Of a stretch of DNA of 64,000 nucleotides, positions 1 through 64,000 are shown piece after piece. The stretch comes from Macrostomum lignano (taxonomy: Eukaryota). Numbering within the stretch: position 1 is the stretch's first letter; each line of letters starts with the position of its first letter. The notes below the pieces were generated by a model. The model saw nothing but the letters and a program-made list of their open reading frames with translations. It was not told where the DNA came from and did no database searches. The position numbers were made by a program, and so were the translations under genes. The stretch covers positions 620,001-684,000 of the forward strand of contig NIVC01000006.1 in the NCBI GenBank assembly GCA_002269645.1. Direction: 5' to 3'.

Positions 1-24
1 ATTCCATATTTCATCTATTCCCAG

Positions 25-470
25 TTGACTCACAATCTCACTCAATTTCAATTCCCATCTCACTCAATTTCCATTCCCATCTCACTCACTTTCTATTCCC
101 ATCTCACTCACTTTCAATTTCCATCTCACTCAATTTCCATTCCCATCTCACTCACTTTCCATTCCCATCTCACTTACTTTCCATTCCCATCTCACTCAAT
201 TTCTATTCCCATCTCACTCACTTTCAATTTCCATCTCACTCAATTTCCATTCCCATCTCACTCACTTTCCATTCCCATCTCACTTACTTTCCATTCCCAT
301 CTCACTCAATTTCTATTCCCATCTCACTCACTTTCCATTCCCATCTCACTCAATTTCCATTCCCATCTCACTCAATTTCCATTCCCATCTCACTCAATTT
401 CCATTCCCATCTCACTCAATTTCCATTCCCATCTCACTTACTTTCCATTCCCATCTCACTCACTTTCCGC
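25..470. repeat. 22-bp minisatellite (CCCATCTCACTCAATTTCCATT)n, about 20 copies
   Basis: Direct tandem repetition; a second copy lies at ~22770-23215 as part of the segmental duplication. Confidence 0.95.
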
Positions 471-849
471 TCTTATCTCCCACTCCCCATCTCCCACTTC
501 CCACGCCCTCACTGGTCATTCAAGAACGCAAATACTACATAACTGAAACTAGCGATTGAAACGCTATTAAGCAATTTTTAGCGATTTCTGAATACAAAAA
601 GTTAATAAAAGCAAAAGTTAAAAGCTTCTTCTTCGTAAAATATGCCTTTCTTCTACAATGCCAACGGGGATCTCATGCAAACACCAAAGCTTTGTGGGTT
701 TTAATCGGTTTGCAGGTCTGTAAATATACTTACTGTTTTTCTGCTTCTTGTACTTATTTTTGTATCGCGAATGCCATTCGCCCGCGCCCTGCATTTCCTT
801 CATGCATAGCATCTATTCCCATCTTTTTTGGCTACAAATCACCCATCCA

Positions 850-1140
850 CCATGTCTAATCTCCGATCTCCCACGTCTAATCTCAAATCTCGCATATCTA
901 ATCTAAGATCATCCACGTCTAATCTCAAATTGCTATGTCTAATCTCCGATCTACTATATCTAATCTACGATCTACCATATCTAAACTCCAATCTCCCAAA
1001 TATAATGTCTAATCTTCCATATTTAAACTCAGATCTCTCATATCTAATCTTCGACCTTTTATATGAAATCTCCGATCTCCCTGGTCTACAATCTAATCTC
1101 ACTTATCTCACTCTTGAGATCTCGTGCAATCTTCACTTCT
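850..1140. repeat. Degenerate low-complexity repeat (TCTAATCTC-like, ~7/21-bp periodicity)
   Basis: Recurrent tctaatctc/atctaat words; duplicated at ~23595-23885. Confidence 0.6.
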
Positions 1141-2940
1141 CTCAATCTTCAACACCAGCCTACTCATTTCGCATATCCTCTGTATTTTTCCTGTTCTCTT
1201 GGGTGAGGTCTATTTTTGTGAGCAAGTGAATGCTGGAAACTGCGCTCAAACAAACGCCCACAGTTCGGATCAATGTAAACATCAGGTAAATTTAAACTTG
1301 CTCAGAGCAAACACTGAAGGCTACGCGCCAGCACCTGGCACATTTTTTCTCGCGATTAACGTGTTAGTGGAAACTCAAATTACAAATGTCAGGACGAAAT
1401 TTATTAAGGTGAGTTGGCAATAATTTGATAAATATTGCAAGGAACTAACCTAGATATTTAGTTCTCTTACCCCCGATGACTCATGTGATGACTCATTTCC
1501 TATTAATTTTTCACCCACATGAATCGCTGCACTATTGTAGGGGTTCACTGAAGTGCGATGCACTCAACGAACTCTTGATCCTTCAAGCTACGAGTACATT
1601 CCGACGTTGGATTGCTTTACGAGCTTCCCCCCCCAATCACGTGACCTCTCATTATGCGCACGCATCTTGATTTTATTAGCCAATCACAGTTTGCGCCGGT
1701 CAAGGACGCATCAAGGCCTCTGTGTTCACGCATTGCACGAATGCAGTTTTCCACTCTTTCTGACCCCCGGCCCACTCCATCCACAGCAGAAAGCCGTGCA
1801 TAACGTATACTTTAAGTAGCTTACATGCAAAAAAGATGAGGGCTTTTAAAAAAGAGGAAATAAAGTAACAATTTTAATGGAACATTCAATTTCAATAAAC
1901 TAGCGATATACTTTTCTATCTGCCTGTGAGATTCAGGGATATTTTAAACAAATATTGATCGAACACGGACAGATGAAGTAGAAGGATGCTAAAATCGATT
2001 TTGTAAAAAAATTATCGAGCTGGATGGAGGCAGGTAAGGAAACGGTGTATTTGTAGTATCGCTGACACATTTAGTACACTCAAGAGAAATCGAACCCCTA
2101 CTTAGCGCTATGCATTCTAACCAGCGATATTTTGAATACTAAAAAATTTGGCGCGTTTTTTTTGAAGAAAAATACTTGGCAAGTTTTGGTAATGGCAATT
2201 TTCTGCGAAAATTTACATAACAAACAGCCAATGCAAGCGTATAGAAACTGGTTAAGTTCATATCTACGCTTGTAAGTGGTTGCTAATGAAAAGAAAATAT
2301 CAACTATGAATTCTATAGAATTTTTTATCAGTTCGCGCATATAGCTCAAATACAAGACAAATTAAAAAAGTTTAAAAAAATCTCTGCCAACTATAGTTAC
2401 CATCACTGCAACACTACTATCCTACAGTAGCATAAATAGAGTGTTACAATCTCTTTTTGTTGAGAAAATAAAGAAATGTAGTAAGTTAAAGTAGTGGATA
2501 GCGGTTTCAGCGAAAGGTTTATATAGAATTAAGAATACCATCACGCGTTTGTTTATCAAAATAAACTTCAAAGATCTGAGTGAAAAACTGAGACAATCTC
2601 TGAGTTCAATTAGTCTGAATATTTTATGAAGCTGCAGATATTACTGTCAGAACCATTTGTGTCTATACCATTTAATATATATTATTTTGAAATTGAAATT
2701 CTGTCTTAGAATCATTTCATTTAAACAAAAATGATGTGTAGTTTCCTGCTTCGGTACAATTTTTACTGGCGGAGCTGCATAATAGGCGCCTTTCTTTACT
2801 CTATTGAAGTTAGTTTAGTCTGTCTTGTCAGTCTACAAGCTGAGTATACTAGTATGAACATTTCTTTAGTATCTATGGCTGCAAATCATCATATCGAGAT
2901 CACATTGATGTACTTTTAGTTTGGACTTATCACGTCAACG

Positions 2941-5900
2941 TCAGGCTGCATTCTGCCGCATGCCCAAAGTCGGATACTTCAGCGGCCTTCGGATGGTCAG
3001 CTCGCAGCAGGGCACCTGTTGTCCATTGCTCCGATCGAGCACCCTGTTGATCACTCGGGGCACAACGGCGGTGAACTCTTCGCGATCCTGATTGAAATCA
3101 TCAGCCACCACTGAGCACAACTGCTGCGTGAACAAGCCGCCACTTTCCGGGTGTCGGCCGCTCAATCGTCCAGGCGATGTGCTATAAAAGTACATGCAGT
3201 CTTCCAAAGACACCTGATTGACCTGTTGAAACAGGCGGTGATTTGCTGGCGCGTCGCGGCAGGATTGAATAAAAAACAACTTTGGTTTGTCCTTCAGCTG
3301 CTGGCAGAGCTGGAACTTTGAGTAGATAAGCTGGAGAGCCACTTGTCTTCCATCGTGAGAGTAGATAAAATCGTGACCGCCGTGGCTCATGAGGCACACA
3401 ATGATGGCTTTGGAGTTTCTCAGCTCCTCTTCCGAGCAGATATTGGCAGGCAGGTGGTCGAAAAAGTGCGCGTTAACGTTTTGTACCTGCCTGCAGTCGA
3501 AGCCGAGGGAGGTAAAGCAGTGGTAAAGCGCGTTTTCGGCCATATCCGCCATGGAGCCCAGGCGTCGCGGCAGGTCCAGCCCAACGAAATCGTAGATGTT
3601 GATCACCAGAGCGATGCCCCGGTGGATGCCGTCCATGGGGTATGGCCCGGCTCTACTGGAGTCTTCCTGACCCCCAGTGGATTCGTTCGGTTCGCCGCCG
3701 CCCGTGGCGCCCTCTTCTTCTCGACCGCTTCCTCCGGGTCCGGAGCCCGAGGGGGGTGGCGGCTGGTCGCCGTTGCCTTGTTCGTCTTGTTCCATTGTGA
3801 CGCCTTGACTCGACAGGTTGGCTAGGCGCCGAATTCTGCAGTGAGGCGGTAAGTGAATGTGCGCTTGGTTATCGTGTCAGAATAGGTGACTTCACAAGGG
3901 TTGCTCAGGAGCCCTGGTACCATTCCCCTTCTTTCAGAAACGTACGAGCGTTACAATTTCTGCATCTCCTTTCCCAGCATGATTGTTTGTTTACGAAAAA
4001 ATTGTGCACAGCTGGAGCATCTTGTGCGGGTTAGTTTTGGTTGAACACTAAGAAGTAACGTGCGATAATCGATGCGAAATACCTTGTTCGTATTACTCGT
4101 AACACCAAGTACTCGTATTTAAAACAAGATTTTTTAAAGCGTCTTGGTGGTCGATGAACGTTAAATGTTTGCGCTGAAACTTTAACCAATCAAACTTACA
4201 ATTTCTCTAAAACCGTAGCGCACTCGTAGTGCTCGCAGAACTTCGCCCACTGCTGAGCGTTCATCTTCCGCTCGCCTTCCCTCCTGCAGAAGTCAGCGTC
4301 TGGTTTGTTTAGCCGCTGTCCCAGCTCAAGGAGAACGCTTTTGTGACCGCATCGAGCGGCCCAGATCAGAGGGGTGTTGCCGGAAAAGTCTGCCAGCTTT
4401 AAATTGGCACCTAGGTTGCACAGTTCGCGAGCTGTCAACTCCAATCCCAGCTTTGCGGCGTACAGGATTGCCGAGTATCGCATCGCATCCTGCAATGAAT
4501 TTCGTACTATCATTTTAAAGGGTTAGCTTGTGAAATCAGAGTCCGAAACTATCTTCTTTAAAATGGGCTCCCTGTGTATTTTTGGACGTCTAAGGCTGTA
4601 TCCATCATAGGGACGTTTTCGAAGTTGGAGCAGGTACGGGTATCTTGGTGCATTACTATTCAGTGTGATTGCATAGCACGATTGAACTACCTTTTGGTAC
4701 TACACTCTGTGTTGTCAATCTCAGTTATGTCAGCTTGATCGCGGCACAATGAAGATGAGGCCAATAAGTAAATTACTTCAAAGTTCGTCATCCGATCAAA
4801 GAGTCCTTCCAGCTCTTTCCATCTTGTCAGAAATCTCAAAAGACATGTTTGTCCGGACTGACTGACAAAAGCGTTCGATTAGAGTTTAGAGGATTAAAAC
4901 CACCATTTGTATCGATTTAAATACACGGGAACTGCTTTCGCCTTTCTGCCTCTGACGATAATATGAGTACATTAAACTCAATTGTAAATCAATAATTTTC
5001 TCAGTAAAGAAACTCATACCTGACGATTGATATCTGCTCCCATATTGACGAGCGGCTCCAGAACGTCTGTGCGGTTATTTTTGGCCGCAAGAATCAGTGG
5101 CGTCTGACGTAGATTGTCCTCGGCATTGATTTCCGCCTTCAAAGCGCTCTCGTTACTTTTAAAAGCCTCGCTAAACGCCGCCAGTACACTCTTGTGTCCC
5201 TTGACGGCAGCCCAGCACAGGGCGGTCCGGCCCTGCACATCTTTTTCACCGATCTCCAAGGATTTTTTGAGCATCTCGCTGACGATCTCGTCCTTGCCTT
5301 TGATGCACGCAATCATCAGCGGAGTTTGTCTCATTGGCCCGAAAGTTTGTTTGCACTTTTCCGGAGTGTCGCTCCGCTCTAAGAGCTGCTGGTCCGACCA
5401 CTGGTCCGGTGATGCCGGCCTGAAATGGTTTAATAGTTAGCCTGTCTAGAATTGAATGTAGCGAGCATTCTGTAAGTCTTTTTAACACACTTGTCAGTCA
5501 CCAATTACACGAAGTACATGCAGCGTGCAATACGCTCTAGTTTTCTAATTAGTCATCTGTGAACAAAGCACAAGCTTTAAAATATTTTATTTAGCAAACC
5601 ATTATTTAAAGATATAATGCACATGCACTTACAGAGGTTCCTCAGTAAAGCCATCTAGGAAAAACTTCTTAGTCAGGCTGGTCACGGCTGACGCACCGGA
5701 ACCGAATCTCTCAGTTCCCCTCTTCATCGCGGCCAGGCCCAGGCGTCTGTTCACCTCTGCTACCACGGTCTCAATGTGCTCCTTGCTGAACTTCTCATCG
5801 CGAATGACGGAGCAAACTGTATCCGAAAGTGACCCGGTGCTGCCGCCACTGCACAGAAGAAATTCGTGCTCAGGCAGACGGAACGAGGACTCCTCCAGTG

Positions 5901-8473
5901 AGCAGGCCTCAAGGCCCTCCGGCTGCTTCTCTGTTTGAATGAAGAAGACCTTCGGCTTGTCCTTCAGACCGGGGCACTGGCTGGCTCGAAATCGGGCCAC
6001 GATGTCTCTGACTTCGATTTCTTCTCCGTCGCTGGCAAAGACGCTGCCACCAGTGCCGTGTCCGATGAGGAAGCACACGAAGCTGCTTATGTCAGCGAGA
6101 TCCTGCGAAGTTACCACATTGTCAATGCATCTCCAAAAATCTGTACACCGAGGATTGTTGTATTTCTCAACAATAAAACTGAGTTTTTTGAAAGCATCCT
6201 CTATGTTTTGAGCCTCGTTTTCGAGATTTTTTGAGGGTGGAAACGTCGAAGTGTCGCCGCATTGTTCCACGGTAATAATGAGGCACAACCCCTTTTCTCG
6301 AGTCGCCATCTCAAAAGTGTCGCTAGTAGACGACCTGTTTGGGATTAGAAAAAGCAACCTGTTTGTATTGCAGGGTGATTTGCAGATAAATTAACTTTAT
6401 TTGACACTCACGATGCGTCGGGCATTAGAGCAAGTTTTGCTCCGTCTTGTGGACTTTCTGTAGGTGTGCTTGGTTCGGATGGACCCGCAATGGCTGAAAG
6501 TTTAGGGGTACCGAGTATTTAGGACATTAGTTCATAAGTTGCTCTAATTATGCTCGATAACTCTAATTTATCAATCAAGCCTGGGTTAGTATATAGTGGC
6601 TTACCCCGTCCGTGAAGAAGAAACGGGTGTTTAAGAAGTTCAGTAGCCGACTTCCTTTGATCTCTTTTCTGAGCGGTGCAGTTTCGGTAGAAGTCCTTTA
6701 AAGTGTTCGGGCAATTGTCGGGCAGGGGTGGTGCTCCCTGGTTTTTAACCCTGCGAACGATGGCTAGCATGTTCTTGCAGTCCCGGTGAGGCCGGTCTCC
6801 AGTCACCATCTGGTAAATCACGCAGCCGAACGCCCAGATGTCGGAGGCGCAGCTGTACGGAGTGTCTTCCGTTCCCTCCGTCAGAAACAGCTCGGGCGCC
6901 ATGAACGCTGGATCGCCCTTTGGATTTCCAGTCACGTGATCAGAGGCCGACTCAACGAGTTGAACTGCCAAGCCAAAGTCGATTAGCTTAATACTTCTGT
7001 TATCTCCTAACACCATGATTGTGCGACAGTTCACGTCTCTGTGAATAATTATCCTTGGAGCCATTGTGTGAAGGTAAGATAGGGCGCTACAGATCTGGAA
7101 GGCAACAGGAATAAATTTGAAGCTGAATTCAATTATTCAGTAAATTTTTTCACAATTTTATCCTACCTGTTTTGCAAGCTGTGATACAGTGTCGTAGTCT
7201 AGCGGCTTGCATCTGTTGATGAAGCTCTCCAGTGTTTGGCCATCAATCAGCTCCATCGAGACCAAAACGGACGGCTCGGCTGTCACTAGCGACATGTCCA
7301 GAAACCGGACAATATTTTCATGTTCCAACTTACAAAGACGCTTCTCATCATTGAAAATTTCTTTTAACTTTCCAAGCTGCTGGTCCTGCTGCTGGTCCTC
7401 GCCCAGCTGTACAGGCAGTCGGATGACCTTCGCCGCCCGACGCTTGGTGCCCTGCTTCTCCACAATTTCCAGCACATCGCTGTGCGCGCCTCGGGCTATG
7501 TGTCGCTTCTTTATCCAGCCAGGAAAAACCTCGGCTTCCTCCGGGCTGAAAATCAATATAGAAATTATTGCACCATCTCGAAGATAGGGTCCATGAGAAT
7601 TGCCCGCAGACAAATTGCCCGCCGAGTTCCTCCCGCCGAGGTTTGCCCGCAATGCTTTTTTCCTGCAGCTCATTTACCCATTTGTCTGCATTGCATTCTC
7701 AATGCTTAGTACATGTAAATCTTAACAAAGAGATTTACGAGTACACGATCAAAACGTTTTGCATGATAGTAACTGCTTATCAAATGATTTTTTGGGGGGG
7801 GGGCAATGCAGACAGAATCTAGCTGCCAAATGCGCTGCAGTAAAAAAGCACTGCGGGCAAACCTCGGCGGGAAAAAACTCGGCGGGCAACTCGCTCGCGG
7901 GTAATTCACTAGCGGGCAAATTGCACTGCGGGCAAATCTCGGCGGACAATTCTCGGCGGGCAATTCTCGGCGGGCAAATCTCCTGCGGGCAAATCTCGGC
8001 GGGCAATTTGTCTGCGGGCATTTCTCGTGCTCCCGTGCGACGCTAAGCTACCCCAATCAGTCTTTTCGTATCTTTTATTTCAGAATCGTCCAAGAGAAAT
8101 TGCACGCTGGCGCATAGAGTGCGACTTTTCAATATGGCTGAGTATAAGTTAATTTAACTTTTAACATTTAAACTTGCTTGCTAAAGGCAGGGACGTAGCC
8201 AGGATTTCCGATTAGGGAGGCACGTCTGCTAGAAATTGGAGGCCCCAAGCGCCGGATTACATTAGCCCTAATAGCTCCGCCGGTCAAAGATTGAATAAAT
8301 AAATTTACAGTTCATTTAGAATTGATTTGAACAAAATAGCAATATTTGACCTGCGCAGCCAAGGATGACCAAAAAGACTTTGACAATTCTCCATTTAAAG
8401 TACGAGTTTGGAAACAATGCAACGAATTCACTAATCAACTCTGTATTAGTTAATACATTTACCAAGGCTGCAT
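2941..8473 (-). CDS. Gene A: 8-exon kinase-like / pseudo-caspase / ankyrin-repeat / caspase fusion protein, 1082 aa
   Basis: Exons (minus): 8473-8463, 7545-7167, 7094-6605, 6493-6412, 6334-5633, 5419-5020, 4489-4200, 3835-2941. Total 3249 nt; all introns GT..AG, phases 2,0,1,2,2,0,2, no internal stops. Kinase motifs AAK, HRDVNCRT, DFG, APE, SDIWAFGC. Pseudo-caspase IGHG..KPKVFFIQTEK. ANK motifs TPLMIAC, TALCWAA, TPLILAA, TPLIWAA. Caspase MSHG..KPKLFFIQSCRD. The 11-nt first exon (ATG CAG CCT TG|gtaaat) is the least certain part. Confidence 0.85.
7587..8034. mobile_element. MITE-like element with GGG...CCC termini in intron 1 of gene A
   Basis: Left gggtccatgagaattgcccgcagacaaattgcccgccgag is the near-perfect inverse of right ctcggcgggcaatttgtctgcgggcatttctcgtgctccc. 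The imperfect inverted repeat extends ~110 bp, with internal GCGGGCAAA subrepeats. Absent from copy A'. No clear TSD. Confidence 0.7.
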
Positions 8474-9195
8474 TTTGAGCAGAGTACAGGACTGGGGTCT
8501 CCTCAGGTAGAATTCTGTAGGCTTGGTCTTGACAACGAGAGCTTTGCAAGTAGATAGATTATGTAGACTGCGCTGTCTAGTTACTTGTAGACAGAGGGCC
8601 AAAATGGCGGGTGGAGGGGAGGAGGGAGGGTGGCATGAAACACATTGGAGTAATGCACGGGGCGGGCGGCCAGTCCTCTCTACCCGCATTTACCCTGCGC
8701 AGCACCAACCCCAGTGAGCGGCAGAAAGGCAGAAAACTGCATGCACAACTGTACAATACGGAAACAAGAGCTATGTGTATAGCCTTTATGGCGGATAGCT
8801 GAAAAAGCAAAAACTCTAAAGTACGTTTTTGTAATCGGGTCTGATATGGGTTCGGCTGAATTTGAAAAATGAAGACAAGATGAGCGACGCTACTAAAAGC
8901 GCTGCTGGTTTTGCAACGATATTGTAGCCTCTACGCCAAAGCACGTGACAAATGCTTTAGGGTATGAGAGCTCTTTAGTGCTGGAATGTACGCCAAAGAT
9001 ATGGTACCTTGTTCAGACTTCTTCCCTAGATGCACACTGTGTCAGACAGTGGTTAGGGCATATGAATAAAAATGAATAATGTGACAACCTCAAAATTGGG
9101 TTGCAGAAAATTACGCCAGTTTTCCAGCGTTAAGATTTGCTTAGTAGCGAAATCATTGTTGTAGGGCGATTAAATTAAACGAGAACTCCCTGTCC
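8474..9195. promoter_or_regulatory. Putative bidirectional promoter / 5' UTR region between divergent genes A and B
   Basis: Predicted start codons at 8473 (minus) and 9196 (plus). Purine-rich G-tract at ~8609-8635, GGGGCGGG at ~8659, CACGTG at ~8942. Conserved at 30795-31511. Confidence 0.45.
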
Positions 9196-10169
9196 ATGGC
9201 CGAAGGTTCTGAGCCAGGGTAAGAAATAAAACCAAAATTAACGCTTTTATCGAACTTTTTAAGCCATGTATTATTAATACTTTCAGATTTCAAATTGACT
9301 TAAATATAACAAACTTGCTTTTGCTTGCGATTCATTTTGGGATGTTCTAGGAATCGCTTTTGCCGCCTCAAAAAGACTATAGACCTTGAGCTTGCCCCAA
9401 GTGAATGTTGCATAATCTTCAAGCCCTTGCCAGTATCGATACCGTTGAATTGATCAAATATTGCACCATTTCGTAGGCTCTACGACGAGAAATGGGACAA
9501 GGTGAAGCTCCTCAGTCGAGGAGAGTTCGGCGAAGAGGTGCACGAGGTGCTCACCGACTTGAAGAATGCCTGCGCCGCTAAAACCATCCGCCTTCCAGTC
9601 ACCGAATCGCATCAGGAGTCGGGAGACTTAAAGAACATCGATCGCGTAGTGAAAACAACTCAACAGCTTTGCCGTCTGCGTCACGACAACATCATCCGTT
9701 TCTACGAAATCAAGCACAAGCAGTCGGAGTCAACCGTTGAGGTTCTGATGGAGCTGATCACCGACAAGACACTCGGCGAGTTCATTGGTAGTAAATGTCT
9801 GCCGGAAGAAAAAGCTAGGATTTTGTTAAAGCAGGTGAGTGATGATATTGAGCACATTGATCGTAGTATAATATCTCGAGATTACTTGCCTACTACTGAC
9901 GGGGGCGCAGGCGCCGCGATTGGGCAGCGAGTCCTCTATCGCAACCTCAAGGTAAAGGAGACCACTGTTTAACTTGAGGGTGCGCCCAGCCCCCGCCAGT
10001 AGTCGACAAGTTTGCAGAGGAGGCATCGGCATCGGCGACCCTCATCTCCGGGCCGATATCCCGGACAAAGGCGCGAAGGTCACAGATGTTGTCTGTGTCC
10101 CTGAGAATGCAAATCTCCCTGAGGTCGGTTCTGTTTTGCGAGATCAGATATTCCGAGACTTTCCTGTTT
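9196..10169 (+). pseudogene. 5'-only copy of gene B (exon 1 9196-9218, exon 2 9477-9834, part of intron 2), truncated at the duplication breakpoint
   Basis: Near-identical to 31512-32487. Encodes only the kinase N-lobe (SRGEFG, AAK); the sequence switches to Polinton DNA at 10170. Confidence 0.85.
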
Positions 10170-10309
10170 TCAAAGGAAATTGATGATCTAAATTTTCTTT
10201 TTACATTCAAGGGCAGAGAATTTTTATAGCGCAAATGTAAAGTAACTATGAGAAATTTTTGGTAAGGCAAAAATTTTCTGGCGAGATTAAGTAGTTGAAT
10301 TGCATCCAT
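10170..10309 (-). pseudogene. 5' stub of the next Polinton gene (position typical of the adenain-like protease), cut at the junction
   Basis: ATG lies 5 nt after the capsid stop (MDAIQLLNLARKFLPYQKFL...) and reads into host intron DNA past 10169. The protease identity is a positional guess only. Confidence 0.3.
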
Positions 10310-10314
10310 GTCAA

Positions 10315-11598
10315 TTAAGATGAATAGTCCAGCAAAAGCTCTCGGTGCTTGGTGACCTCAATCAGCGAGTCATACAGGCACATAGCAATCAGGGACACCG
10401 CTTCATTCAGAGCCTGTTGGAAGCGAATCTCCAGCCGCAGGTTGCCCTCCTTCTGTCCGTACCACAGAGCCGCTCCCTCGGGTGTGAGATCGAATGCAAA
10501 CACCGTGCTGTTGTTGGAGAAGAGCTGGTAGGGGATCCACGGAACCGAGTTTGTGTGGCTTGCAGATTGACAGCTTTTCAGGTAGTGCAAGTATTCTCTT
10601 ACAAAGGAATTGTTTTCAGGTGTGAAGGCGCCGTGGCACACGGTTTCCCCACCTTTCTTTAGAGCCAATCGGCTAAGGTTGAAGCTCTGGAACTGGAACG
10701 GGCTCGCGTGATGATGACCGTTGAATGCTCGGTGGCTCACGAAGGCCAGCATGATAAACTTCGGCAATTTTCCATGAGTGAATCCTTCAATGTTTTTTGA
10801 CTGAATACCCTGGGGTAGGATGAAGTTCTGCATTTCAGTTCGCTCGATGGGATACAGTGCATTTTGGTTTGTCAACCCCTGCTCGTGGGCCAGGCTGATG
10901 TGGGGCATCACTTTGACTCGGCGAAGATGCAGAATGCTGTGAGAGATTTCCATTCGGTATGCCGCGTTGTTTGCATTCGGGGTTCTGATGGCAAAGGCCC
11001 CATCGCTGGGGACCAGTTTGATGTGCAGGTGCAGATTGCTTAGCAGAAACACTGGGCACTGGAAAACATCGCTGAAGAGCGGCCCCGCATACTCCATCCA
11101 TTGGGATTCCCTGTGGCTCTCCGTGTGCTCTTCAGCTGCCGCGTTCGGCTCCAGGAAGCCAGCAGGGTAAAGTTTTAGTTGCTGGGCATCGGATGAGCTC
11201 ATTAGTGCTTTGAAGTACGCATGGTAGGGATAGAGCTGGTCTCCACCAGACACCACTCGCTGGTTAATGCTCACAATTACATCTGAGAAGGCTGTAGACA
11301 GAACAAAATTTTCTGGGTGCACGTCACTGTCTCTGCGCTCGGTGATGATGCCATCTCCATCTCGAACATCCTCCCTCAGCAAACCCCCATCCAGTCTCAC
11401 AAGGCGGCAGCGAATATAAAGAAAAGAATTCAGCAGATCTGTGTATTCATCGGCAGATTGGTGGCAGTCAAATTCAATGGGAGAGTTTGCAACAATGGAA
11501 TTAACTGGGTGAATATCAACATAAGTAGCTTTTTCAATGCAGGTTTGTAGAACGGGCGTCTTAAATAAATCAAGTCTGGGATTGAATCCGTAAGCCAT
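10315..11598 (-). CDS. Polinton major capsid protein (double jelly-roll, PY/hexon-like), 427 aa
   Basis: N-terminal LDLFxxPxLQTxIE..P...PIEF...EYTDL..SFLYIRCRLVRLDG; C-terminal YQLF....TVFAFDLTP...GNLRLEIRFQQAL. Both are typical of metazoan Polinton MCPs. Confidence 0.88.
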   Translation of the reverse strand: MAYGFNPRLDLFKTPVLQTCIEKATYVDIHPVNSIVANSPIEFDCHQSADEYTDLLNSFLYIRCRLVRLDGGLLREDVRDGDGIITERRDSDVHPENFVLSTAFSDVIVSINQRVVSGGDQLYPYHAYFKALMSSSDAQQLKLYPAGFLEPNAAAEEHTESHRESQWMEYAGPLFSDVFQCPVFLLSNLHLHIKLVPSDGAFAIRTPNANNAAYRMEISHSILHLRRVKVMPHISLAHEQGLTNQNALYPIERTEMQNFILPQGIQSKNIEGFTHGKLPKFIMLAFVSHRAFNGHHHASPFQFQSFNLSRLALKKGGETVCHGAFTPENNSFVREYLHYLKSCQSASHTNSVPWIPYQLFSNNSTVFAFDLTPEGAALWYGQKEGNLRLEIRFQQALNEAVSLIAMCLYDSLIEVTKHRELLLDYSS

Positions 11599-11600
11599 GT

Positions 11601-11978
11601 CTATGACAGAGAGTCGAGCACGCGTTTCACAGTTTTCTTGCTGACTTTTTGCTTTCGCTTTCCTCCGCCTGCTCTATTCTTCTTTGCTTTCGTCTTCCTA
11701 TTCTTAAGCTTTTTCCCACTAGCCTTGCTTGACCTCTTATTGCGATTTCCACCAGTTGCCTTTCGGGTGCCCTTCTTTTTCTTCAATCGTTTCGGACTTG
11801 CTTCAGTATTTCTTTTGCGCCTGACGTTGCTAAGCGTCGAGGCTGATGATGATGATATAGCCGCTGGCGGAGGCTGGTATGTCATGATCCCTGGGAAGCT
11901 CCCACAGCCATAGAGTGCAGGCTTTTCGTGTCCTGTCCTCACCCCCGAATATTGCTGGATTAGCTGCTGGTAGTTCAT
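11601..11978 (-). CDS. Small highly basic protein (Lys/Arg-rich C-half), candidate virion core / DNA-condensing protein, 125 aa
   Basis: Its ATG (11978) overlaps the penton TGA (ATGA). Sequence includes RRKRN..PKRLKKKKGTRKA..KKLKNRKTKAKKNR..KRKQKVSKK. It lies between penton and MCP. Confidence 0.6.
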   Translation of the reverse strand: MNYQQLIQQYSGVRTGHEKPALYGCGSFPGIMTYQPPPAAISSSSASTLSNVRRKRNTEASPKRLKKKKGTRKATGGNRNKRSSKASGKKLKNRKTKAKKNRAGGGKRKQKVSKKTVKRVLDSLS

Positions 11979-12802
11979 TGAATGCGTTTCTCCTGAATTT
12001 GAACTGTAAGCAGAACAGGGCTGTGAGTCTGTGCAATCAGTGGGCAACCATAGATGTCACGGAGCTGAACTCGAATGCTGTGAAGAAGACTGATTCGTTG
12101 AATCGGGAAGAATATTGTTTTCTTAAATATTTTTGTTTGATAGTTGCCCCATTCAATGCCGGCTTTCATTCCAACTGTTCTCAACAAGGAGCTCCAGTTG
12201 CAATTAGTTGACTCAACGATACTGCAGTGCACATTGATTAAGCTGGTGCGCGGGCAGCCAATGCAATGCTCGGACACGCGGCTCCCTGGCTGGATTTTCA
12301 CAGCCTGGTTTCCAAATCCCAGCCAATGCAGAATTTTACTAGATGTAAGAAACAGCTCTGCTCTCGCAGTGTTGTTGTGCACCACAGTTCGTGAGTTGTG
12401 GATTTCGAACTTCATACCGAATTCCCTGTTGCCACTACGCCCCATCAGGCCGGACTCATCAGCCTCCATCTCAGACTCCCTGTCACTCATTGCATCAAAG
12501 AACAGCGAATCAGAGTTGGCCAGCAGCTCATTCAGGCGCTCCACCAGCTCCTCCACTCTAGCAAAGCGTCCGGGTTGAAGAACCAGGGCCTCATGCTCTC
12601 TTCCATCTGAGACAGTGAAGCAGTAAGGCTCGTCAACATTGAACCATGCAGCAGGCAGATGGATTTCAGCCAGACCTGCCTCATAGTCCACATTTCGATC
12701 CAAGTAAATAGGTGAAGGCAGGTAAAAATTAAAGTCACTAGGAGTACCTTCAGCATGCTCACTGTTAATCAAAATAGTTCGCATTATAATGATAAACTTC
12801 AA
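11975..12802 (-). CDS. Polinton minor capsid protein (PX/penton), 275 aa
   Basis: F.FYLPSPIYL..DYEAGLAEIHLPAAWFNV N-terminal motif; C-terminal LLRTV...FFPI...IRVQLRDIYG motif. Confidence 0.8.
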   Translation of the reverse strand: MKFIIIMRTILINSEHAEGTPSDFNFYLPSPIYLDRNVDYEAGLAEIHLPAAWFNVDEPYCFTVSDGREHEALVLQPGRFARVEELVERLNELLANSDSLFFDAMSDRESEMEADESGLMGRSGNREFGMKFEIHNSRTVVHNNTARAELFLTSSKILHWLGFGNQAVKIQPGSRVSEHCIGCPRTSLINVHCSIVESTNCNWSSLLRTVGMKAGIEWGNYQTKIFKKTIFFPIQRISLLHSIRVQLRDIYGCPLIAQTHSPVLLTVQIQEKRIQ

Positions 12803-12821
12803 GATGAGGGATGTGCCAAAG

Positions 12822-13892
12822 CTAAACCTTTCTTAAGTCTTTTTCATCCACCCAGCCAGTCGAGTCGTAGCCCGCTCATTTCACCAGATAGCGAATTTTT
12901 CCCTTCCGCTTCTCCGTTTTCAGGATCTTCTCAATCACATACAGCCGCTGTGAGTCCGGGACAGCCTGCAGCTCGTGCTCATGGAAGAGTCCTCGAATCT
13001 CTTGCCCCCGCATGTCTTTAATCTTGTACATGTAGGGATAATGTTTTGGGGCTCTGCTCACCACGGTGTACACTTCCTCACTCCAGCTCGCTTTGTATCC
13101 CTTTTTGAATAGCCGTGGAGCATTGGAAATTCTCACTGACTGGTTTTCAGCGAATTTAGGCTTCCTTAATTTTTCTAGAGTCTCGACTGCTTTTCCGTCG
13201 TACAGGTTCATCCACACTTCAGATTCATTCTCTTTGCAGACACTAGTGGGTGCCATTTTGATGCTTCTGTGGTAGGTATTGTTGTAGGATTTTACCAGCT
13301 TAGGCAGCACATCAAGCCAGTGCAGTGTGCTCTTGTAGGTGAAGTAGCGCCACATTCTACTTTTCAGAGTCCGATTCCATCGCTCAATGACAGCCGCCTT
13401 CTGCTCGCTGTTAGTTGGGAAAGCCAGAATCCCTCTGTCAATGCAGTATTGACGGAAAGTGGAGTTGATAAATTCCTTCCCCTGATCTGTGCGAACTGTG
13501 CGCGGCTGTCGCTTTGAACTTCTCAGTATGCTCTCGAATGCTGACTTCACTTCTGCAGCAGATTTATTTTTCAGTGCCTTGGCCCAAGCACATTTTGAGA
13601 GCACGTCAATGCATGTGAGAATATATTTGTAGCCTTTATTATGCTTTGCAAATGGAATCATTTCCACTAAGTCAAGTTCCCACTGATCATCGATTGCGCG
13701 CACTATGATTGGGGCCCTTGGATATCGCCTCCTAGCTGGCTTGTGCAGAGTGTGCACTGGCTGCTCGCTGAGCCACTGCTCAATGCTCTTTGCAGATATT
13801 CGATCACCTCTTTGCCTCACTTCATGCAGCAACTTTGAGGCACAAGAAAAACTAGCCGGTTGCTCAGGTTTCAAATAAATTTTCTCCATCAT
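12822..13892 (-). CDS. Polinton retroviral-like (c-)integrase with C-terminal chromodomain; nonsense codon at 12876-12878
   Basis: DDE triad WELDL / RTDQGKEF / VIERWNRTLK is intact. Reading through the TGA gives YLVK*AGYDSTGWVDEKDL, which completes the chromodomain YLVKW..Y...W motif. Confidence 0.9.
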
Positions 13893-14219
13893 GGGTTTAT
13901 CAAGATACGTGCCTATCCACCTGCTCTAGCTGTACAGTATTTTTTTCTTAAGTAGAAATTTATATTCCAATTAAATGATAGAGAAACGAGTGGCAAATTA
14001 ATTTATTACTGTCAGATTGAAACCTCTAACATCGTAACAGTCGGTGTATTTTCCGAAAGCAAACAATCCATAAAAACGAACACTAAAACACTCGCACACC
14101 AGCATTTCAGAAATAGCAGAGATAAAAAACAGCATAGTGCCGTCAGATATAGGCTGGATAATCATGTGCAAGCTAAAAGTAATTTAGTTAGTCCAATGCA
14201 TTCAAAGCATTCTAGCTGT

Positions 14220-14993
14220 TCAGTTATCAAAGCGAACATTGGGCAGCCTCATCGCGTCCTGCCGACGAAGTTGAAATGGCAGCTTTCGCTTCCTGCTGCT
14301 GCTGCTCACCGTCGAAGCCGCTGCATGCGCCCTGAACTGATACCACACCGGATCTTCCTCAAGGTTGGTGTCCCGCTGCGGAAGCAGTCCAGCATCAGAA
14401 TCAACCAAAGGTATCGGTGTGGATGTGATAGGCTCAGTCACAATGCGCGGCCTTGTGGGCGAGCTAACGTCCTCGTCATCAGCATGCTCTCCGCCCTCAT
14501 CAGTCTCCATTATGGGCTTCGTGTCCTGGTCAGCCTCCAACTTGAGCTTCTTGTCCTCTTCCTCCTCTTCCTCATCAGACTCCAGCTCGTACTGCATTGA
14601 GTTCCTCAAGGGAGCCACCAGCTGACCGTCGATCCAGGAGGCGATTTTCCAGAGCTTCTGCCACAGCGGCGGAGTCAGTGGTACGGCGTTTCGTCTCAAA
14701 AACTCCTCGCAGCAATCTTCCGGCAGCCGTTTGAGCCAAATGATGCCGCCTTTGACTTCCACAAACTTATCGAAGCCGAGTTTCACGACCTTGGGCTCGT
14801 TGTTGCGTGCAGAAATCACAAGTGAGCGTTTCACCTCCTTCAATTTCTTCCATTGGTGAACATTCAGGTTGAATCCTGGGACGCCTGGCTTCAGACTTGC
14901 CGTGCTGCCGTGTCGGTAAAACTTGCGAATAGCGATAAATTTTTGTCCTTCAAACTCCTGGACTTGTGCCTTATAGCCTTCACAGATGTCCAT
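14220..14993 (-). CDS. PC4 (p15/Sub1)-like ssDNA-binding protein with acidic linker, 257 aa
   Basis: VQEFEGQKFIAIRKFY...LKPGVPGFNLNVHQWKKL matches the PC4 fold. A second degenerate copy is KFVEV..GIIWLKR...AVPLTPPLWQKL. Confidence 0.72.
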   Translation of the reverse strand: MDICEGYKAQVQEFEGQKFIAIRKFYRHGSTASLKPGVPGFNLNVHQWKKLKEVKRSLVISARNNEPKVVKLGFDKFVEVKGGIIWLKRLPEDCCEEFLRRNAVPLTPPLWQKLWKIASWIDGQLVAPLRNSMQYELESDEEEEEEDKKLKLEADQDTKPIMETDEGGEHADDEDVSSPTRPRIVTEPITSTPIPLVDSDAGLLPQRDTNLEEDPVWYQFRAHAAASTVSSSSRKRKLPFQLRRQDAMRLPNVRFDN

Positions 14994-15097
14994 TTTCCTT
15001 TCGCAATTGAAAACTCACAAAAGTTAAAAGCTGAGGAAAAGTTCGGATGAAATTTTGGATTTGAAAAATTGAGAATTCTTTCTTGTCAGTTTCGGGG

Positions 15098-15158
15098 CTT
15101 ATATACCCTCGACCGAACCACCCCAAACCACCCATCCCACTCCGGGCTCTGTGATTGG
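15098..15158 (-). promoter_or_regulatory. TATA box (TATATAAG, 15105-15098) and CCAAT box (15158-15154) upstream of the PC4-like gene
   Basis: Both motifs are on the minus strand, ~50 nt apart and ~105-165 nt upstream of ATG 14993. Confidence 0.5.
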
Positions 15159-15225
15159 CTCTTTCGCAAACATTATTTCCAATTACATAGATTAACATTC
15201 ATTCAGCTAAGCTAACCCACTCCAT

Positions 15226-16125
15226 CCTATCTCTGCAGTGTTAACCACCCCCAATGCAAAGAGATAGGCCGCCTCTCCTCCTATCTCTGCAGTGTTAACC
15301 ATCTCCAGTGTAAAGAGATAGGCCGCCTCTCCTCCTATCACTCCAGTGTTAAGCAGAGATAGAGCTCATATCTCTGCAGTGCTTAGCCGTCCCCAATGCA
15401 CAGAGATAGAGCTCATATCTCTGCAGTGCTTAGCCGTCCCCAATGCACAGAGATAGAGCTCATATCTCTGCAGTGCTTAGCCGTCCCCAATGCACAGAGA
15501 TAGAGCTCATATCTCTGCAGTGCTTAGCCGTCCCCAATGCACAGAGATAGAGCTCATATCTCTGCAGTGCTTAGCCGTCCCCAATGCACAGAGATAGAGC
15601 TCATATCTCTGCAGTGCTTAGCCGTCCCCAATGCACAGAGATAGAGCTCATATCTCTGCAGTGCTTAGCCGTCCCCAATGCACAGAGATAGAGCTCATAT
15701 CTCTGCAGTGCTTAGCCGTCCCCAATGCACAGAGATAGAGCTCATATCTCTGCAGTGCTTAGCCGTCCCAATGCACAGAGATAGAGCTCATATCTCTGCA
15801 GTGCTTAGCCGTCCCCAATGCACAGAGATAGAGCTCATATCTCTGCAGTGCTTAGCCGTCCCCAATGCACAGAGATAGAGCTCATATCTCTGCAGTGCTT
15901 AGCCGTCCCCAATGCACAGAGATAGAGCTCATATCTCTGCAGTGCTTAGCCGTCCCCAATGCACAGAGATAGAGCTCATATCTCTGCAGTGCTTAGCCGT
16001 CCCCAATGCACAGAGATAGAGCTCATATCTCTGCAGTGCTTAGCCGTCCCCAATGCACAGAGATAGAGCTCATATCTCTGCAGTGCTTAGCCGTCCCCAA
16101 TGCACAGAGATAGGGCTCATATCTC
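15226..16125. repeat. 47-bp tandem array (AGAGATAGAGCTCATATCTCTGCAGTGCTTAGCCGTCCCCAATGCAC), ~16-17 copies, preceded by degenerate units; likely Polinton subterminal/TIR repeats
   Basis: Near-perfect tandem copies; each unit contains the hairpin CAGAGATA-gagctca-TATCTCTG. Confidence 0.92.
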
Positions 16126-16554
16126 CGCAGTGTATTTTTCCCTGTACATTTGCATTGCCGCCTATCTCGCCAGTGCTAGTGCGGCAGTATCATAATTCGC
16201 CCTACTACTGGAGAGAGATGGGGGGGATGGGGAGAGAGATGGGGAGAGCATTTCAACATTTCAAAGCTTCCATTCCGTGCTTCAATAACATTTGTCAGTT
16301 ATTTCTCGTAATTCTCTGTTTAGCCAGGTCCATTCTTGACAGACAGCTCACATTTCAGATGGTTTTTAAAGGAGTCTGGGCTACATGTAAGGGGACGACA
16401 AGCTTTTGTGTTTGCGGATGAGAAGACTGGGTGAATTTTCTGACTGACACACTGGCTGAGAGAGTTCCAGTGTGTTAGTGGGACCATCTGTCGGACTAAA
16501 ATACACATTCCTGACAATTGCTTTGCGTGTACTTTCTGGCTTCTGAACTCTCGT

Positions 16555-17368
16555 GGAAATCTTGTCAGATAGTAGAGAGATTCTCTGACTGGTAATCTTG
16601 TCAAATAGTAGAGAGATTCTCTGACTGGTAATCTTGTCAAATAGTAGAGAGATTCTCTGACTGGTAATCTTGTCAGATAGTAGAGAGATTCTCTGACTGG
16701 TAATCTTGTCAAATAGTAGAGAGATTCTCTGACAAGAAATCTTGTCAGATAGTAGAGAGATTCTCTGACTGGTAATCTTGTCAAATAGTAGAGAGATTCT
16801 CTGACTGGTAATCTTGTCAAATAGTAGAGAGATTCTCTGACTGGTAATCTTGTCAGATAGTAGAGAGATTCTCTGACTGGTAATCTTGTCAGATAGTAGA
16901 GAGATTCTCTGACAAGAAATATTGTCAGATAGTGGAGAGATTCTCTGACAAGAAATCTTGTCAGATAGTGGAGAGATTCTCTGACAAGAAATCTTGTCAG
17001 ATAGTAGAGAGATTCTCTGACAAGAAATCTTGTCAGATAGAGAGATACTCTAGTTGGGATCTTGGTAGATAGAGAGATACTCTAGTTGGGATCTCGGCAG
17101 ATAGAGAGATACTCTAGTTGGGATCTTGGTAGATAGAGAGATACTCTAGTTGGGATCTCGGCAGATAGAGAGATACTCTAGTTGGGATCTTGGTAGATAG
17201 AGAGATACTCTAGTTGGGATTTTGGTAGATAGAGGGATACTCTGGTTGGGATCTTGGTAGATAGAGAGATACTCTGGTTGGGATCTTGTCAGATAGAGAG
17301 ATACTCTAGTTGGGATCTTGGTAGATAGAGAGATACTCTAGTTGGGATCTTGGTAGATAGAGAGAAAA
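16555..17368. repeat. Compound minisatellite: 36-bp unit (~13 copies) switching to a related 32-bp unit (~10 copies) near 17035
   Basis: Units GATAGTAGAGAGATTCTCTGACTGGTAATCTTGTCA and GATAGAGAGATACTCTAGTTGGGATCTTGGTA. Confidence 0.92.
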
Positions 17369-17714
17369 TCTTTGTCATGGACAAAAACTTACAAACAGCT
17401 AAAAATACAATAATTAGTGAATGCCTTCTTCCGGGCCGAACCCGGCAACAAAAGTCACGCGCAACTCTTCATCTTCATCAGTGTCTTCTATTTGCAGAGA
17501 AGAAAATTCGTAGATAGAATTATTTTTATAGAAATTTTTGCACATCCAAAGGTAACACCTGCAAAAATATTTTTAATGGCATTTCGGAACTCGACAACAA
17601 GCATTTTTGAAACGGTATATCAATTCAGTGTAAAGTTAGTATTTTTTGTTTTTTTTAGCTGTTATTGACTCATCACCGCGTCTTCCAAATTAATCTCATA
17701 ATATTTTCTTTTCC

Positions 17715-17975
17715 CTGATCCCATTTTCTTTGATCCCTTCTCTAATCCGTTCTCTAATCCTCTTTTCTAATCCCTTCTCTGAGCCCTTCTCTAATCCCTT
17801 CTCTAATCCCTTCTCTAATCCCTTTCTCTCTAATCCCTTTCTCTCTAATCCCTTTCTCTCTAATCCCTTCTCTAATCCCTTCTCTAATCCCTTCTCTAAT
17901 CCCTTTCTCTCTAATCCCTTTCTCTCTAATCCCTTCTCTAATCCCTTCTCTAATCCCTTCTCTAATCCCTTCTCT
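17715..17975. repeat. 12/15-bp purine-pyrimidine minisatellite (CTCTAATCCCTT / CTCTAATCCCTTTCT)n
   Basis: Direct tandem repetition. Confidence 0.9.
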
Positions 17976-18057
17976 CTGATCACCAACTTTTCCCATGTCT
18001 AGTCTAAAATCCCGAAACCGCCAACCCTCGCGGCCTCTCCCTTCCACCCGTCTCCGC

Positions 18058-20867
18058 TCAGCAGAATCCGTGCAGCTCGGCGAACTCCTTCGGCGCCAGC
18101 TGGACTCCCGCCACGGCGAGGCAGAGAATCCTGCCAGTCAGGCTGAAGCTCCGATCGCTGGTGAACCCGATGCGAAACTCCGACACTTGGATTGAAGACG
18201 GCGAGATGTCAGAGGAGTTCACGGCGGGATGACGGCTGCCGTTGATGTACATCTGATAATCGGAGCTCCCGAAGCTGAAGCCAACGCTGCCATAGAAACC
18301 GTGCGTCCATGGTAGAACGTCGGATTTGAAAGATTTTTGGCGAGACTGCGACACAGAGTAGATGGGGTGAGTCACCACCAGGCTGCCTGATATCTGCATG
18401 GGGCCGTTTTTATTGTGGATCAGTTTAACTACAGATCACCGCTCACTCCACTGTGCTGCAACCCCTGCACACCCCAATGTCTCTCAGTGTGCTGCAACCC
18501 CTGCACACCCCAATGTCACTCAGTGTTCTGCAACCCCTGCACACCCCAATGTCACTCAGTGTTCTGCAACCCCTGCACACCCCAATGTCACTCAGTGTGC
18601 TGCAACCCCTGCACACCCCAATGTCACTCAGTGTGCTGCAACCCCTGCACACCCCAATGTCTCTCAGAGTGCTGCAACCCCTGCACTCCCCATTGTCACT
18701 CAGTGTTCTGCAACCCCTGCACACCCCAATGTCACTCAGTGTTCTGCAACCCCTGCACACCCCAATGTCTCTCAGTGTACTGCAACCCCTGCACACCCCA
18801 ATGTCTCTCAGAGTGCTGCAACCCCTGCACTCCCCATTGTCACTCAGTGTGCTGCAACCCTGCACATCCCATTGTCACTCAGTGTGCTGCAACCCTGCAC
18901 ACCCCAATGTCACTCAGTGTGCTGCAACCCTGCACACCCCAATGTCACTCAGTGTGCTGCAACCCCTGCACACCCCAATGTCACTCAGTGTTCTGCAACC
19001 CCTGCACACCCCAATTTCTCTCAGTGTACTGCAACCCCTGCACACCCCAATGTCTCTCAGAGTGCTGCAACCCCTGCACACCCCATTGTCACTCAGTGTG
19101 CTGCAACCCCTGCACACCCCAATGTCACTCAGTGTGCTGCAACCCCTGCACACCCCAATGTCACTCAGTGTGCTGCAACCCCTGCACACCCCAATGTCAC
19201 TCAGTGTGCTGCAACCCTGCACATCCCATTGTCACTCAGTGTACTGCAACCCCTGCACACCCCAATGTCTCTCAGTGTACTGCAACCCCTGCACACCCCA
19301 ATGTCTCTCAGAGTGCTGCAACCCCTGCACTCCCCATTGTCACTCAGTGTGCTGCAACCCTGCACATCCCATTGTCACTCAGTGTGCTGCAACCCTGCAC
19401 ACCCCAATGTCACTCAGTGTGCTGCAACCCTGCACACCCCAATGTCACTCAGTGTGCTGCAACCCCTGCACACCCCAATGTCACTCAGTGTTCTGCAACC
19501 CCTGCACACCCCAATTTCTCTCAGTGTACTGCAACCCTGCACACCCCAATGTCTCTCAGAGTGCTGCAACCCCTGCACACCCCAATGTCACTCAGTGTAC
19601 TGCAACCCCTGCACACCCCAATGTCTCTCAGAGTGCTGCAACCCCTGCACTCCCCATTGTCACTCAGTGTGCTGCAACCCTGCACACCCCATTGTCACTC
19701 AGTGTGCTGCAACCCCTGCACACCCCATTGTCACTCAGTGTTCTGCAACCCCTGCACACCCCAATGTCACTCAGTGTGCTGCAACCCCTGCACTCAAACG
19801 TCTAGATCTCACCCAGAGCATACCTGATACATGATAAACCTTTCGATAGCAGTCAAACTGTCGTAAGCCACCAGAAAATCGGAGTCTTCACTGCCGGCCA
19901 ATTTCTGCAGTTTAAGCAGCACGGAAATGGCGCCGCCATTTGCCAGCAGAGACGCCAGATTGCCGCCAGGAATGGCGATGCGGATGTAGGTGCCGTAGCC
20001 GCCGCTGCTGCTACTTAGGTCCGGTTGAACAAACAGCCCGCTGGAGTTCCTGACGGCTCCGATTGACTCCACCTTGCCAATTGGTGATAAACTGCTATCG
20101 AATTTCATGCAGTAAAGGTCAGACTTACCTACTCTATCTATACAGAAAAGTCTCAAAACTACGCCACCAGTATGGACCTCGTCTTGTTCATTTAATCTAC
20201 ACAAATCTTGAGCAGTACATTATTAGCCTTGCATTAGCTGAGGAATCAGCCTAAGGGTTGGACACAAATTTGAGGGCAGGACACGTCTCAAGGCCGGCTG
20301 GAGTCGCCGAAACGGTAGGTTGCCTGCAGTGTTAGAAACAACAGCACCTCCTGCACCAGCTTGGGGACAGTGCGACTCTCGGGGAGGTGACCCAGCTGGA
20401 GTCGCCGACAGCGTAAAGGGTGTACAATAATCAGCAAAGGTGCACACACTCACCTGAAAGCTGCTCCGGTTGACCAGATTCCCGAAGCCGTACCGATAGC
20501 AGTGCAGCAGCAGCAGCTTGGCTGCCAGCTCCGGCCGAGGCCTGGGAACTCGCAGATAGGCGGTCGAATTGCAGCTTCCTCCTCCATCGGTGCTCGTCCA
20601 GGACTCAATCCAGCGCTGTTCGGTGGCCAGCAGGCACTCCCCAGTCTTGAAGGCCACCGCTGAGCAGTTGTCGCTGGCGGCGCACTCCACATGACAGGTT
20701 CGAACCGAGGAAATGCCGCCTGATAGCTTCCGAACCTGGTCAGCGGACCCAGCCGTCGTCCACTCGGAGCTCGCCGGGCAGAGGTCGGGAGCCGAACCGA
20801 ACTCGTAGCTTTTGATGGCGCCTGCCAAAGCAACGGTCCAGCTTGCGAGGGCCAGGCTTAGCAACAT
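18058..20867 (-). CDS. Multi-exon secreted protein: signal peptide + PAN/Apple domain + ConA-like/LamG domain (middle exons unresolved; possibly disrupted)
   Basis: Exon 20867-20454: hydrophobic leader, then C..EC....CSAVAF..GEC (PAN), ending at a CAG|GTGAGT donor. An exon ending at 19824 (CAG|GTATGC) joins in phase 0 to exon 18393-18058 (PWTH...YQMYING...FRIG...LTGRI..LAV..VQL..KE..EL, LamG-like). The simplest acceptor at 20323 runs into TGA at 20290-20288. Confidence 0.6.
18445..19795. repeat. 36-bp minisatellite (CTGCAACCCCTGCACACCCCAATGTCACTCAGTGTG), ~37 copies, some of 35 bp; fills the intron 18394-19823
   Basis: Direct tandem repetition; the 12-aa periodicity of the overlapping ORFs matches the unit length. 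Confidence 0.95.
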
Positions 20868-21174
20868 AGTTTATCCGAATGTCTCCTTTGCAAAGCTCAG
20901 AATTTCGTTGTCTGTAGGCAAATTTGATGCTTTTGGATGAAAATCTCTCTTTGGGTTTTGTGTGTTTGTTAATAACAATACCTACTACAGAATCTGTTGT
21001 CCTTGGTTACCAATCCTATCCAATCATCTGCGCATTGGGAAGGGATGGAGAAGGGAGAAAGGGGAGAGAGATTAAAGGAAGACTGAGTTAAAGTACTTTC
21101 GTTTGGAAGAGTTTATTACAATTCTTGCGAGCAATATCATTTCTAAGAATTTTTTCTTTTTGGAGTGTTGAAAT

Positions 21175-22060
21175 ACCATCCCTAGGTATACATGTAGCAT
21201 CTCTAGGTATAAAATCTCCAGGTAAAAGATCTCTAGGTAAAATAAGATCTCCAGGTATAAGATCTCCAGGTATAAGATCTCTAGGTATAAGGTCTCCAGG
21301 TATAAGATCTCTAGGAATAAGGTCTCTAGGTATAAGGTCTCCAGGTATAAGATCTCCAGGTATAAGATCTCCAGGTATAAGATCTCTAGGTATAAGGTCT
21401 CCAGGTATAAGATCTCCAGGTATAAGATCTCCAGGTATAATATCTCCAGGTATAAGATCTCCAGTTATAAGATCTCCAAGTATAAGATCTCTAGGTATAA
21501 GGTCTCCAGGTATAAGATCTCCAGGTATAAGATCTCTAGGTATAAGGTCTCCAGGTATAAGATCTCCAGGTATAAGATCTCCAGGTATAAGATCTCCAGG
21601 TATAAGATCTCTAAGTATAAGATCTCTAGGTATAAGGTCTCCAGGTATAAGATCTCCAGGTATAAGATCTCTAGGAATAAGGTCTCTAGGTATAAGATCT
21701 CCAGGTATAAGATCTCCAGGTATAAGATCTCCAGGTAAAAGATCTCTAGGTAAAATAAGATCTCCAGGTATAAGATCTCCAGGTATAAGATCTCCAAGTA
21801 TAAGATCTCCAGGTATAATATCTCTAGGTATAAGATCTCCAGGTATAAGATCTCCAGGTATAAGATCTCCAAGTATAAGATCTCTAGGTATAAGGTCTCC
21901 AGGTATAAGATCTCCAGGTATAAGATCTCCAGGTATAAGATCTCCAGGTATAAGATCTCTAGGCAAGATATCCAGGTTTAAGATCTGTAGGAATAAGATC
22001 TCCATGTACAAGATCTCTAAGTATAGGATCTCTAGGCAAGATTTCTAAGTGTAAAACCTC
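21175..22060. repeat. 15-bp minisatellite (CCAGGTATAAGATCT)n, >50 copies
   Basis: Direct tandem repetition with CCAGG/CTAGG and GATCT/GGTCT variants. Confidence 0.95.
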
Positions 22061-22745
22061 TAGGTACATATCAATAGTACTATTTGCAAAAAAGCAATGC
22101 TCAAGCAAGACTCAGATTTAATTCTTAGGAATAGTAATACCTTTAGCAATATTGAAAGTGTCTTTTTTCTAAGACCAAGCACTCGGCCGCTTGTCAGAGA
22201 AGTCATTATACAATTTCTTTTGACACACAAAATGCCGAACTTTCTTCCCTGGAGCACAATTTCTTTATGTTGAAAATGCAATTCCGAGTGCTTTAATTAG
22301 AAATCTGATTGACTTGGGTCGATTGGTTAAAACCTGCAAAGGACCTTGTTGTACCTCGAAAAAACTTCAATGCGTAGGTGGGAACAAATAAGGAAGAATG
22401 CTTTATGCCTGAGAAATCTTGAATGCCACAGGCGCATGTCAATATTCTCTTTCTAGTAAGAAAGTCGCACAAGTGGCTGATAGTCGTTACAGATGGCTAC
22501 TCATGCGAATCTGCAATGCTGCTGTGGTAAAACAATGGAAAACTGGCACTGAAAATGCACTTGCATTTCTAATATGCGCGTCACTCAATGCTCAATGCTT
22601 TCTGATTCTATTGAATAGGAGCTCATTCTATTGTGTCTTGCTTCCTTATCTGTTTACGAGTACCCTTTTGAAGCTGCGAGACAGCTGGCTTCTGCAAGAC
22701 TTTTGCATACCTGTACTCGTACCTCTGCCCACTGCCACTTCCAGT

Positions 22746-25700
22746 ATTCCATATTTCATCTATTCCCAGTTGACTCACAATCTCACTCAATTTCAATTCC
22801 CATCTCACTCAATTTCCATTCCCATCTCACTCACTTTCTATTCCCATCTCACTCACTTTCAATTTCCATCTCACTCAATTTCCATTCCCATCTCACTCAC
22901 TTTCCATTCCCATCTCACTTACTTTCCATTCCCATCTCACTCAATTTCTATTCCCATCTCACTCACTTTCAATTTCCATCTCACTCAATTTCCATTCCCA
23001 TCTCACTCACTTTCCATTCCCATCTCACTTACTTTCCATTCCCATCTCACTCAATTTCTATTCCCATCTCACTCACTTTCCATTCCCATCTCACTCAATT
23101 TCCATTCCCATCTCACTCAATTTCCATTCCCATCTCACTCAATTTCCATTCCCATCTCACTCAATTTCCATTCCCATCTCACTTACTTTCCATTCCCATC
23201 TCACTCACTTTCCGCTCTTATCTCCCACTCCCCATCTCCCACTTCCCACGCCCTCACTGGTCATTCAAGAACGCAAATACTACATAACTGAAACTAGCGA
23301 TTGAAACGCTATTAAGCAATTTTTAGCGATTTCTGAATACAAAAAGTTAATAAAAGCAAAAGTTAAAAGCTTCTTCTTCGTAAAATATGCCTTTCTTCTA
23401 CAATGCCAACGGGGATCTCATGCAAACACCAAAGCTTTGTGGGTTTTAATCGGTTTGCAGGTCTGTAAATATACTTACTGTTTTTCTGCTTCTTGTACTT
23501 ATTTTTGTATCGCGAATGCCATTCGCCCGCGCCCTGCATTTCCTTCATGCATAGCATCTATTCCCATCTTTTTTGGCTACAAATCACCCATCCACCATGT
23601 CTAATCTCCGATCTCCCACGTCTAATCTCAAATCTCGCATATCTAATCTAAGATCATCCACGTCTAATCTCAAATTGCTATGTCTAATCTCCGATCTACT
23701 ATATCTAATCTACGATCTACCATATCTAAACTCCAATCTCCCAAATATAATGTCTAATCTTCCATATTTAAACTCAGATCTCTCATAGCTAATCTTCGAC
23801 CTTTTATATGAAATCTCCGATCTCCCTGGTCTACAATCTAATCTCACTTATCTCACTCTTGAGATCTCGTGCAATCTTCACTTCTCTCAATCTTCAACAC
23901 CAGCCTACTCATTTCGCATATCCTCTGTATTTTTCCTGTTCTCTTGGGTGAGGTCTATTTTTGTGAGCAAGTGAATGCTGGAAACTGCGCTCAAACAAAC
24001 GCCCACAGTTCGGATCAATGTAAACATCAGGTAAATTTAAACTTGCTCAGAGCAAACACTGAAGGCTACGCGCCAGCACCTGGCACATTTTTTCTCGCGA
24101 TTAACGTGTTAGTGGAAACTCAAATTACAAATGTCAGGACGAAATTTATTAAGGTGAGTTGGCAATAATTTGATAAATATTGCAAGGAACTAACCTAGAT
24201 ATTTAGTTCTCTTACCCCCGATGACTCATGTGATGACTCATTTCCTATTAATTTTTCACCCACATGAATCGCTGCACTATTGTAGGGGTTCACTGAAGTG
24301 CGATGCACTCAACGAACTCTTGATCCTTCAAGCTACGAGTACATTCCGACGTTGGATTGCTTTACGAGCTTCCCCCCCCAATCACGTGACCTCTCATTAT
24401 GCGCACGCATCTTGATTTTATTAGCCAATCACAGTTTGCGCCGGTCAAGGCGCATCAAGGCCTCTGTGTTCACGCATTGCACGAATGCAGTTTTCCACTC
24501 TTTCTGACCCCCGGCCCACTCCATCCACAGCAGAAAGCCGTGCATAACGTATACTTTAAGTAGCTTACATGCAAAAAAGATGAGGGCTTTTAAAAAAGAG
24601 GAAATAAAGTAACAATTTTAATGGAACATTCAATTTCAATAAACTAGCGATATACTTTTCTATCTGCCTGTGAGATTCAGGGATATTTTAAACAAATATT
24701 GATCGAACACGGACAGATGAAGTAGAAGGATGCTAAAATCGATTTTGTAAAAAAATTATCGAGCTGGATGGAGGCAGGTAAGGAAACGGTGTATTTGTAG
24801 TATCGCTGACACATTTAGTACACTCAAGAGAAATCGAACCCCTACTTAGCGCTATGCATTCTAACCAGCGATATTTTGAATACTAAAAAATTTGGCGCGT
24901 TTATTTTGAAGAAAAATACTTGGCAAGTTTTGGTAATGGCAATTTTCTGCGAAAATTTACATAACAAACAGCCAATGCAAGCGTATAGAAACTGGTTAAG
25001 TTCATATCTACGCTTGTAAGTGGTTGCTAATGAAAAGAAAATATCAACTATGAATTCTATAGAATTTTTTATCAGTTCGCGCATATAGCTCAAATACAAG
25101 ACAAATTAAAAAAGTTTTAAAAAATCTCTGCCAACTATAGTTACTATCACTGCAACACTACTATCCTACAGTAGCATAAATAGAGTGTTACAATCTCTTT
25201 TTGTTGAGAAAATAAAGAAATGTAGTAAGTTAAAGTAGTGGATAGCGGTTTCAGCGAAAGGTTTATATATAGAATTAAGAATACCATCACACGTTTGTTT
25301 ATCAAAATAAACTTCAAAGATCTGAGTGAAAAACTGAGACAATCTCTGAGTTCAATTAGTCTGAATATTTTATGAAGCTGCAGATATTACATAAGCATCA
25401 CTCACAATGCGATTTGATTGTTTTGTATTCTAGATTACATAGGCAATGACTTTGTCAGAACTTTCGTGTCTATACTATTTAATATATATTATTTTGAAAT
25501 TGAAATTCTGTCTTAGAATCATTTCATTTAAACAAAAATGATGTGTAGTTTCCTGCTTCGGTACAATTTTTACTGGCAGAGCTGAATAACAGGCGCCTTT
25601 CTTTACTCTATTGAAGTTAGTTTAGTCTGTCTTGTCAGTCTACAAGCTGAGTATACTAGTATGAACATTTATTTAGTAACTATGGCTGCAAATCACCATT

Positions 25701-28700
25701 ATCGAGATCACATTGATGTACTTTTAGTTTGGACTTATCACGTCAACGTCAGGCTGCATTCTGCCGCATGCCCAAAGTCGGATACTTCAGCGGCCTTCGG
25801 ATGGTCAGCTCGCAGCAGGGCACCTGTTGTCCATTGCTCCGATCGAGCACCCTGTTGATCACTCGGGGCACAACGGCGGTGAACTCTTCGCGATCCTGAT
25901 TGAAATCATCAGCCACCACTGAGCACAACTGCTGCGTGAACAAGCCGCCACTTTCCGGGTGTCGGCCGCTCAATCGTCCAGGCGATGTGCTATAAAAGTA
26001 CATGCAGTCTTCCAAAGACACCTGATTGACCTGTTGAAACAGGCGGTGATTTGCTGGCGCGTCGCGGCAGGATTGAATAAAAAACAACTTTGGTTTGTCC
26101 TTCAGCTGCTGGCAGAGCTGGAACTTTGAGTAGATAAGCTGGAGAGCCACTTGTCTTCCATCGTGAGAGTAGATAAAATCGTGACCGCCGTGGCTCATGA
26201 GGCACACAATGATGGCTTTGGAGTTTCTCAGCTCCTCTTCCGAGCAGATATTGGCAGGCAGGTGGTCGAAAAAGTGCGCGTTAACGTTTTGTACCTGCCT
26301 GCAGTCGAAGCCGAGGGAGGTAAAGCAGTGGTAAAGCGCGTTTTCGGCCATATCCGCCATGGAGCCCAGGCGTCGCGGCAGGTCCAGCCCAACGAAATCG
26401 TAGATGTTGATCACCAGAGCGATGCCCCGGTGGATGCCGTCCATGGGGTATGGCCCGGCTCTACTGGAGTCTTCCTGACCCCCAGTGGATTCGTTCGGTT
26501 CGCCGCCGCCCGTGGCGCCCTCTTCTTCTCGACCGCTTCCTCCGGGTCCGGAGCCCGAGGGGGGTGGCGGCTGGTCGCCGTTGCCTTGTTCGTCTTGTTC
26601 CATTGTGACGCCTTGACTCGACAGATTGGCTAGGCGCCGAATTCTGCAGTGAGGCGGTAAGTGAATGTGCGCTTGGTTATCGTGTCAGAATAGGTGACTT
26701 CACAAGGGTTGCTCAGGAGCCCTGGTACCATTCCCCTTCTTTCAGAAACGTACGACGTTACAATTTCTGCATCTCCTTTCCCAGCATGATTGTTTGTTTA
26801 CGAAAAAATTGTGCACAGCTGGAGCATCTTGTGCGGGTTAGTTTTGGTTGAACACTAAGAAGTAACGTGCGATAATCGATGCGAAATACCTTGTTCGTAT
26901 TACTCGTAACACCAAGTACTCGTATTTAAAACACGATTTTTTAAAGCGTCTTGGTGGTCGATGAACGTTAAATGTTTGCGCTGAAACTTTAACCAATCAA
27001 ACTTACAATTTCTCTAAAACCGTAGCGCACTCGTAGTGCTCGCAGAACTTCGCCCACTGCTGAGCGTTCATCTTCCGCTCGCCTTCCCTCCTCCAGAAGT
27101 CCAGCTCGTCTGGTTTGTTTAGCCGCTGTCCCAGCTCAAGGAGAACGCTTTTGTGACCGCATCGAGCGGCCCAGATCAGAGGGGTGTTGCCGGAAAAGTC
27201 TGCCAGCTTTAAATTGGCACCCAGTTTGCACAGTTCGCGAGCTGTCAACTCCAATCCCAGCTTTGCGGCGTACAGGATTGCCGAGTATCGCATCGCATCC
27301 TGCAATGAATTTCGTACTATCATTTTAAAGGGTTAGCTTGTGAAATCAGAGTCCGAAACTATCTTCTTTAAAATGGGCTCCCTGTGTATTTTTGGACGTC
27401 TAAGGCTGTATCCATCATAGGGACGTTTTCGAAGTTGGAGCAGGTACGGGTATCTTGGTGCATTACTATTCAGTGTGATTTCATAGCACGATTGAACTAC
27501 CTTTTGTACTACACTCTGTGTTGTCAATCTCAGTTATGTCAGCTTGATCGCGGCACAATGAAGATGAGGCCAATAAGTAAATTACTTCAAAGTTCGTCAT
27601 CCGATCAAAGAGTCCTTCCAGCTCTTTCCATCTTGTCAGAAATCTCAAAAGACATGTTTGTTCGGACTGACTGACAAAAGCGTTCGATTAGAGTTTAGAG
27701 GACTAAAACCACCATTTGTATCGATTTAAATACACGGGAACTGCTTTCGCCTTTCTGCCTCTGACGATAATATGAGTACATTAAACTCATTTGTGTTACA
27801 GTAAATCAATAATTTTCTCAGTAAAGAAACTCATACCTGACGATTAATATCTGCTCCCATATTGACGAGCGGCTCCAGAACGTCTGTGCGGTTATTTTTG
27901 GCCGCAAGAATCAGTGGCGTCTGACGTAGATTGTCCTCGGCATTGATTTCCGCCTTCAAAGCGCTCTCGTTACTTTTAAAAGCCTCGCTAAACGCCGCCA
28001 GTACACTCTTGTGTCCCTTGACGGCAGCCCAGCACAGGGCGGTCCGGCCCTGCACATCTTTTTCACCGATCTCCAAGGATTTTTTGAGCATCTCGCTGAC
28101 GATCTCGTCCTTGCCTTTGATGCACGCAATCATCAGCGGAGTTTGTCTCATTGGCCCGAAAGTTTGTTTGCACTTTTCCGGAGTGTCGCTTTGCTTCGGA
28201 GCTGCTGGTCCGTCCACTGGTCCGGCGATGCCGGTCTGAAATTGGTTAATAGTTAGCCTGTCTTGAGAATTCTGTAAGTTTTTTAACTCACTTCCAGTCA
28301 CCAAACACGAACTACATGCAGCATGCAATACGCAAACCATGCAAATCATGCAAACCATGATTGGAAGATGCATGAACATGCACTTACAGAGATTCCTCAG
28401 TGGAGCCGCCGTCTAGGAAAAACTTCTTAGTCAGGCTGGTCACGGCTGACGCACCGGAGCCGAATCGCTCAGTTCCCTTCTTCATCTCCGCCAGGCTCAA
28501 GCGTCTGTTCACCTCTGCCACCACGGTCTCAATGTGCTCCTTGCTGAACTTCTCATCGCGAATGACGGAGCAAACTGTATCCGAAAGTGACCCGGTGCTG
28601 CCGCCACTGCACAGAAGAAATTCGTGCTCAGGCAGACGGAACGAGGACTCCTCCAGTGAGCAGGCCTCAAGGCCCTCCGGCTGCTTCTCTGCTTGAATGA

Positions 28701-31700
28701 AGAAGATCTTCGGCTTGTCCTTCAGACCGGGGCACTGGCTGGCTCGAAATCGGGCCACGATGTCTCTGACTTCGATTTCTTCTCCGTCGCTGGCAAAGAC
28801 GCTGCCACCAGTGCCGTGTCCGATGAGGAAGCACACGAAGCTGCTTATGTCAGCGAGATCCTGCGAAGTTACCACATTGTCAATGCATCTCCAAAAATCT
28901 GTACACCGAGGATTGTTGTACTTCTCAACAATAAAACTGAGTTTTTTGAAAGCATCCTCTATGTTTAGAGCCTTGTTTTCGAGATTTTTTGAGGGTGGAA
29001 ACGTCGAAGTGTCGCCGCATTGTTCCACGGTAATAATGAGGCACAACCCCTTTTCTCGAGTCGCCATCTCAAAAGTGTCGCTAGTAGACGACCTGTTTGG
29101 GGTTAGAAAAAGCAACCTGTTTGTATTGCAGGGTGATTTGCAGATAAATTAACTTTATTTGACACTCACGATGCGTCGGGCATCAGAGCAAGTTTTGCTC
29201 CGTCTTGTGGACTTTCTGTAGGTGTGCTTGGTTCGGATGGACCCGCAATGGCTGAAAGTTTAGGGGTACCGAGTATTTAGGACATTAGTTCATAAGTTGC
29301 TCTAATTATGCTCGATAACTCTAATTTATCAATCAAGCCTGGGTTAGTATATAGTGGCTTACCCCGTCCGTGAAGAAGAAACGGGTGTTTAAGAAGTTCA
29401 GTAGCCGACTTCCTTTGATCTCTTTTCTGAGCGGTGCAGTTTCGGTAGAAGTCCTTTAAAGTGTTCGGGCAATTGTCGGGCAGGGGTGGTGCTCCCTGGT
29501 TTTTAACCCTGCGAACGATGGCTAGCATGTTCTTGCAGTCCCGGTGAGGCCGGTCTCCAGTCACCATCTGGTAAATCACGCAGCCGAACGCCCAGATGTC
29601 GGAGGTGCAGCTGTACGGAGTGTCTTCCGTTCCCTCCGTCAGAAACAGCTCGGGCGCCATGAACGCTGGGTCGCCCTTTGGATTTCCAGTCACGTGATCA
29701 GAGGCCGACTCGACGAGTTGAACTGCCAAACCGAAGTCGATTAGCTTAATATTTCGGTTATCTTCTAACACCATGATTGTGCGACAGTTCACGTCTCTGT
29801 GAATAATTATCCTTGGACTCATTGTGTGAAGGTAAGATAGGGCGCTACAGATCTGGAAGGTAAAATTAAAAAACTTGAATCTGAGTTCAGTTCTTGAGTA
29901 GTTTTTTTTTTTAAATATTTATCTTACCTGTTTTGCAAGCTGTGATACAGTGCCGTAGTCTAGCGGCTTGCATCTGTTGATGAAGCTCTCCAGTGTTTGG
30001 CCATCAATCAGCTCCATCGAGACCAAAACGGACGGCTCGGCTGTCACAAGCGACATGTCCAGAAACCGGACAATATTTTCATGTTCCAACTTACAAAGAC
30101 GCTTCTCATCATTGAAAATTTCTTTTAGCTTTCCAGGCATCCCCTGCTGCTGGTCCTCGCCCAGCTGTACAGGCAGTCGGATGACCTTCGCTGCCCGACG
30201 CTCGGTGCCCTGCTTCTCCATGATTTCCAGCACATCGCTGTGCGCGCCTCGGGCTATGTGTCGACTCTTAATCCAGCCAGGAAAAATTTCGGTCTCCTCG
30301 GTACTGAAAATCAATATTGTGAATTTTGCACCATCTCGAAGATACAATGCCAATCTTGTTACTAAGGCTGCCTCAGTGAGATTCACTCACGCGACTGATG
30401 ATTCAATATGATCCTCTTTAAATGATAATACCCCTATTGGGATCAATAAGTGGTCTGAGAATTACATGAAGTGAACTCCCTTTGCTATGTGCTAAACGGA
30501 GCGCATTTAGATGCCTACTACAGGAAATGCTAAACTGTAAGTGCAAATTTAATTTGCTCGCTAAAGGCAGGGTTTCCGATTGGAGAGAGAACACCGATCA
30601 AGCCGGTCAAAGATTGATTAAAAAAGTCCACAGTTCATTTAGAATTGATTTGAACAAAGTAGCAATTTGATCTGTGCAGCCACGGATGGCCAAGGAGACT
30701 TTGATAATCCTCCATCTAAAGTACAAGTTTGGAAACTATAAGCAACGAATTCACTGCTCAACTCTATTAGCTAATTCACTTACCAAAGCTGCATTTTGAC
30801 CAGATTACAGGACTGGGGTCTCCTCAGGTAGAATTCTATAAGCTTGGTCTTGACAACGAGAGCTTTGCAAGTAAATAGATTAAGTAGACTGCTGTCTAGT
30901 TAGAGAGAGGGTCCAAAATGGAGGGTAGAGGGAGGAGGGAGGGTGGCATGGAACACATTGGAGTAATGCACGGGGCGGGTGGCCAGTCCTCTCTACCCGC
31001 ATTTACCCTGCGCAGCACCAACCCCAGTGAGCGGCAGAAAGGCAGAAAACTGCATGCACAACTGTACAATACGGAAACAAGAGCTATATGTATAGCCTTT
31101 ATGGCGGATAGCAGAAAAAGCAAAAACTCTAAAGTACGTTTTTGTAATCGGGTCTGATATGGGTTCGGCTGAATTTGAAAAATGAAGACGAGATGAGAGC
31201 GACGCTACTAAAAGCGCTGCTGGTTTTGCAACGATATTGTAGCCTCTACGCCAAAGCACGTGACAACTGCTTTAGGGTATGAGAGCTCTTTAGTGCTGGA
31301 ATGTACGCCAAAGATATGGTACCTTGTTCAGACTTCTTTCCCTAGATGCACACTGTGTCAGACAGTGGTTAGGGCATGTGAATAAAAATGAATAATGTGA
31401 CAACCTCAAAATTGGGTTGCAGAAAATTACGCCAGTTTTCCAGCGTTAAGATTTGCCTAGTAGCGAAATCATTGCTGTAGGGCGATTAAATTAAACGAGA
31501 ACTCCCTGTCCATGGCCGAAGGTTCTGAGCCAGGGTAAGAAATAAAACCAAAATTAACGCTTTTATCGAACTGTTTAAGCCATGTAAAAGTATTATTAAT
31601 ACTTTCAGATTTCAAATTGACTTAAATATAACAAACTTGCTTTTGCTTGCGATTCATTTTGGGATGTTCTAGGAATCGCTTTTGCCGCCTCAAAAAGACT

Positions 31701-32487
31701 CTATAGTCCTTGAGCTTGTCCCAAGTGAATGTTGCATAATCTTTAAGTCCTTGCCGATACCGTTGAATTGATCAAATCTTGCACCATTTCGTAGGCTCTA
31801 CGACGAGAAATGGGACAAAGTAAAGCTCCTCAGTCGAGGAGAGTTCGGCGAAGAGGTGCACGAGGTGCGGACCGACTTGAAGAATGTCTGCGCCGCTAAA
31901 ACCATCCGCCTTCCAGTCACCGAATCGCATCAGGAGTCGGGAGACTTAAAGAACATCGATCGCGTAGTGAAAACAACTCAACAGCTTTGCCGTCTGCGTC
32001 ACGACAATATCATCCGTTTCTACGAAATCAAGCACAAGCAGTCGGAGTCAACCGTTGAGGTTCTGATGGAGCTGATCACCGACAAGACACTCGGCGAGTT
32101 CATTGGTAGTAAATGTCTGCCGGAAAAAGAAGCTAGGATTTTGTTAAAGCAGGTGAGTGATGATATTGAGCACATTGATCGTAGTATAATATCTCGAGAT
32201 TACTTGCCTACTACTGACGGGGGCGCAGGCGCCGCGATTAGGCAGCGAGTCCTCTATCGCAACCTCAAGGTAAAGGAGACCAATGTTTAACTTGAGGGTG
32301 CGCCCAGCCCCCGCCAGTAGTCGACAAGTTTGCAGAGGAGGCATCGGCATCGGCGACCCTCATCTCCGGGCCGATATCCCGGACAAAGGCGCGAAGGTCA
32401 CAGATGTTGTCTGTCTCCCTGAGAATGCAAATCTCCCTGAGGTCGGTTCTGTTTTGCGAGATCAGATATTCCGAGACTTTCCTGTTT
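22746..32487 (+). repeat. Segmental duplication, copy 2 (includes the 22-bp minisatellite at ~22770-23215)
   Basis: Colinear with 1-10169. Confidence 0.95.
25749..30794 (-). pseudogene. Gene A' (duplicate of gene A): same 8-exon fusion gene with a 1-nt deletion in the first ankyrin exon
   Basis: Exons 30794-30784, 30303-29928, 29852-29363, 29251-29170, 29092-28388, 28235-27837, 27299-27007, 26643-25749. Exon 6 is 399 nt versus 400 nt in gene A (frameshift at ~28188-28200). The caspase exon translates identically to gene A over the ORF. The lesion could be an assembly error. Confidence 0.75.
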
Positions 32488-35400
32488 AGATTATAAGCAT
32501 AACAAAGCGGGTCTGCCTGTACTCGGCGCAACTGTTACAAAGGAGCTGGTGTTGCTGGTGGAGCAACTCCTGCTAGTATGACGGGTGATTTTCGACCTGG
32601 GCATGGGTGTAGCCTCACCAAAAGGTGGCTGCCGTCAGGGTTGCTGAACACCTTGGCGAGAGAATCCGCGAGCTTGTTACCCAGGATATTTCTGTGATCG
32701 GGTGTCCAGGTGATTTATAATAGTTTTAAGGACTGAGAGAAATTGAGAACGACTAAAATGACTATTGTAGTCTATAAAAACTGATAAACTACGAGTACGA
32801 ACTTCTTAACGAATTAAAAAGAATATGAAGACTTCCAAGACTTCGAAGCCTTGTATCTTCTTATTTACCACAGCTAACTGCTATGCACTCTTCCAACCTA
32901 AAAAAACCTTGCATCGTCGCGCTTTGTAGGTCTGCGACGCTCTCCGCTATTTGCATTCGGAGACGCCCGACAAGCCGTGCGTTATTCACAGGCAGATCAA
33001 CCCCAGCACCATTGTGGTGTCAGCTGATGGGCGCAGGGCTAAGCTAACTGACTTCGGATTGGCCATCCTGCTGGTCAGCGCCAAGGCGCATCACCTCTCT
33101 GTGCTACGCGGCGACACGCACTACATGGCTCCCGAGCTGTTTCTGACCAAAGAGACCGAGGAAACGCTTTACAGCTGCGCCTCGGACATCTGGGCGTTTG
33201 GCTGCCTGCTCTACCGCATGACGGCTGGCAAGAGGCCGCACAGCGACTGCAAGAACATGCTCAACATTGGTCGTCGGATTCAAAATGAAGGCGCGCCGAC
33301 GCTCCCCAAAGAGTGCTCCAGGGTGATGCAGGACTTCTATACCAAGTGCACAGCTCACGATAGAAAAGACAGAGAGACTGCGGCGCAGTTGATGGAGCAC
33401 GCGTTTATTGTAAAAGGTAAGCGTGTGAAAGCAAACGACTGCTGCTAATGGGCTCAGCAGCTCGGCGGTAAACGCGTTTAGCTGTCCCGTCAAAGACCCC
33501 AGAGTTCCGTACGCAAACGCATTAATTTGGCGCTAGTTATCATAAGGGTGAATCTGACAGGGCACGAGTGAGAATGCCGAAAACTGAAAAATTCATGGCC
33601 GCGCATACCCTTATTGTTGGTCTGCTAGTGGTAGTCTTTGGGGATAGCGGAATGGGCTTTAATACTTTTGCTTCCTCGCTTGCAAAAGGGTCGACGCAGT
33701 TGCTTTAATTTTTTGGCAATGCCCAAAAGAGTGTGAGTCATATGACGTCAAACTCGATAGGCAAAAAAGAATAATTTACTGCACAGAAAAAATTAAAATT
33801 AGCAAAAAGCTACAAAAATACTTAAGAGCATCAAACATGACCAACTGGTACTACTTAGTAGTAGCAAGAAATTCGCACTACATTTTTTCTTTTATAACTT
33901 ACAGCTGCCAATTTTGTAACTTTTAGAGCCGTCTGAATACAAACTTTTGACTGAGGATGAAGTCCGTGGCCCGAAAGATGACACGTAAGTTCTCGAAGGT
34001 AATTATTTAAAAATACGAATATTTATGTGATAAAAGACTTGATAAGTTTTAAGTTAGGCGGCTTCTATAAGCAAAAGTTCGCATGTTTTCGAAGTTCTCT
34101 TTGCAATATGGATGTTACAAAATGCGTTACTTCAGTCAAACTGCAGTGCAGCACTTCAAAGCCAGGCCGATACGGGGTTGCTGTCTGGTGATTGCTATTC
34201 AGCAGTACGACGAAGCTGTCCAGTTAAGTACGTGCCCAGGGGTGCAAGAAGACGCTGACAGGATTGAGCGCGTCTTTCAATCACTGAAGTTTCAAGTGGA
34301 ACGCCTTGAAGACACCAACAGTGTTGACATTTGGCGAGCCCTGCAAGCCCTCGGCAGCTTCAGTAAGTGGCAACAACTCGACAGTTTTGTGTGCTTCATC
34401 ATTGGATGCGGATCGAATGACATCATCTACGCTAGTGATGGGGAGGAGATCGAAATCAAGGAGATTGTGACCAGCTTTCGGGCTAGCCGATGCCCAGCTC
34501 TGAGGGGCAAGCCAAAAATGTTCTTTGCGCAGACGCACGGGGCTGATTGTGCGGAATCAGAAGCGTCTTCTCTGCAGCTTCGAGAGGCAGACTTCCTTGT
34601 GTGTCGCTCTGTCGTTAGACAGAGTGAGAGAACATTTGTGCAAGCCCTATGCGACGTCATCGAGGACACTCATAATCTGGCCGAGGATGTTGAAGCCCTG
34701 ATCGATATGGCCAACTCGAAGGCCTTAGGAAAGCTCAATAAGATTTCGAGTCTCAATAAAAAACTGATGCTACATCCTGAGCCGGAAACATCTCTGTAAG
34801 TTTATTGAGGTATTCTTGTAGTCGAATAATTTTATCACATTTCAAATCATTTTTCACGGCTCGTGAGCGGCTTCATGAAATAGTAGTTCTGCCAACGTCC
34901 TAAAGAGAATCTGTTCCTCTAGCATTCCTTTAGATAGGGAAGCGTTCGAAATTGCTGAAGTAAAATGCGCACATCATAATTTTGGAGAGAGACTATTGAT
35001 GGACAGGAAGGTACCTCACAGGTTTTGTTTAACTAGAACTCACTAGCCTGATTTCCAAAATTTTAGGGACGCGTCTCCAAACAAATGGTCCGATGAACAG
35101 CTTTCTCAGCTGTGCAACTCGTTAGGAAACCAGGAGAGAAGATTCGGGCCACTGAACCAGACTTTGCTCATGATTGCATCGGCTAAAGGCAAGGAAGAAC
35201 TCGTGAGCAATCTTCTGAAGCAGGGACATCGACCAATTATCGATCTCGTCAGGGCCCAGGATGTTCAGATGCGGACTGCAATCGCCTGTGCTGCCATTCA
35301 AGGACACGAAAATGTTCTCCTAGCTTTCACAAAAGCATTTGAGAACAATTCGGGCAATCTGGAAGCAGAAGTGAACAGACCCGACAGCCTGGGACAGACG

Positions 35401-37073
35401 CCTCTCATTCTAGCCGCCAGAAATCATAGAAATTCAGCTCTGGAACAGCTTGTCCAGATGGGCTCCAAGTTGAACCATCAGGTAAGAACACAACCGGATG
35501 TTTTAAAATGGCTACCAAAGCTTACGCTCGTACACAAGCTTTACAAAAAATTACCAGCACAAGTTTCTTTCATCCGCAGGACTCTATGGAGTACACAGCT
35601 GTTGCCTATGCAGCCATGGAGGGATTTGATGACACGGTTCGCATTCTGTGCAAACTGGGAGCCGATCCGAAGTTGCCAGACTTCCTAAAAAACACTCCTC
35701 TCATCTGGGCTGCTCGCGGTGGTCATAAAAATGTCATTGAAGCTCTACGCGGCCATTTGAGCTGCTCAACCGACGAGGATCACTGGCGAGCGAAGGGGGA
35801 GGAAGATATGGATGCACTGGAGTGGGCTAAGCTGTGTGGGCACTACCAGTGTGCCAGCTTCATTCAGGAAGCGTAAGCATTTGCTTTTACTACAGTCTGG
35901 GTTTGCTTTTACCAGGATTATTTCAGGTGATTGTGCGAACATCGTAATTTTGCAATTCTCGCAGAAGAAAAGTAAACTTTTATATGTTATTGAGCTATTT
36001 CACCAGTGTGTGGGAAGCTTTATCATATACATGTAAATACGAGTAGATACTTGAATTTTCAATGTAACAAGCTTTTGATTCAACAATTGAGAGTTTAAAC
36101 AAACCAGCAGTGCGTTGAATTTGCTCAACATTCGTCTATTCGCAGAATCCGATCGCTTGCTTCACCAACGGGCCCAGCAACAACTCCATCCAGCGAGAGC
36201 TCAGGTGACAATGACTCCGGCGGTTCACCGCCAGGCGGTGCTGCGGGGGGTGGTTTGTCCAATCAGTCCACGACAAGACCCGGCGGCTCCGCTGGCGATT
36301 CCCCTGAGGGGCCTAGAACAGGCAGGTCTACGACTCCACCTTATCCCATAAGCGGCACGCGAAGACGACTGGCCAAAATCATTAATATTGTCGACTTTGT
36401 GCACGGCTGTGGCATACAACGGCGAGACGGCTCAATGAACGAAATGACAGAGCACCATCTCTACAGGTGCTTCACTAGTCTTGGATTTGAAATCAAGCAG
36501 TATCTCAATGTTGGGAGTATTTTTTTCGAAAATCTTCTGACAGTAGACTACACTGAGGAGGACTACAATAATGCAGATGCGTTTCTACTGTGCATAATGT
36601 CACACGGCGAGCAGGGTTACATCTTCGCTTACGACGGAGTTCGAATTCTTCTAGAGAACGTGTTTAGACAGTTTCGTCAGTGCCCGGGCTTGCGCAAAAA
36701 ACCGAAGATTTTCATCGTACAGGCCTGCCGCGGTTTGGAATCGGACAGATTCACGGCGAGGCAGCCCGGCCAGTTCAACAATGGAGCGCACGAGGACTGC
36801 CTGTGCGTCTACAGCACTTACAAACGGAACGTCAGCTTTCGCGACAGTAGGCGTGGCGGCTATTTCACCAGAGCACTGAAGGATGTCATACTGACAGATT
36901 TCGATCGGAACTCAGAGGACCTGCGGTCTGCGTTCACAAAAGTAGTTGATAAGGTGGCTTCTGAGACCAATACTCAGCAGATTCCAGTGTACCAGTCAAC
37001 TCTGAGACAGCCGCTTCGCTTGCCACCGAAAGGGGTGTCTACCACTGCAACGCAGAGCTCAGACCGCTGTTGA
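31512..37073 (+). CDS. Gene B: 8-exon pseudokinase / pseudo-caspase / ankyrin-repeat / caspase fusion protein, 1073 aa
   Basis: Exons 31512-31534, 31795-32152, 32930-33416, 33927-33984, 34136-34795, 35067-35481, 35580-35872, 36146-37073. Total 3222 nt, GT..AG introns, phases 2,0,1,2,2,0,2 as in gene A. Kinase HRQINPST (catalytic Asp lost), DFG, APE. Pseudo-caspase IGCG..QTHG. ANK repeats. Caspase MSHG..QACRG. Confidence 0.88.
32530..32740 (-). mobile_element. Decayed non-LTR retrotransposon fragment (RNase H C-terminus) in intron 2 of gene B
   Basis: Minus strand 32708-32652 encodes WTPDHRNILGNKLADSLAK, resembling the RNase H motif W(V/I)PGHxGIxGNExADxLAK. The frame closes soon afterwards. 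Confidence 0.55.
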
Positions 37074-39019
37074 TCTGCATGCGAACAGTGCTTCCAGAAT
37101 GTTCCTATTTATTATGCAACTATATCCAGTACCTATACTGGTAATGAAATCAGGATATGAAAAATGCCATATATCCTTCTTTTCATTTTTAAAGTTACAG
37201 CAAAGTTAAAACTTTTGGGTCGCGTGAATCGATTCAGAGACTATACTTACTCGTACTTGGAAGCACTGGTTATTCTGTTTGAACAAATGTACCCTTTTTA
37301 CACTATGAATAATGTTTAATTATCAATTGGCAAATGTATCAAGCAAGATTTTTAATAACTGTGCTCAAACTCTAGAAATGAAACTCAGAGTTCAGTAATA
37401 TAAATATCATCTCATTTTGGCTTTGCCAGTAATAATATATATATTTACCTAATCTCTGCCAAGTGACAACATTAAACCCTGTTAAAGTATCAAAGGCTTA
37501 AAAGGGATTTTTTGTTTTTTTCAAATAAAACGTTTTCTACAAAGTGCCGCCCACAACAGATTACACGTTAATCATTTCAAGGATCAAGGACCAGAGAGCT
37601 TCAGGAGTTAGGAATATCTGGAACTAACCGCGGTTCCATCACCAAATCTTCCAATCTTCATGTTCAATGTTACTATGTCCCGACTAATATTTGAACTCTT
37701 GAATGTATGACAAAATATTTATTCGGTGAATTATAGTTTCTTGCTTCTATACTGTATTAACTGAAGATTCATCTAGTCTAGATATGAGAATGTGCCACTG
37801 CTCGAGCAGTTTACATATTTATCTTCAGCTTGAAGCATACATCTGCCTCACTATAGCCTCACTATAGTGAGACGGTAAACATAAGAGATTTTCATCACTA
37901 TTCTGAAGCTCCCAGTCGAATATCTTTCCTAAGAGCGTGATAGCATACGATTACACAAGCGTATTGTCAACGGCAATAGTGAGACAGACTTTGGTCAAAG
38001 AAGAAGCAGAATTTTACTGGGGACAGCTGACATGCAAATAAGTCAGCGCTTAGACTGTTAGCAATATGGTATAAATATTAATAATAAGATAGATGAATTA
38101 TTCCAGTAAAAGAAGCTTGGCCACCCCGTGTACTTTAGCTAAGACTATAGATTATTACTTGCCGAAAATCGATCGCAAAAACTGTAATAACTCACGCGAA
38201 CTCCACTGGTTAAGCTAGAATCTCACAAGGAAGCTTAAGCTACTGATAGTCAGCGCACGCGTATAAATATTCAATAAGCACAACATAAAAAAGTACACGA
38301 TACGCTCGTACATGTACATGCGAGGACGAACAATCAATGACGTGCATACACTTTTAACGGCTCATTCACAATGCCATCAAACGAGCCACCAAAGCACACG
38401 ACCAATGTACGAGTACAAAGGAATCATATTTGATGTACAAATTTTGTGATCACACATAATTTGGTCTTATTTTATGGCAGTGTGAACGAGCCTTAAGCAA
38501 TAACCAACGTGCCCACGCAACCCCTCACGCCAAAGCAGCCCCAGACTAGTCTAGTGGCACTCTGCTACAAAAACAAGTCTGCAGACATCAACAGCTACAC
38601 CTGTTCTGAAAAAACGACATGGAAAAGACACAAAGCCTTTCGCGATGCTTTCCCGCCTGCTTCAGGGAAATTAAATTTCTCAACCAGCAACAGATTCACA
38701 TCCTGTTTCCAGACAAAAAACCAACCATGAGGACTGGCCCTTGAATCAAACAGGAGCCTCGGTATTCAATCAATGCAATTCATGACTCAAGAGCGTCTGC
38801 ATCAGAGAAAGCCACTTGAGCAGCATTTCCACATAAAATTTTCTGTGGAGGGAATTAGTGAAATTTTCATGCATAAAAACAGCATTCTGATTTTAAGCAA
38901 GTCACGATCGATCATTTGTCAGACCAAAATAATAATTCATACCTAGACGCACTCGTGCTTCGTCTGGACACCATGGTGTAAATATTGTGCCAGATAATTT
39001 ATTTGACAACGGCTTGTAT

Positions 39020-39385
39020 TAACGACAGTGTCTCTATTAAGTGAAAACCTCTCCATTTAAACTACAGCGTTTCTATTAAGTGGCAACGTCTCCATTTAAA
39101 CGACAGCGTCTTGATTAAGTGACAACGTCTCCATTCAAACGACAGCGTCTGTATTAAGTGACAATGTCTCCATTTAAACGACAGCGCCTCTATTAAGTGA
39201 CAACGTCTCCATTTAAACGACAGCGTCTTTATTAAGTGACAACGTCTCCATTTAAACGACAGCGTCTTTATTAAGTGACAACGTCTCCATTTAAACGACA
39301 GCGTCTGTATTAAGTGGCAAAATCTCCATTTAAACGACAGCGTCTGTATTAAGTGGCAAAATCTCCATTTAAACGACAACGTCCC
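39020..39385. repeat. 39-bp minisatellite (ACGACAGCGTCTTTATTAAGTGACAACGTCTCCATTTAA), ~9 copies
   Basis: Direct tandem repetition; 13-aa period in the antisense ORF. Confidence 0.92.
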
Positions 39386-41525
39386 TACTCAATCTTTGGC
39401 GTCATCATTCACGGACAGAGTCCCCATTCAAGAGGTGATGTCCCTATCAAAGAGACGGTGTCACCTGAGTTCGATGCTGTCATTAGTAGTCGGAATGTGT
39501 GGTAAAACAGTATAATAGCCAATTTTGCCAATTGAGCCTACGCTCGTATGAGCAAGCAATTTCTTCCTTAGTGGTATAATCAAGTGCGGAAATGATTAAT
39601 TGCTCTTAAGCCTGAGAAATCCATTCTCGTAGTGCATGGTAACACATTTAGTGGTTAAGTAAAGTACAGAATAGCAGGCAGGGTTTTGTCGAGCTTGCCT
39701 TCTACACAAATAAAGCTTTATGGTTGGTTCAATTTTTTTAGCGTTGCACCGAATGTAAAAGTCTGTGCATTTCAAACTGCTGAATTACCTTGCATTGAGC
39801 TAACTGTAGCATAAGAGTTCATCTTATTATTTATCTATACGTACAGCCATTGCGGCCTCCACATGTACTGTGACCGCTATCCAAATCGTCCATATTTCCC
39901 GGCAAAATCTTTTGTGTAAAACGCCAAGCAACAAAACTATCAAAATCAGGCTACGAAAGGCTGTTTCGTTACCGATGTTGGATTTGAACATGATTGGCTG
40001 GAAGCGTGTATTGCAGCAAGCTTGTAAATATTAAAGATAACGATTTTAAAAGAATAATAAAGGTGCCACTACGTATAGAAAGATGTGGGAAGTTAAAATG
40101 GTAAGATTATTTTTTTAATTTTTAATTTCAAAGTCTGTTTAGGCCGTGATAAACAAAAGTGCAATCGGAATAGTTGCTACCTGGTTTGAATCGTTGCTTT
40201 TGGTTCGACAAGGAATAGATGCTAGGATATAAATTTTAAAGCATTGTTAATCACTAACCCTTATTAACAGTACAAGCAAGTGGCGATAGTAGAACCAGAT
40301 ATCGGGCTTTGAAACCTGAGTAGTAAAACTAGCTTGCAATTAAAACTACGAGGTTCATCACAAAGTTCTCTGTATTGGACTGTAACTCTCGACCAGGAAA
40401 ATGTATTGCATTGAAACTTCACACAAGACTGATTTCACATCATTTCAGCCTGTTCATAAAATTACATCGACCGCATTGAGCATATTGAATAATTTGAAAG
40501 GCACCGACTGACCGTTTTCCTTAGCACGCATTATTCTGTTGAGCCTTTTGAACTTGAGGTCTTATCAGTCAATTTCGAGAATCACTTCAATATTTAACTT
40601 TTATCGCATGTTTTGATTACGAGACAAAATAAGTTGTGCAAAAAAATAAACTTGTTGTCTCAAGACCTGACCGCGACTACGAGCGTAACATAAAAAATTA
40701 GCAGTTTGTTAAAATCAATGATTTCAATATACGACAATTGATAATAAAGTTCTATTTTATTATCATTTCACGCTCAAGCCTCGCAATTCTAACTGTTAAC
40801 TATCTGCATGCAAGCTGCCACAAGAAGTGCATCTTGAGCAGACCCCAATCGAATTAGTTGGAGCTCATACTTTGTCAAGTCTTGGTGCGTAGACGTTAAT
40901 ACAATATGCAAACAGACTTTCTAACTTGATCGCAAGTCCGAAGCCTAATGATTGGATTGTATACTTGGCCCAGTGTCCTGGGCTAGACTGTGAGAGGATA
41001 TGAGTGTTAACTACAGTACAAGGCGAATGCATTGTGCAAACAAGGCTGATTGGCAATTGCTCATGTATTTCTCTGTATTTATGCGGCGTAGAGACACAAA
41101 AAAGTTTGCAGTCTACACAGGCTCTGCAATCAACTTAAGTTTATAAAGTGTAGAATTTAAGACATGTATGGACAGTAGCCTTCACCAGCAACTGAAGCTA
41201 CAATATTCTGAAGCTGAGGTAAGAACTCGCTTACAGCGTTTATAGCTGCTTTCCCGTTTTCATATTTAGTACCGAGTTCATTTTAGTACGAGTATGTGGT
41301 AAGCTTCACACGAAAATTTTCGACTGTCAGAGTGCAAAATTAAAACAACAGGAGATTCTAAATCGAAAAACAAGGCAATCGAGCGCAAAACTGCTCAAAT
41401 TTCACGTCATCACTTGACGGTGGCTGAAGAGGATATAGCTCGAATGTGGAATTAAAAATTAAGCCTGATTAAAAACCAACAAAAAATACCTGCTATTTCC
41501 AGACAAATATGACATAACCTACCAC

Positions 41526-42536
41526 ATGAAATTTCAGAACAATTCAACAGCGTCTATTCCCTACTGGGAACTGGAAGGCTATCGAGGGTTCCACAAGCTG
41601 GTGTTCTCATGGCTGTTCCCACTGTTGATGCTGTTTGGAGCCTGGGGAAATCTGTCCTGTCTGCTGGTACAGCTCCGAAAGCCTCATTGCTTCCCTTTCT
41701 CAGTGCGCCTCAGCATGCTTATCTGCTGCGCCTTCGACATTATACTGGTGACCGTCAAGTCCGTAACACACTACTTGGCCCCAGTAGTCATGGGGAGAAT
41801 CTTTCACCTGCATGATTTTCGAAGGAACCCAACCTACGCGGCGTGTGTCGCGTATTATATTTTCACGTTTTGGCTAGTCCACGGCAGTCCGTTTATCCGA
41901 CTAGGACTGCGCTTTCACTCGCTGGTGGTCACGCTGGCCGCAGTGTTGCTTCGGAAGCGTAACGTGACAATCTACCAGCTCAGCTTGCTGCTGCTGAGCT
42001 CAGTGCCCTGTATTCGAGTAGCCAGCTCTGAGTGGAATGTTAAGACTCAAAAATGTCGTTTTGTAAACGACTGGAATGAGGCAATCTACCGAATCTACAC
42101 GGTGTTTTTAAGCAGACTGCTGGTGTCCTGCTGCCTGATAGTTACAATGTTAGTCATTCTGGTCAGCTTGAGACGCAGTCGCAGGCAACTAACGGGATCA
42201 GGGACCAGCAGCGGATCACAAAACGGCCCTAAAACGCGGTCCGTGATCAGCATATTTATGTCGACCAGCCTGATATTTTTCTCCTGCGAGCTGCCCTTTA
42301 GCGTCACAAAGTTATTAATCAACCTGGATTTTATTGGTCGCACAGACGCTTTGCGCCAGGCCGTCATTATGTTTAACCACATGATTTACCTGAATCCAGC
42401 ACTGAACGTCTAAACTGGCTGCCCTACCTGATCGGGCGAAAATTTCGTCAGCAGTACTTCAGCTGCGTCAGTGCTTCCTCTCAAGGTCTGAGCGGCACAT
42501 CCCACATCAGCCAGGCGAAGAAGATGAAGACATAAA
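41526..42536 (+). pseudogene. GPCR-1: rhodopsin-like 7TM receptor with an 8-nt insertion in TM7 (42408-42415) causing a premature stop
   Basis: Seven hydrophobic segments; GN in TM1, D in TM2, CELPF in TM6, NPALN in TM7. Removing gtctaaac restores NWLPYLIGRKFR as in the paralogs. Confidence 0.75.
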
Positions 42537-45271
42537 TTTGCGATTTCGGCGGAACTACTCTTCGAACTCCGACCAAGCTGGCACTCGCTACAGTGTTTTT
42601 ATCACGAACCAAGCGTCGGAGAAGGTACTTGATTAATTCTATGGAAGAGTCAGGTTCTGCAACACATCTGTAATTGTTTTTTTGCTAAACCTAACTAAAG
42701 TTTTTAATTTCGCCATAGCTGAGACACGAAAACACTGGTCTGTTTTTGCAAGCAATCTGGTTGAAAACAGTAAAAGTATGCAGAAGCTGAACGTGCTCAG
42801 ACACAGTGCGAAAATTTTCCCACGCTGTACGCTCATTATTCAGCGCTTCGAATTCATTATTTAGGGCTACTAAAAGTACATTCATGAGACAATTTGCTTG
42901 TGTTTATGGTTTTGTCCTTGACAATGACGTTGCATAGTAGGTAATCTCGTGAAATAACTTTAAGCTGCCGGATGGTCAGCAGAGCTGACCATGGGCCAAC
43001 TGCCTTTAGTGCTGGTAAGTTTTTGGAGTCTATGGTAAAAGAAAAGTTATGTGCTGCACAGTAGCCGTTCCTGCCGAGCATGGTCAGCAGCGCTGTTCAT
43101 ATGAAAAAATTGGTGAAAAAAGTCCTACTTATCTGCAATGGAAGCTGATTTACTTTTCAATAAAATGATGCACTACTCGTATTAAAGAGGTGCAGTGCTT
43201 TCTCTTTGAAAAATTCCTGTTTGCAGATTTTAAAGTGAACTGTAGTGCCTATAGCTAGATATCGAGTGTACACATTGCATAACTTATTTAGAGAGCATTA
43301 AGTGAAATGCACTTTGAAACTGTTTTTTTCGACCCAAGATTTGTCCAAGCTGAGTATAATATGAAATATATAATATCCACCATTGTCTACCTCCATAACC
43401 ATATACACAACCTACCCATAAAGCACTGTAAACAATTTTTTGAATGTTTTCGTTTGAAAGTTACCGAACTTTACTTTTTTGTCTGTTTTTGGCTGACTCG
43501 AATTGCTTCTTTATGAACTATCTGTTTAAAGAACATTTTCCTGTCGGACAGAATAAAATCTGCTACATTTTGCTACCAAATATTGAATGTAATAAAACCA
43601 AATAATGATAGTTTTATTAATTGTCATTAGTCTCAGAAATTTTGGTGCACAAAAAGTTCAACCAACTAACTGTTTAGCACACATCAATTTTAAGGTGGAA
43701 ACAAATCAAGAAAATTTTTATATTGACAATCATCCATACGAGGAAAAGTGAACAGCTTTTAACATCCGAAAAGCGCTCAGAGAAGCCGAAGATCTGTGCA
43801 AAAGGACATGCGGGCATGATTTGGTCGCCTACCGGTACATGCAGCTAACCATCGTACTGAATGCTCTGGAATTCATTTTAACTGTCCGAAACAAATTTAT
43901 CTTGCTAATAATACTTGAAGTAATAATTAAGAGAGTTTACACACGCATTTGTCTGTGTTCATCTGCGACTCTACTGGGTTGCATACTTCGTATGATAAAC
44001 CAAACTTTTACCGTTTAAGCTCAAAAGTAGCTATTTTTTTCGAAATAAGTACCTTAAAAACCTGTTCCGCTTCCAGTCCAAATCTAACCGTGATCCGACA
44101 TCCCATTCGGTGCTCTTTTTACTCCGGGTTCCCGGTGGTCTCAAGGTCTCATTATTATCTGAGAAGTCATTGAACATAAAAGACACAATTAGCATTGCAG
44201 AAGGAGTAGTGAACTTCTTTGACTTTGTTTTAACGATTGCACGCTGGAATCGATAAAACAGTTGGATTGTTTTAAAATTAAAGGACTCTGTCCCTCTACT
44301 AATCGTTTGTAGCTCAAAGAACAGTAGTATATATAGTGTAGATAATGAACTCAACATGAAAGCAAAGCATCGATTTGAATTATTAAAGCCCCTTAAGTCG
44401 AATGCCGCGCTGTTAAGCGCAAAGAAGCAAAGCAAAGAGAAGCATCACAAAAGTTTAGCAAATACTTGAAGATGATATTGGCCTAACGACTGTCGACATC
44501 CCATGCCAAGAGAAAGATCTCGATTGCCCCTATACGGAGCTTATTGATTTTAACGAGAGCAGTGGAGGACTTCTGCCGAGAGCTGATGAGTTGTAGGATA
44601 GGAAAGGAGCTGTATGTACTCTCTTGAGCTGAAAGATGCATATTAGCTGTGTACCGACGTATTACTTAGGCACCATAGAATTAGTTTTCATCAATGGTAC
44701 ACTTTGCTTGGGCAAATAATCGCCATTGAAGTTTGCACCCACGAGCCCAGTTTAACTAATTAAAACCAGCCGTTTGTCACCATTGCAAAAACGACATACA
44801 GTTTGCGAGATTAAAAAAGAGCAATAGGAACTAAAGCATTCATGGGATAAATGCGAATAACTTTGAAAACTTTTAGCAACTCTGCAAACAAACATTTTTA
44901 CGGAAAGAAAATAGCGAGATCTAACTTGCTTCCCTTTTAAGGCTTTCGATAAATCGCATAAGAGTACAGACAAAACTTTTCACTCAGAGCATTCTCAAAA
45001 CAACTTGTTGAAACAGAGCAAAGACATCAGGACATTTTGCCTTCGTAGTCAGCCTAAGGACCACTAGAACTTTTAGTCATCTTTGAGCGAGCCTTTATAC
45101 TTTTTGTGACTCCGACTTGCTATTGGTCAGCGACGACCAAGTCCATTCAAACCAGTGTGTAAAACGGTACGAATAAAAGCTGATATAAAACGGTCCCGAC
45201 TAAAAAGAGCTTGAGACCGATCTTCACAAATTTTCTCCACCTTCTGATAATGCTGCAACGGAAGAATTGAA

Positions 45272-46417
45272 ATGGTGAGTTAAAGCATCATGGTTTTTCT
45301 TTGAAGCTGAAACCACGAATAATCAATGACCTTGACGTTTATCCACCTCTAGACCAACGAGACAATCAGCAACCTCATCCCGTCTGAAGGAGGCTTCGAG
45401 AAATTCAACAGGTTGATCTTCTCCTGGCTATTCCCCCTCGTGATGGCATTCGGGACCTTCGGCAACGCCTCGTGCATGCTGGTGCTCCTGCGAAGACCAA
45501 AGTGCTTTCCTTTCTCTGTCCGGCTTAGCATGCTCAGCTGCTGCTTCGTGGACTTCCTGCTCGTCGCTGTGAAGTCCATCACGCACTATTTGTCCCCAGT
45601 CGTCATGGGAACAATCCTAAACGTTAGCGACTATAGAAGGACCTCGAGCTTAGCCGTGTGCATCTTATACTACTGGCTAACCATCTGGCTTCTGCATGGT
45701 AGCCCGTTTTTCCGTCTGGGCCTCTGCTTTCACTCGCTTGCCGTGACTCTGGTCCCACTCAAGCAGGCCACGTTGCTATGCAAAAGGAACGTGGCACTGT
45801 ACCAGCTGCTACTGCTGCTGCTGAGTCTTATACCCTGCACCAGGATGTTCAGCACCTACTGGGTTGTTGAGTTACACAAATGCTTTTTCTATGAGGACTG
45901 GATCGAGGTTTTCTACAGGATATTCACGGTGTTTGTAGGCCGAATCGTAGTGGTAGTGTGTCTGTTGGTGACCCTGCTGGTCATCTTGCTGGGCGTAAGG
46001 CGCACGCGGGATCACCTGCGCGGATCGGTGATCTCTGTCGGTAGTTCTCGCGCTGCTGGGCCTCAAACCAAGGCGGTGACCAGCATCTTTGTGATGACTA
46101 GCGCCATTTTCTTTTTGTGTGAAATGCCGTACAGCATACTGAGAGCCCTGCTGAATCTAGAGCTAATCAGGGGCACCAGCGATCTGAGCGAGGTGGTCCG
46201 TGTATTGAATGGTCTGATGTACGTAAACCCGGCTCTCAACTGGCTGCCTCTCTTGATCGGAGCGAAGTTTCGACACGAGTACATAAAAATGTACTGCTGC
46301 TTGTGCTGCCGGGTTCAAGAGAGCTCCAATAGATCTCGTTTCAACGAAATTTCAATGACAGCTCGTGCGAATCAACAACGAGCGAGCGCTAGTGCCTCAT
46401 CAGTGCAGGCGGCTTGA
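45272..46417 (+). CDS. GPCR-2: orphan class A (peptide-receptor/Srw-like) 7TM receptor, 355 aa; exon 1 = ATG 45272-45274, exon 2 = 45353-46417
   Basis: ATG|gtgagt ... ctctag|ACC AAC GAG ACA (N-glycosylation sequon NET); seven TM segments; CEMPY; NPALNW; basic helix 8 with a Cys cluster. Confidence 0.85.
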
Positions 46418-48494
46418 TGAAATCTGGTTTCGAGCGGTTTGTTGCACTTTTTGAGCGGATTTTGCAACTGGAAGCCGCGAGTCGTCTGAGTTACTGAAAT
46501 GAGGTTCTGAAACCCATCACTTTTTTCTAGCGAGTTTGAGTCACAAGAACTGGATCAATTGGCTCGTACAAAAGTGATACTTTACTTTTCCTTTCTATGT
46601 AAATCACTTAAAATTTTTCTGATGCACATGCTTTGTAGTTGCAGCACTTTAGCATATTTAATACGCACTACCTATAAAACTATACCCAACGTTTTATCAA
46701 GAAATTTTTCGCTTGTTGTGTGTTGCTACTGAATTAGAAAATTTAAAGCTTGACCATAAAAATTGTTTGAGAAAGGGGTCGTTCAAACGTTTGGAACCAT
46801 CTACAGTATGGTTGGCCCTAATTCCCATGGACATGCAGGTTCATATCTGTTGCGCCAATTAAATTTTATTTGTATGTTGTCTGTCAGTTATTTTCTTATA
46901 TAGCTGCGTTTGAATAAACAAAAAGGATGATCTGATCATAATATTATTGTTGTCCAAAATATACATGTAGTGATCTGTTTTATGAACGATAAGTCAGAGC
47001 GAATCTATGCCACACTTGTATCGATTGGTTTTAGCAATAATTTGGTGGTAGAAAGGGAGATGCAAATGGCTAGATATCACGGCTATAGATACCGGGTTCT
47101 CGTACACGTACAAGAGTTCAAGATGACGACATAAAAATCGTGTTTTTGGATAAACCATCATTTTCGCTGCTAAAGATGATGAGTTCTTATTTACTACTTT
47201 CAGTACAGCTTATAGTGACTTAGAATTTCCACAGACGATCGATGTATAAAGACGATGTATTATCAGAACCATAAAAGTAGTGAACTTTTTTGTGACGTCA
47301 TGTTTCCAAGCAGCAGATCAGGCGACTGAAGGAAGTTGACTGATCAATTTCAAACTGAATGTCAAACACAAAGGAAGCCTCAAACAGAAACAATATGTCA
47401 AACATAAAAGAATCGTCATGTTAATTATCAAAGAAGCGCCATGTTGAACATTTCATTGGGAAATTTCTGAGATGTCAGAAGCTTACGGGGTTAATTGTTG
47501 AGATGTCAAGGCTTTATGGTCATAAACTACATATAGTTTGTTGAAAAAAATTCGATTGTTTGTTGGCTCCACAACGCTGATTGCTAGCCACTGTAAGATT
47601 TTTACACGTGGATTTATCTGAGCGATAATATCTATGCTTTCATGCAAAAACTTCTGCACCTTTGGTTGGAATTCCTGAAGAACTGACAGCTTATATCTTG
47701 CCATCGCTGTGAGCTGAGCTTCCACGAATTAAAGAAAAGTGTAAAAATTAAAAAATTAAGCGATTAAGTTTCTTTTTCAATGCTTGTCTAAACCTATGCG
47801 TAGTCTTTGTGTATTGCATGACTCATATGCTGTCTTTACATTCCTTAACTATGAGATCTAAAACTTGCCTCATTTCTACGGCATAACAAGAAAAAACTGC
47901 AAAATAATTGGGTAAAAACCCGTTCTTTTAAAAATTTAGGGCACATTTGTTCTAGGATATACGGGCTGCATGCAGTGCTGGGGGGGGGTGAAATCGCAAT
48001 AGTTCAAAGATTATTCGGTTATTATTCGGTTGTAGGTGAACTAATTTTTTTCCTCATAAATCTTATCAGACTGTTTATTGATTCAATAAGAATATTATCT
48101 TCAATGATTTTTTTGCTTGCATTTCTTTGGAAAATTAACAAAAATCGGTGGGCAATCCTGTTTTTTAGTTTAGCGACAACATCGAATAAAGCTTTCTACG
48201 GATCAATATTGATGCATGGAACAGCGACGCCCAAGAATCAATAACAGGGAAAATATCCGACACCCTGGGAGAGCTCGGACCCTGAGCTACTATTTGGAGC
48301 CATGAGTGTCAGAAGGTATCCAACAACTCTCTGCATGCTCTTACTGAAATCGATTCGTCTTATTTCAAACCATTTCAGGTGTTATCACTCGCTGTTATTG
48401 TTTTTATAGAAAATGAGTTAGCGAACTGAAATGTCCCGATATAAGTGCATTACGAAAGTAGACGAGACGAACAGTTCTCTGGATATAAAATTAA

Positions 48495-51255
48495 CCTCTT
48501 CCACACTGATGCATTTGGGTCTCACTCATGCAAGTGACGGATGGTACGCATAGCGTACCATAGAATATTTTGTGGGCGCAAAAATTTTGGCAGCACACCC
48601 TTAAGTGCCAGCTAGGCGGGAATTTTTCGCTTTGCCTATCTTTCTTTCTTTACGAGCGGCTTATTATTTTACGGCGTTTATAATCGTTTGATTTCGATCT
48701 TCTTTAATTCACAGCTCCACCGATTGACCGCCTGGTTTGTGTGTTTCTTTATTACGGTTAAATATATTTTTCCTGTGTTACTTTTTATACTATTTTGTGT
48801 TTGAACATTTTAGTACGCTTTTCATTTGTGTATATATCCTGTTTATAAAGTTATAGGCTTTATTTTGTATCGCTGTTACATTATAAGTTATTTAAATTAG
48901 AGCTTTTTGTATCGAATATGGCCATGCAGTTTATTCGTCAGGCTCTTGTGGGTCTTCGTGGTGGGCCAGCTGAGGTCTCGAGCGATTCTGACGACGGCTT
49001 TGAGGACGAGATTTTAGAGGAGGAATCTATGGATGAAGATGTGACTGAAGAACAAGGCGATGATGCTGAAATGCAGTGGCGAGGCGTGACTGAGGAGACG
49101 GATACATGAGAAAGCGCTGATGTGGAATTTTTCGGTGTTGAAGGCCTGAATCATGAAGTTCACGTTCCCGCCGACGTTGAGAATGGAGTCGGAAGTTTCT
49201 TTTCAATGTTCGTTACTGACGATCTATTGGAAATGTTATGCAAGTTTACCAATGCTAGGGCATGGGCCGAGGTGCATTCATGCGAAGAAGATGGTCTTGA
49301 TCAAATGCCTGCAAGGTTGTCAGCTTGGCGCGATTGCACAATTTCCGAGATGAAAAAGATGCTAGCCATAATCATGTACATGGTTGTCGTCAAAAAGCCC
49401 GACATGCGTGCATATTGGTCCACTGATGAGTTTTACGGCAGCAGCCTGTTTCAAGGCGAGTTTTGCATCGCTCGAGAGCGCTTCCAACAAATCCTCTCCT
49501 TCTTACGCTTCTACGATTGCCAGGACAACACGAACGCCGACGATCCACTAAGAAAGGTGCGCCCATTCCTGCAATATGTTTGCCAAATTTGCAAAAGAAA
49601 CTACTCACCAGGCAGGGAAGTTGCGATCGACGAGGAGCTGGTTCTTCATAAGGGCCGGCTCATTTTCAAGCAGTATATTCCTAAGAAGCGGGCTCGCTTT
49701 GGAATAAAAACCTACTGCCTCGTCGACGCCAAAACCGGCTATCTCTGGAACATACTGGTTCATTCAACACCGGATGAAAATGCTCGCTTTGGAGAGGGCC
49801 TGGGCTGCGCTGAACTCAGCATAACTGAAAGAATTGTTGTTGAGCTCATGCAAGATCTTTTCGGCTTAGGCTACCAAGTATTCACTGATAGTTTTTTCAC
49901 GTCAATTCGACTTGCCAGTTTTCTTCTCGAGAAAGGCACCACAATCACCGGTTCAGTCCAGGCAAATCGAGGCATCCCAGACTCGCTTAAGACTGCTAAT
50001 ATTCCAGCTCCCAGCTTTCGCTTCATGCGTAAAGGTGATGTCCTGGCAATAAAGATGACCGACAAGAAGGCAAGTGGCGTCAAGACTTTGCATCTCCTCG
50101 ACACTCACGGTGTTGCCGGCTCGGTCGAGCGACAGACCATCCGCCGCGGAGGGCTAGTGCAGCTGGTTAGGAAGCCTACGAGCGTTGCGAACTACACCAA
50201 ATTCATGGGAGGAGTCGATAGACTGGACTCGTGTCTCCAACCGTACCACCCTAACAGGAAGACATACCGATGGCATCAAAAGTTAGCGCTCCATCTGATG
50301 TTTCAACTGGTGCACAATTCCTGGGTTGCCTACCAAATTTCAGGTGGATCCAAGCCTTTTCTGCGATTTTTGGAAACCTGCATCACTTGGCTAATGAGGA
50401 GCACGGGCCCTGGGAAGCTGCGGTGCATCCGGACGACGCCTGCTACACACGCTGGTGACGGACACTTTCCTTCGAAGCTCCCACCTACCCAGGGAAATCC
50501 ACGTCCGTCTAAGCGCTTTCGCGTCTGCTACAGAAATGGAGTATCAAAGCGCACAGTGACCGTCTGCAAGGGTTGTGTGAATCAGCCGGGACTGTGAATT
50601 GGAGACTGTTTCGAGCAGTGGCACGTTTAAGTGCAGTCCCTGGTTCGTGTGACTCCTCAGCCAGCGTTTAGAGCTTACACAAGTTTGCGCAACTTATCCT
50701 GTGCAATGTACGAAACTTGAGTATGTATCGTTGTTTATTATTCTCGTTCTAATGTCAGATATGGATTAGATATTGTAAAAAGTTGTAAATTTTTACTAGC
50801 AATGAACGACATCAGACAATTTAGTTATCTGAAAAAATTACAGGTGCTTGTGAGTTCCAGGTAGCTCGTATGGGGTCGAAACACAAGAAACAAATGCTTA
50901 AAAACTTCAAATATCAGTTTTTTTCCTCGATACCTCCTTCAAAAAACCTTTCTCGTGTTTTATACTTTGCTGTTCCAGTGTTCCAGTTTTTATTGCAAGA
51001 AATTATTGAGAAATTGTTCGATAAATTAGTTTATTTCTATAGTACTTAACCATTAAAAGCTTTAATAAAAAAACTTTCGAAAGCCACGAAGTAATTGCAT
51101 CTCTAATCATGGCATGCATGGCGTACCATTCGTCACTTGTAAGTCTGTGTTCTTGCGTCTTAAGATTTCTGCAGGTTTAAAAAAGTTGTCTATGATAGTA
51201 AGCGGGCAAAGCTGTGAGCCATGGTATGCTATGCGTACCATCGGGTTCGATAGGG
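48495..51255 (+). mobile_element. piggyBac-superfamily DNA transposon, 2761 bp, flanked by TTAA on both sides
   Basis: TTAA at 48491-48494 and 51256-51259; CC.../...GGG termini (degenerate TIR); inverted subterminal motif GATGGTACGCATAGC(G/A)TACCAT near both ends; internal transposase. Confidence 0.8.
48918..50630 (+). pseudogene. piggyBac transposase with in-frame TGA at 49107-49109 and 50595-50597
   Basis: DDD triad IDEE / TDSFFTS / GGVDRLD is intact; YIPKKRARFGIK motif present. The C-terminal Cys-rich domain reads KRFRVC...CKGC..QPGL*IGDCFEQWH. ORFs 48918-49109 and 49122-50597 are in the same frame. Confidence 0.85.
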
Positions 51256-51330
51256 TTAAGAGTACAGGGCGAAACGGGCTCTTTGATTTTGTTTATTCGA
51301 TTGCACACGGTTATCAACTGAACCGGTTAA

Positions 51331-51591
51331 GGGTCTGTAAAAAAGCTGGACGCATTGGACACACTGGACACATTGGACACCCCTTATTTTAACAAAAGTC
51401 GGAATTCAACAACTAATTGTTGATACTAATAATTCAAAGATTGCCAAAAGCGTAAGTAAAATTGTAATAATAAATAGACAAAGTATGTAATTACCGCAAC
51501 GAAAAAACAATTGAATTTCGACTTTTGTTAAAATAAGGGGTGTCCAATGAGTCCAGTGTGTCCTATACCTGTCCAGCTTTTATACAGACCC
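51331..51591. mobile_element. 261-bp MITE with ~77-bp TIRs (GGGTCTGT...ACAGACCC)
   Basis: Left gggtctgtaaaaaagctggac...caccccttattttaacaaaagtcggaattc is the inverse of the right end; the TSD is not exact. Confidence 0.8.
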
Positions 51592-52798
51592 AACCGTTGG
51601 GTTTAAGGCAGTTTGCATGCTTCCCAACCTATCTATTAATTTGAAGGTATTTTAATTGGGAAAATTTTTACATCGGCTACACAACGCTAGTTTAAGGCTG
51701 CACCTATAGAGAAAATAGGTGATTGCCGAATATCAAATAGGTTGGCTGGGTTCGACTGAAGCATAATTTTCTAAGACAGACAATTCGACGTTCTGTTGCT
51801 TCACAATTTTTTTTCATATGCCCTCTCATCGGCAGTCAATATTTTCTCATCTACCTGTGGTGGTGATATATTTTAGGATCCCATGCATTCTTCATTTCAG
51901 CATTTAAAATTTGAGCAGAAAAAAGGTAAGTTGTGACGTCTCTTGAACTATTTTTAGCTGTGCCTCTTTTAATACGATATCTGCTCCGACGCAGATAAAA
52001 TGGAAATGATTGATTGAGTACTGCAGTTCAATGGACATTCATTGCCGTCTGTCTGTTCCAAAAAACAATATCCATGTTTCTTAATTATTCCTAGTTTCCG
52101 ATAAATGTATTCAGACTGCTTACTGACTGCAGCAATGACGTTTGCTTTTAAGTTGCAACCTACATATGCTTGCTTTGGATCTCGTATAACCAACAAATTT
52201 TAAAGCTAGCATCGCTTTGAATCACCTGCGGGTCCAGATCGATCTCAGCATTGCCAAGGCACACAGACAAAGCAAAGCAAATCAAAGGAAAATGGAAACT
52301 CATTTCCTAATTGCATGGGGGGGGCAGATAAATGACAGCCAATAAGTGCAATTTTCGAAGAGAGAGCTATACTATTTATTCATTGGTTTAGATAAGAGCA
52401 ATGCACAGTGGAGACAGTAAAGTGTTCCCAGAGAGTGCAAATCAGAGGACATTTCAGCGTCAGCGTTCAGCGTCCGAAAAATCTTAAGGAAAATCCGCAG
52501 TTTCTATTTAGAAGTAGTGTAGGCTGCTGATGACGCTGAAGTAATTTAAATTTACTTCACAGAACAACAATTGTGCCAATCAAAAATGCTAAAATGTAAT
52601 CCTATATTAGACGTCTTGAGCAAGATTTTTTTAATCAGAAAAAAATATCGAGAAACTAACTTGCTATTGGATAGTTGCTTAAAATGCCACCCAATAAGAG
52701 TAAGGCAACGGATGTTATTTAAACAGACCCTGCAAAAAAGAACTCCTTACCAATTTAGGCAATTTTCCCCACAATTCTGAGGCGACGGAAGAATTGAA

Positions 52799-53902
52799 AT
52801 GGTGAGTTAAAGCATCATGGTTTTTCTTTGAAGCTGAAACCACGAATAATCAATGACCTTGACGTTTATCCACCTCTAGACCAACGAGACAATTAGCAAC
52901 CTCATCCCGTCTGAAGGAGGCTTCGAGAAATTCAACAGGTTGATCTTCTCCTGGCTATTCCCCCTCGTGATGGCATTCGGGACCTTCGGCAACGCCTCGT
53001 GCATGCTGGTGCTCCTGCGAAGACCAAAGTGCTTTCCTTTCTCTGTCCGGCTTAGCATGCTCAGCTGCTGCTTCGTGGACTTCCTGCTCGTCGCTGTGAA
53101 GTCCATCACGCACTATTTGTCCCCAGTCGTCATGGGAACAATCCTAAACGTTAGCGACTATAGAAGGACCTCGAGCTTAGCCGTGTGCATCTTATACTAC
53201 TGGCTAACCATCTGGCTTCTGCATGGTAGCCCGTTTTTCCGTCTGGGCCTCTGCTTTCACTCGCTTGCCGTGACTCTGGTCCCGCTCAAGCAGGCCACGT
53301 TGCTATGCAAAAGGAACGTGGCACTGTACCAGCTGCTACTGCTGCTGTTGAGTCTTATACCCTGCACCAGGATGTTCAGCACCTACTGGGTTGTTGAGTT
53401 ACACAAATGCTTTTTCTATGAGGACTGGATCGAGGTTTTCTACAGGATATTCACGGTATTTGTAGGCCGAATCGTAGTGGTAGTGTGTCTGTTGGTGACC
53501 CTGCTGGTCATCTTGCTGGGCGTAAGGCGCACGCGGGACCACCTGCGCGGATCGGCAGTGTCTGTCAGAGGGCCCCAGACCAAGGCAGTGACCAGCATCT
53601 TTGTGATGACTAGCGCCATTTTCTTTGTGTGTGAAATGCCGTACAGCATACTGAGAATGCTTCAGACGCTGGAGTTGGTCAATTGGACAAGGATGCTCAG
53701 CTACATTGCTCTTCTGCTGAATGGTCTGATGTACGTAAACCCGGCCCTGAACTGGCTGCCCTGCCTGATTGGAGCAAAGTTCCGGCTCGAATACATGAAG
53801 ATGTTCTGCTGCTTGTGCTGCCGGTCTCAAGACAGGTCCAGATTTGACGACATGTCAAATATACAGCGGTCAAATCAGCAGAGAGCAACCACTAGTACCT
53901 AA
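52799..53902 (+). CDS. GPCR-3: paralog of GPCR-2, 341 aa; exon 1 = ATG 52799-52801, exon 2 = 52880-53902
   Basis: Same structure as GPCR-2; protein identical through TM5, divergent in TM6, TM7 and the C-tail. Confidence 0.85.
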
Positions 53903-54357
53903 GCGATGCAGTCTGCCGGATGAGATAAATAGGAATCCAACTTGGTTCCGACAAAAACAAGTATAAGAAATCTAAAAGCCCTCTGAATTAAGAGGTCACA
54001 CATTGTCAACACATCAATCACTCTGTCCACAACACTATAGCTACAATTTAGCTTTTCAAGCCAGCTGCCACGTAATCCAAACAAGACTGTTAGAAATTGA
54101 AATATCCCTTTATCACCTTCCTATAATCTTATTTTGTTTTCTTCGTTTTTTTCCAACACGAAGCACTATTTATAACTATATAGTCTCAAGACTTGCTATG
54201 TGCATGCACAAAAAACTTTGCAAACGTTTATCTACTTAGCTTGAAAGCAGCTGTATCCATTAAAACGCTTGCTTGAAATCAAGACGTAAATAACGATCAC
54301 GGTCTACAGGGAACTTTTTCAAATAGCTACCTGATAAAAGACGCTGAATGCCGAAAT

Positions 54358-54390
54358 AGGTCCTTAATAAATAACATTTATTAAGGACCT
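54358..54390. other. Perfect 15-bp inverted repeat with a 3-nt loop
   Basis: AGGTCCTTAATAAAT-aac-ATTTATTAAGGACCT. Confidence 0.85.
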
Positions 54391-56029
54391 TCGTGTATAA
54401 TACGAGCGTACATACATGTACTGTAAACTGCTAATTAAAACCTAAAAACTTGACATTTCAAGATTTAAGTGAGAAAACTCAAGCACACTCAGCAAAATTG
54501 ACTCATCATTCTTTGCGATAGTTTCTTCTCGGGCTGGTATGAGCTAAAAGATCGCATAATGAAGTTGCAACTTGTTTTTTTCTACTACTTTTAGTAAGAA
54601 TCGGAGCATCTAGGCAATTGCATTATCTCATCTCATCTAAAAATTTTAAAATTGTTTTTGGGCTTTGGACGATCCAGTAAACTTAGAACTTTTTATGCGA
54701 AGTATAATGCAAAATTGGGAAAAATAAAAGAATAAATCCTTGTATATTTCCTGTATTGTACATTTGTTAGTTTGCAAACGGAATGCTAACTTAATAAAGA
54801 CTGCTCAGAGAAGGCTCACTCGAACCCCAGTCAAAGGACGCCTTAAATTACACGTCAAGAAAAGATCATTCTTCATTTGATGGCGTTTGAACCCATTTTC
54901 TTAGAGATTTAGAACAAGCTTTTTTTATCGTTTCGTAATTTTGAGTCATGTCTGTCTTAGTAGACTTCTTTTTAATTTTACAGTTGCAGTAAATTTTATT
55001 GGGGTTTCACTTCACGTGCCATCATCAATTGTGATTGCGTAACAATGTGAGGTCGTTGAGCACTTTAATGTATCCAATGAAGTTCCTTATTTACTCCAGT
55101 TGCTGAATATGGTAAGTGACAGAAATTGTTGAAACAAAATCAAATTCAATGGTTTATTATTGTTTAACAGCATATGCTGCATTGATTTCACAAACGATTG
55201 AACTTCTTCAACTTTTCATAGGCTCGACTAGGAGAGGGGGCTGTTCCAGTAAAATATCCTGTAAAATGCTATAATTCCATAACACTTAAAAAAAGAAGAA
55301 AATACTTTTTCTTGGCTCTTTACTTGTCAACACACAGAGTAGACGACGTTCAGATAGGTAGCAAATGTGGAAACCTTGCAGTCGAAGTAGCCATGATGAC
55401 CCACCCCATTTTTCTCCATTAATCAGCTGTCAACTCCTCAAGCTGTCTTTCATTACGGCTGTGGCTAAACTCAAATCAAGCAGGAAATGGAAATGCATAG
55501 CCAATGAACGCAGAGTTGAGGTGAATAGCTTCTACGGACTGGCTGAGGCTGGACTGGTCCAGTGATGAAAAAATATTTTATATGAAGAATATAAAAACAT
55601 ACCTACCCACCGACACACCATTTTTATTATACGGAAATAACGGATATCATATTAAGATGCTCGTTATCTGAAACAGAATCTACCAGCTATTTGAAAACCT
55701 CGAAAATATGGTGGTGAGTAATTTCTGGGGGGCCTGGCGCTTCTTCTTAAAACCGGGCAGAATAATTTACGATTTCATCCTTTTAAAAGCTCTTCAGCCT
55801 GAATAATGACCCGGGTAAAAATTCAAAGAATAATTTCTCACATCCCTCGAAGTAGGAATAAGATAAAATTTTAATAATCACAGGATGGCTGTAAGCCACC
55901 CTGATGCCACGCCTTAGACGACAAAATCCCACAACCATCGCTGAGGCAACTCTGCCTATTCCGCTGTCTTCTGAGCACATACAGTCGCGCTAATGCGACT
56001 GTATTCATCATCAATTAGAATATAATATC

Positions 56030-57235
56030 CTCCATTGACTAGACCTCCGCATCCTCATCAACTAGACCTCCGCATCCTCATTAACTATACCTCCGCATCC
56101 TCATTAACTCGACCTCCGCATCCTCATCAACTAGACCTCCGCATCCTCATCAACTAGTCAGAATCCTTCATTAACTAGACATCCGCATCCTCAACAACTA
56201 GTCAGCATCCTTCATTAACTAGACCTCACCATCCTCATCAACTAGACCTCATCATCCTCATCAACTGGTCAGCATCCTCATCAACTGGACCTCCGCATCC
56301 TCATTAACTAGACCTCCGCATCCTCATTAACTAGACCTCCGCATCCTCATCAACTAGTCAGCATCCTTCATCAACTAGACCTCACCATCCTCATCAACTA
56401 GACCTCATCATCCTCCATCAACTGGTCAGTATCCTCATTAACTAGACCTCCGCATCCTCATCAACTAGACCTCCGCATCCTCATTAACTTAGACCTCCGC
56501 ATCCTCATCAACTAGTCAGCATCCTTCATCAACTAGACCTCACCATCCTCATCAACTAGACCTCATCATCCTCATTAACTAGACCTCCGCATCCTCATCA
56601 ACTAGACCTCCGCATCCTCATTAACTAGACCTCCGCATCCTCATCAACTTGACGCTCAGCATCCTTCATCAACTAGACCTCATTATATCCTCATCGACTA
56701 GTCAGCGGCCAGCATCCTTCATGAACTAGACCTCATTATATCCTCATCGACTAGTCAGCGGCCAGCATCCTTCATGAACTAGACCTCATTATATCCTCAT
56801 CGACTAGTCAGCGGCCAGCATCCTTCATGAACTAGACCTCATTATATCCTCATCGACTAGTCAGCGGCCAGCATCCTTCATGAACTAGACCTCATTATAT
56901 CCTCATCGACTAGTCAGCGGCCAGCATCCTTCATGAACTAGACCTCATTATATCCTCATCGACTAGTCAGCGGCCAGCATCCTTCATGAACTAGACCTCA
57001 TTATATCCTCATCGACTAGTCAGCGGCCAGCATCCTTCATGAACTAGACCTCATTATATCCTCATCGACTAGTCAGCGGCCAGCATCCTTCATGAACTAG
57101 ACCTCATTATATCCTCATCGACTAGTCAGCGGCCAGCATCCTTCATGAACTAGACCTCATTATATCCTCATCGACTAGTCAGCGGCCAGCATCCTTCATG
57201 AACTAGACCTCAGCATCTTTATCAGCTGGACACTC
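56030..57235. repeat. Compound minisatellite: mixed 21-23-bp monomers (56030-56680), then a homogeneous 53-bp unit (~10 copies, 56680-57210)
   Basis: Monomers ACTAGACCTCCGCATCCTCATCA and ACTAGTCAGCATCCTTCATCA. The 53-bp unit is ACTAGACCTCATTATATCCTCATCGACTAGTCAGCGGCCAGCATCCTTCATGA. Confidence 0.92.
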
Positions 57236-57699
57236 ATCATCCTTCATCAACTACGAGTATCTAACACTTCAACGAAGTTGCTGAATCGATTAAATAAATG
57301 ATATACTATAAGTATATCATTGATCAAACTCTAGACTTAATCACTGTCTCAATAATCCCGGTTACTGAAAGATAAATTCCGTCTCTGACAGGTCAAGGAC
57401 GCCAAAACAGCGTAGGCGAACTTCAATGCACTTTTAGTCTACACGCTTTTATTAACATCGAATGCAGGCCCAGCCCAAGCATGTCATAAAAGGTAATTAG
57501 ATTCAGTGGACAAACAAGCATTCTACCTACATACGTTACAACAAAATTATCATCAATTAAAGGAACTGAGTAAACATTCCCACGCGTTGAAGTTCAGGCC
57601 TGCATTAGCAAATCCCACTTGAGCGTCTGCAACTTACTCACAGAGTTACAGGAGCTCTAAAGGCTAGTCAAATATTGTAACTCTATCCATCCATTCCAG

Positions 57700-58752
57700 T
57701 CAAACGCATCTTCGACTAGCGCATCGCTTGAGGCCTATGAAATCTTCTACAGACTCGTGTTTTCCTGGCTCTTTCCACTGCTGATGCTGTTCGGAACCTG
57801 GGGAAATTTCTCCTGCCTGCTGGTGCTGTTAAAGAGGCCCAAGTGCTTTCCACTCTCAGTGAGACTCAGCATGCTCATCTGCTGCGTTATCGATTTTTTA
57901 CTAGTCTCTGTCAAGTCAGTGACGCACTATCTATCCCCCAACGTGATGGGAACCATTCTAATGGTGCACGACTACAGAAAGAACACGAGCCACTTTGTGT
58001 GCATCGTTTATTACGCCGTCACCTTCTGACTGCTGCACGGCAGTCCCTTCATCCGGCTGGGGCTGTGCTTTCACTCGCTGGCGGTCACTCTGTCCCCGCT
58101 GAGGCAGGCCAGTCTGCTTCGGAAGCGGAATGTGATCATCTACCAGCTGGTGCTGCTCCTGCTCAGCTTTGTGCCATGCATCCGGGTAGCCAGCTCGTTC
58201 TGGTCCACCAGATCAGACCGTTGTCTGTTCCGCAACGATTCAATTGAAGTTTTCTATCGGATTTTCATTGTTTTTGTGAGCAGACTTTTTGTTGTCTGCT
58301 GTCTGCTGGTCACGCTGCTGATTATCTTGATTAGCATGAGGCGCACGAGGCAACAACTTGGCGGCTCGGTGGTCTCTGGGGTCAGGAGCGGGCCGCAGAC
58401 AAAGACTGTCACCAGCATCTTTGTTTCGACCAGTCTGATCTTTTTTGCTTGCGAAATGCCCTACAATGTGGCCAGGGCCCTGGCCAACCTAGAGCTGGTC
58501 AAGGAAAGTGTTTCCATAAAGCAGACGCTGCTCATGCTAAACAACCTGCTGTACCTGAATCCGGCGCTAAACTGGATGCCCTACCTGATTGGCCGCAAGT
58601 TTCGACGCTTGTACACCGAGTTTTACAGCTGCAACAAGTGCTGCCGAAGCAGAGCAACCAACGTCCATGGACAGAGACGCGAGCATATTCTGATGCCAGA
58701 GAGCTCTGTTCAAAGAAATAACCTTGATAATGAGCAGGTGTACACTTACTGA
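57700..58752 (+). pseudogene. GPCR-4: 7TM paralog with an in-frame TGA (58027-58029) at a Trp conserved in TM3 of the paralogs
   Basis: ORFs 57757-58029 and 58132-58752 share one frame; the sequence reads TF*LLHGSP versus TIWLLHGSP / TFWLVHGSP. Acceptor ttccag| at 57700; start exon not located. Confidence 0.8.
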
Positions 58753-59094
58753 CTGCTGAGACTGAAGTAATTTCCGTGCTGTTTGATGACCATGAGCTCA
58801 AAAAGCAATTAAATAGACAGTTTGAAATCTTAAAATGTTATCTGCGAAACCATCTATTAGCTCTTACGGCAAAATATCCCCTGTAGCACCGTCCCATTCT
58901 CCTGTCTTTCTCCCATAGTGAGGAGTCTTGCTTCTATTGCAATTTTAATCTCTATGAACCCCTATTACTCGTAGTATCATAGCTAACAGATTTGCTTGCC
59001 TCTTTCTTTTTATTTTCTGTATTTTTTACGGTATTTTATCTGCTAATAAAATGCTTCATTTTAAATGTTTTCTAATCTCTACTATTAAAACAAT

Positions 59095-59375
59095 AATTCT
59101 AAAAAATAATAATTTATTACACCTACCCTAATAGGGAGATGTCCAACCGACAACTCAGCCGCAGTTATTGCTGCGCACGGTTGTTCAGTCCAAGGACTGG
59201 GGGGTCGCCACACACCCTCAAATACCCCAGCTAATGCTGTCACCCATTTTACAGCTGGGTGAACTGAAGCAATACAGAGTTAAGTGTCTTGCTCAAGGAC
59301 ACAAATTGTTCCGAGTGGGGTCGAGAATCGAACCCTCGACCTTTCGGTCATGAGTCCGTCCGTCTCTATACATGA
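59095..59375 (-). mobile_element. tRNA-derived SINE with a CORE/V-like central domain
   Basis: Minus strand: B-box GGTTCGATTC (59334-59325), then GTGTCCTTGAGCAAGACACTTAAC and CAGTTCACCCAGCTGTAAAATGGGT, ending in an AT-rich tail near 59100. Confidence 0.72.
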
Positions 59376-60054
59376 GCGAGTACATGATTTCCTTTTCTCT
59401 CTGTCTCCCGCCCAACTTGCGCGATCCCCCCTTCTCACCCAGTCTTCTCACCCACATTTTTCACTGTTATTACTTCTATTTCTACGATTTCACCTACAGT
59501 GTGCATGCACTCACCCACTCTTTCCCCAACTGCTCACGCAACTCCCCTATTGTTGGCTCTCTTTCCCCACCGCTCAGCATTTTCTTCTGTTGTATTACTC
59601 TAAGTACACATCTTCATACATTGGCCTCCCTAATCCTTCCTAAGTTTCTACGTCGTAGTTGGTTCGCACAGCCTTGCACACCCCATTTGCACATTTTTTT
59701 ATCTACTGTTCAACCAGTTACTTTCCTCTTCATTTAGATCTTTTTCGATAATCGTCCCCATTGTTCCTGGTTTGCTCCTTTGTTCTCTGACCCTCTATCT
59801 CTACCGGACCCCCGAATTGCGTCACTGTCTACTTGAATGCGCCCACCTCCCTCCAAATCTTCATTCTCCCTCATTTACGAGCGTATCACGGGTGACCCGA
59901 AAGATAATATTTTTTTTAGAAACAGGTCAGTGACGTCAGAAGACCGGGGCCGATCAGAAAGAGGGAATCATGGCAACGACCTTTGAGAGCATCTCGTGAC
60001 CAACTAAACACCTTTTGAACACCAATGAAAGTATGCGTAAGGAAGTCTGAAAAC

Positions 60055-60376
60055 CTGCCCACTGATCACCCTGATGGTGATTCTGGTCAGTGTGAAGAGC
60101 ACCCGCAAGCAGCTGGGTGGCTCGGTCACCACATACGGAGGTTTACGACTTGGCTGTCAGACCAAGACCGCGACCAAAATCTTTGGCTCGAACGGCCTCA
60201 TCTTCTTTGCTTGTGAGAGTCCTTACAGCATTATGAGAGCCCTGATCAACCTGAATATCGTAGAGGAAAGTGAAGAACTAGTCGATATATGTTGTTCTCC
60301 TGAATATGCTCTGAGGTACCTCAATTCCGTGCTATACTGGCTAACCTTACCTCATCGAATAAATTTTCGTCAATAG
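60055..60376 (+). pseudogene. GPCR-5 fragment (TM5-TM7 only)
   Basis: LMVILVSVKSTRKQLGGSV...QTKTATKIF...LIFFACESPYSIMRALINL is homologous to GPCR-1 to -4; TM1-4 are absent and TM7 is degenerate. Confidence 0.7.
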
Positions 60377-61380
60377 CGGAATTTTCGGAATTTCATCATT
60401 GATAGTATATTTTTGAAACTCTGAATACTCCTTCAGATAATTCTAGAATAGGAAACGACGTAAAAACTTGTATCTCCAGCGCATTTTTGGTGAATAGAAA
60501 TGATTTCTAATGTAGGAAACAATTTCGAAAAATACGCAAAATCGTCTGCCGTATTTAAAACAAAACATTTAAATCAGATAAAAGTAAGTTTCATAGGCGA
60601 GCTGACGATACTCATAGGCGAGCTGACGATATAGCAAGAGACGCATGCAGTGCAAGATGTCAGGAAACAAAATAGTACATACGAGCTACTTCATAGAAGG
60701 TGAAAAGGTTCGTATTGTCAGTGGCATTCATTTTGAAATAGCTATAAGCAAAACGAGAAACGAGTTAAAAGCGCGATCAAAGTTAGTGCACCACAAAAGC
60801 AAAAGCAGTATAATAGTTTTTATAGTAATTACGATGCTCTCGGTTGAAGCACGAGTGTCTTTTGATGTATGAAAACAGTAGCAGTAAACTAAAATTAACT
60901 TCATTCATTTTTATCTAGAAAAATTCCATAACCACTTTTTGACAAATGGGTAAAGCAGACAGAATAACAAAAATCTTCTAATGGTTAGCAGGCGTCAACA
61001 TCGTCGACAGGCCCGTGTGAGCCACGTGCCAAAAAGTCACTGACATTAAGCAATTTAGCAGATACTCGGAAGGCAAATAAGTCATTTTTATAGTTTCAAT
61101 CATTACTTATTTAAACAGAGCGAAAGAGCTTTGACAATTTCACAAAAAAATTGTTGCGAGTGACACCTAATTACTAAAGAAATATAAATTGGCTACTTTT
61201 ATTGTTTGCAAACATGCAGAAAACTAAGGCTTTCCTTAGAGCTAGCTATATCTAATAAAAAAAATGATGTAAAGACGTCATAATTATGATTTCACCTATC
61301 TGTAGGTAGCAGAAACTAGTTAAAAATTAGCATAAAGATGCCTAATTAGTTATTTTACAATCACACAGTTTCGAAGAGGT

Positions 61381-64000
61381 CTATCGTAGAGGTGGAAACC
61401 TCAGTCTTTTCCTATTTGTCGATCGGTAGCACGCGATCGTCCTGTTTTCATTGGTTGCTGCTGTGGTGTGCGATGCGAACGGCAACACTGACATCAGGTC
61501 GTCGTTCATCAAATCGAACTGGTTAATAAGTATGTTGCACAGCGTCAGAATGAATCTTCCAGAACACATGCTCCCTTTGACAACACTATGGATGTACAGA
61601 CAGTCCTCATGTTGACCTACGTTCAGGTCGCCGACGCTTCGAGCCACTGTTCGCGCCTGAACATTGCCTCGGTTTGCTTGAACAATAAAAACCTTGGGCT
61701 TGTTTTTCAGCTGCGGGCACATTCTGAACTGTTTGTACACATTTTTCAGTGAGACGCGACTTCCGTCAGCTGAGTACACGTAGCCCTGCTCTCCGTGCGA
61801 CAGGATGCAAAGAACAAGGGCGTCCTCCTCAGCGTACTCTTCTGGCTGCCGGTCAATCGTCAGGAGGTGACCGAAGGTCTCATGAGACGGGTTATTCAAG
61901 CTGAGGACGTCGAAGCCTAGCCGACTAAAGCAAATATAAAAACTATCGTCCATGAGAGATCGCGGTGGAAGATTTGTCTCTGGTGGAAAATTAGTGACTT
62001 GTATTAGGATGGCTCTTCCGCGACGTGCACTTTGCATCGGATAGTACGGAGAAGAATCTGGATCGTCTGGACCACCACCATCATCGCCACCACCGCCACC
62101 ACCTCCACCACCACCACCGCCATCATCGCCACCACCACCACCGCCACCATCGCCACCACCACCACCGCCATCTCCGCCGTGGCCGTTGCCTCTGTCGCTT
62201 GGCTCCTCCACAGGAGAGTTGGATGGATCGCCGCTCTCTTCAGGTTGGTAGCCGCAGCCAGTTTCGCTATCAATACTTAATCCACTTTCGCTTCCTTCGC
62301 TTGTTGGAGCGCGCTGTAATCTAAAATTATAATATTTTTTATTGTCTGTGTTTGAATACTAATCCAAAGTAACTACAAGATCAAGATGCAATAGCAAATA
62401 ACTTACATCAAGCGTGAACAGTTGAGGTGACCCGAAAACTTCGCCCATTGATAAGCGTTCATATTCCTCTCTCCGGTCAGGCGCCAATAGTTCGCGTCTT
62501 TCATCAACTCTCCGAATATTTCAATGACCTCGATGTGGCCGCAGCGAGCAGCCCAGATCAGAGGTGTGTTGCCGAAGCAATCTTTCAGCCATAAATTTGC
62601 TCCGAAGTCACACAACATTTTGAAAGTTCCTGCGTGTCCCTTTTTCGCTGCGTGGACGGCAGCTGAGTATTTAAAAACGTCCTGAAAAACAATTGCATTT
62701 TCTTAGGGTTTCATTCATACCAAAAAGGTTTAAATTTTTAACCTCACCTGGCAATCTATATCAGCTTGCATTTTGATGAGCTGCTCCAAAACAGATTTCT
62801 GGTCATTTATGGCCGCCAGAATCAGCGGGGTTTGTCGAAGATTATCTTCTCTATTTACTTCTGTCGTCATAGTGCTAGCGTTGTTTGTCAATATTTTCTC
62901 AAACGCTATCAGGACTTCTTTGTGGCCTTTGAGGGCGGCCCAGGAAATGGCTGTCCGACCCATTACATCCTGGACACTGACCAGGGATGTGTCAGAATTT
63001 CTATTGAGCAGCGATAGTACCAGGTCATGTTTGCCTCTGGCGGATGCGATTGTTAGCAGAGTCTGATTCAAAGTCCCAAACTTGTGGGCTGTATTCTCCT
63101 GAGATCTGCACAGGGCTGCAAGCTGCGCGTCCGACCACTTATCCGGGGACGCAGAGCTGAATATCCTAATTTGTGATGCGATAGATGGATGTAATGGATG
63201 TGATACGAGTATCTTTCACTTTTGATAGCCCCAGATGTATAGCATTTTATTTGTCTATCTAATAAAATAACAATTAAAACATCAAATGGAATTTTATTAT
63301 CAATGGTTGCTAATAAAGTTTGTACTTAAGAGATTAAAGCAGTGGTATCTGCGGATGTCTAAAACCAAGAAACATGGCTAACAGTGACAATAACTTACTG
63401 CACATCGTCAGATGCAGCGCTATTCAAGAAGAATTTCTTGGTCAGACTGGTGACTGCAGAAGCTTCAGTACCGAATTTTTCGGATCCACCTTTCATCTCG
63501 GGTATGCCCAGCCGCCTGTTCACCTCTGCCACCACGTTCACAATGTGCTCTTTGCTGAATATTTCCTCTTGAACGACGGAGCATAGAACCTCAGCAAGCG
63601 ATCCATTCTCTCCTAGTGAGCCACCGCGGCAGAGAAGAAAGTCTTTCTCAGGAAGTTTAAACGACGTCTCTTCCAGCGGGCAGGCGTTCAGGGTTTCAGG
63701 CTGCTGCTCAGTCTGAACAAAGAAGATCTTCGGTTTGCCCTTTAGAAAGGAGCACTGGTTGACTCGGAACCTGGCCACGATGTCTCTTACTTCGACCTCT
63801 TCACCGTCGCTAGCGAAGAAGCTGGCACCGGTCCCGTGTCCGATGATGAAGCACACGAAGCTGCCCATGTCGGGGAGATCGGACCTGACTATTTTGTTGA
63901 CCGCTGCAAAGATGTCAGCGCTAGTAGGCTTACTTGTGCATTGTTGGATTGTAAAACCAAGGTTTTCGAAGGTGTCGGTAATTATTTTAACTTCCTTCTG
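61381..64000 (-). CDS. Gene C (5' part outside the window): pseudo-caspase / ankyrin repeats / poly-Gly linker / catalytically dead caspase
   Basis: Exons >64000-63399, 63156-62748, 62681-62407, 62320-61381, with phases 2,0,2 as in genes A and B. Pseudo-caspase IGHG..QTEQ; terminal caspase LSHG..QANRG (Cys to Asn). Confidence 0.85.
62065..62185 (-). repeat. Coding GGT/GGC trinucleotide repeat (poly-Gly interrupted by Asp) in the gene C linker
   Basis: GGDGGGGGGDGGGGGGDDGGGGGGGGGGGDDGGG. Confidence 0.9.

Follow-up and report, generated by a model that had tools for sequence, protein, structure and literature searches.

A tandem gene cluster of Macrostomum lignano whose proteins are predicted to join an inactive kinase and an inactive caspase to ankyrin repeats and a live-looking caspase

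Within the 64,000-nt window analysed here, part of contig NIVC01000006.1 of the M. lignano assembly Mlig_3_7, six minus-strand open reading frames (ORFs) with Pfam matches raise the question of whether they belong to separate genes or to a single one: the N-lobe (7158-7673) and C-lobe (6519-7064; E 1e-27) of a Pkinase domain, a first Peptidase_C14 domain (5629-6357; E 2e-22), two Ank segments (5014-5334 and 4196-4513) and a terminal Peptidase_C14 domain (2941-3795; E 6e-33). A sequence-only reading had joined such ORFs through GT..AG introns into one frame of 1082 aa, and this assignment held up: gene A runs on the minus strand from 8473 to 2941 in eight exons and seven introns, all seven with GT..AG borders, its spliced frame of 3249 nt contains no internal stop, and models of sister copies also splice from one module to the next. 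The apparent TAA stops at 5633 and 4200 were likewise found to lie inside phase-2 GTAAGT donors, as had been proposed. The chain carries, in this order, a kinase-like domain, a caspase domain without catalytic Cys, about six ankyrin (ANK) repeats, a disordered linker and a caspase domain with a His/Cys dyad. The window thus contains a cluster of four-module genes, each predicted to place a dead kinase, a dead caspase, ANK repeats and a live-looking caspase in one chain.

Exon 1 of gene A (8473-8463) consists of the ATG plus 8 nt (MQP and 2 nt) before a phase-2 donor, GTAAAT; its size and junction are common to the UniProt/GenBank models of sister copies P0001, P0300, P0301 (MQLC) and P0302 (MQPC), and in the partial model P0299 the sequence runs on from the homologous 5'UTR to exon 2 without interruption. 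The 5'UTR of gene A extends upstream of exon 1. Exons 2 (7545-7167) and 3 (7094-6605) encode the kinase-like N-lobe and C-lobe (Pfam Pkinase and motif table, for exon 3 also a WNK1 alignment), and exon 4 (6493-6412) is a Pro/Ser-rich linker of 82 nt running from phase 1 to phase 2, the gene B counterpart of which measures 58 nt and is included in GenBank PAA94591.1. The pseudo-caspase occupies exon 5 (6334-5633; Pfam, PDB and motif table), which ends at the phase-2 donor CT/GTAAGT. Exon 6 (5419-5020; Pfam Ank_2/Ank) holds the first part of the ANK repeats and exon 7 (4489-4200; Ank_2) the last part with the cap, followed by the phase-2 donor TT/GTAAGT. Exon 8 (3835-2941) begins with a disordered, Gly/Pro/Ser/Glu-rich linker of 62 aa, open only in the coding frame, and continues through the terminal caspase to a TGA stop at 2941-2943.

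The same build recurs in gene B, a paralog on the plus strand (31512..37073) with eight exons (31512-31534, 31795-32152, 32930-33416, 33927-33984, 34136-34795, 35067-35481, 35580-35872 and 36146-37073) and 1073 aa, which shares 40% identity with A. Identical intron positions and phases had been claimed for the two genes; the exon start phases are indeed equal throughout (0,2,0,1,2,2,0,2), as are the phases of all seven introns, but only five introns sit at a common aligned residue, and the remaining two lie in linkers that cannot be aligned. The visible 3' part of gene C, cut by the window end (61381..64000, minus strand), bears out the exon structure described for it, with four exons (pseudo-caspase, 64000-63399; ANK, 63165-62748 and 62681-62407; linker plus caspase, 62320-61381) in phases 2,0,2 and open for 744 aa. 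No alignment of the inter-module linkers is possible from one paralog to another, yet the coding frame stays open through them in A, B and C. Two further copies had been overlooked in the sequence-only reading. Gene A' (25749..30794, minus strand) is a near-identical tandem duplicate of A that shares its eight exons and is arranged head-to-head with B; a 1-nt deletion in its exon 6 (28235-27837; 399 vs 400 nt) causes a frameshift, which marks a pseudogene or else an error of the assembly. B' (9196..10169, plus strand) duplicates only the 5' end of B, namely exons 1 and 2 and part of intron 2; it is truncated by a block of transposon and satellite sequence, with an integrase ORF downstream. The earlier view of a lineage-specific, expanded family was supported, with the expansion being in tandem and one gene per copy carrying the four modules.

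Full-length models of the family are present in UniProt and GenBank. The GenBank model of gene B, PAA94591.1 (BOX15_Mlig030125g2, 1073 aa), agrees with ours at every residue, and full-length transcript-derived B models exist for two genomic copies (PAA94591.1 and PAA89054.1). As the GenBank annotation of this assembly has RNA-seq transcript assemblies as its source (PMC5730564), the existence of such a model led to the conclusion that B is expressed. Gene C corresponds to the database pieces P0307 and P0135, which are broken within a poly-Gly run and spliced across intron 7, and A' to PAA94590.1 (583 aa), which is spliced across intron 5 and ends at the frameshift stop. GenBank holds no full-length model for copy A itself, and three A-type models are short (533-583 aa).

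Short models bear on an explanation that we consider unlikely, namely that shorter products dominate through intron retention or SL trans-splicing and act in trans, with the full-length chain being minor. Were the introns after exons 5 and 7 retained, their phase-2 GTAAG donors would place a TAA in frame at once, and internal acceptors could take the SL, yielding kinase-pseudocaspase, kinase-pseudocaspase-ANK, ANK-caspase and caspase-only forms; database models of such shapes exist, including P0005 (786 aa, C type), which ends at the exon-7 donor ATG/TAA. However, this TAA comes automatically with a phase-2 GTAAG donor and is not a designed stop, and the A-type truncations are due to the genomic frameshift (the A' model) or to a skip of ~10 nt in the pseudo-caspase exon (the other two models) rather than to retained introns, intron 5 being spliced out in PAA94590.1. 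In-frame ATGs lie past the A acceptors of exon 6 (MRQTPL, ORF 5014-5334) and exon 8 (MEQDEQ, ORF 2941-3795), yet neither B nor C conserves them. SL trans-splicing is widespread in M. lignano, with ~7% of assembled transcripts being polycistronic precursors, but the annotation pipeline cut models at mapped trans-splice sites and left B uncut (PMC5730564). The same genome also holds stand-alone ANK-caspases (P0139), a point in favour of shorter products; the two full-length B models speak against them.

The earlier comparison with RIPK proteins does not carry over to the kinase-like domain itself. Its best solved relatives among PDB sequences were WNK1/WNK3 (E 5e-32), followed by STE and RAF/TAK1 kinases, with RIPK absent among the best 60; Foldseek agreed, returning WNK3 as top match, and by sequence the domain is WNK/STE-like, not RIPK-like. 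The closest kinases overall are ANK-kinase proteins of M. lignano and Branchiostoma, in which the ANK repeats come first. The likeness to WNK resides in the motifs LHT..P.IIHRD..C around the catalytic loop and ...C.N...I.RRV; in contrast to WNK, the window domain has the canonical beta3 Lys and no WNK G-loop Lys, and the gene A domain is without catalytic-loop Lys and Asn. Classification as a WNK was rejected on this Lys placement and the catalytic-loop losses. Exon 2 of gene A has a degenerate G-loop (ARGAHSDV) and retains the beta3 Lys (RAAKVI), exon 3 retains DFG (6983..6966) and APE, and the catalytic loop HRDVNCRT (7043..7020) has both Lys and metal-binding Asn substituted. Gene B reads HRQINPST and is missing the alphaC Glu, and gene C reads HRNINCKT plus NFG. 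The motif table shows every copy to be without the metal-binding Asn, with B and C having lost the catalytic Asp as well; the ANK-kinase paralogs of M. lignano retain HRDINCSN. As these catalytic-loop residues are gone, the kinase-like domain is a predicted pseudokinase.

The motif table also upheld the reading of the internal caspase as a pseudo-caspase and of the terminal caspase as live-looking in A and B. In gene A, the internal domain, which among PDB sequences is most similar to the large subunits of caspase-3/6/7 (E 6e-20), retains GHG (6069..6052), shows QTEKQ (5940..5923) where QACRG is expected and is missing the S1-pocket Arg residues; the gene B motifs are GCG/QTHG, and the His is present in A and C. 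Judged by these residues, the internal domain is catalytically dead, neither A nor B having the catalytic Cys or the substrate-binding arginines. The terminal caspase of gene A carries His936 (MSHGG, 3390..3376), Cys977 (QSCRD, 3270..3253; aligned to QACRG of PDB caspase-7, E 5e-21) and the equivalents of caspase-3 R64 and R207, and gene B has SHG/QACRG, so that the His/Cys dyad and Asp-binding S1 pocket look intact in both. The role of executor assigned to this domain does not extend to all members: gene C reads QANRG (61683..61666), with Cys changed to Asn and the R64 and R207 equivalents gone, and is predicted dead, A' is frameshifted and B' truncated. The inter-subunit linker is short and without a conserved Asp cleavage site (motif table). 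AF2 predicted the domains of the B-type protein confidently, including about six helix-pair ANK repeats (pLDDT around 93), with a pTM of 0.39 and a poorly predicted small-subunit half of the terminal caspase. The exon 7 motif (FSGNTPLIWAAR...M.A..WA) is common to the stand-alone M. lignano ANK-caspase P0139.

The nearest relatives of both caspase domains are other M. lignano proteins: the ANK-kinase-caspase proteins BOX15_Mlig018903g1-3, the ANK-caspase BOX15_Mlig004809g2, and BOX15_Mlig012150g1, Mlig018330g1 and Mlig026614g1, in which ANK repeats and a caspase follow an N-terminal module weakly matching Mab-21_C. These modular caspases share the building blocks in other orders, none in the four-module order, and every one of them contains just one caspase domain, whose active-site motifs are intact. 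In a neighbour-joining (NJ) tree of 49 taxa with 100 bootstraps, based on simple distances between very divergent sequences, the pseudo-caspases formed one clade (94%), sister to the ANK-kinase-caspase caspases (91%), although long-branch attraction may draw these two together, while the terminal caspases clustered with all other ANK-linked M. lignano caspases (81%); none of the 100 replicates (0%) united pseudo- and terminal caspases to the exclusion of all others. An origin of the two caspase domains by internal duplication looks unlikely, as they fall in different clades. The tree and the paralogs, together with the exon 7 motif found again in P0139, suggest instead that a kinase-caspase unit was joined to an ANK-caspase unit. 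The living relatives of these two units would be BOX15_Mlig018903, with intact motifs, and BOX15_Mlig004809g2, respectively; both enzymes of the upstream unit would have been inactivated after the fusion. Between copies that are 96-98% identical, dN/dS was 0.26-0.33 and alike in the pseudokinase and pseudo-caspase parts (0.2-0.35 for the dead modules), pointing to only moderate purifying selection and confounded by gene conversion between copies; the caspase exons of A and A' are identical.

The vertebrate ripoptosome consists of RIPK1, FADD, caspase-8 and the pseudo-caspase cFLIP. The window proteins resemble it, and the cFLIP-L/procaspase-8 pair, in uniting a kinase-fold protein, a pseudo-caspase, without Cys as in cFLIP, and a caspase; they differ in that the parts are covalently joined and the kinase is WNK/STE-like and probably inactive, and Pfam found no DED, DD or RHIM domain in them. 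The resemblance is an analogy and not homology of assembly. RIPK4 and ANKK1 likewise place a kinase fold N-terminal to ANK repeats in a single chain, but the window proteins have a pseudo-caspase in between. An inactive followed by an active caspase domain in one polypeptide is known from the cDNA-verified caspase-X of the coral Acropora millepora, modelled as a cFLIP/procaspase-8-like cis heterodimer, in which the full-length form is less lethal than the active domain by itself and removal of the inactive domain raised killing (PMC4715348). Unlike the window proteins, caspase-X has no kinase and no ANK repeats between its two domains, and its origin is independent, the window genes having their two caspase domains in different M. 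lignano clades; set against caspase-X, the inactive domain of A and C keeps its His.

Taken as a whole, we lean cautiously towards a fused four-module gene with dead upstream enzymes and a cis-regulated terminal caspase acting in stress, death or immunity. The terminal caspase would be the sole catalytic module, and the protein would act as a caspase of the initiator type whose pro-region is unusually long. As cis dimer partner and brake of the terminal caspase, the pseudo-caspase would work in the style of cFLIP on procaspase-8 and of the inactive domain in coral caspase-X, and the pseudokinase and ANK repeats would give a binding surface through which a ligand or partner brings about recruitment, oligomerisation or release of the protein. 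The division into sensing, regulating and executing modules, as well as an immune or cell-death role, is what we infer; rapid tandem duplication, divergence and decay of copies (A/A' duplication, A' frameshift, B' transposon truncation, a terminal caspase predicted dead in C) would be more in keeping with a role in stress, cell death or innate immunity than with housekeeping.

That such birth-and-death dynamics match conflict or stress genes more closely than core signalling also speaks somewhat against a non-lethal signalling scaffold plus protease, comparable to the MALT1 paracaspase or to caspase-8/cFLIP in NF-kB-type signalling or differentiation, which we regard as improbable, although it would accommodate the multi-domain build with pseudokinase and ANK repeats as typical protein-binding modules, the cutting of non-apoptotic substrates by cFLIP/caspase-8 heterodimers (summarised in PMC4715348) and an inter-subunit linker whose shortness and missing conserved Asp site suggest no need for executioner-style processing. 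Very improbable is a decaying segmental-duplication cluster in a neopolyploid genome, with the four-module chain as a fortuitous fusion without selected function as a unit: Mlig_3_7 has 180 Mb of duplicated blocks of at least 95% identity (PMC5730564), A' is frameshifted, B' is transposon-truncated, the terminal caspase of C has neither Cys nor the two S1 arginines, every copy has a kinase and a first caspase that are predicted dead, and a dN/dS of ~0.3 is not strong constraint, but at 40% identity A and B both retain eight open exons, the same intron phases and all catalytic and S1 residues of the terminal caspase, the dN/dS of the dead modules is not about 1, the unalignable linkers are open in-frame in three paralogs, and the transcript-derived model of B indicates expression.

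A protein with all four modules had been thought undescribed. Our literature search found no paper on a four-module protein of this type, and the locus tags had no match in searchable literature; besides the UniProt and GenBank models, however, a 2024 paper, in its accessible part, briefly mentions, beside the ANK-caspases of flatworms, that one M. lignano caspase has a kinase-like pro-domain; these caspases it proposes to be initiator-type with pro-domains that are not death-fold. Species and ANK repeats directly N-terminal to the caspase agree, and the protein is almost certainly the window family or its ANK-kinase-caspase sister BOX15_Mlig018903, although the one sentence concerned leaves internal pseudo-caspase, ankyrin repeats, dead kinase and tandem cluster unmentioned. 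Our database searches brought up none of the parasite ANK-caspases. The accessible text further describes free-living flatworms as being without ANK-caspases; contrary to this, the free-living M. lignano has several (P0139, P0157, P0148 and P0166).

An open reading frame scan of the minus strand of the A locus (2941–8473) recovered six ORFs, placed as in the sequence-only reading, which Pfam assigned to two kinase-domain halves, a Peptidase_C14 domain, two ankyrin blocks and a second Peptidase_C14 domain. Joining eight exons across seven GT..AG introns afforded a stop-free frame of 3249 nt encoding 1082 amino acids, exactly the length claimed before, and the apparent ORF ends had rightly been ascribed to intron donors, because the TAA of the phase-2 GTAAGT donors after positions 5633 and 4200 falls in frame. 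The same structure was found in B (31512–37073, plus strand; eight exons with identical start phases, 1073 aa) and, as had also been proposed, in the visible part of C (64000–61381, minus strand; four exons with the same phases, 744 aa open). The claim of identical intron positions and phases in A and B held in full for the phases, whereas only five of the seven introns fall on the same aligned residue; the other two lie inside unalignable linkers and share their phase. A and B are only 40% identical, and the inter-module linkers are unalignable between paralogs, yet the coding frame is open in A, B and C, while most other frames contain stops.

The strongest control for these gene models is independent annotation, as the GenBank annotation of the M. 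lignano assembly was built on assembled RNA-seq transcripts, and trans-splice and poly(A) evidence defined where genes begin and end (PMC5730564). Our B model is identical to PAA94591.1, our model of the frameshifted near-copy A' is identical to PAA94590.1 (583 aa) until the frameshift stop, and our C model corresponds to two database pieces, split inside a poly-Gly run. Full-length A-type models in UniProt measure 1073–1084 aa. The one-chain gene structure, comprising a kinase-like domain, an internal caspase-like domain, ankyrin repeats and a terminal caspase domain, is confirmed. The observation that exon-length differences between paralogs are all multiples of three was set aside as weak proof of joint translation, since coding exons behave in this way anyway; four of the seven intron-length differences are likewise multiples of three. 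Two A-type copies on other contigs, P0299 (PAA89053.1) and P0300 (PAA70070.1), have GenBank models that both end in '...AEMKSDSAPVRQP', which requires a skip of ~10 nt (AAGGGAACTG) within the pseudo-caspase exon (homologous window site ~5715–5730); this skip may stem from a deletion in an expressed allele or be an artefact of mapping a de novo transcript. Residues 1–78 of the B-type protein P0003 (UniProt A0A1I8GU33) correspond to the antisense strand of A' exons (window 29584–29694 and 30138–30260, plus strand), this N-terminal extension being an artefact of how the older ML2 gene set was annotated.

Where three copies had been seen earlier, the cluster consists of five pieces: A on the minus strand; A' (25749–30794, minus strand), with ~96% DNA identity to A and part of a ~22.7-kb tandem repeat; B, which lies head-to-head with A'; B' (9196–10169), a truncated B duplicate followed by an element that carries an integrase and by satellite arrays spanning 7 kb; and C, visible with its 3' part on the minus strand at the window end. 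Compared with the NIVC01000166.1 copy and UniProt A0A1I8GZ94, exon 6 of A' (27837–28235) carries a 1-nt deletion (CGAAAGC to CGAAGC) that shifts the frame, and PAA94590.1 ends at the stop created in this way. As the homologous A-type copy on another M. lignano contig (L001) has all eight exons intact, A' is a pseudogene of recent origin, or else the deletion reflects an assembly error (long-read indel). The caspase exon (895 nt) is identical in A and A' and introns 6–7 differ by <1% (2941–4200 versus 25749–27007), while the kinase exons show a dS of ~0.07 and introns 1, 2 and 5 differ by 12–25%. The identical exon and near-identical flanking introns are a sign of recent gene conversion between A and A' across the 3' half.

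The earlier comparison with RIPK-containing systems was not borne out for the kinase-like domain. Its best PDB sequence relatives were WNK1/WNK3 (E = 5e-32), followed by STE, RAF and TAK1 kinases (among them SLK, PAK and BRAF), with no RIPK among the best 60 PDB sequences, and a Foldseek search with the AF2 model of the full B-type chain returned kinase matches only, led by WNK3, TNIK, MAP4K4 and MEK1; neither search pointed to a RIPK (TKL)-type kinase. The WNK hallmark (catalytic Lys in the G-loop, Cys at beta3) is absent as well, A having RAAK and a Ser at the WNK G-loop Lys site, and the canonical beta3 Lys means that the domain is not a WNK. Inspection of the motif set of active kinases (Gly-rich loop, beta3 Lys, alphaC Glu, HRD Asp, catalytic-loop Asn, DFG Asp) revealed that no copy is complete, with the metal-binding Asn of the catalytic loop replaced by Thr in A, B and C. 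A (HRDVNCRT) has a degenerate G-loop and keeps the beta3 Lys, HRD and DFG; B (HRQINPST) shows an HRD Asp to Gln exchange and has lost the alphaC Glu; and C (HRNINCKT) combines HRD Asp to Asn with NFG in place of DFG. As numerous M. lignano ANK-kinase paralogs retain HRDINCSN and DFG, these losses led to the conclusion that the window genes carry predicted pseudokinases, certainly by sequence in B and C and likely in A, which may have residual kinase activity given its retained Lys, HRD and DFG.

Both caspase-like domains were recognized as Peptidase_C14, the terminal one with E = 6e-33 (PDB caspase-7/3, E = 5e-21) and the internal one with E = 2e-22, its large-subunit half matching caspase-3/6/7 (E = 6e-20). 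The internal domain was correctly identified as a pseudo-caspase, in that a caspase fold is present and the catalytic Cys is missing in every copy (QTEKQ, QTHG, QTEQQ); both S1 arginines are absent throughout, and the His survives in A and C but not in B. The terminal caspase, proposed earlier as the executing module, has intact motifs in A and B, both predicted to be active, but not in C. The His/Cys dyad reads SHG and QSCRD in A and SHG and QACRG in B, and the S1 pocket (equivalents of caspase-3 Arg64, Gln161 and Arg207) reads RRLGS, Q and GRHPESGG in A and RRDGS, Q and FRDSRRGG in B. In C, QANRG takes the place of QACxG and both S1 arginines are lost, so the predicted C product cannot be a protease. 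A conserved (L/H)ED-C motif was considered as an inter-subunit autoprocessing site and rejected, as its counterpart in caspase-3/8 is the start of the EAD-F strand and not IETD.

In the AF2 model of the B-type protein, ~6 ankyrin repeats are predicted with high confidence, and the linker of 60 residues after them has a pLDDT of ~30. The repeats (exons 6–7) stand directly N-terminal to the linker and caspase of exon 8, as in platyhelminth ANK-caspases. In the full B-type chain the domains are well modelled, with a pTM of 0.39 and without a confident inter-domain arrangement, so that the model speaks neither for nor against a beta6-beta6 heterodimer of pseudo-caspase and caspase. Pfam detected only Pkinase, Peptidase_C14 and Ank, and no DED (cFLIP proper has DEDs in tandem), death domain, RHIM or CARD, in the A exons and full-length family members. 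With death-fold domains absent and a kinase that is not of the RIPK type, the suggested parallels to the ripoptosome and RIPK4/ANKK1 reduce to analogy.

An exhaustive profile search with the terminal caspase domain against 1.84 billion representative proteins gave 7036 matches, and its closest single-domain relatives all come from M. lignano. These comprise the short ANK-caspase BOX15_Mlig004809g2, longer proteins in which an N-terminal module precedes ANK repeats and a caspase, and the ANK-kinase-caspase proteins BOX15_Mlig018903g1-3, in which kinase and caspase motifs are intact; the search found no close kinase-plus-caspase protein outside M. lignano. In a neighbour-joining tree of 49 caspase domains (100 bootstraps), the pseudo-caspases group together (94%), with the caspases of the ANK-kinase-caspase proteins as their sister group (91%), while the terminal caspases cluster with all other ANK-linked M. 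lignano caspases (81%). An internal duplication as source of the two caspase domains was rejected, as they are 24% identical and grouped exclusively in 0 of 100 bootstraps. The cap motif of ANK exon 7 is common to the stand-alone ANK-caspase. Together, these relationships suggest that a kinase-caspase unit was fused to an ANK-caspase unit and that both upstream enzymes were then inactivated, an origin that a simple tree of very divergent sequences makes suggestive rather than proven; the likely parent units are still visible as paralogs in the same genome.

Control of caspases usually runs through death-fold adaptors (CARD, DED), which, according to recent surveys, invertebrates have exchanged for other pro-domains; we know of no study that has tested the function of these alternatives. 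The locus is a compact case of a live caspase that shares one chain with ankyrin repeats and with an inactive kinase and caspase, and its interest lies mainly in the experimentally tractable organism, as M. lignano is a regenerating, transgenic and RNAi-tractable model. The terminal caspase is the only module predicted to be catalytic, and its long pro-region is reminiscent of initiator caspases, whose activation depends on induced proximity. One tested precedent for a dead caspase in the same chain as a live one is coral caspase-X, where removal of the inactive domain increases cell killing and which has been modelled as a cFLIP/procaspase-8-like dimer (PMC4715348). Based on this precedent, we favour a model in which the pseudo-caspase would control the terminal caspase in cis, with the pseudokinase and ankyrin repeats providing a partner-binding or sensing surface. 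If true, such gating would mean that the cFLIP/caspase-8 principle was invented independently a second time, after coral caspase-X, and would offer a way to study how gene fusion builds new cell-death switches.

A stress, death or immune role would fit the tandem birth-and-death pattern and the presence in the genome of further caspases preceded by ANK repeats and an N-terminal module, although the protein may instead serve non-lethal signalling, which the present data do not tell apart from a death role. Possibly, shorter isoforms act in trans, given that truncated database models exist and that trans-splicing is widespread in M. lignano; however, the genomic frameshift or the ~10-nt skip accounts for the truncated A-type models in GenBank, one of them is spliced across intron 5, and B is full length in two genomic copies. 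We consider it rather improbable that the two inactive domains, kinase and caspase, serve as integrated decoys whose engagement releases or oligomerises the attached live caspase, and that M. lignano has diversified such sensor-caspases. The decoys would then mimic host targets of pathogen or selfish-element effectors, for example of kinase-targeting effectors or of p35-, IAP- or serpin-like caspase inhibitors, and the protein would be a switch that unites guard and executioner in a single chain, a caspase-based analogue of the integrated decoys in plant NLRs. The corresponding M. lignano set of sensor module, ANK and caspase would include kinase, pseudo-caspase and possibly Mab-21/cGAS-like N-terminal modules. 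Pure decay of A and B is unlikely, as both keep open frames and active-site residues at 40% identity.

Selection on the four-module chain was estimated from copies with 96–98% identical DNA and hence small counts, giving dN/dS values of 0.31 (A versus A'), 0.33 (B versus its own copy on L001) and 0.26 (A versus the L001 copy). Values by module, also from small counts, were similar for the pseudokinase (~0.35) and the pseudo-caspase (0.2–0.3), and despite these counts and the gene conversion between A and A', the dead modules do not evolve neutrally.

As to novelty, the full module order was not found in the literature, in line with the earlier statement that no described protein with all four modules is known, although the family is present in databases and a 2024 study (PMC11463336) places a caspase of M. 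lignano, with a kinase-like pro-domain, next to platyhelminth ANK-caspases as their sister. Caspases with unconventional pro-domains and inactive/active caspase tandems are kinds already known, while our literature search found no account of the dead kinase state, the internal pseudo-caspase, the fusion origin or the tandem cluster of this family, and none of the locus tags, expression or function of the window genes. The same study states that ANK-caspases are restricted to parasitic platyhelminths and lacking in free-living flatworms. Contrary to this statement, four proteins of the free-living M. lignano (P0139, P0157, P0148 and P0166) have ANK repeats directly upstream of an active-looking caspase, a useful correction even if the locus proves ordinary. 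Word-index searches with the caspase domain alone (14 matches) or a six-sequence profile of M. lignano ANK-linked caspases (7 matches) returned no parasite ANK-caspases.

Elsewhere in the M. lignano genome, four proteins (P0148, P0287, P0166 and P0013) share a conserved module of ~560 aa with a GS[FY]AEGW...D.D motif, joined to ANK and caspase in three of them and to ANK and kinase in one. Its match to Pfam Mab-21_C is marginal (21.9–24.7 bits against a cut-off of 24.1), a PDB sequence search gave no match, and AF2 on the four-sequence alignment reached a pLDDT of 39. If this module is a cGAS-like nucleotidyltransferase, the genome would encode a direct fusion of sensor and caspase. Many top matches of the profile search, models from insects, mites and fish with several caspase domains, were dismissed as close relatives, their scores being inflated by added-up domains. 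Only distantly related is P0158 (Sanderia malayensis, EukProt), a jellyfish model of 1127 aa with the order ANK-caspase-ANK-caspase, while the coral protein P0174 (Acropora millepora XP_044178405.1) combines a caspase with a 'GT4 glycosyltransferase in conflict systems' domain; both are further unconventional caspase fusions in cnidarians.

Directly after B', a block of long ORFs on the minus strand (10315–14993) contains an integrase core domain (12876–13892; rve, E = 3e-13) and a PC4-like ORF (14220–14993) and is probably a retroelement that interrupted B'. Dense satellite arrays occupy 15220–22036, with others at 35–468 and 22780–23213, and include a 47-mer repeated 17 times with 99% matches (15354–16132), 36/32-mers (16554–17365), a 36-mer repeated 38 times (18443–19793) within a 2-kb block of 56% GC and strong C skew, and a 15-mer repeated 56 times (21199–22036); a 22-mer repeated 20 times stands at the start of each 22.7-kb repeat unit. 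An intact 491-aa ORF on the plus strand (49122–50597) encodes a piggyBac-type transposase (DDE_Tnp_1_7, E = 1e-71). Between B and C, four related ORFs on the plus strand (41526–42413, 45413–46417, 52940–53902 and 57843–58752) share 66–92% DNA identity and, with weak rhodopsin-family GPCR (7tm_1) matches under the Pfam cut-off in two of the four, look like a small tandem GPCR-like family.

Follow-up and report, generated by a model that had tools for sequence, protein, structure and literature searches.

A pseudo-caspase under purifying selection between kinase and ankyrin-caspase modules in Macrostomum lignano

Positions 5633 to 6334 (minus strand) of a 64,000-nucleotide stretch of Macrostomum lignano contig NIVC01000006.1 (hereafter the window) encode a true pseudo-caspase, which is flanked by a kinase on one side and an ankyrin-caspase module on the other and is under purifying selection. 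Its role is most likely that of a non-catalytic interaction module. Our preferred reading, to which we assign a probability of about 0.5, is that this selected domain has been kept as a kinase-linked caspase-fold module for interaction or dimerisation, with a cFLIP-like logic that evolved independently.

To our knowledge, pseudo-caspases of demonstrated role are few, namely vertebrate cFLIP and a handful of insect and nematode decoy caspases. The M. lignano domain arose independently of cFLIP, by convergence, and presents a dead caspase, a kinase and a live caspase on one chain. FADD has been reported absent from flatworms, parasitic flatworms are also without DED caspases, and how the unusual flatworm ankyrin (ANK) caspases are activated remains to be explained (PMC11463336). 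M. lignano offers transgenesis and a genome annotation (PMC5730564), and together with an exon that can be removed in frame they make the role of a dead caspase beside a live one directly testable in this animal. The answer would also tell if ANK caspases, until now described as specific to parasites, have a free-living counterpart that bears additional regulatory modules.

Gene structure and fold of the domain

Gene A encodes, in order, a Ser/Thr (pseudo)kinase, a linker, the pseudo-caspase, ankyrin repeats and a C-terminal caspase. Its seven exons, all on the minus strand, give 1078 codons without a stop, with GT-AG at every internal junction. The first kinase exon (7167-7544; 5' border not fixed) carries the beta3 Lys in AAKVI and ends at a donor GT at 7166-7165, and the second (6605-7094) contains HRD, DFG and APE, with the catalytic-loop Asn replaced by Thr. 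An 82-nt Pro/Ser/Thr-rich linker exon (AIAGPSEPSTPTESPQDGAKLALMPDAS; 6412-6493) matches the P0001 and P0154 models. Downstream of the pseudo-caspase exon lie two ANK exons (5020-5419 and 4200-4489), the first of which opens with SPxKWSDxQL, a motif upstream of the exon's first Met that is conserved in A, B, C and P0005. The last exon (2941-3835, including the stop codon) encodes the C-terminal caspase, which reads QSCRD and keeps the His and both P1 Arg. About 230 amino acids of ANK repeats and a low-complexity linker of 60 to 90 amino acids separate the two caspase domains, and splice phases are conserved between A and C.

The interval 5633-6334 is exactly one exon of 702 nt (phase 2/2), bordered by an acceptor AG at 6336-6335 and a donor GT at 5632-5631. 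It holds an open frame of 233 codons (minus-strand translation, 6333 to 5633) and, with one leading and two trailing bases, is removable in frame. All of the caspase-fold motifs that the sequence-only reading had listed were found in its translation (GLCLIITVE, FKKLSFIVE, SFVCFLIGHG, FASDG, KPKVFFIQTEK and SLTKKFFL). The exon matched positions 1-213 of the 233-position Pfam profile Peptidase_C14 (PF00656; E=2.1e-22), and a PDB profile search returned caspases 3, 6, 7 and 8 with E=7e-29 to 1e-23. Foldseek matched an AF2 model of the domain to caspase-6, -3 and -7 (E~1e-14, TM 0.63-0.73), and an AF2 run on a 13-sequence alignment had pLDDT values of 70-90 across the whole domain, including beta5, alpha4, alpha5 and beta6. 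The alpha/beta fold of Peptidase C14A, with its p20-like and p10-like halves, is present, and the similarity is far beyond chance.

Residues lost and kept

Alignment of the four copies in the window (A, A', B and C) bore out the earlier claim that the QACRG Cys is replaced in every paralog, the substitute being Glu in A (QTEK), A' and C (QTEQ) and His in B (QTHG). The motif of A', first read as QTEK, is QAEK in the window. The catalytic His is retained in A, A' and C and, as had also been noted, lost in B (IGCG). The His-Cys dyad of active Peptidase C14A (SHG ... QACxG) is accordingly absent from the pseudo-caspase. In the alignments the P1-Asp pocket is absent too: the equivalents of Arg179 and Arg341 are both gone, that of Gln283 is kept, and most of the L3 loop is deleted; A and B have all three residues in their C-terminal caspases. 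Lacking the Cys, both P1 Arg and most of L3, the domain can neither cleave nor bind a caspase substrate. Per-column conservation shows that the core of the beta-sheet is retained, as is the beta6 strand at the C-terminal end (SLTKKFFL). The beta6 strand is the dimer interface in caspases, but since every caspase conserves this strand and the core for the sake of folding, their retention is no proof of dimerisation.

The pseudo-caspase exon of A' lies at 28388-29092 (minus strand); its downstream ANK1 exon is one nucleotide shorter, so the frame into ANK is broken in the window. Gene B has a 660-nt pseudo-caspase exon at 34136-34795 and a C-terminal caspase exon with canonical QACRG at 36108-37073 (start approximate), both on the plus strand. 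The GenBank model of this copy (PAA89054.1; P0002, 1072 aa), from an RNA-seq-guided annotation (PMC5730564), contains all domains. In gene C (minus strand), the pseudo-caspase exon occupies 63399-64000, and the C-terminal caspase exon (61381-62320), in frame with ANK2 via AT/GTAAGT ... TTTAG/A, is itself dead, with QANRG (Cys to Asn), a shortened L3 loop and a poly-Gly expansion. In each of A, B and C, a single reading frame takes in both the pseudo-caspase and the C-terminal caspase.

The dead caspase domain is common to the three genes, and the other catalytic domains differ in what they have lost. Gene A has an HRD/DFG kinase and a C-terminal caspase that keeps its Cys. In gene B the kinase is without its catalytic residue (HRQ) and the C-terminal caspase is canonical (QACRG), and in gene C both the kinase (HRN and NFG) and the C-terminal caspase (QANRG) are dead as well.

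Purifying selection on the exon

For the pseudo-caspase exon, omega between A and C was 0.14-0.25 by four methods (bootstrap CI 0.12-0.33) and between A and A' 0.32-0.45 (Fisher p=0.033); dS was near or beyond saturation for all other pairs. The sequence-only reading had named a dN/dS near 1 on this exon as the result that would tell against it, and the ratios obtained are well below 1. The domain is under purifying selection, and with the fold kept and the catalytic residues lost it has the generic features of a pseudoenzyme. It is also the part of the protein with the highest identity between A and C (59%, with 50% for ANK, 44% for the kinase and 31% for the C-terminal caspase). The pair A/A' is a gene-conversion mosaic, with intron identities ranging from 85% to 99.4%.

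The exon had further been described as open in all four copies. This holds for A over its 233 codons; in C the frame is open over the 201 codons visible before the window end cuts the exon, and the UniRef models P0003 and P0166 supply the missing part. P0151 and P0152, two GenBank copies from other places in the genome that are nearly identical, have a frameshift within the exon that could reflect faulty assembly or a genuine lesion. Such frameshifts, in or just after the exon in some GenBank copies, could suggest a non-functional relic or an annotation artefact that fuses two neighbouring genes, as could the immediate in-frame TAA met when the intron after the exon is retained (four of four copies) and the trans-splicing of M. 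lignano, which can blur gene boundaries. We nevertheless regard this explanation as highly improbable. The low omega between A and C and the persistence of the domain in at least five diverged lineages argue against a relic. The intron from the pseudo-caspase exon to the ANK exon of gene A is just 213 nt, splice phase and a coding motif upstream of any Met are conserved across the junction, and a full-length transcript-based model exists (PAA89054.1).

Selection also bears on whether the domain is an integrated decoy or sensor, a dead caspase mimicking a host caspase so that, once an inhibitor or protease of a pathogen has bound to it, the C-terminal caspase is triggered or spared. Immune genes typically show the features seen in this family, which is confined to one lineage, duplicated in tandem, quick to diversify and rich in unusual domain fusions, and the former active-site residues differ even between near-identical copies (QTEK/QAEK, QTHGAD/QTHRD). 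However, a pocket that has lost both Arg and L3 offers little for active-site-directed inhibitors to bind, overall omega is well under 1 and there is no known pathogen partner, all of which makes a decoy very unlikely.

Descent and distribution

The pseudo-caspases form a clade that is sister (60%) to the live M. lignano caspases P0011 and P0021. Its bootstrap support is 100%, a value that long-branch attraction may have raised, since these dead domains evolve fast. A separate clade, also at 100%, holds the C-terminal caspases, and a pseudo-caspase is only about 20% identical to its own C-terminal caspase (42-71 bits). On these two grounds, an origin of the pseudo-caspase as a duplicate of the C-terminal caspase was rejected. 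It descends instead from the caspase lineage that, in live relatives from M. lignano (ANK-kinase-caspase and Ras/Roc-caspase), comes straight after a kinase. Given descent from kinase-linked caspases, the gene looks like a kinase-caspase unit whose caspase has died, joined to an ANK-caspase unit.

The gene family was seen in M. lignano only, and within this one species the domain occurs in at least five diverged lineages and protein architectures. It directly follows a kinase, on the C-terminal side, in A, B, C, P0005 and P0175, which are five of the six lineages, and the live sister protein P0021 likewise has a kinase followed by a caspase. P0175 is an ANK-kinase-pseudo-caspase protein with nothing caspase-like within 10 kb downstream. 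This arrangement would fit a kinase-centred role, in which the dead fold serves the (pseudo)kinase as an appendage for regulation, dimerisation or substrate docking, unrelated to caspase regulation, and the ANK-caspase part is a later, independent addition. We consider such a role doubtful. P0007 joins the pseudo-caspase to an LRAT domain and has neither a kinase nor a live caspase, and both gene B (HRQ) and gene C (HRN, NFG) have kinases that lack catalytic residues, so that a role in kinase output is questionable in these two genes.

A partner within the chain or beyond it

The sequence-only reading had proposed a cFLIP-like module in cis, with the dead domain folding onto the caspase at the C-terminal end of its own chain and the intramolecular heterodimer acting as activator or brake. 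A selected pseudo-caspase is indeed found inside a protein that ends in a caspase, and the common reading frame in A, B and C, an ANK and linker spacing sufficient for fold-back, and the kept beta6 strand are all consistent with such pairing. Precedents exist in the heterodimer that FLIP(L) makes with caspase-8 (PMC7586951) and in the clan CD pairs of pseudo- and active protease (Csx29, separase). Against this, the pseudo-caspase clade also occurs without any live caspase (P0175, P0007), the partner caspase of gene C is dead, and the A' frameshift directly after the exon would yield a product of kinase and pseudo-caspase only, as in GenBank PAA94590.1. The low identity and different lineages of the two domains also count against it. 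An AF2 model of the pseudo-caspase, natural linker and C-terminal caspase gave two well-folded domains with no confident mutual docking (pTM 0.45, a weak argument, as the alignment was shallow and the construct lacked the ANK exons). The linker, residues 229-295 of this construct, was disordered (pLDDT<50). A strictly in-chain role is unsupported, and we judge intramolecular pairing unlikely.

Under the preferred reading, the dead domain would be kept as a non-catalytic module for interaction or dimerisation and would accompany the kinase. Its partner in pairing would be a caspase-fold domain, which may be itself, a paralogue or the C-terminal caspase, and this pairing would decide the proximity and activation of the appended initiator-like caspase. 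A cFLIP-like logic would then have been reached independently and could work in trans as well as in cis. A bolder extension, which we hold to be speculative and rather unlikely, is that the family is a single-chain death switch of kinase, dead caspase, ANK and live caspase. The pseudo-caspase would be its gate, the paralogues a graded series of switched-off catalytic domains, and all-dead members dominant regulators of live ones. If true, the logic of RIPK, cFLIP and caspase-8 would have been reinvented independently in a flatworm without FADD and DED-caspase signalling.

Comparison with known systems

Like vertebrate cFLIP-L (CFLAR), the M. lignano domain has a caspase fold without the nucleophile Cys (in copy B also without the His), is selected, and coexists with a live caspase whose activation needs dimerisation, which makes regulation by way of a caspase-fold interface plausible (PMC7586951). 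Unlike cFLIP-L, it lies between a kinase and ANK on the same chain as that caspase, its heterodimerisation is putative, and its inter-subunit linker has no conserved processing Asp. A relationship to cFLIP by descent or architecture was rejected. Pfam found no tandem DEDs in the exons or in full-length P0001, P0002 and P0003, only kinase, ANK and Peptidase_C14. Nor is the domain a caspase-8/10 paralogue, as it belongs to a Macrostomum-specific clade nearest to P0011 and P0021, with fish caspase-8 scoring merely 57-76 bits.

Aedes aegypti CASPS18 enhances CASPS19, and C. elegans CSP-2 and CSP-3 inhibit CED-3. These too are lineage-specific dead caspase paralogues, and they modulate live caspases; they are, however, separate small trans-acting proteins, whereas the M. 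lignano domain is one module of a kinase-linked protein of about 1080 amino acids.

A dead caspase-like part and a live one on one polypeptide are also found in separase, the Csx29 CHAT domain and the gingipain A and B subdomains. Csx29 has pseudo-protease and active-protease domains and resembles separase, and gingipain subdomain A is similar to the active subdomain B. In those proteins the halves are contiguous and form one continuous sheet, whereas here two complete C14A domains of different lineages stand about 300 residues apart, including ANK. The AF2 model showed no confident packing of the two domains, and ANK and a disordered linker intervene.

A further likeness in architecture is to the flatworm caspases of PMC11463336, whose main text makes no mention of a second, dead caspase domain. 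ANK caspases are described there as restricted to parasitic flatworms, with an M. lignano kinase-caspase placed as their sister. The present protein comes from the same species, has an N-terminal kinase and carries ANK directly before the C-terminal caspase; a kinase and/or ankyrin N-terminal to the caspase, as in that class, is a feature of the whole gene and not of the exon alone.

Identity of the internal domain

In this eukaryotic window, the minus strand from 6333 to 5633 translates as an open frame of 233 codons. In gene A the pseudo-caspase occupies exactly one exon (5633-6334, minus strand; acceptor AG 6336-6335, donor GT 5632-5631). The caspase-fold motifs listed for it in the sequence-only reading were all found in the translation: GLCLIITVE (beta1), FKKLSFIVE, SFVCFLIGHG, FASDG, KPKVFFIQ-TEK and SLTKKFFL. 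The similarity of the exon to caspases is far beyond chance. Pfam Peptidase_C14 matched it with E=2.1e-22 over profile positions 1-213 of 233, and a profile of the four copies in the window (genes A, A', B and C) matched caspase-3/6/7 and caspase-8 chains in the PDB (E=7e-29 to 1e-23). Foldseek on an AF2 model of the domain agreed, returning caspase-6, -3 and -7 structures (E~1e-14, TM 0.63-0.73). Using an alignment of 13 sequences, the model reached pLDDT 70-90 across the whole domain, small-subunit half included; with only four sequences that half was poor (mean pLDDT 60). A word-indexed homologue search with the exon alone as query gave zero matches, and the family was recovered by exhaustive HMM search and a longer query.

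Alignments were used to review the earlier claims that the cysteine of QACRG is replaced in every paralog and that the exon is open in all copies. Replacement holds for all four, with QTEK in A, QTHG in B and QTEQ in C, but A' carries QAEK and not QTEK as had been read. The further loss of the His in B (IGCG) was confirmed. The frame is open wherever it is visible; copy C, which is cut by the end of the window, shows only 201 open codons, and its remainder was taken from UniRef models.

In these alignments, damage to the dead domain extends well past the cysteine, beyond what the first account described. The Arg of the R-x-G-S/T motif (the Arg179 equivalent) is absent from all copies, one deletion in all copies takes out loop L3 plus the Arg341 equivalent, and Gln is the sole residue of the pentapeptide kept. 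Since both Arg residues and L3 are lost and only the Gln is kept, the substrate pocket has been dismantled. In the C-terminal caspases of A and B, none of these residues has been lost. Per-column conservation indicates that the dead domain retains its hydrophobic core, the SDGEE hairpin, the KPK-FF-Q strand and the beta6 strand SLTKKFFL.

Gene structure and protein models

The exhaustive HMM search yielded full-length protein models matching the window copies, namely P0001 (1073 aa) for A', P0002 (1072 aa) and P0165 (1120 aa) for B, and P0003 and P0166 for C. These Macrostomum lignano entries bear only the names 'protein kinase domain-containing protein' or 'hypothetical'; Pfam finds in the full-length models Pkinase, Peptidase_C14, ankyrin (ANK) repeats and a second Peptidase_C14. 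Gene A can be assembled from the window alone as 1078 stop-free codons over seven minus-strand exons (7544-7167, 7094-6605, 6493-6412, 6334-5633, 5419-5020, 4489-4200 and 3835-2944), with all internal junctions GT-AG. Its splice phases were found again in gene C, and the gene B blocks are 86-100% identical to their models.

In A, B, C and P0005 (a kinase-kinase-pseudo-caspase-ANK protein), the dead domain is succeeded by the motif SPxKWSDxQL, whose position ahead of the ANK exon's first Met means that the junction is coding. This conserved junction, the intron of just 213 nt between the dead domain and the ANK exon, and GenBank PAA89054.1 (P0002), in which every domain is present and which derives from an RNA-seq-guided transcriptome annotation (PMC5730564), argue for a single gene. 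The pseudo-caspase exon is 702 nt long with one leading and two trailing bases, and in-frame removal is thus possible. The donor site that follows it (xx|GTAAGT, phase 2) contains an immediate in-frame TAA in all four copies (5630-5632, 28385-28387, 34796-34799 and 63396-63398), so that intron retention would end the protein right after the dead domain.

In A', the first ANK exon (28186-28236, minus strand) has 1 nt fewer than in A, early in the exon (CAGCAGCTCCGAAGCAAAGCGAC vs CAGCAGCTCTTAGAGCGGAGCGAC). The A' frame after the dead domain ends in LRSKATLRKSANKLSGQ and a stop, identical to the end of GenBank PAA94590.1. The deficit points either to a genuine short protein of kinase and pseudo-caspase or to an indel in the assembly. 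Near-identical A/A' copies elsewhere in the assembly (P0151 and P0152; PAA89053.1 and PAA70070.1) end in AEMKSDSAPVRQP and a stop. Their frameshift falls within the pseudo-caspase exon, at an A-rich run, and stems either from an error in the assembly or from pseudogenisation of the copy.

Selection on the exon

Estimates of dN/dS on the exon across paralogs, the check proposed with the sequence-only reading, were not near 1. For A/C they were 0.22 with NG86 (bootstrap CI 0.12-0.33), 0.25 with LWL85, 0.14 with YN00 and 0.18 by ML. The A/A' pair, in which conversion tracts form a mosaic (introns are 85% to 99.4% identical), gave 0.32-0.45, from 8 synonymous and 9 non-synonymous differences (Fisher p=0.033). 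The values for the dead-domain exon are within the range for the kinase exon (0.23-0.46) and lower than for the ANK exon (0.34-0.48). All of these estimates describe paralogues of a single genome, and dS was saturated in every pair with B and for the C-terminal caspases, making their dN/dS unusable. Protein identity between A and C is highest in the dead domain (59%), followed by ANK (50%), kinase (44%) and C-terminal caspase (31%). A further reading is a relic or an annotation artefact; with purifying selection on the exon and a conserved coding junction after it, we consider this highly improbable.

Descent of the dead domain

All-against-all scores between a dead domain and the C-terminal caspase in the same protein were 42-71 bits (~20% identity). 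Scores rose to 89-157 bits when the dead domains were compared with live caspase domains from two further M. lignano proteins, P0021 (ANK-kinase-caspase) and P0011 (Ras/Roc-caspase), both with QACRG. A neighbor-joining tree with 200 bootstraps placed the dead domains of A, A', B, C, P0005, P0007 (LRAT-pseudo-caspase) and P0175 (ANK-kinase-pseudo-caspase) in one clade with 100% support. The live P0011/P0021 pair is its sister with 60% support, while the three C-terminal caspases form their own separate clade (100% support). Internal tandem duplication of the C-terminal caspase, an alternative origin, was ruled out by the BLAST matrix and the tree.

The simplest history suggested by these comparisons would have three steps: loss, spread and joining. 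The active site of a kinase-linked caspase would have been lost once, with long-branch attraction among dead domains as a caveat; the dead module would then have spread to several architectures and, in the A/B/C lineage, been joined with an ANK-caspase unit. That the domain is a genuine, selected pseudo-caspase, independent of cFLIP in origin, we regard as close to certain.

Exhaustive HMM and exon-profile searches found no member of the dead lineage outside M. lignano. The closest non-Macrostomum exon-profile matches were ordinary caspase-8/10-like proteins of echinoderms, molluscs, nemerteans, insects and amphioxus, several of which have tandem live caspase domains and none the dead lineage. 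The same architecture was also sought outside Macrostomum and was not found among the profile matches; in a tick ANK-RING-caspase (P0174) the QACRG domain is live. Elsewhere in M. lignano, loci with differing architectures carry this dead lineage. One (NIVC01003140.1, 15643-16269) encodes an ANK-kinase-pseudo-caspase in which His, Gln and Cys are all lost, and the other (NIVC01001680.1, 8001-11164) an LRAT-pseudo-caspase with QTSQ that adjoins a second LRAT gene.

Comparison with known systems

ANK caspases have been regarded as specific to parasitic flatworms (PMC11463336), and the main text of that study makes no mention of a second, dead caspase domain. Because its ANK repeats directly precede the C-terminal caspase, the M. 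lignano gene is a free-living ANK-caspase with extra N-terminal modules. The dead domain falls outside the cFLIP family, both in lacking DEDs and in descent; dimerisation with a live caspase is a proposed feature.

The decoy caspases CASPS18 and CSP-2/3 have this logic in common with the dead domain, but each is a small protein of its own. A role of the dead domain as an integrated decoy is another reading, which we think very unlikely. In the clan CD proteases Csx29/separase and gingipain, a dead half lies beside a live half in cis; the clan CD halves are contiguous and share one sheet. The likeness to separase is only partial. One modelling paper disputes its second caspase-like domain, and more recent structural studies of Csx29 and separase speak of a pseudo-protease domain.

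A possible partner in cis or in trans

The sequence-only reading proposed that the dead domain is an intramolecular partner of the C-terminal caspase. The evidence runs against a strictly intramolecular role. The domain also occurs without a live caspase. At the P0175 locus, the 10 kb that follow the pseudo-caspase exon contain no ANK or caspase ORF, and at the P0007 locus the LRAT-pseudo-caspase is followed by another LRAT gene. The C-terminal caspase of gene C, dead (QANRG, a shortened L3 and a poly-Gly expansion) yet in frame, also counts against it, as does the A' frame that terminates after the dead domain, whether that reflects a real short product or an assembly indel. AF2 on the dead domain, its natural disordered linker and the C-terminal caspase folded both domains well with no confident mutual arrangement (pTM 0.45), a weak test given the shallow alignment, the omitted ANK repeats and the lack of PAE or coordinates.

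Some pairing with a caspase fold is favored by the kept beta6 strand, by purifying selection and by the precedent of FLIP(L)/caspase-8. We infer, with a probability of about 0.5, that the dead domain is an interaction module whose partner is a caspase-fold domain; within this reading, the strict cis version is doubtful. The domain would most likely be a non-catalytic interaction or dimerisation module that travels with a kinase and may influence caspase activation in cis or in trans. A kinase lies immediately upstream of it in five of six lineages and is its most consistent partner. This would also suit a kinase-centred appendage, which we consider an unlikely alternative to the interaction module.

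Kinases and graded degeneration

The kinases are of a generic STE/TKL-like type, with WNK1/3, SLK, B-Raf and TAK1 as best PDB matches; a RIPK-type kinase, and with it a RIPK/cFLIP/caspase-8 fusion, is unsupported by these matches. The kinase exons at 6605-7094 (A) and 32930-33445 (B) were compared, together with P0166 for C. The catalytic-loop Asn is Thr in all three; in addition, HRD is HRQ in B, and HRD is HRN and DFG is NFG in C, so that the B and C kinases look like pseudokinases. Across the family, A combines a possibly live kinase, a dead caspase and a Cys-bearing QSCRD caspase, B a dead kinase, a dead caspase and a canonical QACRG caspase, and in C all three are dead. Such graded degeneration is the pattern that would be expected if some paralogues regulate others.

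The C-terminal caspase of gene C lies at 61381-62320 (minus strand). Its Cys is changed to Asn, L3 has a 6-residue deletion, and a long poly-Gly/Asp expansion is present; it is spliced in frame from the second ANK exon. The public models P0003 and P0166 end at the donor-site TAA and omit it.

Other features of the window

A segmental duplication of ~10 kb (1-10169 vs 22746-32487) contains gene A/A' together with gene B's first kinase exon in divergent orientation, and its identity drops from 99.7% to 95% along its length. This is compatible with the redundancy that has been reported for the DV1 assembly of M. lignano, or with gene conversion. The stranded copy of the gene B exon (B', 9478-9972, plus strand) is cut at about 10170, where it is interrupted by a block of mobile-element ORFs (10315-14993) that includes an rve integrase (12876-13892) and a PC4-like ORF (14220-14993); two ORFs of 427 and 275 aa in this block had zero Pfam matches.

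Between genes B and C is a tandem cluster of intron-poor rhodopsin-like 7TM receptor ORFs on the plus strand with weak PF00001 matches (41526-42413, 45413-46417, 52940-53902, 58132-58752 and 60074-60376). Two copies (45255-46328 and 52782-53840) are 93% identical, and an intact piggyBac-type transposase ORF of 491 aa (49122-50597, plus strand; PF13843, E=1e-71) is inserted within the cluster. Long tandem-repeat arrays with strong strand composition skew occur at 35-468 / 22780-23213, 15217-16132, 16554-17365, 18443-19795, 21178-22066, 39021-39383 and 56027-57253; the array at 18443-19795 has 56% GC and long spurious ORFs in several frames.

What the first reader, a model, noticed from the sequence alone, without database searches (positions are those of the whole stretch)
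8463..9218. Head-to-head paralog pair sharing a ~720-bp intergenic region, reminiscent of paired immune receptors
Seen: A (minus) and B (plus) start codons are ~720 bp apart (8473/9196, and again 30794/31512). The two are highly diverged in sequence yet share an architecture, with complementary states: A has HRD and QSCRD, B has HRQ and QACRG. Established: plant paired NLRs (RPS4/RRS1, RGA4/RGA5, Pik-1/Pik-2) are head-to-head, co-regulated sensor/executor pairs. Inference: A and B are co-transcribed from a bidirectional promoter and act as a heteromeric pair.
Basis: inference. Interest (0 to 1): 0.7.

Follow-up and report, generated by a model that had tools for sequence, protein, structure and literature searches.

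The report
Head-to-head flatworm kinase-caspase gene pair
Two old, diverged copies of an unusual flatworm (Macrostomum lignano) gene that fuses a kinase-like domain, a dead caspase, ankyrin repeats and a live caspase really do sit back-to-back about 720 bp apart, but nothing here shows that they act as a partnered "sensor/executor" pair.

Summary
The window is Macrostomum lignano DNA. Gene A (minus strand, ATG 8473 and 30794) and gene B (plus strand, ATG 9196 and 31512) face away from each other, 723 and 718 bp apart. Both have 8 exons with identical intron phases and the same architecture: Pkinase, a Cys-less pseudocaspase, ANK repeats, then a caspase. They are 40% identical. The quoted motifs are present: HRD/QSCRD in A and HRQ/QACRG in B.

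The second pair is not independent evidence. It is a recent copy, 1-3% diverged. B of pair 1 stops after exon 2, and A of pair 2 carries a 1-nt frameshift.

The claimed "complementary states" are only half right. Both C-terminal caspases keep the His/Cys dyad and the Asp-pocket arginines. Both kinases are degenerate relative to the family consensus, B more so than A.

A third paralog, C, has a dead caspase (QANRG) and lies at 61.4-64 kb. A fourth type exists elsewhere in the genome. This makes the locus a paralog cluster rather than a closed pair.

The family was noted in 2024 as an M. lignano caspase with a kinase pro-domain. I found no NLR-type domain and no promoter signature. No expression or interaction data were available.

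The best reading is an ancient inverted duplication of a lineage-specific long-prodomain caspase. Co-regulation and hetero-oligomerisation, as in FLIP/caspase-8, are plausible but untested.

The parts
2941..8473 (-). Gene A, copy 1 (A1). It has 8 coding exons: 8473-8463, 7545-7167, 7094-6605, 6493-6412, 6334-5633, 5419-5020, 4489-4200, 3835-2941. The product is 1082 aa: kinase-like domain (HRDVNCRT), pseudocaspase (GHG / IQTEKQ, no Cys), ANK repeats, Gly/Pro-rich linker, caspase (SHG / QSCRD).
   Evidence: Gene model with all introns GT-AG and an intact ORF. Pfam domains. 96% identical to the public model P0059. Motif tables.
8474..9195 (.). Spacer of 722 bp between the two start codons of pair 1. 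It presumably holds both promoters. It contains no ORF, no Rfam hit, no TE and no CpG island (GC 0.46, CpG o/e 0.70).
   Evidence: The three genomic copies differ by 1.4-2.8% here, the same as in introns.
9196..10169 (+). Gene B, copy 1 (B1), a 5' fragment only. It comprises exon 1 (9196-9218), exon 2 (9477-9834, kinase N-lobe) and 335 bp of intron 2. Homology to B2 stops at 10169.
   Evidence: Self-BLAST. Six-frame reading. No further B exons lie between 10170 and 22745.
10170..22745 (.). Sequence that replaces the rest of B1. It holds minus-strand ORFs including an integrase-core (rve) ORF at 12876-13892 and a PC4-like ORF at 14220-14993, followed by four satellite arrays (15.2-22.0 kb).
25749..30794 (-). 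Gene A, copy 2 (A2). Exons: 30794-30784, 30303-29928, 29852-29363, 29251-29170, 29092-28388, 28235-27837, 27299-27007, 26643-25749. Exon 6 has a 1-nt deletion (CCGG to CCG, about 28197/28198) that shifts the frame.
   Evidence: The public protein P0059 of the same allele type reads through in frame, so the deletion may be an assembly indel.
30795..31511 (.). Spacer of pair 2 (717 bp).
31512..37073 (+). Gene B, copy 2 (B2), complete. It has 8 exons: 31512-31534, 31795-32152, 32930-33416, 33927-33984, 34136-34795, 35067-35481, 35580-35872, 36146-37073. The product is 1073 aa: pseudokinase (HRQINPST, alpha-C Glu to Thr), pseudocaspase (GCG / AQTHGA), ANK repeats, linker, caspase (SHG / QACRG).
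61384..64000 (-). Third paralog C, which runs off the window. It comprises a pseudocaspase exon (64000-63398), ANK exons (63215-62733 and 62702-62406), and a C-terminal caspase-like exon (62358-61384) with SHG but QANRG (catalytic Cys to Asn). It matches P0061, whose kinase is HRN/NFG.

Best explanation
SHOWN. A and B are ancient paralogs, 40% identical with synonymous sites saturated. They encode a Macrostomum-restricted multidomain caspase: N-terminal kinase-like domain, catalytically dead caspase domain, ANK repeats, disordered linker, and a C-terminal caspase with an intact catalytic dyad. They have the same 8-exon structure and intron phases, including a tiny first coding exon followed by a phase-2 intron. 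An inverted duplication that included exon 1 therefore created the head-to-head arrangement. Both genes are under purifying selection among the recent genomic copies (dN/dS about 0.26-0.32). The pair belongs to a local cluster that also holds paralog C.

INFERRED. Each protein is an initiator-type caspase with a long pro-domain. The degenerate kinase, pseudocaspase and ANK module likely serves as a regulatory or oligomerisation scaffold rather than as an enzyme. The pseudocaspase may play a FLIP-like partner role for the live caspase domain, in cis or between paralogs. The roughly 720-bp spacer carries both core promoters. These could be one bidirectional promoter or two back-to-back promoters descended from the duplicated ancestral one. 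Some co-regulation is therefore likely simply from proximity. Hetero-oligomers among A, B and C are plausible but not required by any evidence here.
For: Gene models and identical intron phases. Pfam architecture. 40% identity over the full length. Organism and public models P0001/P0059 with the same N-termini. A third genomic copy, L001, is also head-to-head with both genes intact. dN/dS of 0.26-0.32. The C-terminal caspases keep Arg179, His, Cys and Arg341, while the middle domains lack Cys and both arginines. The closest solved structures are caspase-7/3 (E about 1e-24) and WNK1 (E about 1e-32). Kinase motif degeneration relative to the family consensus. The architecture was found only in M. 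lignano in an exhaustive profile search of 1.84 billion representatives. PMC11463336 reports an M. lignano caspase with a kinase-like pro-domain as sister to platyhelminth ANK caspases, and reports loss of FADD in flatworms.
Against: No expression, TSS or interaction data were available. One public model of B (P0002) replaces exon 1 with 5' exons that lie antisense to A's kinase exons. If that model is real, the two transcription units overlap instead of sharing a simple promoter. The spacer shows no promoter hallmark: CpG o/e is 0.70 against 0.81 for the window, ATGGCGG is not enriched, and there is no inverted symmetry. In this window each pair has one damaged member (B1 truncated, A2 frameshifted). 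Enzymatic activity of any domain is predicted from residues only.
Confidence: 0.6

Rival explanations
1. A and B are an obligate sensor/executor pair, divergently transcribed from one bidirectional promoter. They work as a heteromer with complementary active and inactive domains, like plant paired NLRs.
For: Head-to-head with 718-723 bp between the ATGs and nothing in between. Adjacency is kept in all three genomic copies. B is a clear pseudokinase (HRQ, alpha-C Thr), whereas A keeps Lys, Glu, HRD-Asp and DFG. Paralog D fuses a pseudokinase and an active-looking kinase in one chain, and several family members have tandem kinase domains. That is a Rosetta-stone hint that kinase domains of this family work in pairs. 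Caspases act as dimers, and pseudocaspase/caspase heterodimers are known (cFLIP/caspase-8, PMC7586951 listed).
Against: The three copies are only 1-3% diverged, the level of the species' subgenomes, so their shared arrangement says nothing about selection for pairing. The caspase domains are not complementary, because both are intact. A's kinase has also lost the catalytic-loop Asn and the Gly-loop glycines. At least four paralog types exist, with C in the same cluster. Other family loci are unpaired. No NTPase or decoy domain is present. There is no promoter signature.
Confidence: 0.15
2. Passive relic. The head-to-head layout is just the footprint of an inverted tandem duplication. A, B and C now act independently, as homodimers or in different cells or conditions. 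The short spacer has no regulatory meaning beyond housing two separate promoters.
For: Divergent orientation is expected by chance for about a quarter of neighbouring genes. The cluster holds several family members in mixed orientations (A minus, B plus, C minus). The spacer is no more conserved than introns. No similarity remains between the two promoter-proximal halves. The family is a large lineage-specific expansion with much domain shuffling, including kinase+ANK fused to Mab21_C, Ras or caspase.
Against: A and B have stayed within about 720 bp of each other since a duplication old enough to reach 40% identity, in a repeat-rich, rearranging genome. Pseudoenzyme paralogs usually act through their active relatives.
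Confidence: 0.25
3. The doubled pair in this window is an assembly artefact. On this reading, homeologous or haplovariant copies were joined in tandem, and the damaged members (B1 fragment, A2 frameshift) are errors rather than biology.
For: The copies differ by 0.1-5.6% per exon in a mosaic pattern, similar to the S/L1/L2 subgenome divergence of 1.4-2.4%. 36% of Mlig_3_7 scaffold length is reported to be chimeric (PMC10733133). The A2 frameshift is a single G in a GG run, and the public protein of the same allele is in frame. L001 is collinear with copy 2 only.
Against: The B1 break is followed by 12.5 kb of unrelated TE and satellite sequence, after which the left flank restarts at 99.7% identity. 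That pattern also fits a real TE-associated segmental duplication. In either case the A-B head-to-head unit itself is seen in an independent scaffold.
Confidence: 0.3

Closest known systems
[quoted passage not shown]
   Same: Same organism and evidently the same family. ANK repeats lie upstream of a caspase domain, with a kinase-like domain at the N-terminus. The paper places the family as sister to the ANK caspases and near the DED (initiator) caspases.
   Different: In the main text searched (no supplementary files were held as text), the paper mentions one such caspase. It does not describe, there, the internal pseudocaspase domain, the A/B/C/D paralog types, their catalytic-residue states or their genomic arrangement. 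I did not reproduce the phylogeny. My word-indexed search with the caspase domain did not retrieve parasitic-flatworm ANK caspases.
Vertebrate CFLAR-CASP10-CASP8 paralog cluster (cFLIP-L pseudocaspase heterodimerising with caspase-8; PMC7586951)
   Same: A cluster of caspase paralogs made by local duplication. Some copies or domains have lost the catalytic Cys: the middle domains of A and B, and both caspase domains of C. The dead forms could regulate the live ones by heterodimerisation.
   Different: Here the pseudocaspase sits inside the same polypeptide as the live caspase. The pro-domain is kinase-like plus ANK instead of tandem DEDs. The orientation is head-to-head rather than tandem. Heterodimerisation is untested.
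Plant paired NLRs (RRS1/RPS4, RGA5/RGA4, Pik-1/Pik-2)
   Same: A head-to-head gene pair with a short shared upstream region, in a lineage-specific, rapidly duplicating family.
   Different: There is no NB-ARC/NACHT or LRR domain. The partners have identical architecture with no integrated decoy. They are paralogs of one another rather than members of distinct clades. No genetic or physical interdependence is known.
WNK and MAP3K-like kinases; pseudokinase/kinase partnerships (JAK JH2-JH1, RIPK3-MLKL)
   Same: The kinase domain is most similar to WNK1/3 among solved structures and shares the HRDxxC catalytic-loop context. B meets the classical pseudokinase criterion (HRD Asp lost). Paralog D has a tandem pseudokinase-kinase arrangement like the JAKs.
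   Different: The beta-3 Lys is present, unlike in WNKs. There are no WNK autoinhibitory or OSR1-binding regions. The catalytic-loop Asn is replaced by Thr in both A and B. No substrate or partner is known.

Membership tests
Caspases (peptidase family C14A) | Caspase (p20/p10) fold recognised by profile | tested here: met
   Peptidase_C14 hits: C-terminal domains at E=6e-37 (B) and 7.5e-33 (A); middle domains at E=1e-25 (B) and 2.5e-22 (A). The best PDB relatives are caspase-7/3.
Caspases (peptidase family C14A) | Catalytic His (SHG) and Cys (QACxG) dyad | tested here: met
   C-terminal domains: A has MSHG / QSCRD and B has MSHG / QACRG. The feature is NOT met in the middle domains (A GHG / QTEKQ; B GCG / QTHGA) or in paralog C's C-terminal domain (QANRG).
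Caspases (peptidase family C14A) | P1-Asp pocket arginines (Arg179, Arg341, caspase-1 numbering) | tested here: met
   By alignment to caspase-7, -4 and other caspases: A has PRRLG and SGR; B has QRRDG and SFR. Both are absent from the middle domains. Activity itself was not testable.
Active eukaryotic protein kinases | Beta-3 Lys, alpha-C Glu, HRD Asp, catalytic-loop Asn, DFG Asp, Gly-rich loop | tested here: not met
   A has Lys, Glu, HRD Asp and DFG present, but Asn is replaced by Thr (HRDVNCRT) and the Gly-loop is ARGAHSDV. B has Lys and DFG present, but Glu is replaced by Thr, Asp by Gln (HRQ) and Asn by Thr. The family consensus is GRGGFGEV / AAKTL / ESERNL / HRDINCSN / DFG. The fold itself is met (Pkinase).
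Platyhelminth ANK caspases | Ankyrin-repeat pro-domain immediately upstream of the caspase domain; monophyly with the flatworm ANK-caspase clade | tested here: inconclusive
   ANK repeats upstream of the caspase are met. An M. lignano ANK+caspase protein, P0177, is the closest outside relative at 36%. The clade relationship is taken from PMC11463336 and was not recomputed.
Paired NLR-type sensor/executor immune receptor pairs | Head-to-head genes with a short shared upstream region | tested here: met
   723 and 718 bp between the ATGs. The same arrangement is seen in L001.
Paired NLR-type sensor/executor immune receptor pairs | NB-ARC/NACHT NTPase core, with one partner carrying an integrated decoy domain | tested here: not met
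   Pfam finds only Pkinase, Peptidase_C14 and ANK, in the same order in both partners.
Paired NLR-type sensor/executor immune receptor pairs | Genetic interdependence and a physical complex of the two products | not testable with these tools
   No interaction or knock-down data were found. The structure tool predicts single chains only.
Bidirectional promoter gene pairs | Divergent TSSs less than 1 kb apart with no intervening gene | tested here: inconclusive
   The ATGs are about 720 bp apart. The annotated A-type gene in L001 reaches L001:9362, 639 bp from B's ATG. The TSSs are not known. P0002 suggests a possible upstream B exon inside A.
Bidirectional promoter gene pairs | Correlated expression; CpG-island or shared-motif signature | tested here: inconclusive
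   No CpG island (o/e 0.70). The ATGGCGG (YY1-like) motif occurs 8 times against 4.65 expected, with 10 of 100 shuffles at least as high. Expression was not testable.

The most novel reading that the evidence does not exclude
The A/B/C cluster encodes a Macrostomum-specific cell-death or innate-immune switch. Paralogous kinase-pseudocaspase-ANK-caspase proteins co-assemble through their (pseudo)kinase and (pseudo)caspase domains. The graded pseudoenzyme paralogs (B: dead kinase; C: dead kinase and dead caspases) tune or gate the live caspases, as FLIP does for caspase-8. This would functionally replace the FADD/DED platform that flatworms lost. The head-to-head A-B unit would ensure stoichiometric co-expression.
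Probability: 0.12. Interest if true: 0.7.

Novelty: new variant of a known kind. Interest (0 to 1): 0.35.

Why it matters
If A, B and C do co-assemble, this would be an animal example of a caspase activation module built from pseudokinase and pseudocaspase scaffolds instead of death-fold adaptors. It would occur in a lineage that lost FADD. It would also offer a tractable case for how enzyme/pseudoenzyme paralog sets evolve by local duplication, because M. lignano supports RNAi and transgenesis.

As it stands, the solid contribution is descriptive:
- corrected full-length gene models for A and B;
- recognition of an internal dead caspase domain;
- residue-level activity predictions for each domain;
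- the finding that the 'pair' is part of a cluster, and that its second occurrence is a recent and partly damaged copy.

A head-to-head paralog pair by itself is ordinary.

Tried and rejected
I used the two pseudocaspase exons instead.
3. Promoter evidence in the spacer came to nothing. The YY1-like ATGGCGG motif is not enriched. Only short chance repeats are present. There is no CpG island. The A-proximal and B-proximal halves show no residual inverted similarity: scores are within shuffles.
4. The Rfam scan of the whole window returned nothing.
5. I asked whether head-to-head pairing is a family habit. Three other kinase+ANK family loci (L002-L004) and the ANK-caspase locus L005 have no divergent paralog within 10 kb.
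6. I tried to test the arrangement in other flatworms. The caspase-domain homolog search returned only M. lignano P0177 and generic caspases, with no parasitic-flatworm ANK caspases, so no outside loci could be fetched. The architecture was found only in M. lignano.
7. Literature searches for the gene ID and for bidirectional promoters in M. lignano found no papers. The supplement of PMC11463336 is not held.
8. I considered structure prediction and dropped it. The tool returns single-chain confidence only, with no inter-domain or inter-chain information, and the folds are already certain from the profiles.
9. A-versus-B dN/dS could not be computed because synonymous sites are saturated.


Full report
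WHAT THE WINDOW IS

The sequence is eukaryotic, with short exons and GT-AG introns. My model of gene B is 97% identical to Macrostomum lignano protein BOX15_Mlig030125g1 (P0001) and 98% identical to a UniRef M. lignano protein (P0002). M. lignano is a free-living flatworm. It is a neopolyploid with three subgenomes about 1.4-2.4% apart, and its assembly is partly chimeric (PMC10733133).

CHECKING THE OBSERVATION

Six-frame reading and Pfam show the same domain order on both strands around the finding: Pkinase (split over two exons), Peptidase_C14, ankyrin repeats, Peptidase_C14. I built explicit gene models.

- A1 lies on the minus strand, has 8 exons from 8473 down to 2941, and encodes 1082 aa.
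- B2 lies on the plus strand, has 8 exons from 31512 to 37073, and encodes 1073 aa.
- All 14 introns are GT-AG, and the intron phases are the same in both genes.
- Each gene has a very short first coding exon (11 nt in A, 23 nt in B) followed by a phase-2 intron.

Independent public models agree. P0001 begins MAEGSEPGLYDEKW. The A-type protein P0059 begins MQLCTEETEIFPGW, which is the start and first splice of copy 2. A and B are 40% identical over their full length. The quoted motifs are present.

HOW INDEPENDENT THE TWO PAIRS ARE

They are not independent. Positions 1-10169 and 22746-32487 are a segmental duplication at 95-99.7% identity. Per-region differences between copy 1, copy 2 and a third genomic copy (L001, scaffold NIVC01000166.1) are mostly 0-3% and mosaic. 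The spacer differs by 1.4-2.8%, which is no more conserved than the introns. That is the divergence level of the species' subgenomes.

L001 is collinear with copy 2 and its downstream region up to window position 45068. Copy 1 is therefore the extra copy. It contains an intact A1, but only exons 1-2 of B. Homology stops at 10169 inside intron 2. It is followed by minus-strand ORFs including an integrase core (rve), and by 7 kb of satellites.

Copy 2 has an intact B2. A2 carries a 1-nt deletion in exon 6 that shifts the frame. The public protein of the same allele is in frame, so this may be an assembly indel. Both genes are intact in L001. Whether the tandem doubling is real or an assembly chimera cannot be decided here.

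WHAT THE PROTEINS ARE

C-terminal caspase domain. Its best solved relatives are caspase-7 and caspase-3 (E about 1e-24). In an alignment with diverse caspases, the C-terminal domains of both A and B keep the Arg179 equivalent, the SHG histidine, the catalytic cysteine (QSCRD in A, QACRG in B) and the Arg341 equivalent. Both are predicted to be Asp-directed proteases. QSCRD versus QACRG is a pentapeptide variant, not an on/off difference.

Middle caspase domain. In both proteins it lacks the cysteine (A: IQTEKQ; B: AQTHGA), both arginines and the Arg341 loop. A keeps the His, while B has Cys in its place. It is a pseudocaspase built into the same chain.

Kinase domain. It is closest to WNK1/3 among solved structures (E about 1e-32). 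I compared it with 30 kinase domains of the M. lignano family and with amphioxus relatives. Their consensus is GRGGFGEV / AAKTL / ESERNL / HRDINCSN / DFG.
- A keeps the beta-3 Lys, alpha-C Glu, HRD Asp and DFG. It has lost the catalytic-loop Asn (HRDVNCRT) and two of the three Gly-loop glycines.
- B additionally lacks the alpha-C Glu (Thr) and the HRD Asp (HRQ).
- B is therefore a clear pseudokinase and A is at best an impaired kinase.

FAMILY CONTEXT

A profile search returned further M. lignano paralogs.
- Type C is P0061/P0062. Its kinase is HRN with NFG.
- Type D is P0060/P0216. It has a tandem HRN pseudokinase plus an HRDLNCSN kinase, then a pseudocaspase and ANK repeats.
- The four types are about 40-50% identical to one another, so A and B are not each other's special partners by descent.
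- There are also more than 20 kinase+ANK proteins without a caspase, some fused to Mab-21_C or Ras.

Type C lies in this window on the minus strand at 61384-64000, running off the edge. Its C-terminal caspase domain reads QANRG, meaning the catalytic Cys is lost.

An exhaustive HMMER search of 1.84 billion representatives with the pseudocaspase exons found the kinase+pseudocaspase+ANK architecture only in M. lignano. The next hits are unrelated multi-caspase proteins, plus M. lignano LRAT-caspase and Ras/Roc-caspase fusions.

[quoted passage not shown] In the main text I could search, I found no description of the internal pseudocaspase, the paralog types or the genomic arrangement.

SELECTION AND AGE

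Between the recent copies, dN/dS is 0.26 for A1 versus the L001 copy and 0.32 for B2 versus the L001 copy. Both genes are therefore constrained. Between A and B the synonymous sites are saturated, so the duplication is old. No similarity remains between the two promoter-proximal halves of the spacer.

THE SPACER

It contains no ORF, TE, Rfam hit or CpG island (o/e 0.70 against 0.81 for the window), and no enriched motif. The annotated A-type gene in L001 extends to L001:9362, 85 nt upstream of its ATG and 639 bp from B's ATG. This shows that exon 1 of A is in a transcript-based model.

One caveat applies. P0002, an older model of B, replaces exon 1 with two exons that lie antisense to A's kinase exons (29584-29694 and 30138-30260) and have acceptable splice sites. 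This is probably an ab initio artefact of open antisense frames. If it is real, the two transcription units overlap.

INTERPRETATION

Shown: an ancient inverted duplication of a lineage-restricted long-prodomain caspase gene. It is retained under purifying selection and embedded in a cluster with a fully 'dead' paralog.

Inferred: the degenerate kinase, pseudocaspase and ANK module acts as a scaffold or regulator of the C-terminal caspase. The built-in pseudocaspase and the dead paralog C suggest FLIP-like regulation by (pseudo)caspase pairing, in cis or between paralogs. Tandem kinase domains in paralog D and other family members hint that kinase-domain pairing matters. Proximity makes some co-regulation of A and B likely.

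None of this singles out A-B as an obligate heteromer. The paired-NLR comparison is positional only: there is no NTPase core, no integrated decoy and no difference in architecture between the partners. Three other family loci and the ANK-caspase locus have no divergent partner.

VERDICT

The functional interpretation cannot be judged from sequence, and its main sequence argument is only half right. The thing itself is a new variant of a known kind: a caspase paralog cluster containing pseudoenzymes, in a family that has been partly published. Interest is moderate to low for the head-to-head arrangement and somewhat higher for the architecture and the graded loss of catalytic residues across A, B and C.

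Noticed in passing
window 61384-64000 (minus strand): A third family member (type C, matching P0061) lies at the right edge of the window. It has a pseudocaspase exon, two ANK exons and a C-terminal caspase-like exon with SHG but QANRG (catalytic Cys to Asn). The public model P0061 stops before this last exon.
   Followed up: partly
window ~28197/28198 (A2 exon 6, minus strand): There is a 1-nt deletion (CCGG to CCG) relative to copy 1, L001 and the public protein P0059. It shifts the A2 reading frame. It could be an assembly indel or a real pseudogenising change.
   Followed up: partly
window 9836-14993: B1 is cut in intron 2 at 10169. Beyond that lie long minus-strand ORFs: 10315-11598, 11601-12047 and 11975-12802 have no Pfam hit, 12876-13892 has an rve integrase core, and 14220-14993 is PC4-like. 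This is probably a transposable element of a kind I did not identify.
   Followed up: partly
window 35-468 and 22780-23213; 15220-16132; 16554-17365; 17718-17981; 18443-19793; 21199-22036; 39021-39387; 56027-57212: There are many satellite or minisatellite arrays with periods of 22, 47/54, 36/32, 12/66, 36, 15, 39 and 23/53 nt. The 36-nt array at 18.4-19.8 kb is GC-rich (56%), strongly C-skewed and open in all three plus-strand frames.
   Followed up: no
window 7600-8020 (A1 intron 1) and equivalent in copy 2 / L001: A GC-rich degenerate repeat (motif ...GCCCGCnGAGnTTTGCCCGC...) fills much of A's first intron. It accounts for large indels between the three copies (441-789 gap columns).
   Followed up: no
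window 41469-42410, 45353-46414, 52880-53899, 57661-58749, 60041-60373 (plus strand): There is a cluster of apparently intronless seven-transmembrane receptor-like ORFs (weak 7tm_1 match). It includes a 93% identical duplicate pair at 45255-46328 and 52782-53840.
   Followed up: partly
window 49110-50594 (plus strand): An intact 495-aa piggyBac-type transposase ORF (DDE_Tnp_1_7, E=1e-71) lies between the duplicated 7TM genes.
   Followed up: partly
window 29584-29694 and 30138-30260 (plus strand, antisense to A2 exons 3 and 2): The public protein P0002, an older model of gene B, starts with two exons antisense to gene A's kinase exons. It joins them to B exon 2 and skips B exon 1. This is likely an annotation artefact, but it would mean overlapping antisense transcription if real.
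   Followed up: partly
L002 (NIVC01000875.1) 20143-23647; proteins P0063-P0065, P0080, P0217, P0222: M. lignano has a large lineage-specific expansion of this kinase family fused to ANK repeats. Members have tandem kinase domains (three in a row in L002) and variable extra domains (Mab-21_C, Ras). The species also has other odd caspases (LRAT-caspase, Ras/Roc-caspase).
   Followed up: partly
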